NCBI GenBank assembly: GCA_000826855.1 | Contig: JTLS01000031.1 | Span: 1 to 40,956, forward strand | Length of the DNA: 40,956 bases | From: Basidioascus undulatus | Lineage: Eukaryota | Direction: 5' to 3' | Shown here: in pieces, positions 1 through 40,956 of the stretch | Layout: each line of letters starts with the position of its first letter | Numbering within the stretch: position 1 is the stretch's first letter | The notes under the pieces: model-generated | Databases searched by the model: none | Told to the model about the DNA's origin: nothing | What the model saw: the letters and a program-made list of their open reading frames with translations, nothing else | Made by a program: the position numbers and the translations under genes

Positions 1-3000
1 GGGGGGAACTGACTGCAAGGACGGGGATGTGCGCACAGCATCTGGCAGGTTATCACGATCCACGACGAGCTCATGCGCAAGATCGAGATCATCATCGAGA
101 AGGTGCCCCTGCTCGACGAGCTCCTCGAGGACGCGTCGAACCAGGTGCGTTCTATATAACCTCATTCTCGCTCCTCAGCAACCCGCGAGCTGATGCAAAC
201 ACGCGCTTATTTCCCTGAAGCTCTCCATCTTCGTCTTCTCGACGCTGGGTGAGTTTGACAGTCAGCTACCTCACCGTGGCGTCACGCTAATATGTTTAAA
301 CAGAGCCCTTCATGGTCCCCCTTCTCGGCAACGTCAAGAGCGTCCTGTTCGAGGCTGCCGCTGCTACGATCGACACGCACAGCCAGACCGAGGTTCGTCT
401 GCGCCCGCCGTGCCTTCTCCAGAGCAGGATGGTCTGACAGTGCACTTGCAGGTCTTTGACGATCCCAACGCGTCCGACCCGACTCACAGCAGTGAGTTTT
501 AAGAGCTAAATGGCTGCTTTGGACGGTGGAGATGTTGACTGCGAAATGGTTGTCGTTGGCAGTGCTCGCCAAGGTGAGGGTTCTGCATGGCTGCTTTGGG
601 ACGATTGGAATGCTAATTGTGAGCTGGCCATCCTGCGCAGGACCACTTCGTGCGTGTTTTAGAGACGCTGCGTTTGCAAGGACTTTGCGGCTGAACTTCG
701 TTGTCCATGCAGAACAACATCCTCAATGCCCCGGCGGGCAACGCAAGTCTTCCTTTACCTTTCCACAGTCGTTTTATCCGCTTGTGCTGACCTTTCCTTT
801 CGCTCGTGCAGGTCGCGACTATCATCCTCAAGGTACGCGCGTGTTACCTCGCTGGACCAGCAGAGTCATGCTGACGACCGTGCGGTTGTCGACAGCACAC
901 CGTGAACGCCGTCGTGGAGGCCTGGAACGACAACGGCATCGACCCCAACCACGTTGCGGACAAGGCCGTCGAGGCGCTTCACCACCCGTACTTCGCTCGC
1001 GGGGATGTCCCTGTGCAGGTGTGTGCATTTGAAGCACTGCCCTTTCCACCACGGTTGCTGAGGGGTTGGATTGGGCGGCAACAGCGCGAGATGATTGAGT
1101 TCGTCGAGAAGTGGGCCAACTCGCACGGTGGCGAGAAGGACGAGGTCTTCCGGCGCCGTAAGTCGGTACTGGACCTCGAAGCGCCTGGATCGTAGCTGAT
1201 GCTGACGTTTGCTGGGCTATGTGGGTAGTGGAGCGCGACGCGGTGCTGAACCACCGCAACGTCACGGACGGCCTCTCTCTGGGCGCGGTCAGTCAGCACG
1301 CGCTTGAGCATGTCATCGCCGCTTGGGTACTGAGACGGTGGAACCTTCGCTGCACAGACGGTCGAGTCCGACAAGGAGAAGTATGGCGACGAGTACTCCG
1401 AGGCGCGCAAGGGCCTCCAGGGCCTTGTCGGCAAGGGCGGTGTGCTCGAGAACGCGCCGGGGGCGAACGTCGTCGCGGGCGTGTTCGGCGCGCTCGGCGG
1501 CAACGACAACAACAACCGTCAGCAGCAGGTCAGCGCTCACTGACATTTCATCATAGCTGGGGTGACCCCGCTGACGCGTTGGGGCTCGGCTTGACCCAGA
1601 GCTTCCAGCGCTACGAGGAGCGCCGCGACGAGGAGGGCAGCGCGTACGACGGTAACCGCGGCGAGCGCGCTTCGCGCCGCAACGAGTGCGCCCTGCTGCT
1701 GGCCCCGAATACGATTGACTGCCAGTCGCTGACATGCTTGGGCATCTTGCAGGTACGGCCCCGACCGCACCAGCTCCACCCGCCGAGACGGCGAGGAGCA
1801 GCGCGGTCAGTACGGCTCGCGCCGCGACGACAACGAGAACGTGCGTTGGTGGTGTACCGAATGAGGCAGCTGGTGTTCCTGGCTCTGAAGGATCATTTGG
1901 CTCCAGCGGTATGGGCAGCAGCAGTCCTACGGCGGCGAGGAGACCTACGGCGGCTCGCGCCGCGATGATGACGAAAGCGTGAGTCATTGCTGCGCCGCGA
2001 GGCCTATCGACGCTTTGTGTTAATGGACCTTGTCCACTCCAGCGCTATGGGCAGCAGCAGTCGTACGGCGGCTCGCGCCGCGACGACGGTGAAAGCGTGA
2101 GTAGCCGAAGACGAGTTCGGGGACCCCTGCCCAGCCCAGCTGATGATCTTGCAAACTCAGCGCTACGGGCAGCAGCAGTCTTTCGGTGGCCGTGACGAGA
2201 CGTCCTACGGCGGACACGAAGAGGTCAGCCTGCTTCCCCGTCTATATTCGATGGACTGCGTCTGATCGCAAAGGCTCGGACAGAACACGTACGGCCGCCG
2301 CCAGGAGTACAGCTCGTCCTCGCGCGACGATGAGAACGTAAGAGTTGTCACCGCGGATTCTCTCGTTCAAAGGCTGACACTTTGAAAAGCGCTACGGTGG
2401 TCAGCAATCGCAAGGGTACGGGCGTCAAGAGGTGCGTCCAAAGACGTTCTGTATCACTGTGCTCTTGAACTGATCAGGGAGTGGTTCGAAGCAGCGCAAC
2501 GACTACGAGGACCCCCAGGAACGTTCTCAGTACGGACGTGAGGAGCGTCAGTCGTACGGCGGCAGGGAGCAGGAGGTCGGCCGTCAGGAGCGCGACTCGT
2601 ATGGGCGTGGAGGCGACTCCTACGGCGAGCAGGGCGGCTACGGGCGCGGCGGTGGATATGGTGGCGAGGAGGTGAGGAAGCAGAGTAACCTCTTAGTGTT
2701 TTGGAGAAGGCAACTGACAGAAGAGACACTGTGTTGCAGAACAGCGGCGGGTATGGCGGAGGGCGCGAGGGCGGGTTCGGGGGCGGCCGCGTATGCTTCA
2801 ATCGCCTGACGCGAGAGGGACAGCGGCTGACTTAATCCATGTAAACAGCCTGAGCACCATGGCCACGGCGAGTATGGCTCTGGGCGGGAGGGCGGCGAAG
2901 GTCGCTACGGCGGTGTAAGTATTTGCACGGCATTACCCTCGAGGGACTTTCGCTGACTCGGGTCACTGTCTCCCTGTCTTGGCAGGATGAGCGCGAGCAG

Positions 3001-3072
3001 TACGGCGAGCCCACGGGCGGAGGTGGCTACGGCGGCAGCTACGGCGGTGATGACGAGCGCCGCGGTTGGTGA
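1..3072 (+). CDS. het-c: Heterokaryon incompatibility Het-C family protein, 5'-truncated by the window edge, multi-exon, with a Gly/Tyr/Gln/Arg-rich low-complexity C-terminal tail
   Basis: Hand-spliced translation: ...IWQVITIHDELMRKIEIIIEKVPLLDELLEDASNQ|LSIFVFSTL|EPFMVPLLGNVKSVLFEAAAATIDTHSQTE|VFDDPNASDPTHS|MLAK|DHF|NNILNAPAGN|VATIILK|HTVNAVVEAWNDNGIDPNHVADKAVEALHHPYF... The DPTHSMLxKDHFxNILNxPAG and HHP motifs are characteristic of Het-C. Stop TGA at 3070-3072 after ...YGGSYGGDDERRGW. Confidence 0.88.
1907..2431 (+). repeat. Tandemly duplicated phase-0 exons encoding RYGQQQS-type repeats in the Het-C tail
   Basis: Exons 1907-1978 (RYGQQQSYGGEETYGGSRRDDDES), 2043-2096 (RYGQQQSYGGSRRDDGES), 2161-2223 (RYGQQQSFGGRDETSYGGHEE), 2284-2337 (NTYGRRQEYSSSSRDDEN) and ~2390-2431 (RYGGQQSQGYGRQE). 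The first two also share ctccag| and AGC|gtgagt flanks. Confidence 0.85.
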
Positions 3073-3488
3073 AAATGGGGTGGCAAAAGGGGGTGGCCGC
3101 GGTCCTCTCTGCTTGAGCTAGGTCGTTGTTTGGACTGAGAACAGACTTTTTGATGACATACCCTACTGGCATATATCCATGTGTTTCTGACGAATATGCA
3201 ATACCTGCTTGTGCCTGAAGACTTCGCCGTGCGTCACAGTGCGTTACGGGCCCGTCACATTACTTCCTAAAAACCTGATCCCGAAAAAAAGGAGCGTCGA
3301 AAGCCCACGGTAGAGTATTGAACGAGATTGACCGTGCGGGACAGCAGGCACGCTGCGCGCAGCTTTCGCTGAGGTGCTTCCGTCTCCCGCTTTCGCTGGC
3401 GAGCACGTTCATTCAGACAGGTCAGCTTGAGCGAATGGCGAGAAGTCCTCTCTGAGGTACCTGTCCACACGCCTGAGAGCCACAGATG

Positions 3489-3496
3489 CATAAAAG
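3489..3496 (+). promoter_or_regulatory. TATA-like element upstream of the small SMP-like gene
   Basis: CATAAAAG about 60 nt upstream of the ATG at 3549, which has an A-rich context (caacaacaATG). Confidence 0.35.
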
Positions 3497-3548
3497 CAGG
3501 CCACTCTCGAGCAAGAGCCCCCAACACCAGCTCCAGCGGTCAACAACA

Positions 3549-3825
3549 ATGGCGAACAACAGCAAGAAGACGAGCCAGCAGGACGCTCAGCCCATCCAGT
3601 CCTCGCAGGTGTGTGGCCTCTACCGTCGTCCAAATTGATGAAGAGTGGGATACTGAACAGTGCGGCGGTCTTTGGAAGGCCAAGGGTGGCAAGGACGTCG
3701 GTAAGGGCGGGTTCGCCGCTCGTGCACAGTTTGCGGCGGCCAAGAAGGAGGGCGCTGCCGGCGGAGACAAGAGTAGCGGCGCGAAGGACTCGGGCAAGGG
3801 TGCTGGTGGCAAATCGAACAAGTGA
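3549..3825 (+). CDS. Small hydrophilic SMP (seed maturation protein)/LEA-like fungal protein, two exons (3549-3608 and ~3679-3825), ~68 aa
   Basis: MANNSKKTSQQDAQPIQSSQ|AKGGKDVGKGGFAARAQFAAAKKEGAAGG...GGKSNK*. The IQSxQAKxGxDxxKGxFAARAQxAA pattern resembles the small fungal SMP-like proteins. GT donor at 3609, branch-like tactgaac at ~3651. Confidence 0.7.
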
Positions 3826-6800
3826 GGAGCGTAGTATGGGGACTTGAATGGGCCCCCAACGAAGGAGACAGTTCGCTTGTTCGCATGTACGCCTAAGTGA
3901 AATCTTGAGTTGCGGCGTATTGCGGAAGGACGATACGAAACTCGACGCAAGTCTCAGGAGGGACTGGCTGATATCGGTTCTGAAGGCTTTTCTCCCCTCC
4001 ATGGAGGTTGTCACTCCTACTCTCCGTACCCAAGGACTCTACCCGTGAATGCAAGCAGCTCAGATGTAAATAATTCCCTCGCTACTGTTAGGACACCAAC
4101 ATGCCGCTTTCCGAAGCTCCAGTGTGATAGTAATGTATGAAATCTACTATAATTGAATAACCGGGAAATATGCATATGAGTGTGCGGGCCCTCCCGTCGG
4201 ACCCGATAGCAGAGCCACGATCTACACCTTGGAGTCCGACACGATGGAATGCGAGTAATCGTGCTCGCTAGGAGCGTGGCCCAGTTGGGGTAGCGAGATG
4301 GAATCAGCAGTCGCATTGTCGTTATTGCCTGTTTGCACATCCACCTGACGAAAGGAAGTAACACTCTGTGAACCAGCGTATCTTGGCGGCTGGGCGTGGG
4401 CAGCCCCGTCAATTGTGAAATTCACCTGGACGCGTGAGTTTCAGAAGGAAGGGGTATAGTTTACGGGTTCACTTACGGACGTCGTCCGCATTGGGGTCGT
4501 GCTTGCTGAAGATGTGCCGCGAGCGGTGCGGAGTCGCGGAGAAGCCCTTCGACTTGGAGCGAGACTTGCTCCGGTCGCGAGACGTTGAGCTGAGGCCGGA
4601 GTGGTAGTCCGCTGTAGCCTAGTAGGTGGGTGTTCAGCCTTTATTGTACTCCAAGTCCAGTACTTCCAGTGTCTAGCACGCACGTTGCAGACTGAGGATC
4701 AGTCGCTGTGACATGACCTGAGGACGGTCCATTTCAGCCTTCGTGCCATCTTCAACTGTACCAACAAACCCTTCAAGACCCACCTGATTGATGGCGATGA
4801 ACAGAGGTGCGGCTGCACCTTGAATTCCCGGCTGGGCTATCAGAATGGCGTTCGCCGTGTTCCTGTGCGACGCAATTTTGTTAGGGCTGGTCCTGCGAGT
4901 CAGCTACAAGACTTACATCAATGCGCCGATGCCCGAAGAAGCCCACCCCGTGCTTCATGGTCTTCTTCGTAAAGTTCGAGCTGGGTTTAAGGGCACGCCA
5001 GTCAGCCATGGTCGGAGAATGCTGGAAGTAACGCTATCGCCCCGACGCACTGCCCGCTGTCCTTCACCGAGTTGTGGATGCACCAAGTGGTGGCCATAAC
5101 GGCGATTTTGTTTTCAAAACCATGAGTCACCTTTGCCGGTCAGATTCTGTCATAGTCTAGCGTTTTCTACTATGTGGAAACGGGAAACAACTCGCAGGGC
5201 AGCGACGTAGAACACCCAGGAGTAGTCGTAACCGCTACTGGCCGACCTGCGGCATTTGCCCTGGATCAGCTCCACCTTTCGGCCGAGGATTCCTGAAATT
5301 GCGGCCTATTCGTCTGGGTGAGGACCTGTTTGTGTGTCAAGAAAGGGCGCTGCGCAGCTCACAGCGAACGAGGCGACGAGGAGGAAGCCGAGCGTCCACG
5401 TCACCCATTTGATCTTGGATGCTATGGTGGTTGTTCGAGTGTAGATGATAAGTTGGCTGGCGAGCGTCGCGACGACTGTTTGTCCCATGTGAGCTGGTGA
5501 GTATGGAGGATGAAGCCGGACGCCCACGAACTTTTGAAGACGAGGCTGGCAGTGAAGACTTGCTTGCATTCGGTGTCGGTCCTCCCTGTGGACAACGCGA
5601 ACGTCCCATCATAACCATCACGTCAGTTGCATGATTTTTCGGAACTTCAACAACCTGAACAGGGGTGGCAGCCACGACGATGAGCACCACTTACCAAAGC
5701 CAGAGCGACGACGCTGAGATACCGCACAGCGACAAAGAGAATGCAGCCGAGGGAGAATCGTCTTCCGGTACAATTGGTACTCTCTAGGAAGAACATGGAT
5801 GAAATCTATGCGGTCACTGGTAAGCAACGCTCTGCGGTCCAGGGGTTCAATGACCTTCCACGTACCCCAAAGCGCAATGCTGTACGCGGCGATCCGTACA
5901 TTCGCTGCTGAATCTCCTGACATGCTCGATCCCAGCCGACACCGGAAGATAAGGCGATGTGGTTAGAAGAGAGAGCGAAAGGTGTTGTCGTCGAGCGTTC
6001 AGACCCGCAGGTCCTTATACCCCTCCCCGCTCACATTTGTTTTTCACTCACCCAGACGAACAAGAATACATACATCGTGAAAGGTACCCCTCCCGAAAAT
6101 CCTCGCCTTCCACACCTCTTTCATTAAGGGACGCAAAGGGACGGGGAGCATGGCCCATGGGGTAGGTGGACGCCCGGACCTGAGTGGCTGCCCGATCGAA
6201 CTCCCGCTTACCGGTCACAGATCGAAACGCTGGAACACGATATTTATTGAGGTCCAGAGATGAAGATGAACAACGTACCATAGGGCTTGGACAGGGCGCA
6301 CGTAGACAGCAGTGCGGGCCTCTATTTCTGTCGTTTCTTGTCGAGCCGAGCGAGGAGGCGTTCTGTCCGCGATCGCAGTCATGTCTGCTTGCGGTCTGAT
6401 CGTCGCTCACTCGTAACTCGCAATTGCAGCCGGTAACCCTGCACTCCCCAATGAAGTGTACATGTACCAGCAAGACTGCTGAAGTTGGGAGACGACGTCA
6501 GTTCGAGATCTTGGCGCCTGCTTATAGGGGCGTCAATCAGTTACGAGCTGCGTGTTCACGTCAACCCTCGAAACAAAGGATCTGGAACTGGGGTCTTATG
6601 TTTTGTTCACCCTTATATTTGAGCGTCGCGACAATAAAGTAAATTAGTAATTCCTGATGTATTATATACATCTCAAGACCAGCAGACGTGAGTCCAATGC
6701 ACGCGCAAGGTGCGGCAAGAGCTCTCTGGCGGTCTATCTACACCGAAACAAGAATAATGGGTAGGAACCAGGTCCGGGGACGGGCGCTTGCAAGTGGGCC

Positions 6801-7866
6801 ATCTGACGCTGTGCGGGAAATGGGTGTTTGGGACATATGGGCCGTATGGGGTCAGTTAATGTCACTTCAATAATGCCAGCATGGTCCTCAACGTTAACTG
6901 TGGCATTTCAGTGCTTTACCCTATCACCCTTGCTTTGGTCGTAGCTCAGGCCGGTTGGGCAAGTAAAGTGCAATCGTATTTTTATGTGGTACCTTTGTCG
7001 GGGACTTTCTGATTGTTGCAGAGACTGGAAACATCATTGGGCCCATTGGACGGAGGAATGGGGGGCTATCTGCAGACTTGTTTCGTTGGCAGCCTGCTAC
7101 ATGTGCCGAGGCAGCATACAACCCGGGAAAGATATTTATTGTGCACTTGATTATCTGATGAATATCTCAGCTCCAAATCACTGTATCCAATCGGTTAATT
7201 TCACAAGTGTTCAGTAGAGTTGTGACCCAAACGCTCAAGGGCCCAACGCTCACGGCTCGAGCTCATCACAGCTGCATGCCCGCCAATGTGAGCCAACCTG
7301 TTTGTGAAGGGAAGATACAATCAAGTATAGGTACAAAACCTTCTCGCATGTGATCTTCACCCAGACATGTATCCTCAACATTGAATGTACGAGATGCGAG
7401 CGTTCAACACCCATAGAAACAGGCTGCCAATCTGTCACAGAGCAGCATTGAGTTGCGCCAAGGACCACATTTTGCCAAAGTAAAAAGCACACAAAAGTCT
7501 CAGCACTTTCAGCCTTCGCACGCTGTGTCTTTGGCACCGTCACCGCCCTTCCTCGCCTCCTCTTGCGCTACCGGCCGTCGAGCATTTGCCAGGTGTCAGA
7601 TTGTCTGATACTTCTAACTATCTGTATGACATACGAGAGGCCAGATAAAACGGGCAGCGCTCATCCTGAATGGAGTACGCCACGATGCCCCTCCTTTGAT
7701 TCACAGGAATGAGTATGCATGCTATGCCCAGCGGACTGGCGAAAAGCCCACCCGGCCGGCGAACGACTTAGATGTCAGCAGTAGACTTCGGCACAAAGGC
7801 CTTAAAGCATACGCTTTATTAACTTTGATACCACCAACACCCTATCAAGTACACCTCAGGGAAAGC

Positions 7867-7950
7867 CCCTGCGAAAGAAAGCTGGAAAGGAAGCAGGCTG
7901 CGTGGAGCGTGGGAATCGTCGACGACACTTGGAGAGTCAAGAATCCGGGC
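7867..7950 (+). repeat. Inverted repeat copy A (partner at 11220-11301)
   Basis: The core gctgcgtggagcgtgggaatcgtcgacgacacttg matches the reverse complement of the 11220-11301 region at 33 of 35 nt. Similarity extends from ccctgc to aatccgggc with small indels. Confidence 0.9.
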
Positions 7951-8292
7951 AGCCCGGCGAGGAAGACGATGATGGTTGTGGTTCGAGTTCCAGGACGTTG
8001 TACGCAGCCCGACTAGAAGAAATAAGGAGGCTCGGCCTGTTCTAGCAGTCATGGGCGTCCTGCCTAGCTGTACACGTCATCAGTCTTCTCCATGTACGAC
8101 TTACGTCTTGTCCCGTTTCTCAGTCATGTCCCTTACTTCTCCAGCTTGTTGGTCGTACAAGCTTAAGGCCACAGACAACCAGCATACCACGAGTTAAGTA
8201 AAAAATGCACAAATGAAATACGAATGAGCAAAGTGTCAAGGACAACATCAACCCCTCCACTGCCCTCTCCGCCCGCAAGCCAGCCCACCGCT

Positions 8293-11003
8293 TCACATCC
8301 GCTCGAGCGGGGTAAGCGTGAGGAGGCGCATAGCGGAGGCGAGGACGTTGCGGGCGCAGACGTAGAGGTAAAGGCGGGCCTGTGCAACCTGTTTCCCCCG
8401 CCCAACCACCATCCCATCATCAGCATACATTCGCGTGCAGGACACACAGGACGACATGGGTGACGCACCTCCGGCTCCGCGCCCTTGACGATGACCTGTT
8501 CCCATGCGGAGGACACCACGTGGCTGAGCTTCATGCAGAAGCCGACGATCGCGTTCGGCTCCTTGCTCTTGAAGGCGGTGCGGACGGCGTCCGGGTAGGA
8601 TGCGATGAGGTAGACGAGCTCGCGCGCCTTGGGCTCGGTGAGGAGCGACGTGTCGATCTCGGCGGGGGGGTCCGCGCGCAGGACCGTCTGGTCTGCGACG
8701 CGGCGCTCGACCGAGGAGAGACGCACGTGCGCGTACTGAAGGTACGGGCCCGTGTCGCCCTCGAAGGAGGTCATGCGGTCCCAGGCTGTGGGCGCGGGCG
8801 GGTTAGGTTTGAGCTGGGTAAAGGGGCAAGGAAGGTGGCGTACCGAACTTGTAGTTCATGACACTGCATCACAGCCGCAAGCGGAGCGTAAGCCAGGAGA
8901 CGAAGGGAGGGCGGGGAGGAAGGAGACGCACCGGCGAGCGGTCATGTCCTGGATCTTAACAGCAGACAGACCGAGCGTGTCGGCCGTCCACTCGGGGTCC
9001 TCAAGCTGGTCGTATTTCTTCGTTGTGTCCTTCTTCATGACCTCGAGCATCGTCGTCTTAGCCTCGTTCAAGATCTCTGTTCCCGTCCCTCCGCGCTGAG
9101 CTTTCTTCCTCACGGGGAGCGAAGACGGAGAACGCACGGTCGAGGAACACCGCCGTGCCCTTTCGCGTGGACATGCCGAGGACCATGCCAAAGTTGACGT
9201 GCTCTAGGCGGTCCGCCCACTCGTAGCCCATCAAATCCAGGACCTTGAAGAACTGCGCGAGGTGCAGGTCCTGCTGCGCCGCGACGACGTAGCTGGTTGT
9301 GTCCCACTCTCCGTCAGCTTGACAGAATTCTTGGTCTCCTCCTCTCCCCTCCGTTCTCCTGCTCGCCGGTGGAGGTGAGAGGAAGTGCAATGTGAGAAGG
9401 GGACAAACATCATCTGGTCGAAGTGGTACTTCTCCCACCGCTCGATCGCACCGCCGATATCCCTGTCATTCCACCCGCACACATGAGCATGAGGCGAGGA
9501 GCCTCAAATTCGCAGTATGGATGCGCACCGAGTGATCTGTTTTCCAAACAGCGAAACCCAGATGAGCGGCCCATCTTCCACGTCGCCACCTCTCACACCC
9601 CACTCACGTAAAGCGTCGTCCCGTCCTTCTTACGCACGACCGTCTTGCCTAGCTTGTACTTGTCCAAGTCGATCAGGAGCGTCTTGCCCTGCTCGCTCTC
9701 GGTGACGATGCCCTTCTCCTGGAGGACGTCGACGGCGGCGTTCTGGGACGCTTGCGTGACCTGCGACTCGCCCGAGTACACGTCGAAGTGGATGTTGAGC
9801 CGACCGTATGTCTCCTTGTACTTCTCGATCGACAGGTCTCGGAACTTTTTCCACAGCGCCAGGGGACCCTCCTCGCCTGTCCAGCCCATCCCTCCCTTAA
9901 GCGCCCGCCCGCAGTCCCCAGCCCAGCCCAGTCGGGGGACGACGCACCGTCCTCCATGCGCTTGAAGAACCTCCGCGCCTGGCCGTTGATCGTGTTGTCC
10001 TCGCTCCCGTCGTCGGCCGGTGCAGCAGCATCAGCCGCAGTATCCGCGCCCGGCGCCGCGCCCGGCCCGTCGTCCGCGTCGATGTCGACCGCCTTCTTGC
10101 CCAGCGCTTCCTCCTCCTCCTTCGCGGCGGCGTTGATCTTGACGTAAACGTCGTACAGGTGCGTGATCGGGTCCGTCTTGAGCGCCTCCTCCGAGCCGAA
10201 GCGGTCGAACCCGACCGCGAGAAGACCAAATTGCTTGCCCTGTCACCCCACTCCTCCTCCTTCAGCAACCCACATCCCCACCATCTACACAAGGGGTAGA
10301 GGAATACTAACCCAGTCGCCGAGGTAGTTGATGCGCGTGACCTTCCACCCGTTGGCCTCGTACAGGTTCCCAAGGAACGCGCCGATGATGGTCGAGCGGA
10401 GGTGGCCGGCGTGGAACGGCTTGGCGATGTTGGGGCTCGAGAACTCGAGCACGAGGTGCTTGCCGTTGCCCTGCGTGTTGGTGCCGTACTCGGGCTTGCC
10501 CGAGCCCGTCTTGTACGTGAGCGTGTGCACCTGGTCGAGCACGTGCTTGATGAAGGGCGCGGTGCGCGCCGTGTACGTCAGAAAGCCCGCCTTGTTGGAC
10601 ACGCACTCGAGGTACTCGTTCGGCTCGAACTGTGGGTGAGAGGGTTGAATCAGTCCCGGGTAATGCCCGGGTCGAAAGGGACAGGGCGGTGGCTGCTCAG
10701 AAGACTGCCGGAGCCCGTCGACCGCGAGGCAGACCGCCTCCCGCCCTGGAGAAGAACATGACTCACCGCCTGCACCGCCTTCTCCGCCCAGTCATTCGGC
10801 TTCCCACCCAGACGGAAGCGCGGGACAGCGACATGGAAGTCCGCGTCCTTGCGGCCGATATCAACGCCCTCGTACGCCTTCTCAAGGTCGATGCCGAGTG
10901 CCTTCTGGAGCTGGACGGCGACAGCGGTGCGGTACGCGTCCATCGCGACGCGCTCGGGCTCGGTGCCCGGGATGTAGGGCAGCTGGGTTGCGGAGGACGC
11001 CAT
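8293..11003 (-). CDS. argS: Arginyl-tRNA synthetase (class I), multi-exon
   Basis: HIGH-region motif [33 protein letters not shown], [20 protein letters not shown]-equivalent GMSTRKG, anticodon-domain [19 protein letters not shown]-terminus LTPLERM* (stop at 8293-8295). First in-frame ATG at 11001-11003. Confidence 0.97.
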
Positions 11004-11219
11004 GGTGCGGAGGAGGGGCGGGCGCTGGGGAAGGGAGAGGGCCGAGGTGGTGGCTCGGGGGAAAGGGAGAGGATGCGGGTGCGGGTGAGGGTGGAGGGAG
11101 GAAAGAGCGCGGAAGGTCTGCCGCAGGAAACGGGGAATGGTGGTGGGTGTGTGCGCGGCGGCGGGAACGAGTCAAGGCAAGGATGGACAGTCCAAAGCGA
11201 GAACGCAGCAGGCAAGCAA

Positions 11220-11301
11220 GCCCGGATTTTTGAACAAGTGTCGTCGATGATTCCCACGCTCCATGCAGCTTGTTTCCGTTCCCAGCTTGTCTTTTGCAGG
11301 G
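11220..11301 (-). repeat. Inverted repeat copy B, in the ArgRS upstream region
   Basis: Reverse complement reads ccctgcaaaagacaagctgggaacggaaacaagctgcatggagcgtgggaatcatcgacgacacttgttcaaaaatccgggc, which aligns to 7867-7950. Confidence 0.9.
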
Positions 11302-11409
11302 TTTCTTTATAGCGCATTTCACAGAAAAATTGCCGGTATCAGATATCGTAGAACTGCTAACCACAGGCATCTGTGCCCAAGGTTGCTGAGAAATCGCCGC
11401 TGAGGCTGG

Positions 11410-12703
11410 ATGGGCGCTTCACCAGTCGCCGTTCCTTGCCTGACCGTTTGCCTCCTGCCTTTGAACCGCCACTACCACCAGCGGCCAACGCCCCCCCGCT
11501 TCCCAACTTGCCCATCGCTTCCTCCTCATACCTGTACTCTAGACAGCGCGTCTGCAGTGCTCAACGTGCCTGGCCCCATTGCGACTATCCCGGTCGAGCT
11601 GCTCTCCCGCATCCTAGTGTTCGCCACCGCCGGCGCCTCGGCGGCGGACAACCTCCAGTACCCGCTGGTCTGCAAGGATTTGGCTGTGAATACTCAGCTG
11701 TGTAGGGTTCACGAGTTACTCGGAGACTGATGGTGTCCATTTACAGCCTGTCGCTCTGCCCCTGCTCTACCACTCGATCGAACTACGCTCCACGGCGATC
11801 TGCTCCAAGCTGACCATCGCTGCGCCTCACGCCTTCCCTCTCTTCGAAAATACGATTGATGCGAGTCTTGATTGGGGATGCTGAAGGCTTGCCCGAGACG
11901 CTCTTTGAGGCACTCGACTTGATGCTTTTGTTGAACCGTCTCGTCCTCTCGAAGTTCGGTCCCGATGAAGGCCCCGTACCGTTCGACGGTTCCCTCACGC
12001 ATACAGCTTTCGCATTTAAAGGATCATTCACTTCCCTTGATGGAGTCTACTTCACCAAGTCACTCTCAAAGGTCGTGCCGTTTTTGAATGCTTTCGGGTG
12101 CTTGACCCGCCTTGGACTGGATACGAGCAGTGGGCTTACCACCACCGACGTGGGCATGCTTTCCTTGCCCTGCTTAAAGAGCCATCGTTGATGCCGGTGC
12201 TTGGGCTGTCGTGTACGAAGTGCTGTGCCACGCCAAGCTTCCCTCCTTAATTGCGCTCCATATCTCGGCCGTTTCGACCCAGCGACCGCCTATGGCATAT
12301 CCAAGCAAACATTCTTCGCTTTGCGCTCCTTGCTCAGGAGGACGGGTGGCACCGCTGAAGCTGCAGCAGCCTGCCCAACGTTAGCATCCTCGTGCTCGGC
12401 TTCTCGTCTGCATCGTTTGTTTGCCGCGGGAGTCCACTCATCGATCTTGCACACCGTGCACTCCTCGATCTGCACCTAATTATTGCGAGGCCTGGATTAG
12501 AGCACTTCAACGATCTCGAGGACTTTTTCAGCAACATCGCTGTTGATCGAGTCCCCTGTCTGTCGACCCTTGTCCTGCATTTCAGGGACTCCAGCGGGAA
12601 ACGCGTACCAGCTTTGAGCTTTGGTACGAGGACTGCAACGGGATCCTCAACTCCAAGGTTATCAAGCTTTCTTTGGTGGAGTAGACTGAGAAGAAGGGCG
12701 TAG
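11410..12703 (+). pseudogene. F-box-like/LRR-like gene, apparently frameshifted (possible pseudogene)
   Basis: F-box-like start IATIPVELLSRILVFA...LVCK. After an acceptor at 11746 the frame reads PVALPLLYHSIEL but stops near 11882. Leucine-rich segments continue in other frames (11856-12191, 12201-12479, 12392-12703) without convincing intervening introns. Confidence 0.4.
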
Positions 12704-13957
12704 TCGTTTTAATCACTGAACGCAGTCTACCTCAATGCAAACGTTCGGTGTCTGAAGATCCCGAGTGTAGGTGCCAGGGCGAAGCGTCTTTAGTAGAAGG
12801 GGGAACCTGCGTCTTTTATCATGGCGGTCGTAGCTTCGTCAGCCCAAAAACATTTTGGCAAGATGCAGAAATGGCTGCCCAGCTCATGCGTGTCTTGATA
12901 AGGGCTCTGTCGGCTGAACTCTCCAGGCTCCCATTTTTCTGCACGAACGGCGTGGGGGTGTTGTTAAGAAGGGAGTGTAAGATCTCATCCTCAGAACCAG
13001 AATTTGTCTATATTTCCCTTGAAGCAGCGCTCTCACTCTGTGATAGCAGCGTTACTTGCCCGACGTCCATCACAACCTTCCACAGCGTCACCAACCTTCT
13101 TCAGCGACGAGGCATCCATTGACGACATCTTGAACATACTGTATACATTGATTTGTATATCCTGTATCGGCAGTGTGATGGAAGAGGTGCACAAGCAACT
13201 CGGCGGTCTTCTTGGGAGACCATAGGCAGCCTTCAGGTTCACGCCGACAAATCGTCCAGTTCTGAAATGATGCGGCTTTCTGATCACCCACGGACCACAT
13301 AATACCTACCCCCTTTTTTAACAGCAGGGCGTACACCAAAATGCTATTCCCTGTCAGGACCTAGGGCTGACCTGTGCCAGGGCTGTGGAAGATTACCAGA
13401 CTCTGCATGCACTGGCTCTCCGCCGTCGGTCTCTCGGAGTCCTCCAGCGAACCTTCATGCCTGCCAGACCCCAGTCCACACGACCCCCAAATATTGGCCC
13501 GCATTTAAGTACCTTGATTTACCGAGCGGAAAGACACTCTCGAAGCTGTGCGAACCCGAGCGGCCGTCGCACGCAGCGCGCCGAACCGCCGACAGCGGCA
13601 GCGGCGCGCTCGCTGAGGCGCCTCGACGGGCTCAGCAACTCCTCGTCGCTGATTGGCTGGGATTGTCGCTGACCGTCGGCTTGCACCTGCCTCTGCGCTG
13701 TTTTGCACTCCCAACGACGTAAGAGTATGCTGTAAGAATTTTGCGGATGAATGATATCCGTAACCGCCAGCCATGGGAGGATGAGGATAAAAAGAGGCGA
13801 GCGACGCTGCGGGTTGAGATCATCCTCTCACTCTCACTGCAGTTCCGCCCCTTTACCCCTGCGGCCCCCCTTGCCCTTGATAGTTCAACTATCTCTCACC
13901 TGAAAACCCTCTTCCCATACCCCTCCCATCACCTCCCTCATTTCAACTACTCCCACC

Positions 13958-15103
13958 ATGGCCGCATCGCTCAAGCACGTCGACCGCACCCGTCTCCACA
14001 ACGACCTGGCCTACCGCGTCGCGTGGTTGCGCGACTTCATCGGCTTCGACAAGGACGCTGCTCAGGCGCTGCACGACGTCGCGCCGCTCATGGGGCCCCT
14101 AGTCCCGACTGTGAGTTTTCCACTTCATCTTGGAATAAGGACGACGCTAATCAGCAAGATTCAACAGGTCGTGGATGCAGTCTACCAGCAGCTCTTCACC
14201 TACGACTACACCAAGCAGGTAAATCCTATCCTCCAAGTACTATTTCTCTCAGCGGACGCACTGATGCATTTGTGTATTCAGGTCTTCCTCCGCCGGAACG
14301 AAGGCTTCGCGGGAAAGCTCGCCGGTTCGCTGGACGAGCTGATGCTCGACAACGAGCAGATCAAGTTCCGCAAGGATTTCTTATCGGTGTGGGCGAAGAA
14401 GGTGCGTTTTCTCGGGTTCTTTCCGCTTACATGCATTTTGAAATAACTGGCCGGGTCGTGCAGGTCTTCACTGCGAACTATGACGACGAGCGGACGTGGC
14501 AGTATTTGGACAAGGTTGGCCTGATGCATACGGGTCAGTTCGCTCGGTTTGGGCTGCGTAGACTCCACACTCAAAACTCATTTTCCTGTGCGTGATAGGT
14601 GCTCCGGGATTCAAGCACCGTGAAGGAAAGGAGCCCCTGCACGTCGACCTGGTGGCATGCGAAATCCTTCTGGGCTGGGTGGAAGACATTCTGCTAGTGC
14701 GTCCACAACTTACCAGGCCGACGTATTTTCGAGTAGTCTGCTGACAAACGACCATCGTTGTAGGGTGCCCTCCTCCCCCTCCCCGCGGATGTGCTTCCCG
14801 ACGACAAGAAGCACGCAGCCATCCGCGCAGTGAACAAGATCCTCTGGATCCAGCAGGACCTTTTCCAGCGCCACTAGTGCGTAAATCTGAAACCTCCATT
14901 ACAAGTCTTTCCATGCATAATGCTAATTCCCGTCCCATCGCAGCGTCCGCACCGATGAGGAGAACGCCGCTCGTAAGAAGCTCCTCGTTGGCCAGGCTTC
15001 TACGGCGGACCCGAGCGAGAAGATCAAGCAGTGGGCGGTTCCCGCGGCCGCTGGAGCTGTCCTTGTTCTGCTAGTTCAGAAGGTGCTGGCGCAGCTGGCG
15101 TAG
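13958..15103 (+). CDS. Protoglobin-family (single-domain sensor) globin with hydrophobic C-terminal tail, multi-exon
   Basis: Spliced: MAASLKHVDRTRLHNDLAYRVAWLRDFIGFDKDAAQALHDVAPLMGPLVPT|VVDAVYQQLFTYDYTKQ|VFLRRNEGFAG...QIKFRKDFLSVWAKK|VFTANYDDERTWQYLDKVGLMHT|GAPGFKHREGKEPLHVDL...|...AIRAVNKILWIQQDLFQRHY|...QWAVPAAAGAVLVLLVQKVLAQLA*. FIGF, YLDKVGxMHTG and NKxLWIQxDLF are typical of fungal protoglobin-like proteins. Confidence 0.88.
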
Positions 15104-15746
15104 TCTGGGACGGCCCGGCGGCGGGGAATGGCGAAGGACTGGCTTACTACTTCGGTGTAGGGACCGAATGTTGCGTATTACACTGGTTTAACACTGTATA
15201 ACGATTTTACGAGATTGAACTTTTGACGTCTTCTTGATAACGCCAAGTGGGAGAATAAGTTGGTCGGGTGTGCCTTTCAGTCTAGGCGGTCCTTCTGGTA
15301 CGGTAGTTAAGCTTGGGAAGGGGCCTGTACAAGCAGCGTATGCCCTGAGGTTCAATTCCAATGCTTAACTGATTTTGTTGATTTTCCTTGCGAGGCAGTA
15401 GACAACCAAGGCTTGAAAATGTTGCAGGAGTTCAACCTTGCAGCCGTCAACGCTACTTGTAAGTTGGTTGCCAGTGGGTCGTTTGATCGGAGCGGTAGCG
15501 GGCCAGTTTCTGTAGACTGAGTGACTGGACCTAGCTCTATAGCATTGAAAGATACCAAAGATGTATGGCAGGCGAACAAAATGCTGCCTGTATAGAACAC
15601 GCAGTCTGAGGTTTTTCATTCCGTTGACTTCTTTGGCAACACCGGGACGCGGCGCGTCGACGCGCTTCCCTGCCAGGTCGCGCCGCTTGCGTCGTTCGTT
15701 GCTCTTTACCGTTCCTCATTGCCTGTTTTCCACACAGCTCCCAGAA

Positions 15747-17207
15747 ATGTTTCTTTTTAGACGAGTACATCCACTCCAATATTTCTGTACCGGTTTCTGC
15801 TGACCATTGTGGCGGTGCAGAAACCGAAACCGACCGACTACGACACGATCCTTTCCGAGCTCACCAGCTCCATCACCTCGCACCAGCAGCGCCTCGCAGA
15901 CATCCGCCTCCGCGAGCGGCGGGCGACGGTCTGGCTCACGACGTGGGTCCTCGTCGGGTGGCTGGTCTACTGGGGCGCGTGGTGGGCGGGCCTGGTCAAG
16001 TGGGCCCTGGGCGGGTGGGAGGACGGCGAGGGCGGACTGAGGGAATTCTTGGCTTGGGTTGGAGTCGGGTTGGGACCGGTTCTGTGAGTCGATGCTCCTT
16101 CTTCCGGGATGGGCGTATCATAGAGACTTGGGCTCATTCAGGATGGGTAGTGTTCTATTCGCACGCCGCATTGCCGGCGCTTGGTACACGCGTAAAGGCG
16201 ACGCCGAAGGTACGCTCCCATCCCGTCCTCCCGCAGCTCACTGTCCAATTCTTATCAGTCGCTGCTACAGAGAAGCAACTCCGCAACCTCCGCACGCAAC
16301 TCGTCAAGAAGCTTGAGGAGGTCAAGACCAAGGCCTCCTACAACGAGGCGCGCGGCCTTCTCGAGCGCTACGGCGCTCCGGCCGGTGTCAACGTCCGTCG
16401 TCGTCCATCCTCATATCCCTTCCTTACCCCTTTTCCTCACGCCCGTTGCCACAGCCGGACCTCCGTCCTCAACCTCCATCCGTCCCCTCCGCCGGCAAGA
16501 AAGCGCGTTTCCCCCCTCCGCCGTCCTCCGTCCCTCGACAGCCGCAAACGCCCGCGCCCGCGACCCCTCTCAAGCCCGTCCCCGGCGCGCTGCCCGGCAC
16601 GCCTCAGCCTGCCACACCCTTCACCGCCGCGTCCACCCCGTCCGTGCCAATCACGACTGCGCTGCCCCGCGCGCCTCGCGCATGGTACGACAAGCTCGCG
16701 GACGCGATCCTGGGGGACGACCCGTCCAGCCCTGCGTCGATGGCGAGCCAGCAGTACGCACTGATCTGCGAGAATTGCGCGAAGCATAACGGGCTTGTGG
16801 GGCGGGAGCAGTGGGCGGATTTGCGTGCGTGACAATTCCCCCTTTGCTGTCGAGCGCCGCTTGAGCTGACTGATTGGGCTGCCCGAGCAGAATGGGAATG
16901 CCGCTTCTGCCACCACCTCAACCTCTCCCCACGCGCCAAGGCCGCCGCCCGCCAGCGCAGCTCGAACATGCAGTACCGCGCCGCGACGAGTCCGCTGGCG
17001 ATGCACACGCCGCAGCGCCCGTCGTCGGCTGCGTCTGGGATGCGGATTGAGCGCGAAGGGAGTGCGGCGAGCGAGGGCGGCTACGTCATCAGGGAGAGGG
17101 AGGAGCCGGGGCAGCGGGTGGGTGAGAACGAGGAGAAGGAGGAGCACGGCGAAGAGGCGGAGAGCGAGGGAAAGGGCGTGGCGGATATGAGCATCGATGA
17201 GGCGTAG
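15747..17207 (+). CDS. LNP1: Lunapark (ER junction formation protein, Lnp1) homolog, multi-exon
   Basis: MFLFRR|KPKPTDYDTILSEL... followed by an N-terminal coiled coil, two hydrophobic segments, a KxxYxxARxLLERY coiled coil, a Pro-rich linker, WYDKLADAILGDD and the zinc-finger signature YALICxxCxxHNGL...WECRFCHHLN. Acidic tail ends at 17207. Confidence 0.9.
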
Positions 17208-17549
17208 GGCGTTGAATGGGGTTGATGTGAGTGTGGGAGGCACCCTCGTGGCTTGGGATTATGCGGCGCCGGCTTCGGCTGGAGTGGTGAGCGCAGACGT
17301 GTGACCTGGCTTGACTCGGACTTAGTAATAGTGCGGCACAGCTGACTAGCAACTCTCGTCCGGTCAGAACCGTCGCAATTCCCTAGGCTTTGGTATACGC
17401 GCGTCGATGCATGATAGTACAAAGCAGCCATGAGCTTTCGAATGCTAATGCAAGCACCTTGACGCTATTATGTCCAATGCCAACGAACACAACTCTGATA
17501 TGCTACTGGAACCATAAAATGAAATGCGATCAAAGCTGGTATGCCACAT

Positions 17550-20500
17550 TCACAGTCCCTCGAACGGCTCCTTTAGCAGCAACTCCTTCTCCCTCGCGTG
17601 CCACTTCCCCACGCCCACAGCCGCTGGGCTCTCCCTGCGACCCAGATACCTCAGCCTTTCCTGCCTTCCCGAAGCATCCAGCAGAGCATCGATCCGCTCC
17701 TTCACGTGGGCCCACCCGCCCTGGTTCCGATGCTCCTCCTGCACCCAACAGATCTCCTGCGCCGCGTTGTACCGGGAGAGCACCGCCTCGACGGCGGCGA
17801 AGGGGAACGGGCACAGTTCCTCGATCCGCACAAGCGCCACGGACGCCTGTACATCGGAGGGAAGAGTCGCACGAGCGGCGGAGAGGTCGTAGAATAGCTT
17901 GCCGGAGAGGAGAAGGATGCGCCGGACTGTGGAAGGATCGAGGGAGGAGGGGTCGTCGAGGACCGGTCGGAAGGCAGTCGAATGGCCCATTTCCGAAAGG
18001 GATGAAGCAGCGGCCTAGCATACGCGAAAATTAGTCCTGCATTCGACGGGCGGCAACAGCGAAAACGCTTACGCTTGATCGGAGCAGGCCTTTCGGGCTC
18101 GCAATGATGAGCGGCTTGCGGTAGTTGCGGTGCATCTGGCGGCGAAGTAGGTGGAAGTACTGCGCGGGCGTCGTCAGGTTCGCTACGGAGATGTTGACGT
18201 TCGCGTGGGGGTTTGGGTAGTAAGGGTCGTTTGAGAGCTGGAGGTAGCGCTCGATGCGAGACGACGAGTGCTCGGGGCCGGCCCCATCCATCCCGTGTGG
18301 CTGCGGGAACGCTGCTGTTCAGCGAAACATTCAGAGGCAGAACTGGCACGCAGTCTTTCGCATACGAGAAGCATGACGAGTCCGCTCTGTTTCAGCCATT
18401 TCGCTGCAAGAGGAATCTCTGGATCAGTTGTAGATGGACAAGAGCGAGCTGACTGCCGACCTACCTTCACTGGAAGCCACGAACGTGTCGATAACGACCT
18501 GTGCGCCGTTGCCGAAATCCCCAAACTACACCACACCGACTAATTAACTCAAACTTCTTGCGACTGCCTGATTTTCGACGTACCTGGGCTTCCCAAATGC
18601 CAAGCAACCTGGGGCTGTCGATGGTCATGCCATGCTCGAATCCGAGCACAGCAAGCTCGCTGAGGCTCGAGTTGGCAATCTCCAGGCGGCCGTGCGAGGG
18701 TGCGGGCGACGCGTTGAGCGGAATGTGAACTTGTTCGGTCTGATACGAACCCACAGAGGAGTTATGGATGCAGTTCTGTGGGGTCAGTACTTGAAGAACC
18801 ATCGCACCTTCTGGTCAACGAGCATCGCATGGCGCTGCGAAAATGTGCCACGGCCGACGTCCTGCCCCGAGATACGGACGTCGAAGCTAGGATGCCCAGA
18901 TTCAGCAAGTTCGTCAGTTAGGATTCGGAGCACTCACCCCTCATGCAAGAGGGTCCCGAAAGCCAACGCCTGATTATGGCTTGTCAGTAACTGTATCCGC
19001 CAGAACAAACTGAACTATTCTGTACTTCAGCAGTCGCAAAATCGATCCCGGTCCCGGCTTCGAGGCTTTTGAGACGGTTTTTGACTGCGTTGTTGGGGTA
19101 GACAAGGATGAAAAGACTGCAAGTCCCGGCTTCGAAAGAACAAACAGCTCACTGTGCCTCTGCAGCCTCGGATGAATCTCGAACCCATCGGGGGTCTCCA
19201 CGCTCTTCGCGCCCACCTCGCGAAGTGCGTCCACAGCAATACCGGTCTCCGGAGAATGCACAGCCTCCGCCGAAGCGGGCCAGACCATGTGCGCCCACTG
19301 GTGCCCAAGCATGTCCGGCCGAGCCACGTAGTCGGTGTCGGCGGCTTTCAGCTCAGCGTCGAGGAAGGCTTTGTGCTCGGCTCGGAGAGATGAAGCAGCT
19401 TCAGGCGAGAGGACTCCGTCGGACTACATAGTATGTTTCTCAGATGTGAGCAGGCTATCAGCGCCAAAGGCAAGAAGGGAAGATCTACTGACAATAAGCT
19501 TGTCCTCGTAGAGCTGCGGGACGGACTTGCGCGAGCGGATCTTGTCGTACATGACAGGTTGAGTATCTGAGAGCTCATGAATTAGGGTGTGAGGAATGTA
19601 GCCACGAGGAAATTTGACGCACAGGACGGCTCGTCGAGCTCGTTGTGGCCGTGACGGCGGTAGCAGAGCATGTCCACGACCACATCTGCAGACATGCTCA
19701 AGATGCGCGGTCAGCGCTACTTCTGGACGAAACGAGCATGTCTGCCGACCTTTGCGGAACTTGTCTCGGTAGAGGAAAGCAGTCTCGATGGCTTGGACAA
19801 CGCTTTCGGGGTAGTCCGCATTCACATGGAGAACCGGTACGTTGATGGCTTTCGCTGGGTCGGAAGCTGTGGGCGAGCAGGATCAGAATCTCCCCCACAA
19901 GTATCTCCCCCAAAAAATCAAGATTTTCAGCTCTATCATTTGACGGTCACTCACCGTAAGGCGAGGAACGAGCATTCGCAGCCGGGGTGGTGTAGCCGAT
20001 ACTGCACACATATCGACGTTAAGTCAGTAACAGAACCTAGAAAGAGGGGACAAAAATCTGACCTGTTGTTGACGACCAAGTGCACCGACCCGCCGCTGGT
20101 AAAGTGAGGAAGATTGCTGAGGCCCAGGGACTCCATGACGATGCCCTGCCCCGTGAACGCCGCATCACCGTGAACCTGAAGGCAGAGAACGCGATCTCCT
20201 GTAGCCGAGCGCATTTTCAGATATCTACCAGATGTTTATTACGGAATAATTGCAATGAAACACGAACCTAGGCTGCACGAGTCGGGTTCAATCGCGAAAT
20301 CGCGAAGGAGCGAGGTTTGCTTCGCACGGGCTTTGCCGAGCGCAACCGGGTTGATAGCCTGTAACAAAGTAAGAACTGAGAAAAACAAGGGAGAAGTAAT
20401 TTTCCGAAAAGTCCTGCGCACCTCCAGATGAGAGGGGTTCCTATCCCCTCCCAGTCAGCGAACTTTCCTAAGCGCAGTGCGATAAGATGGACGTACTGTA

Positions 20501-21637
20501 GCATTGATATCTTGATTTTCCGCCCCTCATACTCCAGCTCGGGACTGGAGACGATATGACTAACGACGTCGCCTGTCGCGCCGAGCTTGCTCAGTTCCTC
20601 GCCGCACTCGGCGTTGCCGCGGACCTTGTGGAAGAGCGCGCGCGGCGGGTAACGCAGCAGGTCAGCTAGGAGCGAAAGTCGACCGCGGTGCGGCATCGAC
20701 AGTACTAGGTCGGTTATACCATCTGCGAAGTAATAGTTATTTCTGTAAGAAATCAAGTCCGGCTGCGAAGATGGAAGGAATACCCACGCAGGGAAGAGAT
20801 ACGAAACAGCACATCGAGCGCCGGCAACATGCTTTCAGCGCCCTCGAGACCTGTCGATATAGCCCTCAGGTCAGACAAGACTCAGGTCCTGTGAAAAGAT
20901 TAGAATATTTACCGTAGCGCTTCAAATTGGGGAATCTCGCGCCGAGAAAAGCGTCAAGCGTCTCGCTGCGAGCCAAAAGCTCCCAATAGCCGCGTCTCCG
21001 GTCGGACGGGAGATGAGAGATCGGCGTCGGGGATGGGGCGTGCTCGAGGTGGCGGTCGAACCACAGGCGCTCCGCCTTCACAGGAACATTCATGTACCTG
21101 CCGAGGACCGGATGTTCAACTCCGGCAGTCTGGGGTTCAGCTCTGTCGCGAACGCACTCGTAGCCTATTCTTCCCACGTAAGTCTCCCTCAGGCGCTCCA
21201 CCACATCTCGCAGCTTGACCTCTCCCGCTTTGGTCCAGTGCACGATCCCCGTCAGGTTGTAGGATTCCTCCAGGTCGAGGCCGTATCTCTCGGGGCTGAG
21301 CGCGGAGACCTCCTCGCGCGCAAGAAGATCGAGCGGGTCGATCAGGGCTGCGCGGTGCCCGTGACGCCGGACCGACTCGACGTAGCGCAGTAGTGGAGCG
21401 TTGACGTTGCGGTTTGCGAGCTCCGCTGGAGTATCTGGAAACGCGAACGGTACGGCACTGTAAGGCATTGCTTCGAAAGCCGGGCGCTGAAGCTGACGGC
21501 TCACAGTCCGGAATGGATGCCGGACGGGGAGAGCGGAACCCAAAGCATGTAGCGTCTTCATTGTATGAGCGCGCGCGGGGGCGTGAGCTGAGCGGACGGA
21601 GGGGAGTCAAGCGGCGACAATGGAGTCGAGCGAGCAT
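17550..21637 (-). CDS. DHTKD1: 2-oxoglutarate/2-oxoadipate dehydrogenase E1 component, DHTKD1-like, with a mitochondrial-presequence-like N-terminus, multi-exon
   Basis: [26 protein letters not shown]-terminus; [32 protein letters not shown] motif [10 protein letters not shown]...[68 protein letters not shown]. Short N-terminal region, as in the DHTKD1 subfamily rather than Kgd1/OGDH (subfamily call is less certain than the family call). Confidence 0.9.
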
Positions 21638-22667
21638 CGCAAGGGGTTCGCGGAGCCGCGATCGAGAGAATGGGTCAGGTTTTGCAGGTTATAGTACACG
21701 ATGTGGTTCAACGTGAACGTTCGTTAACAAGATTAGGAGTCAACATAAGAAGAGGGGGTGGTTTTGCTTCGCGAAGTCAATGGGCAGGAAGCAGTCGTCA
21801 CGTGTGACCCTCTTGCGGGAGACCCATCAGCTGGCTTCGGCTCCAACGGCTGTGTCCCGCACATGGCATTTTAAGCGACAGCACGCAGGAGGAGTATGCG
21901 TCGATGCAGCGTTGAGAGTGCCGAGATTCGGCTGGCAATATGCGATAATGTCATTGCAGCACCCCGGACGTGTGGGTGGCGAAAGACAGTGGTGAACTGC
22001 CATTGTCCGCCTCCGAGTTTTTCAGCTGTGAAATAACTCCACTAGTTTGGGAGGTTCATACAGATTAAAGATAAATCTTACCATGATTGTTTCGATGCTT
22101 CAGCGGTACCCCAGACAGAAGTCCGTCGAGCCCGAGTCAACGCCATCACACGCAACAGCGAAGGTTGCCCTCGAACGCTCACCGTGTGGAACACCTAAAG
22201 AACCAGCCGGAAATTGCAGCTTCTCTTCCATGGAAATCTCTTTGTTAAACAGACGAAGGCGTAGTCGCTCTCCTGTGCGGTGCTTGTGGACTCACGCCGC
22301 CGCGACCGACCGCGCGCGCTACAGACGTCTACTAGTCCGGTGGCGGCTCCATGGGTGCATAATCCTGTGAATCGAGAGACAGATTATTATAGCCTCTCAC
22401 ATTACTACCTTCTCGTCATATCCACAGATACAACTCGAGTTCACCAGTGAGCGCCGAAGCCCCAAAGGTGGTATTGCAGCAGTCCCCGAGACTACCATCT
22501 TTCAGGCCAGATGCCTTCAGGCCTGGTTTCATCGATAGAGCAGTGGATATTTCAAAGTTGAGAAAGAAGGTACCATGTCCACTAGCTGATGAGATTCTGC
22601 CTTGACCGCATTGTGTTTTTAGGAACAGTACACACGTCGCCTCTTCTCCAGCTTTGAACATGTTCTA

Positions 22668-22733
22668 TGCCTTCAGAAAGGCTAGGTCCCCCCGGTTCTC
22701 TGCTTTCAGAAAGGCTACGTCCCCCCGGTGGTC
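22668..22733 (+). repeat. 33-bp two-copy tandem duplication
   Basis: tgccttcagaaaggctaggtccccccggttctc followed directly by tgctttcagaaaggctacgtccccccggtggtc. Confidence 0.85.
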
Positions 22734-23599
22734 CTATTTCCCCAAGCTTCTTAATTATCTATGTCCATGTCCGAGGGAGAATATCGACGACTCCCTTCCG
22801 TATGTGGTCTTCTTCAAATATACACTCTACACAGTGCACAATGCGTTTGTGCCTTTCACCCACGGTCTTAGAGCTTGTGATTCTGTCCAAGGTATTAACA
22901 GGTATTAACCTCTTCTTTAGCAGGAAATAGTGTCTGTGGCTCCATTTCAGTACGCTCTGAGCTCGCAATCCTCGTGCAGTTGCCTGGCAGTCGTTCACAA
23001 GTGCTCTTCCCCAGTCTTTTGCGGGCATTCCCTGGTCGTCTTTCAAGCTTTCAGAGCTGCCTGCATTAATGTTCTCGGCTCAATTGAAAGGCTGCAAATT
23101 TTCTCTCAGCGGCCGCTGCCATCCGCTGACATCCGCTGCATTTAGCGGACCGCCGCTCGCGCCATCCTACCCCGCATTTGACACGATTGAGGACTTTCAC
23201 ATGGCAAGCTCGCAGCTCTCGGCCCCCGCTCATCTCCGTGCCTTGGTGCACATTGCCTTCCTGCTTCTCAGGTCTTCTCGCTAGAAAAGTGTAGAAAGTT
23301 CTACGAAATGAATTGCACGAACTGACTGCGGTGGCCCTGTGGAGCAGAGTGGAGAGGTATGGGGGTCCATGAGAAGACGAGTGCCCAGAGCGGACATGTC
23401 GGGACAGCACGGTGCTGCTTCCATAACGCGTCCGGCACGCGTGCGCCGCGCCGGTCCGCTTCAGACTGTGCTTCGCATTCGTACAAGATTCCCCATCTGG
23501 ACCAAGGCCCAAGGGGGTCTATCAACCTATCTTGACCTTACACCACCACAATCACCCACTCTTCCACACCCACCCATCTACACACCCCAATACCATCGA

Positions 23600-24331
23600 A
23601 TGTCTGCATCCACCCAGACCTGCACCCACACCGCGTCGCCTCTCCTGTCTCTCCCTCCGGAGCTGTTGCTCTACCTCGGGCTGCAGCTCCCCCCTTCCGC
23701 CTTACACGCACTATCCCAGACCTGCCAGGCTCTGCACGACCTCTTGTCGAGCGACGTCCCCGTCTGGCGCGAAGTGCTCACCACCCACCATCTCTCGCTG
23801 CCATCGCGCCCGCCGTCCACACTCACCTGGCCCGCCCTCGGCCATCTCGTCGCGCACGACCCCTACCTTCCGCCTCACCCAGCTGACGCACTCCATCCCG
23901 CAATCGAAGCCCTCTACCTTCCTCCCTCCGCGATCCCGCATTCGTCTTCCCTCCTCCTCGGCGATGGCCGGCCCCTGTCCAAGGCGCCCGCGACGCTCTA
24001 CGCCCTCGCAACTTGTCCGTCCGTGAAGACGCTCACCGTCGTCGTGCCTCACGGCGCGGGACTAGAACCCAAGCGGGAGACGGTGCACAACGATCTGGGC
24101 GTGACGGTCGGGGACGTGGTGGACGCGCTTTGCGGGCTGCTGCTCTTGGCGTGGTGGAACGAGATGAACGACGAGAGCGTTAGCGTTAGCTCGTGGGTCC
24201 CCCTTTCCCCCTTTCCCTCTTACATTCTTGATCTAGCACGGGGATCTGACCACGGACTACATCTCAATAATAGGTTCTCCAGCTGCAAGTACCGCGCGGG
24301 CGACAAAACCCCGGAGGCGGTCTTCGCATGA
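23600..24331 (+). CDS. F-box domain protein (3' end uncertain; probable intron near 24193-24272)
   Basis: MSASTQTCTHTASPLLSLPPELLLYLGLQLPPSALHALSQTCQALHDLLSSDVPVWR: LxxLPxELLxxI-like start, LSQTC and VWR F-box pattern, with coding-like GC3 over ~600 nt. Confidence 0.75.
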   Translation: MSASTQTCTHTASPLLSLPPELLLYLGLQLPPSALHALSQTCQALHDLLSSDVPVWREVLTTHHLSLPSRPPSTLTWPALGHLVAHDPYLPPHPADALHPAIEALYLPPSAIPHSSSLLLGDGRPLSKAPATLYALATCPSVKTLTVVVPHGAGLEPKRETVHNDLGVTVGDVVDALCGLLLLAWWNEMNDESVSVSSWVPLSPFPSYILDLARGSDHGLHLNNRFSSCKYRAGDKTPEAVFA

Positions 24332-26645
24332 TATTCTTGGATCTTCGCGCCTGCTACCCGTGGCCCGCGCACTAGGGACATTTTCTCTCACTTGTCTTTG
24401 GGAACAGTTTTTTTTTTCCTTTTCATTGGGCTCCATTGAATCTTTTACCTACACACTTTCTCGGGCTTCATGTTGTTGTTATTGTTGAAACTCATAGTCT
24501 GTAGCATACCCGAGCACCGATCTGCCCTTTCGTTCACGATTGTCACGTTATACCCTTCAGAAATCACACCGCTTTCCATATCGATTACACAATGTTTGAT
24601 GAACCTTCTGAGGCTCCCTGAATGCGCGAACGCTTGGGCTAAGTGCAATTCTCGCAGTATGAAAACGACGGAGGAGGTAGGACAACACGAGCTGCACTGC
24701 GGTGCCGAAAGGCGTCTCCAACTTGAAACCTCACATACATAAAGATATTTTGGTAGATGTGCAAAATTCCAGAGACCAACAAATGCCCGTGAAGCCAACT
24801 GCGACCGACAGCGAAGTTCACAGCGTATGATGCGAGGAGGGTTGCTCAGACGCAGATTGCAGTGACACCACACCCTCAAAGGATATTCTGCTCACAATAA
24901 CCTTGTGCTATAGATACAAAAGAACAACACACAAAAAATGGTACAATTATTACTAGAAGTCTCTGAGAAATTCAAGGGTTGCGATGCACAATCGCTCGGG
25001 AGGTCTTGCTCCATCACGCCCCAATGGGTGGCGAAAGGCCTGCTACATCGTGGTGCAGATTGCACCTATTTCGTGCAACTCGGCACTACCTCCATTGGGC
25101 CTCGAAAGGAATGATGCGCCAGAAGTGGTGTAAGAAACGAGCATAAATGTCGCGTACCTCTTCCAGCTGCGGGAATCACCCGTCGTACTTCGCGAAACTG
25201 TCGGCAGTCAGTGCAAGGGAGCTTTCTCCCTCGCAGCTTTATTGGCGCTCGTTTTGGAAGGAAGCTTGAGGCACTAGGATGTCTATGGGGGTACGGAAGC
25301 TTGGTTCTAAAGTCGTGGCATTCACGGACATATCGCTGCGTTCGCTCCTGCCGCCGTTGCAATTTTTTGTCGGGAGTATCAGCAACGCTAACGTGCAGGA
25401 AAGAAATACGACGAAAGTCACTTCTTACCGTAGCATCCTGTATTCTCATATGCGAGTATGTAAACACAAGAATCAGGAAAATGTCGTCTCCTCGAGCGTC
25501 CGCCTCCAGGTTGATGGTGGGGAAGAGTGCAACGAGAAAGAATGAACCGTGCAGCAGCTACTTTCCATGTTATCGAGCGTGGGTCTGCAATTGAATTTTC
25601 AGTCGGTGTATAGAGGAAGAAACCTTGTTCTCAACCGAAAGGACAAATAGTTACCTGGAACTCGTGCTCAGAACTTCGAAACGTCACGGCATATTCCTTG
25701 CTCTCCAGAGGCCAGCGCCAATAACGAGAACTGTTTCTAAGCTTGAGCTTCACAACGAATCACGGGTGATCAGTTTGCATTTCGATGCGTACCGGCTGAA
25801 TACGCCGCCTTTCTTCCGTCTCGACGGCCTCCTTGTCCTTCTTCACGCCCCGCACCTCAAAACGCCTGATAGATCACTCCAACCCTGTCCCCGCTATTTG
25901 GCTGTGTTATAAAAGAAACTTCGCGGCTGCCCAGAGGAGACTGTGAAAGTGACGGTGTAGATAGCAGCGTTATTGTCCGTGCAGAGGATCTTCTGTTTGA
26001 GGATGTCAGGCCTCTCAAAAAAGCCTGCATGGTGAAGGTGGTGGTTCGTTGGCGAGAAGGAATGTAGCATGATGTGTGTCATGCATTCCAGAGACGCAAA
26101 GACGACAGGCGAAGAATTGCGACCGACCGCCGGGCATTCGGAAGATACAGTACCTTCGGCGAAATTGTACCACGTCGCGGGCTTCGGAGCACTAATTGCT
26201 TGCGGAGATGTTTTTAATAACGTCACACAATGCACCATGCTGTACACCAGCGTTTTGACAATGCAACGCCTTTTTCTAACTTCAATTTCAGGCTTAGGCA
26301 AGAGATAGCGCCGACGCCATTGGTTCGTTAATAACGCCGGTCGGAGGGCTAACAGGCCAAACCTGAAGGTCTGGAAGGGATGTCCTGTTTTCCAGTAGGC
26401 TATTGTGAATGCGCTGTATACCGTAATGCCCAGTTTCATGTACAGTAAGACGGAGTTCCCGAAAGGAACAAAGGAAGACACAGCCAGTGTGGCGCTAGCA
26501 AGAGGCCTGGGCATCGAATTGACACCATCAGCGAGCGAGACTCTGCGGCCGCTCAGCTTGTTCACACGCCTTCATCAGCAATTCCTGGATTACTCGCTTC
26601 ACAACCAGAGTCCACCTTTCTTTTCTTCGTTCCATATCTCCCTCA

Positions 26646-27674
26646 TGGCCTCCTCTTCCGCCCTCCTTGACTTTATCGATCCGACGCTTGTGCGGTGGGG
26701 GTCGACCCTGCTCGTTCTTGACATCCCACACGACTGCCCCGTGCAGAAGGTGATCGAGGCATACTCAGATTCCGCAAATCCAATGTGAGTCGTACTTTAT
26801 GCCTGAAGCTTATCCATATTGAAAATTACCGATGTGCACTGCATGCACTTCTACCGCCTTCGTTCGCGGTTTCCCATCTTTACAAGGCTCTCCTGGTCTT
26901 CGCTTCTGTGCTTGATGCGCACATTGCTCTCGATCGCAAGTCCTTGACTTTCTCGAGGAGCATGCCTTGGAACGCCAAAGGTGTATCCCTCGCTCGACCA
27001 ATGTCGGGAATCGTGCGCTGTGATAGTGCAGCAAACCGAGGCCGCGCGCTTCGCGAAGTCGACGCTTCCCAGACGGCGTTCTACACGACTCTCAGATGCT
27101 CTTTCCCCGTCACCACATCGGCTTATTGAGCGCCAGTGAGCGCGAACAGTTGGATCGTACAATTCCTCCCGTCAAGGCTTCGCCCTCTTCGATCGTAACA
27201 GCATCTTTTAGGCTCCTCACGCCGTCGAGTCAACTCCATCTCGGGACTAGGACTCGTCTAAACCGCCGTCTATCGCATTTCCCCACTCGAGGAGTTGTAG
27301 ACGCTTCGCTGAATGAACACCCTGGGTCACCATCGAAGCGACGGCGCCTGTCGGATCCACCCCCGCCCCAACACCCTCTTGCCTCGGTCGCTTCGCTCAA
27401 TGCTAAGTCTGAATTGGCTCGCCTGTATCGCTCGCTTCACCCATTCATTCACTTCGAAATGCACACTCCAAACCAGTTCGGAATCCTTCCGCGTCCCCTG
27501 TCAAAGCATCTTCCACCGAAGACCGTCGCACAAGCTCCTCGGAGATGCACCGGCGCCCCCGTTCGAATTCGCCTTTCTCTGACGATCACGGAACAGCACC
27601 ACCTCCACCTTCTTGGCCTTCAGAACCGAGACCTACTTTGGCAGACGTTTCGAGTGGAGAAGACACCATTGTAA
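26646..27674 (+). other. Possible hypothetical or degenerate protein-coding segment
   Basis: MASSSALLDFIDPTLVRWGSTLLVLDIPHDCPVQKVIEAYSDSANP followed by a gtgagt donor, then overlapping + frames with a basic SKRRRL patch. No family is recognised and the frames are not cleanly joinable. Confidence 0.2.
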
Positions 27675-30007
27675 GGCTTGCGGGGGATGGAACGACGCGA
27701 AAGCTACTGAGCTCTTGCACTCGATGCGGGAGATGAACGTCCGATTGTTTCCTTGGTTGGAGGGCGGTGGGAAATGAGAGCGATTTGGGCTTGCACTTAT
27801 AACTGCCTGTCTGTCTGATGACCCATGCCTGTGCCGTGTTATTTGTTTCTTTCGTGGGCTGGTCGCTGTTGAAGCTCACGACGTCCAGCGCGCACACTAG
27901 GGTCGTCAACTGAAGTTGCACCACCAATATCCTCGTTCACAATCCCGCTCAGTGTTTTTGGCGTACAGCAGTACCCCCTTGATTCATGTGGTGTCCTATT
28001 AGCCACTCCCCAGCTCTGCCTCCCCCACTACGTCATGCACCATCTGCCCCGGTCGCGTTACCGGTGACGGTCTTTCTCTGTGTTCACAACAGATGCAACA
28101 CTGAGAACGAGTATCGACAAAGAAAAGGAGTGAGGAGGCCACTCACCTTCTCGTCCAGACGCCTCATTTCGGAGTAACTGAAGACCAGGAGAAGAAAGGT
28201 TCGGGACGATCTTCTGACCAAGAGCAATGCCTAGAGCTGGGACCGTGCTCAGCGTTGCTCAAGTGTTTACTCGCCCGCTGAAGACAACTCCTTTCCGCGC
28301 CTTGATCGCAGCCGCCCTCCTCTTGTGGGCCATCACCTCCAGAACGTAACCCCTCCAGTGTATTGCTCCTATGGTATTATAAATCTTCGCGTTCCTAGGC
28401 TCAGACACCTTCAAAGCCCGTGTTGAGGTGAGCGTATAGAGGAACGAATTGTCCTGAAAGGAGCGAGTTGTACAGTTCAGGATGTCTTTGCCGTCGAATA
28501 TTGCCTGAATTTCAACAAATTTGGCTTACCGTCCGGGCTGTGGGATTTTTGAGTAATGCGAAAAGCAAGGGTTGTCTTTATGTCGACTGGAGTAGGACGA
28601 GGCGGTGCAAACATTGTCCCCGCCATGCACCGTTGCGACAGTAAGCACTGGCACCTTCATGATACATTCCATTGGTTTCGAACTGTGCCAATTTAACAGT
28701 CGCATATACACTACTTAAAACATGTAGGGCAGAGGCAAGGCACAGCGGGGATGTTAGCAGGCAGTCGTGCTGAAACGCACTAAACTGGACGGCAGTGCAG
28801 CCAGCTGCCAGTCTGTTGAGGCTGGGGTTCGTGCCGGTAAGGATCAAGTTTGGTCCAGTCGCAGGGATGACTCCTCGAATCCGTCATCAAACGACATTAC
28901 CTTATTAGCTGCAAAGACAAAGCAGTGGAGAGCCTCTCGTTAGCATGATGATGCACTGCCGAGGGCTGCTTCTGGGTTGACTGTTTGCTGGACCATGTCT
29001 TCACCTCTCCCCTATAACTCTGGAAATCAACTCCAGGCTATTCAACTCGAGAGGGAGGCCGGTCTCTAGGCGAAAGATGTGAGCTCATCTACGAGACACG
29101 GACTGTCGATGAAAGGTTGCTCGCTGAGTCCCTCTGCCGCCTCCAACAAATAGCACAAATAGCTGCGGCAGACGTCCTTCTCTCGGTAAAACAAGCACCC
29201 CGGCGAGCTCTTAGAGTTAGGCTCAAGTTGAACAAGGCTGGCGCCCTGGAGGTCGATTTTGCCTCTATGTGGCCCCACCAGCGCCCAGCACGAGTACCTC
29301 GCACGGAAGGGCGTCGGAAATTTGGACTAGTCCAGACGTCTTTGATCGCAGTCTGACTACTAAAATAACTTGTGCTCTAGCCGTTGTGAAGAACAGCATG
29401 TCGCCTACATTGTCTGCACTTGAGCCATGACTTCCGCGTCATCGTCTGTTGCCCGCGCACGTTGAGCAGTCTTTTCGGTATTCTATGGCTGACGCTGGTG
29501 ATGATGTCTTAAAATCGGGCGGGTAGATATACTCTGTGTTGGCGATAAAAGAACCAGTGGTGGTCTGAAAGGCGCGCAGGGTCGCGTTTCTCGGTGGCAT
29601 CGAAGGGCGCTTGGATGCTCGCGAGGAGTGATTTCGGAGTTGGTCAGCGTCCGGTTGAACACGCTCCATGTAACCTACCCTAATTGTAGACACATTTACT
29701 CTGCAAAATATTTGAACACAGCTCTGCGCGTGTACCTATGCTTGCAAGGTTTCACGCAGCTGCGTGCGGCCTTTCGGTGTCGCAAGAAATCCGCACTAGG
29801 TAGAGGAATTGCTGTTCGACTTCTTGTCCAAAACTTACCCCCTCCATGCGTACATTTCCTATTTGAAAGGGCCATAACCTATCAAAGAAACTTGCCGAGA
29901 GACACTCTGCATCACAAAAGCCATATATTCGCTGTCGCCCTCGTCATTGCGCAAGACCTGCAGCCCATTGTACAATTTATGTATCTAGTTTCAAAATGTA
30001 TCGCCGC

Positions 30008-33000
30008 TCAAGCCTTCTTAGCTACCAAAATCACATCTCCCGGATTGACAACTGTACCAGGCTTCGAAACGATCGCCTCTACCGTGAGCCCCACCAAGTC
30101 TGCCGGAGCGTCGAGGGGGACCTCCATCTTCATCGCCTGCAAATCGCAGCCACGATATTCCATCAAGCTCCTCGAAATCGAACTATCGAAGTCGAATAAC
30201 AGGGGCGCACCTCCAGGATCGCCAGTCGCTGGCCTTCCTCGATAACGTGCCCGGGCTCTACCATGACTTTCCAGACGTTACTGCTCATGGGAGACTGCAG
30301 CTTCGAAAGCGAGGGATCTGCGAGCGGAAGGCATTAAGTATCTCATATAGGAGGCTTCAAGAGAGGAGCGCACCGTCGAACGAGATCTTGACAGTTCCCA
30401 CCTCCTCGGCGGCCTTCCTCTCCGCCTCCCATTCGGCGTAAAGCTTGACTTCCAGGGCTCGGTCCTCCTTGCCGGCAGCAAGTTGCCGTGCACGGAACGC
30501 ATCTGCTTCTTCCTTAATGGACTCCAGGAAGGACGCGTATGCCGCAGGATCGAACTGGTCCTCCCTGATGTCGAAGGTATACGCCCCGGAGTCGAACGCC
30601 GCAAGATCCCGGTCGTACTCTACATTGCAGGAGCGGGTTTCATCAGACAGAAACGACAGGGGTATTCAGAATATCGTATTCTCACCCTCTTGCGAAACTT
30701 CGTAGAAGTCGATGACGTCGAAAGCCTGCGTGAGCCACGGGGTGGAAGGCGAGAAGTTGGGCTTCTTTCCGAACGTATCCCAGATGGGAAGCGTGCTGAT
30801 TGCCTCATGTCAGCATCAACATCGCTCATGGTTCCAGCGAAGTATTGAAATTACCGGCCCCAGTACTGATCAACTGGCGCGGATTAGCGCTCATACGTTA
30901 CGAGAAACTCGCTGAGAGCGCACCTGGTATCCGCCCGGAGCTGAGCAACAACAGCAAACTCAACACGGGTCAGACACTCTCGTATCGCAATTCACGAGAG
31001 CCTTCGGGGTGAAGGAGTTCGGAAACTTACCGTCGACAGGATAAATCGCTAGCAGCTGACCGCCGAGACCAACTGCGATGCAACAGGATTGAGGCAATTC
31101 CGACGAAACGAACTGCCATAACACACTCACCAGTTCCCCTCGGAGTGAACACTCTCGTCGGGTTGTACTGCATCAAAAGCGAGTCAGCGACGCGTCGCAT
31201 AACCACGGGCACACATTCCCATACCTTCTGTACGTTCATACCTGCACAAACCCCCTGCTCGTCAGAACGATATCGCAGATGGCTAGGAGTGATCTGGCTG
31301 TACGCACGTGAACGAGGATCCAGCGGAAGACCAATCGGGGTTGCACAGAGAAATCCGACTGCGACAACCAAATGAAGACCGATGGCTGCCTCGGCCGCAG
31401 CTCGCCCGTTCGGTAAACCGTTCGAGCGTGCCATGGCGTCGAGGTTGTCGGGCAGGTAGGAGGCCTTGTCGCGAATCGTCTCCATGTATCTAGAGAGCAG
31501 GGAGTTCAGCGTCGAAAAGGTGGAGCGGAAAAGCCGAATCTCACCGCTGGACGCTGTCCTTCACCAGCGGGTCGTTGAAGACGATCGGCAGGCGGATCTT
31601 GCGACTAGGGATCTTGACGTCCGATATGGGGGGCATGGACTCTTCGAGCTTGACGAGCAGGTCGATGAGCGCGCGCTGCTCGATGACGAGCGGGTCGAAC
31701 TGAATCGTGAGCGAGCGCGCGTTGGGGTTGAGCGAGAGAATTGCAGAGTTCTCCAGCCGACGAAGCTCGCGACAGAGCATTTCGAGTCGGCAGCGGTTGA
31801 GAACATCGAGCGACATTGTGCCGTACTCGACGATGAGGTAACGGTCACCGGCCTGAAGGGTACCCCACGAACATCAGCCAATTGATTCAAGGCGCGTAGA
31901 CAGAAAGCACTGTTACCTGGCGGTACGTAATAAGCGGGCGGTACGAGCTTTCCATCGGCGGCAGCGTAGCGAGTACAGCCTCGTGAGCACGCTCGCCCGC
32001 GGGAAGTGACATATCGAGACTCCGAGCACTGTCTGCCGAAGCTTCGCCGCTCGCGAGCTGGGCGACCATCTCGAGGTAGGCGCCCATCCGGCGCTGGAGC
32101 TCGACCGCCTGCGCGAAAGAGATGCGCCGCATGCGCAGGCTGTCGCCCGGTTTCGCTTGGCCGACGCGCCATGCGTCGGCGGAAGCAAGAGTGGAGGTGA
32201 TGAGAAGGCCGCCGAGCGAAGGGCAGTCGGCAGCGAACAGGACCGGTACGTCGCTGGTGCTCGACAGCGTTAGCGAAATTGCGGATCAAGTTTCAAAGCT
32301 GAACTCTCACCCGTTCCAGTTTCTACGCCAGACGATAATAAGGGGCATCAGCGCGGTTCAATCCAAGCTCGTGTGAAAACACATACAGTCCACCCGTCGC
32401 TGCAGGACACCAGCGTAAATCATCGAAGACAGTAACAGGTAAACAGACCATTCAGACTTACGGTATCCGAAGTCTGACCCCAAACACCCAGGTGTGAGCA
32501 CCATTGCTGGAGCAGATGGCATGAAGAAGTTGACACACCAATGACATTTGCCGGGTGAGAACCGCCTAACAAGCGGAACATTAGCTCAACACCAACGATA
32601 CAAATGCGCAGACCTTAGTACCTTCGCCTCCATCATCGCGGGCCCACTCAAGACGCGGGCCATCGAGACGGTAACCGACACGGTTAGAGTTGTGCGAAAG
32701 CTTCCACGTGCTCCCATAAACGAGGTCGCGGTCCTTCGGAGTCAGGAAGTAGTCGTCGTCGTGGGGACTGAACAGAAATGTGTTGGTAAGCTGCATGCGC
32801 CGACGACAAGGCAGAGATGCACGAACCCAGCCATAACGTAGATCTCCCACTCGGACTTCAGGAGGCTGTCAAGCCTGGCCGCTTGGGGCAAGTCGTATTC
32901 GGCGGTGTCCTGTGTGTACGCCGCAGCCTTCGGGCAGAGTTCGAGCGAGTCGCCAGCGACGAGGGTGCGCCCTTGGTATCCGCCGAGTGCGAGACTGATG

Positions 33001-35636
33001 GCGGTTGCGTCAGCCCCGTCGTTGATGAATTAAGGCAAAACAACGCACGATGGGGTCGTCGATTTGCTACCAAGGTATTCCGCGACTTTGGGGAAGCCGC
33101 CCCGGATGGCCAGGTAGGCGCGACAGCCATCACCCGAAACGGCGCCGATCACGAGCCGCTGTCCCGCTCGGACAATGCGTCGAGCCCAGAATGGGAAGGG
33201 CTCGCCGTCGAGGGTCGCTGCGGTCGGGGCACCGGCGAGCGCAACGACGGCGGGCGCGAGGAAAAGAAGTTCCGGGCCAGACAGCGTGACCTCGAGCCCC
33301 TCAGTGCCCTCGGGATTGCCGACGAGCAGATTGGCGACGCGGAAGGAAAGCGAGTCCCTGAGAGTTGAAACTGTGTGAGCTGAAGCAGAATAGAAAGGAG
33401 CGGCCAGACTGCGCACATGGGACCACTCTCAGGTACGCCCATGCCCACTTTGTTGCGACCGGGGAAGTCTTGAACGCTATAGGGCAGGCGAATTAGGGCT
33501 TTAATACAACGTCGATACAGTGAAATGCTTACGTCGTGTAAGCGCCACCAGAAATGACATCTACAGCGCAAGGCTGGTACTTGAAGCTCTTGAGGAAGCT
33601 CGTCACTGTAAAACAAAGACGATCAGCGTTAAGTAGTCAACAGCTTGTCGACCGCATGAAATGAGCGTACAGGTGTTGCCAGACTTGAACTCATCCGACT
33701 CAAGGATGCGCTGCGTATAGTCCATGTTGTTCGGCGGACCGTAGACCTTGCTGCGGCTCAAGGTGTCGACCATCTTCTCAATCGCCGCATCGCGAGACGG
33801 CGCAGAGACGATAACCCTACGCATGCTGTCAGACTATTTTCTCAAAGGGCATCCTTTCTGGACTTACTTGGCGAGCATCGGGTCATAGAACGCAGAGACT
33901 TGCGTGCCCGTCTCCACCCAGCCGTCGACCCGGACGCCGGGCGCTTCCGCCCAATGGACGCACTGCAGGAGGCCCGCAGAAGGAGCGAAGTCGCGCGCCG
34001 GGTTCTCTGCGTAGACTCGGACCTGTTTTGGCAAGATGAGGCGTTAAAAGGATCAGAGCCACGAACAAGTCAACGGGAAAGACTCGCCTCGATCGCGGCT
34101 CCGGTCGGGCCGTCGCGCTGCAGCGAGAGTAGCTCCTCCGCGGGGATGCCTCCTCCGGGTGAGGCCAGCTCGGCCTCTCCTTGACGCAGCATGAGCGCGA
34201 CGAGGTCTACGCCGTACGTCTCCTCCGTGATGGGGTGCTCGACCTGCAGACGCGTATTGACCTCGAGGAAGAAGAACGAGCCCGTCCGGTCATCGACGAG
34301 GTATTCGACCTGTAGCGCATAAATATTCAGCTTTGGGAAACTTGGAAGAACACATGCGACCTGCGCACCGTTCCTGCCGACTTGTACGAGACGCTCGAAA
34401 GAAGCGCAACAGCGCAGTCTGTCAGTTTCTTGCGGAGCTCTGCAGGGCATTTAAGATCAGAAGTGTCCGACAGTACGATCGACAGCCGGCTCACCAGGGT
34501 GTGCGATAACGAAGGGCGAGGGGGCCTCCTCAATGACCTTCTGGTGGCGGCGCTGGATGCTGCAGTAAGCGATGTCAGATGCCTTGTTTCTCCCGTGCTG
34601 CAGTACGAGGCAGTCACGGACGAGCATTCGCGTTCCCCGAAATGCACAACCGCGCCAGAGCCATTGCCGAACACCTGCTCTACTGTTAGCCTCTGCATAG
34701 TTGGATCATACGAGCGGAAGGATACTACTTACCTGGACCTCGATATGGCGTGAAGCGTCGAAGTACTTCTCCAGGAAGACGCCCGCGTTGGAGAACAGCG
34801 CCTTCCCGCGCGACGTGACGTTCTCGTACGCAGCAGTGACCTCATCGCGGCTCCGGCAGATTTGCAGACCCATGCCCCCTCCGCCTCCGGTAGCCTGAAA
34901 TCCTTAAGTCAGTCTGGAGTTCACTCAATGCTCGTCAAAATATACACGCGGTACCTTCAGCATGACCGGGAAGCCGATCTCCTCAGCGGCCTTCAGAGCG
35001 TCTTCGGCGGAAGAGAGGAGGCCTGTACCGGGAACGACAGGGACCTTTTATTTTGAAAAGTCAGTCTCAGGGCTTCGAGAGCAGTTTGCAACAGGACACC
35101 ACCTTCGCGGCCACTGCCAGTTCTCTCGCCCGGTGCTTGAGGCCGAACGCCTCGATAGTCGCCGCGTCCGGGCCTAGCCAAGCCATTCCCGCGTCCACCA
35201 CAGCCTTCGCGAAGTCGGTTCTGTCGAGTTTTAGTACCGATCAATGCTGGCGCTTCTTTGAAAGAGCGACGAGGTCGCATACCGCTCGGACAGGAAGCCG
35301 TAGCCTGGAATGACACCGTCAATGTGGGTTTCCGCACAAAGTCGCAAGATCTGAGCACTGAAGACGAGGTCTCTAACATCAACACTGCGTTCTCCAAACA
35401 ACATAGGGCTGGCGCTAAACGTACGCGTCCAAGTAAGCCTGTCCGCTAGATCCCTCCAACGCCAACGCCTCGTCCGCCAGCGACGCATGCGCAGCACTGC
35501 GATCCGCCTCGCTATAGATCGCTACGCTCGTGACACCATACTCCTTGCAGGAGCGAATGATTCGGACCGCGATTTCGCCGCGGTTGGCAATGAGGAGGCG
35601 GCGAAGATGTTTGAAGGGGGCTGGACGCGAAGTCAT
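30008..35636 (-). CDS. lamA: Stand-alone biotin-dependent urea-carboxylase-like protein (LamA type): biotin carboxylase, CT_A_B (PxpC-like), CT_C_D (PxpB-like) and biotin carrier domains; no allophanate hydrolase (amidase) domain
   Basis: Begins directly with the BC motif [16 protein letters not shown]. Also [41 protein letters not shown] motifs [15 protein letters not shown], [11 protein letters not shown], [38 protein letters not shown]-terminal VWKVMVEPG...AILE|AMKMEV (biotinyl-Lys), ending VILVAKKA* at 30008. Confidence 0.93.
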
Positions 35637-35776
35637 GATCGAGTGTTCCAGCGGAACGGCGAAGACGATTGGTTAGAAGCGAGAGGGATCAGGCGAATTT
35701 TATGAGATGAAGTGAGAAGGTGATGGTTAAAAGACAAAGGTCTTGATGGGCACCGGGAACACGGCGCAAGACATGG

Positions 35777-35792
35777 TCCTCGGCGCCGAGGA
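35777..35792. promoter_or_regulatory. Perfect 16-bp palindrome TCCTCGGCGCCGAGGA (CGG-N2-CCG) in the divergent lamA/lamB promoter; candidate Zn2Cys6 factor site
   Basis: The self-reverse-complementary 16-mer is directly visible. A second inverted repeat, CGGCC-N8-GGCCG containing another CCTCGGC, lies at 35840-35857. The regulatory function is inferred. Confidence 0.5.
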
Positions 35793-36076
35793 TACACAAT
35801 AACTATACCCCCGCTCGCACCGGAAAGCGACCGGACCAGCGGCCTCGGCAATGGCCGTATCAAGCGCAGGTTGCGTAGGTCACGCGGAGTCGATTTATGA
35901 TGAACCAGGGGAGGACGGGAGAGCGTTCGAGCCTGGGGCGTCCGGAGCTGCAGCTGCCCGCGCTACAAGCGTCGCTTGGAGGCAACAGCACCTCCTCGTC
36001 TGAGCATCACGCTAGCCTCGAGACTTGGGATGAGAAGTCCGAGTGGAGGTCCGAGGGGACCCCCTGCCTCCTCACC

Positions 36077-37392
36077 ATGTTGCTCTGTGCCATCTCACGC
36101 CCTGCCTACTCACGCTTTTCGAAAGTAATCACCTCCAAAGCATTCGCATTTGCACCCCGGTGCATTCCCAAACCTGCCTGTCCCTCGACCGCGCCTTTCG
36201 ATCTCGCACATAGCTTCAGCAGTCGCACCATGGCTTCCTTGCCGAACAAGCTCACTGTCAATGTTGACATGGGAGAGGTCCGCTGCAGTACTGATACTCT
36301 CTTTGACGCCCGGCGGACAGCTGATTTATTGGATGTTGGGCAGGGATACGGCCAGTGGAAGTTGGGACCTGATGCCGAACTTATGCCCTTGATCGACTAT
36401 GGCAAGTCTATCACCCATATTCGAGTGATCTTCCAAATCGCAGCTGACACAAATCCATGCATCCAGCCAACGTCGCTTGCGGCTTCCACGCCGGCGACCC
36501 GAGCATCATGCTCAAGACCGTCCGCCTGGCGAAGGCTGCAGGCGTCAAGTGCGGAGCGCACCCTGGCCTGCCCGACGTGCGTCGGTCCTCAAACTTTCCC
36601 TCTTCCACCTCTGCTGACCAGATGATTTCCAACAGCTTCGAGGCTTCGGACGCCGAGTCTTCGACATCTCCCCTGAGGACGTCTACTCGGATGTGCTCTA
36701 CCAAGTTGGCGCGCTCGCCGGGATCCTGCGCAGCGAGGGGATGGAGCTGAGCCACATCAAGGTGCGGCATCCTCTCCCTTTCCTCCATGCCCCTCCCATG
36801 TCCACAACTGACACTCCGAGCCCGAAAGCCCCACGGCATGCTGTACTTCTACGCGCTCCGCAACCCAGCCGTCGCGCAGTCCATCGCGCGCGTCGCCAAG
36901 CTCTTCAACGTCCCCATCCTCGGCCTGCCCAAGACCGCGCACGAGACCGCTGCGCGCGAGGAGGGCGTCGAGTTCCTCCCCGAGGCATTCGTGGACATCG
37001 ACTACTCTGAGGAGGGCACGCTCCTTGGCGTGCCGCAGAGCGACAAGGTCACGGCGGAGAAGATCCGCGCTCGGGTGCTGTCCCTTGCTGAGACGAACGA
37101 GAGTGCGTAATTCGAGCCCGTCTTGTAACCATTTCTCCGAGACTGAAATGGGAGTGTGATCGCGATGGACAGCCATCTCTAAGACGGGCAAGAAGGTCCC
37201 GCTGCCGTTCGACAAGAAGCCATTCACAATTTGCCTGCACAGTGACATGCCTGGAGCGTTTGAGAACGTCCAATAGTAAGTCATCAACTTTGAAACATAC
37301 ACACCTTGCGCCAGGTCGACTGAATGAATGAAATGTGCGCCCACAGTGCACGCAAGGCGGTGGACGAGGCGAACGGGAAGCTGTACAAGTGA
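36077..37392 (+). CDS. lamB: LamB/YcsF family protein (lactam utilization protein B; 5-oxoprolinase subunit PxpA-like), multi-exon; alternative in-frame ATG at 36230
   Basis: Spliced: ...[50 protein letters not shown]...[15 protein letters not shown]...LYQVGALAG...HIK|PHGMLY...EAFVDIDY...|...[11 protein letters not shown]...[14 protein letters not shown]. NxDxGE, [12 protein letters not shown], HxKPHG and ICxHxD are all family signatures. One intron (36402-36466) is GC-AG. Confidence 0.95.
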
Positions 37393-37690
37393 ATGGAGAG
37401 CATGCATTAAATGACCCTGTCAATACCATCTGCCCGTTTTGTTTCCTTGTAATCGCCAGTCGAGAATGTCAACTACAGGACTATGTACTGAGTATAGGTT
37501 CTTGCCAAGTCAGAGCCCATCAACCCGTCAAATGCGTTGCGCCAGCATGTCCCGCGTTCTCTTCGGCCGACCATACTAAGTCTAGCGTATCGCAACCAAT
37601 TCAAAGCAGAGCCATCACGGAACTACGGTACAAATACAAGTGCCAAGTCGAAAAGTCAGACGGTCCTCTTCCTCTCCTCCACGCCAACGC

Positions 37691-40316
37691 TCATCCCTCC
37701 AGCGCGACCTCCCGCACGCTCTCCTCAAACACCCGGCACCCAATCGCCATCTCCTCCCCGGACAGCGTCAAGGGCGGGATGAACCGGATCGTGTCCTGTA
37801 CCCCAACCCACCCCGCAGCACCCCACTCAGTCTCCGCTCCCTCTCCTTCTCCACCGAGCGGGACGTACGTAGCACGAGGTAGTAAGCAGCATGAGCCCCT
37901 TCTCAAGGCACTTCTTCTGCACGCGCGAGCCGATGTTGGCTGGGATCGGCTTGGAGGCGGCAGGGGAGGAGGAAGACGAGCGGGGGATGGCGTTCTTGGT
38001 GGACGCGAACTCGACGCCGATCATGAGGCCGAGGCCGCGCACTGTTTCAGTGGGAGTGAGTGAGAGGAAGGGAGGGTGGGAGAAGGCGGACGGACCGTCA
38101 GCGAAGAGGTGCGAGGTCTGGGGGGATGTTTGGAGGTTGTGCAGGGTGTCCAGGAGCTGGGCGGAACTGCGCACACGGAAGAGGCGTCAGCGCAGAAGAT
38201 GGTGCTAGTGGAAGTGAGAAACCCACCGAGCGTTAACGTTCCCCAGCACGTCCTCCTCGCGCATGACATCCGCGCACGCGACGCCCGCAGCGCACGACAC
38301 CGCCGAGCCGGCATACGTCCCGCCCTGATCCGCTCCGCACTGTATCAGCCTCTCAATCCACCCCACCAAAGTAAAGCAAACAAGGACTGACCAACGATCC
38401 CTTCGGCATCTTGTCCATGATCTCCTTGCGCGAGACGATCCCGCTGAGGGGGAAGCCGTTGGCGATGCCCTTGGCGATCTGCAGGACGACAACCGCAGAC
38501 TTGTAAGCTTTCAAGTGAAGAAGAAAGAGGACACTGGAACGGACCATCATGATGTCCGGCCGGACGCCCGAGTGCTCGATCGCAAAGTACTTGCCCGTGC
38601 GCCCGAAGCCGGACTGGACCTCGTCGCTGACCATTCCCACAATCTGAGCATCTATGTCCCTACACAAGAGAAGCGTAGAAGCTTACATGACCAGCAAAAT
38701 CCCGTGCTTGTCGCAGACCTGCCGCAGGGCGCGGAGGAACGCGGGCGGGGCCGGGACGTAGCCGCTGAGAAACGCTCACTGCCTCAGCATGCTTTCCTTC
38801 TTTTTGCCGAAAAAGGAGAAGGAAGGGAGAAGAGAAGACTCACCCCTCGCCGAGCACAGGCTCAATGACGATCGCCGCGGTGTCCTGCGGGGCCGTCTGC
38901 TGCTGGAGGAGTAGCTCGAGCTGGTACACCGCCTGAGAGACGAGGACGTCCTCGGGCGTGTCTTGGGAGAGGCCCATCTGGTCTGTATTACATCAAAGTC
39001 AGATCAAACAAGCTCGTGTCAGTTCATCAGTTCATACGGAAAGCGGGTGAGGCAGAATGGGCAACGCACGCCAGTAGGGAAAGGTCGTCGCGAAGATGCC
39101 CGGCTGTTTAAATAGTGACGAATCAACAAGGTAATCCAGAGAGAGGAGAAATTGGGAGGAAAAGAAGACGCACGATCCCCTGCCCGACCTCCTGGAAGTA
39201 CACCGTCTTGGACTTGGTCATCGCCGAGGAACCGTACGTCCGTCCGTGGTAGCTTCCTTTACAACCCCAACCCCCTCACTCTCGCATCAGCTTCTCTCCT
39301 TTTCTCCCTCTTCATCCTCTCCTCTATCTCCTCTTCCTCTCTTCGCGAGACGCACCCTGCATGACGATAACATTGTGCTTGCCCGTCGCCTTCCGCGCAA
39401 CCTTCACGGCCGCCTCGGCCGCCTCGGAGCCGGAGTTCCACTGCCGGAGAGATGGTGTTAGGTCGTGGGAAATGGGGTGTGGGTAAAGGTAGAGGAGGGG
39501 AGGGGGGAGACGGAAGGGGGAAGACGCACGAAGAAGAACGTGTCGAGCGAGGGGTCGGGCATGACGGCGAGGAGACGCTCGATGAGCTCCAGGCTGCCAG
39601 ATCATCCGCCAACATCACATGGTCAATTTATCTGGGAGCATATGAAGGGTGTGGGTACGTAGGAGCGGAGGGAAGACGGACTAGGGACGGTGGAAACCGA
39701 TCGAGCACTGGCCGTGCACGAGCGTCGCGACCTGCTCCTGCGCGGCCTTGGTCACGCGCGGGTGGGAGTGGCCGAGGTTGGTGACGCCTGTGAACCAACC
39801 AAAGTCCCCATCTTATACATGAGCCAGCTCGTTTCTCTCCAAAGAGACAGATGGACGCACCAATCCCCGCCGTGAAGTCGAGCAGCTTCCCGTTGCTCTG
39901 CCGCCCCTCCCTCCATCAGTTCCCGGAACGTATAGAGATAGGGATTATATAGTACGCACAGTGTGCATCCACGACCCCTCCCCCTTCTCCAGCACATAGT
40001 CCGTCATGCGTGCTACGCCATACGCGACGTGCCGGACGCCGAAGTCGGAGAGGGTGGTGTTGGACGTGGGCGCGGGCATCTCGGTGTTGCTTAATGCTGC
40101 AGGGATCTGACGGGCCTGTGTGTTGTGTGGTGTTTGTTAGGATTGATGTAATGAATGATGAGGGTGAGGGTGAAGGTGGAAGAGGGGGAGGAGGAGTGGG
40201 AGGGGAAGGGGAGCGAGGGGAGGACATACGGAAGCAGACGCGTGCACGAAGCGGCGGGTCGAAGACGCTGCTAGGCTGCGGGCGACGCGGCCGGCGGTGG
40301 TCGTGCGGCTGAGCAT
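37691..40316 (-). CDS. Class III PLP-dependent aminotransferase, 4-aminobutyrate (GabT/PuuE-like) or related omega-amino acid transaminase, with a mitochondrial-presequence-like N-terminus, multi-exon
   Basis: [30 protein letters not shown]-terminus; [80 protein letters not shown] (PLP Lys), [25 protein letters not shown]...EVALEG*. The family call is firm; the exact substrate is inferred. Confidence 0.9.
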
Positions 40317-40956
40317 GTTAAGATAGTGTAGGGTACGCCAGTGGGAGTGGCGGTTGAAGGTGAGTTGAGTCGAAGCGCTGGTTCACTGAGCAAGGGGAGA
40401 TCAGGAAGAATCAATGAGTGCTTTGGCCTTCGGCCCTCGCCTCGCAATGCAGCCCGCGGCTGCAGCAGGCCACGCGCTCGGCTAATTCTACGCACATTTG
40501 CCGCGTCCGATCCTCGGAAGGAGGAGAGGCGAGTCGCTAAGCGCTGGCTGGGAGTGCGAGTCGTAGGAGCAGGCGTGGGAACGAGGCGGGGAGATAAGCG
40601 TCGGTTCGGAGCCGGCGCATGAGGGGTTCTCCCGGCCGCGGGGTTAATCAGCCTTCGCATCGCGTCTCGACGACTTCGACGACTTGCCTTCAAAGTCCCG
40701 GGCATTCGATAATGTTGCCTTGAGTTGCATCGGACTTGCTCAAGCTCTATTGCTGTTACACAACTGGAATGCAGCGCAAACGGACAATCCTGTCCGCTGG
40801 TCCTGGCACCAACCCCTCAGACTCAACTTCAGGCCGATACTCAGACGCTCTTCGAAAAGCCATCCATGTTGAAAGTAAAAGAAAAGACCACGAAACCCCC
40901 GTCCCCTCTCAAAGCTGACGGAAGGAGACGGTCGAGCGCGTCGAGCACTACGACGG

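Follow-up and report, generated by a model that had tools for sequence, protein, structure and literature searches.

The window analyzed here, a stretch of 40,956 nucleotides, comes from a basidiomycete whose RPB2 piece is 90% identical to Wallemia and mostly 86 to 90% identical to Agaricomycetes. It carries an ArgRS gene on its minus strand, which comprises 11 exons, including micro-exons of 8 nt (9529-9536) and 20 nt (8844-8863). Removal of the 10 GT-AG introns, which range from 58 to 137 nt, yields one open frame, and the encoded protein contains the Pfam domains tRNA-synt_1d and DALR_1, i.e., catalytic and anticodon-binding domains. This protein is 49 to 58% identical to the 32 homologs with which we compared it, and those with an annotation mostly begin at a methionine matching the AUG at 11003. 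Unlike most named homologs, the ArgRS proteins of Mycena and Sanghuangporus (P0014 and P0028) are annotated with AUG-started presequences.

Upstream of this AUG (ccgcaccATGgcg), the frame stays open for 56 codons without an AUG until the TGA at 11174-11172 of the minus strand, exactly as the original prediction had claimed. The only in-frame near-cognate codons of this leader are the ATT at 11138-11136 (minus strand; context ccaccaccATTccc) and the CTG at 11126. Translation from the ATT would lengthen the protein from 636 to 681 amino acids, and the composition predicted for the added 45 residues, with six Arg and no Asp or Glu, is confirmed on the sequence.

Table 1. Features of the ArgRS gene and its upstream region (window positions)
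Feature	Position	Strand	Basis and remarks
TATA-like box TATAAAG, candidate core promoter	11305..11311	-	Sequence; putative function
Possible 30-codon uORF in the ArgRS frame	11172..11264	-	AUG context mediocre (score 1.0); ends at the TGA
TGACTCG element, Gcn4/AP-1-like	11168..11174	-	Ends the leader frame with its TGA; lies 36 nt above the AUU
Predicted mitochondrial presequence, 45 codons	11004..11138	-	Amphipathic at its start; 6 Arg and 0 Asp/Glu; Arg at -2 relative to the cytosolic Met
AUU, putative near-cognate start of the mitochondrial isoform	11136..11138	-	Context ccaccaccAUU
In-frame CUG, unlikely start	11124..11126	-	Poor context, U at -3, score -6.6; four codons past the ATT
AUG start of cytosolic ArgRS	11001..11003	-	Strong context; homolog annotations
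ArgRS coding region	8293..11003	-	One frame after splicing; homolog identity
ArgRS exons	11003-10767, 10629-10312, 10239-9948, 9876-9608, 9536-9529, 9462-9409, 9292-9138, 9076-8932, 8863-8844, 8785-8469, 8388-8293	-	

By itself the open frame carries no weight, since 95% of 3,000 dinucleotide shuffles of the leader (168 nt) also remained open and AUG free. The proportion fell to 17% for shuffles that in addition lacked Asp and Glu and had at least six Arg, and to 1.3% for those that also had a near-cognate codon with A at -3. The combination of an open, Arg-rich, acid-free frame and a near-cognate codon with A at -3 is not expected by chance. The first 20 residues from the ATT have a hydrophobic moment of 0.91, a value reached by 0.2% of 2,000 residue shuffles, compared with 0.27 for the AUG form. 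By these composition and moment measures, and with an Arg at -2, the extension has the properties of a predicted presequence.

To score start contexts, we built a matrix from the AUGs of 26 clusters of relatives (see below). The ATT scored 3.9, in line with the strong context originally predicted for it, the AUG 7.0, and the CTG -6.6, so that the AUU and not the CUG is the candidate start. The CTG does lie in frame four codons after the ATT, as predicted, but its context argues against the initiation there that had also been proposed, and we rejected it. The window gene has a near-cognate codon in strong context above a strong AUG, with no AUG between them, which is the arrangement of fungal dual-localized synthetases with a near-cognate start. 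A hairpin 13 nt below the AUU (-5.7 kcal/mol, z score of -0.6) was not supported as an initiation enhancer; the whole 138-nt leader, one of four folds computed, had a z score of -2.7. Elsewhere in the window, a divergent gene of the protoglobin family (PF11563; 13958-14600, plus strand) has an AUG in the context cccaccATG, the same as that of the ArgRS AUU.

Conservation of the leader in relatives

A scan of metagenome contigs for ArgRS genes of relatives yielded 80 loci, of which we analyzed 73, leaving out 7 whose match lay at a contig edge or began mid-query. A callable AUG was present in 69 of the 73, and 62 had at least 330 nt of upstream sequence. These were grouped at 85% identity into 26 clusters with one representative each. 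Best hits mark 22 clusters as Agaricomycete-like and the other 4 as Microbotryomycete-like; being related, the clusters do not count as independent cases.

The ArgRS frame is open for at least 20 codons above the AUG in 25 of the 26 clusters, compared with 18 and 14 in the other two frames. The 20 codons before the AUG (520 codons in total) encode 78 Arg, 13 Lys, and a single Asp or Glu; the counts in the other two frames are 24 and 34 for Arg and 26 and 39 for acidic residues. In 12 of the 26 clusters, as in the window, position -2 relative to the Met is an Arg (background, 0.13; P = 5e-5). Arg at this position fits the R-2 rule of the mitochondrial processing peptidase. The pattern purine-NN-(C/G)UG-G, which was picked after viewing the data, is found in frame in 18 clusters, versus a single cluster in each of the two other frames.

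The leader contains no in-frame AUG in 16 of the clusters and has one somewhere upstream in 9, whereas 1 has no leader. We picked a start for each of 25 loci with a rule blind to the TGACTC element described below, which gave CUG in 9, GUG in 8, AUA in 3, AUG in 2, ACG in 2, and AUU in 1; the sole AUU pick is doubtful, and locus L051 appears to use AUG. Conservation in relatives had been proposed as a check of the original prediction, and it holds for the open frame but hardly for the AUU codon. Judging from these sequences, the leader arrangement is conserved while the start codon varies and AUU is rare. Basidiomycete ArgRS genes thus seem to have a hidden leader in general, one that most annotations leave out. 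Six ArgRS-like loci of relatives (L075, L078, L080, L057, L060, and L074) have no leader or an atypical one and are possibly further duplicates that lost their presequence; L078 retains two TGACTCG elements.

A TGACTC element in synthetase promoters

The original prediction overlooked the TGACTCG element before ArgRS. We take it to resemble the Gcn4/CpcA response element, TGACTC(A). Gcn4 controls synthetase genes, and the element found here shares with the Gcn4/CpcA element the hexamer core and its occurrence on either strand of several synthetase promoters. It differs in its seventh base, which is mostly G in the relatives, and the factor that would bind it is putative.

TGA(C/G)TC, counted on both strands, occurs in the 330 nt above the AUG in 23 of the 26 relatives, compared with 7.1 ± 2.1 in 100 shuffles; five control stretches of relatives had it in 5 of 23, 4 of 19, 7 of 25, 5 of 24, and 6 of 22 cases. 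TGACTC proper, again on either strand, precedes ArgRS in 22 of 26 relatives; the adjoining 330 nt contain it in 3 of 23. Six of nine synthetase genes in the genome of the window have TGACTC(G/A) no more than 500 nt from their AUG, namely those for ArgRS, both IleRS, ValRS, and the cytosolic forms of MetRS and SerRS. The background is 0.115 per 500 nt, and the P value of 5e-5 applies to a count of 6 of 8 genes, not 6 of 9. The element is absent from the 500 nt before the genes for LeuRS, mitochondrial MetRS, and mitochondrial SerRS, the last with 310 nt available; the ThrRS promoter, whose contig ends 61 nt upstream, was left out of the count. The TGACTC core is therefore enriched in synthetase promoters regardless of orientation, as expected of a putative Gcn4/CpcA element. 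The 7-mer TGACTCG shows no excess in the entire window (7 seen versus 7.3 expected). In the literature searched, mostly papers available without subscription, we found no paper that treats ArgRS starts at near-cognate codons across basidiomycetes or the TGACTC element, and a term search of the main text of PMC8494424 returned no motif.

Probable production of two ArgRS isoforms from one gene

The mitochondrial contig with cox1 bears a tRNA-Arg(UCG), so the mitochondria need an ArgRS. Short cox1 matches also occur at G000:C779:22274-22429, C2977:8166-8324, and C99:10672-10785, which are possibly nuclear copies of mitochondrial DNA. We consider it highly probable that the window gene supplies both the cytosolic and the mitochondrial ArgRS by leaky scanning, from the AUU and then the AUG. 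The transcript would begin above 11138, and scanning ribosomes would reach the AUU in its strong context, where a minority would initiate with Met and produce the 681-residue precursor. Its amphipathic, Arg-rich leader would direct import into mitochondria, where the precursor would be cut, probably after Arg-Thr according to the R-2 rule, leaving nearly the cytosolic N terminus. Most ribosomes would bypass the AUU and make the 636-residue cytosolic enzyme from the AUG.

The AUU-initiated mitochondrial isoform is supported by the context score, the amphipathic leader with its R-2 site, the purifying signatures in the 26 clusters, the mitochondrial tRNA-Arg, and the Cryptococcus case discussed below. 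Leaky scanning is further supported by the finding of no other presequence-bearing ArgRS, and by LeuRS of the same genome. The latter (G000:C667:3417-3596, L103) has an AUG-free in-frame leader of 59 codons with an AUU at 3456 and an ACG at 3471 in good context before an Arg-rich, acid-free presequence; by analogy with Cryptococcus LeuRS, it may be a second near-cognate synthetase of the genome. The names LeuRS and ValRS (below) are our reading of Pfam hits and motifs. This reading of the window gene draws on sequence, gene structure, conservation, and the search for other presequence-bearing ArgRS genes, from which the transcript start, initiation at the AUU, import, and cleavage would follow. 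Several observations argue against it. The AUU is not conserved (1 of 25 picks), the leaders of 9 of the 26 relatives hold an in-frame AUG, the TGACTCG lies so near the AUU that transcripts could start close to or below this codon, and the second ArgRS of the genome has a roughly fourfold higher rate of evolution, as is common for mitochondrial copies. Of the original proposal that one gene makes both enzymes by leaky scanning, the AUU start is thus supported, while the CUG start is unlikely and the genome has two ArgRS genes rather than one.

In addition to AUU initiation, the isoform ratio might be set mainly by two transcription starts, with a long mRNA using the AUU and a short one, starting below 11138, encoding the cytosolic enzyme only. 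We regard this as a possibility, though on balance a somewhat unlikely one. It would fit the alternative transcription start close to the AUU of Cryptococcus ArgRS, described in the parts of PMC7049704 available to us, as well as the location of the element just 36 nt above the AUU, from which transcripts could start close to or below this codon. In 19 relatives TGACTC lies 8 to 111 nt above the picked start, and in 13 of these the distance is 18 to 51 nt. In the ValRS gene (G000:C1268:about 22330-22465, L102), a weak AUG with U at -3 lies 35 codons above a strong AUG, and the first AUG has one TGACTC 31 nt upstream, while another lies between the two AUGs. On the other hand, the element may just raise total transcription. 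The possible uORF (Table 1) would matter only if transcripts start above 11264, and the TATA-like box would likewise be relevant to long transcripts.

It is very improbable that the mitochondrial enzyme comes instead from the second ArgRS, as from yeast MSR1, and that the leader in the window is a leftover. Contig searches found two ArgRS loci in the genome, a count that is a lower bound. The second (G000:C201:19086-16465, L009) is 62.6% identical to the window gene and has 13 exons, including one GC-AG intron. In a quick tree of 31 rows it is sister to the window gene (SH-aLRT, 100) on a branch of 0.55 versus 0.13. Its splice sites and frame are intact except in exon 1, where a G run contains a single frame shift that may, given this location, be an assembly error. 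Its branch and nearly intact gene would suit a dedicated mitochondrial copy, and it is unlikely to be a contaminant, given its sister position and three main RPB2-family loci that fit one haploid genome. However, the C201 copy has no presequence at its AUG (moment of 0.23) or at an upstream AUA (0.15), and acidic residues are present there. With a frame shift and no presequence, it differs from an MSR1-like enzyme, and the window gene, which retains all presequence features, is the only presequence-bearing ArgRS found. The original prediction envisaged a genome without a separate mitochondrial ArgRS; a second gene does exist, but in this frameshifted form. Its presence also sets this case apart from a dual-localized synthetase encoded by a single gene. 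The C201 leader lacks the early Arg codons but has a TGACTC 36 nt before an ACC-ATA, the spacing of TGACTC to ACC-ATT in the window, which suggests a decayed copy of the window leader. The alignment of the two is weakly significant: over -129..-1 it is not significant (P = 0.24 for DNA and 0.30 for protein), and over 250 nt P is 0.012 in local and 0.15 in ungapped alignment. The genome's duplicate of cytosolic IleRS (G000:C2635:3000-6250, L101), about 85 to 95% identical in aligned exons, likewise has frame shifts, at least two, as well as a short tandem repeat in an intron.

We give equally little credence to an upstream AUG exon spliced to the CAG at 11120-11118, which would give an AUG-started leader and leave the AUU in an intron. 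Such exons can be joined in frame on paper (e.g., AUG 11370 with a donor at 11361, or AUG 11317 with a donor at 11257), and the TTGAC at 11175 resembles a branch point. Nevertheless, the weakest of the 22 real donors (-1.2) outscores every such donor except one, which would require a 244-nt intron, outside the real range. The branch-like site lies 58 nt from the AG, compared with 11 to 54 nt in 14 of 22 real introns (the other 8 have no match to the pattern), and its TGAC is accounted for by the element, which relatives carry on either strand. Finally, we find it scarcely credible that the open leader is a never-translated by-product of a C-rich 5' UTR. The openness of the shuffles speaks for this reading. 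Against it are the signals seen in relatives (an Arg excess and a shortage of acidic residues specific to the ArgRS frame, R-2, and the start contexts), the amphipathicity (P = 0.002), and the lack of another presequence-bearing ArgRS among the loci found.

Relation to known systems

In Saccharomyces cerevisiae, GRS1 (UUG) and ALA1 (ACG) have been shown experimentally to gain a presequence from an upstream near-cognate start. The original prediction cited them as its precedent, and the kind of start is indeed shared; these are, however, other synthetases and experimentally established ones, and the closest precedent is instead the orthologous ArgRS of Cryptococcus. According to the parts available to us of the study by Wallace et al. 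(2020, PMC7049704), which covers C. neoformans and C. deneoformans, Cryptococcus ArgRS (CNAG_03457, CNG01310) initiates at cccaccAUU, where a presequence is predicted and ribosomes occupy the leader, and Table S5 of the study lists the gene as DualNCC with "Verified: No." The two systems thus agree in the gene, the AUU codon, the ccacc context, and the presequence before a strong AUG. They differ in that the Cryptococcus gene is single copy and has ribosome profiling, whereas the present fungus is not a close relative, has a diverged second copy, and is known from its DNA sequence. No Tremellomycete names occur among its best 120 RPB2 matches, and the window ArgRS did not group with Naganishia in the quick tree. 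The LeuRS and ValRS start arrangements described for Cryptococcus in the same paper are as in the present genome, while an upstream TGACTC element is not mentioned for ArgRS in the parts available.

The same table lists Candida albicans ArgRS (C1_01530C) as DualNCC and Neurospora ArgRS (NCU08195) as DualAUG, with unverified localization. As here, one ArgRS would serve both compartments from two starts, but these fungi are ascomycetes and Neurospora uses two AUGs. S. cerevisiae RRS1/MSR1 (PMC7049704) resembles our case as a lineage-specific ArgRS duplication. There the duplicate is the mitochondrial enzyme with an AUG presequence, whereas here the duplicate is frameshifted and without a presequence, and the conserved copy has the leader.

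Given that the mechanism and even the codon have been published for the Cryptococcus ortholog, the core finding is unsurprising and its novelty low, and the survey of relatives and the adjacent TGACTCG element are modest additions to a known system. A review of transcription-start control of synthetase isoforms (PMC9604717), as far as available to us, treats Gcn4 as a regulator of alternative starts. It is conceivable, though we think it rather doubtful, that across Basidiomycota ArgRS pairs a near-cognate start, exchangeable among CUG, GUG, AUA, ACG, and AUU, with a conserved TGACTCG some tens of bases upstream, such that under amino-acid starvation a Gcn4-type factor bound to this element would fire a start at or below the codon and only the cytosolic enzyme would be induced. 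If true, one element would set the cytosol-to-mitochondrion split of synthetases. The sequences of relatives, both mushroom type and yeast type, point to the same early-start arrangement with other start codons. What they add is an apparently widespread hidden leader of basidiomycete ArgRS that is missing from most annotations, which matters for the prediction of mitochondrial proteomes, and a set of naturally occurring start-codon exchanges at a single orthologous position, which is useful for studies of near-cognate initiation. The conserved candidate starvation element beside the start bears on how the isoform ratio may be tuned through the transcription start.

Follow-up and report, generated by a model that had tools for sequence, protein, structure and literature searches.

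The locus analysed here lies in a 40,956-nucleotide stretch of Basidioascus undulatus DNA (contig JTLS01000031.1; hereafter the window) and raises the question of whether the enzymes that open a lactam ring have been brought together with the one that handles the amino acid so released. A sequence-only reading had described three adjacent genes in this region, with nothing between them, and had proposed that they form a complete lactam catabolic pathway. Pfam searches on stop-to-stop ORF pieces and homology-guided splicing, with splice sites set by homology and GT/GC-AG rules alone, since no RNA run containing this DNA was found, bore out the arrangement: three intact, intron-rich genes, of the lamA type, the lamB/PxpA type and the class III aminotransferase type, are found side by side (Table 1). 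The first two are head-to-head, their start codons being 593 bp apart rather than the 440 bp given earlier, and the third converges tail-to-tail on lamB at very nearly the distance of about 300 bp that had been reported. The observation is thus confirmed, and the interpretation given to it is partly supported. With little more than even confidence, we read the locus as a basidiomycete equivalent of lamA/lamB, the lactam pair of Aspergillus nidulans, with a GABA-type omega-aminotransferase directly behind lamB, that is, as an extension of the known lamA/lamB system and not as a new system.

Table 1. Features of the three-gene region, in window coordinates; gene structures are predicted.
Feature	Positions	Strand	Description
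lamA-type gene	30008..35636	-	32 exons, 1243 aa, predicted splice model
lamA/lamB divergent intergenic region	35637..36229		593 bp from start codon to start codon; presumably a bidirectional promoter
lamB-type gene (LamB/YcsF = PxpA family)	36230..37392	+	7 exons, 254 aa, predicted splice model
lamB/aminotransferase convergent spacer	37393..37690		298 bp, stop codon to stop codon
class III aminotransferase, bacterial GabT type	37691..40079	-	15 exons, 453 aa from ATG at 40079
possible extra 5' aminotransferase exon (40230-40316) and 114-nt GT-AG intron (40116-40229)	40080..40316	-	from reading frame and splice signals

In the lamA region (30008-35672, minus strand), Pfam matches to Biotin_carb_N (5.7e-19), CPSase_L_D2 (3.1e-12), CT_A_B (1.4e-34), CT_C_D (1.1e-08) and Biotin_lipoyl outline a protein ordered as biotin carboxylase (BC), carboxyltransferase (CT) subdomains A-B (KipA/PxpC-like), subdomains C-D (KipI/PxpB-like) and a biotin carrier with the biotin site EAMKME; no amidase domain is present in the 1243-aa model. 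The predicted coding sequence, interrupted by 31 introns of 51-90 nt, keeps an open frame throughout and is collinear (tblastn) with homologues of 1245-1283 aa. Its exons match the NCBIfam models TIGR02712 and PxpC, and its product shares 53% identity over 1248 aa with the homologue P0016 and about 40-53% with other fungal members. Such a protein could be a working urea or guanidine carboxylase, its allophanate or carboxyguanidine hydrolase being encoded elsewhere and the neighbourhood of lamB having no functional meaning. The match to TIGR02712 agrees with this, as do the label "urea carboxylase" carried by LamA relatives in databases, the end-to-end alignment of P0016 with the Kluyveromyces lactis urea carboxylase 3va7 (E 2.8e-272) and the intact catalytic Lys, biotin-carboxylase motifs and biotin site. 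We nevertheless hold this explanation to be very improbable, given the phylogeny of the protein, its CT motif and the surroundings of its gene.

In a 90-row tree, the window LamA fell within an 11-row basidiomycete clade (SH-aLRT 99), nested in a 49-row fungal clade (SH-aLRT 100) that stands apart from 41 bacterial urea carboxylases. Proteins of Aspergillus section Nidulantes, which represent A. nidulans LamA in the trees, share a 43-row clade with the window LamA (SH-aLRT 95), and judged via these proxies the two proteins belong to one fungal clade. A 50-row tree containing the window model, named homologues and Dur1,2-type urea amidolyases (e.g. Vanderwaltozyma, 1832 aa; Fusarium, 1841 aa) again grouped the window with stand-alone fungal proteins. 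Assignment to the Dur1,2 type or to the bacterial urea carboxylases was rejected, since the two trees together place LamA outside those clades, and the earlier view of the large gene as LamA-type holds. By its sequence relationships, the window LamA is a member of the fungal stand-alone "urea carboxylase" clade, together with close relatives of A. nidulans LamA; it differs from the latter in belonging to the basidiomycete clade and in the 31 introns of its gene. Strope et al. 2011, with A. nidulans P38095 as query, likewise separated a UC clade from a UA clade (PMC3073912).

The CT motif follows the same division. The carboxyl-transfer Lys of the K. lactis enzyme, K1605, aligns with the Lys of KYNPTR in the window, and 86 of 89 rows have Lys at this position. 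D1584 is kept in all 40 bacterial-clade rows and is missing, as a one-residue gap, from all 49 fungal-clade rows, the window included. The region is covered by 78 of the 148 proteins of a representative search, 48 with the Asp and 30 without it, and the 21 Asp-less rows of the 50-row tree form a single clade (SH-aLRT 100). LamA therefore lacks a residue found in every examined member of the Dur1,2 and bacterial clades. Asp1584 is said to bind urea; a search for it as a urea-binding residue found nothing.

As to the surroundings, Pfam detected no allophanate hydrolase or amidase in the 142 ORFs of 90 aa or more at 1-30100 or in 51 shorter ORFs, and tblastn of three urea-amidolyase N-termini against the window gave a best E of only 0.18, as expected from the earlier statement that no allophanate hydrolase is to be seen there. 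The A. nidulans lamA and lamB genes are reportedly transcribed divergently, and such a LamB neighbour, which counts against a urea-directed enzyme, recurs in a 10-kb metagenome contig (L001), the only eukaryotic relative locus found. It is also described for Trichoderma in an excerpt of PMC8675399, and a passage of Table 2 in Strope et al. 2011 lists no amidase for Aspergillus or Cryptococcus, both of which have the UC protein (PMC3073912). Compared with urea carboxylase and urea amidolyase (K. lactis 3va7, 5i8i; Dur1,2), LamA thus shares full-length homology, domain order and Lys1605, but differs in its separate clade, the deleted Asp1584, the lack of an amidase domain or nearby amidase, and its partner gene, LamB.

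The lamB region (36448-37110, plus strand) matches Pfam LamB_YcsF on three exons (4.2e-17, 1.2e-11 and 3.3e-16) and the NCBIfam PxpA models, and the LamB model shares 49-52% identity over 238-245 aa with P0241-P0244. LamB is thereby the counterpart of PxpA, and the LamA CT subdomains are those of PxpC and PxpB. Prokaryotic PxpABC is reported to act as a 5-oxoprolinase (Niehaus 2017, as cited in passages of PMC8453981 and bioRxiv 10.1101/2021.12.09.472016), and on this homology LamA and LamB might constitute a biotin-assisted enzyme converting 5-oxoproline to glutamate, for repair or for use of this compound, with no activity on unsubstituted lactams and with an aminotransferase unrelated to the product. 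We consider this unlikely. The A. nidulans pair (LamA being P38095, 1241 aa), which like that of the window joins a stand-alone BC/CT/biotin carrier protein with LamB/YcsF, reportedly head-to-head, is named for lactam catabolism, and sections of PMC8016842 place it under AmdR, which controls amdS, gatA, gabA, lamA and lamB, in co-regulation with GABA transaminase and permease genes. In Pseudomonas putida, different PxpABC paralogues serve butyrolactam and 5-oxoproline, and the family accordingly extends beyond the latter; growth on butyrolactam (2-pyrrolidinone) genetically requires the paralogue PP_2920-2, according to parts of the Schmidt preprint (bioRxiv 10.1101/2021.12.09.472016). The PxpB structures KipI 2zp2 and YbgJ 5dud_B align gap-free to the fungal motif, PxpB and LamA being alike without the Asp of urea carboxylases. 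PxpB and PxpC, however, are free-standing and without biotin, whereas in the window LamA their equivalents are fused with BC and biotin carrier. PxpB also carries Arg at the K1605 position, where LamA has kept the Lys, and this difference too speaks against a 5-oxoprolinase.

The LamA signature (Lys kept, Asp lost) is common to bacterial split biotin enzymes encoded beside LamB. The closest LamB subfamily was represented by 80 bacterial loci, of which 66 had no LamA-like neighbour; in the other 14, biotin carboxylase, KipI and KipA pieces adjoin LamB, and the KipI-like protein is Asp-less and Lys-bearing in 11 of these. Literature searches found no publication on such split operons of LamB, BC, KipI and KipA, with or without BCCP (e.g. 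L040, L043, L075 and L004), which hold the same parts as the window but as separate proteins. Two of the 14 also include a class III omega-aminotransferase: it lies directly upstream of KipI-KipA-BCCP in L004, and L075 is ordered LamB-BC-KipI-KipA-CapB-CapA-aminotransferase, its caprolactamase subunits exceeding the NCBIfam equivalog cut-offs. The union in L075 of the biotin-linked set with a caprolactamase and an omega-aminotransferase is a further argument against a dedicated 5-oxoprolinase. Unlike that of the window, the aminotransferases of these operons are of the PRK06105 type, another class III subfamily (27% identity).

The aminotransferase of the window (Pfam Aminotran_3 at 38353-39614, minus strand, 2.8e-16) has exons matching NCBIfam TIGR00700/PRK08117-type models, and its model shares 70% identity over 448 aa with P0123 of Wallemia ichthyophaga and 67% with P0121 and P0150. 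With P0123 as a 70%-identical proxy for structure comparison, the closest solved structures were Escherichia coli GabT 1sf2 (1.4e-74) and PuuE, and each of the ten best solved relatives of the proxy is named 4-aminobutyrate aminotransferase. On these comparisons the enzyme is assigned to the GABA/omega-amino-acid type proposed before and, within it, to the bacterial GabT type. The NCBIfam matches and solved relatives led us to reject its identification with gatA of the A. nidulans regulon, which we take to be eukaryote-type. The window departs from A. nidulans, therefore, both in having the transaminase physically adjoin the pair and in the type of that transaminase.

Whether this adjacency is meaningful is the main point of contention. 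It is possible, though we think it rather doubtful, that lamA/lamB is a true pair for opening lactams or related amides and that the aminotransferase is a general GABA/omega-amino-acid transaminase placed there by rearrangement. Adjacency is not conserved in the relatives that could be compared: in L001, the 4.8 kb past lamB contain a 775-aa ORF of unknown nature and GrpE but no aminotransferase, and in the ascomycetes Saitoella and Exophiala xenobiotica the LamA and aminotransferase homologues are listed on separate contigs of unequal size. For the Trichoderma UC-LamB segment, an excerpt of PMC8675399 names an MFS transporter, a C2H2 factor and an NADPH dehydrogenase, but no aminotransferase. 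The aminotransferase family is widespread in fungi, and for its homologues in Wallemia and Microbotryomycetes no LamA of the same species was among the best 120 LamA matches listed. In the window itself, the gene runs towards lamB from a promoter of its own; its upstream region and the lamA/lamB intergenic region have two 10-mers in common (0.89 expected, maximum of 8 in 200 shuffles), that is, no motif above chance. Against a mere neighbour stands the low probability of chance adjacency, estimated by inference at about 1 in 1000 on the assumption that a fungal genome has few GABA-type transaminases among thousands of genes. Omega-aminotransferases, moreover, recur within the bacterial LamB-plus-biotin operons L004 and L075, and one adjoins an unrelated caprolactamase in Pseudomonas jessenii, whose caprolactam cluster combines a lactamase, a class III omega-aminotransferase and a dehydrogenase, as set out in part of PMC6061476. 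That cluster (CapAB) resembles the window in pairing a lactam-opening enzyme with a transaminase for the omega-amino-acid product, although it is bacterial and has a lactamase from the hydantoinase/oxoprolinase A/B family, with no relationship to LamA/LamB. The clustering claimed earlier is therefore sustained by the adjacency and the two bacterial loci and weakened by L001, Saitoella, E. xenobiotica, Trichoderma and the missing common promoter motif. It is weakened as well by the bacterial counts, in which no more than two of the 14 biotin-linked LamB loci have an aminotransferase, of another subfamily, and 66 of the 80 loci have no LamA-like neighbour; a functional linkage of the aminotransferase to lamA/lamB remains plausible.

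If the locus is indeed a lactam pair with its own aminotransferase, the gene arrangement fits a short route from lactam to amino acid to aldehyde. LamA would first carboxylate its own biotin using ATP and bicarbonate. Its carboxyltransferase, equivalent to fused PxpB and PxpC, would then work with the PxpA-type hydrolase LamB, probably as a physical partner, on a small lactam, with 2-pyrrolidinone or valerolactam yielding GABA or 5-aminovalerate; biotin would serve to N-carboxylate the lactam ahead of its hydrolysis. The adjoining aminotransferase, functionally coupled to the pair, would finally move the amino group to 2-oxoglutarate, giving glutamate and a semialdehyde. To our knowledge, no LamA/LamB enzyme has been assayed biochemically. 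To speak of a complete pathway was an overstatement, for Pfam found no semialdehyde dehydrogenase, permease or regulator in the two ORF sets given above, and the dehydrogenase step of the P. jessenii cluster thus has no equivalent there.

The last step may be mitochondrial. The extra 5' exon would give the aminotransferase a 494-aa form with a 41-residue N-terminus rich in Arg, Ser, Thr and Ala and free of acidic residues, possibly a mitochondrial presequence judging from this composition. Should the aminotransferase be mitochondrial and LamA/LamB cytosolic, the steps would sit in different compartments. Similar N-terminal extensions occur in the Rhizoctonia and Panus homologues, and none in those of Wallemia and Meredithblackwellia.

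A Pfam run on stop-to-stop ORF pieces located the domains of three neighbouring genes, for which full-length homologues then guided the placement of GT/GC-AG introns by alignment score. In the resulting splice models (see table), lamA, lamB and the aminotransferase gene all have predicted reading frames that are open and complete. The first two lie head to head and the last two tail to tail, with stop codons 298 bp apart. The three-gene arrangement described in the sequence-only reading is thus borne out by the splice models and by Pfam, but the 440 bp that it placed between lamA and lamB has to be replaced by 593 bp, measured between start codons. The predicted intron density of lamA is extreme, with 31 introns in 5.6 kb and micro-exons of 11, 12, 12, 13, 17 and 17 nt, and a conserved segment of its carboxyltransferase is split by four consecutive introns in less than 300 nt (32254-32538). 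GC-AG introns occur once in lamA (34023-34087) and once in lamB (36402-36466).

Features located in the window, with the basis of each assignment
Feature	Position	Strand	Description	Basis
Het-C	875-1192	+		Pfam scan of window
Arginyl-tRNA synthetase	8166-10791	-		Pfam scan of window
Protoglobin-like ORF	13904-14443	+		Pfam scan of window
Lunapark	16317-16829	+		Pfam scan of window
2-oxoglutarate dehydrogenase E1	17553-20235	-		Pfam scan of window
F-box protein	23312-24328	+		Pfam scan of window
lamA	30008-35636	-	CDS; 32 exons, 31 introns of 51-90 nt, 1243 aa, biotin site EAMKME	Homology-guided splice model
LamA domains	30008-35672	-	Biotin carboxylase, both urea-carboxylase-type carboxyltransferase subdomains, biotin carrier	Pfam on ORF pieces
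lamB	36230-37392	+	CDS; 7 exons, 254 aa	Homology-guided splice model
LamB domain	36448-37110	+	LamB_YcsF	Pfam on ORF pieces
Aminotransferase	37691-40079	-	CDS; 15 exons, 453 aa	Homology-guided splice model
Aminotransferase domain	38353-39614	-	Aminotran_3	Pfam on ORF pieces
Possible extra in-frame 5' exon of the aminotransferase	40230-40316	-	Would give a 494-aa form	

Pfam matches on the exons give the domain order of LamA as biotin carboxylase, carboxyltransferase A-B, carboxyltransferase C-D and biotin carrier (BCCP), without an amidase domain. The model is collinear with homologues of 1245-1283 aa, and its full-length identity to Saitoella, Kwoniella and Ustilaginomycotina proteins is 52-53%. 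In a 90-row tree it falls in an 11-row basidiomycete clade (SH-aLRT 99) nested in a 49-row fungal clade (SH-aLRT 100), apart from 41 bacterial urea carboxylases. The trees included species of Aspergillus section Nidulantes as stand-ins for the LamA of A. nidulans itself, and these proteins share a 43-row clade with the window's LamA (SH-aLRT 95). A search of 1.8 billion representatives supplied Dur1,2-type urea amidolyases from Vanderwaltozyma (1832 aa), Fusarium (1841 aa) and Blastocladiella (1932 aa), which in a 50-row tree stand outside the clade containing the window's LamA. The suspicion that the large gene is not a urea carboxylase proper is therefore supported by the trees (SH-aLRT 95-100), which set it apart from the Dur1,2-type and bacterial enzymes and with the Aspergillus LamA-type proteins. 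This division matches the separate clades of urea carboxylase (UC) and urea amidolyase (UA) in Strope et al. 2011 (PMC3073912), where A. nidulans P38095 (LamA) was the 'urea carboxylase' query and Aspergillus and Cryptococcus are listed without amidase; by term counts, that paper mentions neither lactams nor LamB. As to single sequences, the LamA-type protein of the basidiomycete Exidia glandulosa pairs in the 90-row tree with that of the ascomycete Diplodia (SH-aLRT 100), apart from other basidiomycetes, and gene transfer and contamination are both possible explanations. In addition, a Tremellales sp. protein of 1839 aa is annotated as a single product joining a LamA-type protein to a fungal transcription-factor domain (PF04082), which hints that in that genome lamA is directly followed by a regulator gene; nothing in the window matches this extra (Fungal_trans) part.

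The carboxyltransferase carries a signature that separates LamA-type proteins further from urea carboxylases. A stretch of the Ustilago homologue was aligned to the Kluyveromyces lactis urea carboxylase/amidolyase structures, and the family was aligned in 89 rows. K. lactis Lys1605, described as the carboxyl-transfer lysine (PMC5770610), corresponds to the Lys of the KYNPTR motif in the window's LamA, in a column that is Lys in 86 of the 89 rows. Asp1584, of the GLGDV motif, is present in all 40 bacterial-clade rows, and its position is a one-residue gap in all 49 fungal-clade rows, the window's included. In a wider sample in which 78 of 148 proteins cover the region, the Asp is found in 48 and absent from 30, and the 21 Asp-less rows of the 50-row tree make up one clade (SH-aLRT 100), with a single change on that tree. 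In the K. lactis urea carboxylase Asp1584 presumably contacts urea, a contact reportedly described by Fan et al. in 2012; no open-access text naming the residue was found, and a 2018 review does not mention it. No gap opens when the biotin-free PxpB structures KipI (2zp2) and YbgJ (5dud_B) are aligned to the fungal motif, although Arg replaces the Lys in them, and on these grounds LamA-type proteins are, judging from the alignment, hybrids that resemble PxpB in lacking the Asp and urea carboxylase in keeping the Lys.

These comparisons bear on two other identities for the large gene. The carboxyl-transfer Lys is what it has in common with urea carboxylases sensu stricto (K. lactis, bacterial UC; TIGR02712), from which it differs by the missing Asp of GLGDV and by an amidase that is neither fused to it nor encoded anywhere in the 41-kb window; together with the tree position, this makes a true urea or guanidine carboxylase very improbable. 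A biotin-assisted 5-oxoprolinase formed by LamA and LamB is somewhat less remote, yet also improbable. In the window the equivalents of PxpB and PxpC are fused to biotin carboxylase and BCCP, whereas those of PxpABC are separate and biotin-free, and Lys occupies the position where KipI and YbgJ have Arg.

Three lamB exons match the LamB_YcsF/PxpA family (PF03746), whose gathering score is 22, with 45-63 bits, and the model aligns to homologues over 238-245 of its 254 residues. The protein is divergent, and a word-based search gave only four longer proteins, about 50% identical to it. Each of its solved relatives is a stand-alone 'UPF0271' protein, with no PxpABC complex among them. A bacterial genome scan with the LamB alignment returned 80 loci, which are not independent of each other because most come from Hyphomicrobiales MAGs. 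LamA-like pieces lie beside LamB in 14 of these (12 with biotin carboxylase), and the remaining 66 have no LamA-like neighbours. In 11 bacterial loci the KipI-like protein (a PxpB-like carboxyltransferase piece) is Asp-less and Lys-bearing, with the motif as in fungal LamA, and the sole locus with the canonical biotin-free set (L074) has Arg at the Lys position. The Lys-kept/Asp-lost signature offers a simple means to separate LamA-type proteins and their split bacterial counterparts from true urea carboxylases of identical name. Most members of this bacterial LamB subfamily, which starts with MGEG(Y/F), thus lack biotin carboxylase, KipI and KipA (PxpC-like) within 10 kb; these 66 loci come mainly from Pseudolabrys and Xanthobacteraceae MAGs.

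The product of the third gene shows 70% identity with a protein of Wallemia ichthyophaga and 67% with proteins of Wallemia mellicola and Meredithblackwellia. The exons of the gene match Aminotran_3 and bacterial GabT (TIGR00700-type) models, whole-protein cut-offs being out of reach for single exons. With the W. ichthyophaga protein taken as proxy, each of the ten closest solved relatives bears the name 4-aminobutyrate aminotransferase, headed by E. coli GabT (1sf2, 1.4e-74) and PuuE, and the window's model contains the PLP-lysine motif and the DEVQ(S/T)G segment as aligned in GabT. Because of these exon matches, proxy relatives and motifs, the enzyme is assigned by sequence to the bacterial GabT-type omega-amino-acid transaminases, unlike the eukaryote-type transaminase gatA of A. 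nidulans. The N-terminal extension of the 494-aa form looks like a mitochondrial presequence; homologues from Rhizoctonia and Panus have similar extensions, whereas those from Wallemia do not.

Whether the position of this gene beside lamA/lamB is meaningful can be approached from related loci. As a rough estimate rather than a count, chance adjacency of a gene for the presumed next-step enzyme seems unlikely. Among the bacterial loci, an omega-aminotransferase is found in two of the 14 that are biotin-linked, whereas the remaining 66 have none. In the Sneathiella MAG locus (L075, 8936-19707), LamB, biotin carboxylase, KipI, KipA, CapB, CapA and a PRK06105-type omega-aminotransferase follow each other on one strand, with a divergent LysR gene; the NCBIfam equivalog scores, for which the cut-off is 1000, are 1100.9 for caprolactamase beta and 1239.1 for caprolactamase alpha. 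This operon contains two different lactam-opening systems. In the Lichenihabitans MAG locus (L004, 7688-19455), a biotin carboxylase gene on the minus strand is accompanied by a row formed by LamB, an ABC importer (TorT-type binding protein, ATPase and permease), an unknown ORF, an omega-aminotransferase, KipI, KipA and a 72-aa BCCP. Two published systems point in the same direction: in the Pseudomonas jessenii caprolactam cluster (PMC6061476) a dehydrogenase and a class III omega-aminotransferase accompany a lactamase of another family, and growth of P. putida on butyrolactam is described as requiring a PxpABC paralogue (Schmidt et al., preprint).

Other observations fit better a true lamA/lamB pair with the aminotransferase as a chance neighbour. 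A metagenome scan with the LamB alignment gave two loci only, one eukaryotic (L001, a 10-kb contig) and one bacterial (L002). The former, the only eukaryotic relative locus fetched, has the divergent lamA/lamB pair as in the window, its lamA being incomplete and ending before the C-D subdomain, but past lamB it carries an unknown 775-aa ORF and GrpE. UC and LamB genes are reported as neighbours in Trichoderma (PMC8675399), where the segment instead includes genes for an MFS transporter, for a C2H2 factor and for an NADPH dehydrogenase. In Saitoella and Exophiala xenobiotica, the two homologues are listed on contigs of different length. Moreover, the aminotransferases of the bacterial loci belong to another subfamily, with 27% identity to the window's, and the lamA/lamB and aminotransferase promoter regions (35637-36229 and 40317-40956) share no motifs above chance. 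Chance neighbourhood is a minority reading, with an appreciable though clearly lesser share of the probability. The bacterial contig L002 has, at 1-1848, a 616-aa open frame whose 5' end lies off the contig, with LamB_YcsF only at residues 381-613 and no Pfam match in the first 380 residues.

The interpretation preferred here, held with a little more belief than doubt, is that LamA and LamB perform a biotin-dependent lactam opening, followed by the adjacent transaminase step to the semialdehyde. While the sequence analysis shows what the genes are, how they are arranged and the signature that they carry, we infer the substrate, the biotin chemistry, the contact between LamA and LamB and the coupling to the transaminase as parts of one mechanism: LamA and LamB would jointly open a small lactam with ATP, bicarbonate and biotin, and the transaminase would then convert the omega-amino acid to the semialdehyde, delivering the nitrogen to glutamate. 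The pair has reportedly been known genetically since Katz and Hynes in 1989, and to our knowledge, and as far as the searches reached, nobody has shown the enzyme action of LamA/LamB or the reason for its biotin. It is tentatively proposed, at somewhat under even chances, that LamA and LamB represent an uncharacterised kind of enzyme, marked as a family by the Lys kept and the Asp lost, that would first carboxylate the amide of the ring, in the way urea carboxylase treats urea, and hydrolyse it afterwards; here it would be joined with a mitochondrially targeted GabT-type transaminase in a small eukaryotic catabolic cluster running from lactam to omega-amino acid to semialdehyde. If so, many fungal 'urea carboxylase' and 'urea amidolyase' annotations would be corrected, and a route would open to enzymes acting on stable lactams, relevant to the degradation of nylon monomers and solvents. 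While the lamA/lamB core pair is already known, no published LamA-LamB-aminotransferase arrangement was found in open-access text, nor an adjacent GabT-type transaminase in a basidiomycete. The window's locus is a fungal case with the presumed next-step gene beside lamA/lamB, and thereby a handle for testing the action of the enzyme and the reason for its biotin; the Lys-kept/Asp-lost signature and the bacterial operons tying the same module to caprolactamase and omega-aminotransferases provide two more.

The window as a whole is eukaryotic and intron-rich, with a G+C content of about 0.51-0.63. Its Pfam scans gave no amidase/allophanate hydrolase, aldehyde dehydrogenase, permease or zinc-cluster regulator, and when the amidase halves of three urea amidolyases served as tblastn queries, the best E was only 0.18. 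Both approaches agree with the earlier remark that no allophanate hydrolase is seen in the window, while the term 'complete pathway' went too far, since a dehydrogenase, a permease and a regulator were likewise not seen there. ORF pieces of at least 50 aa from 24300-30050 and beyond 40300 matched no Pfam family, apart from one sub-threshold FYVE match. The approximately 5.6 kb directly downstream of lamA (24300-30000) have a lower G+C, about 0.51, and may correspond to a lineage-specific gene or to gene-poor DNA.
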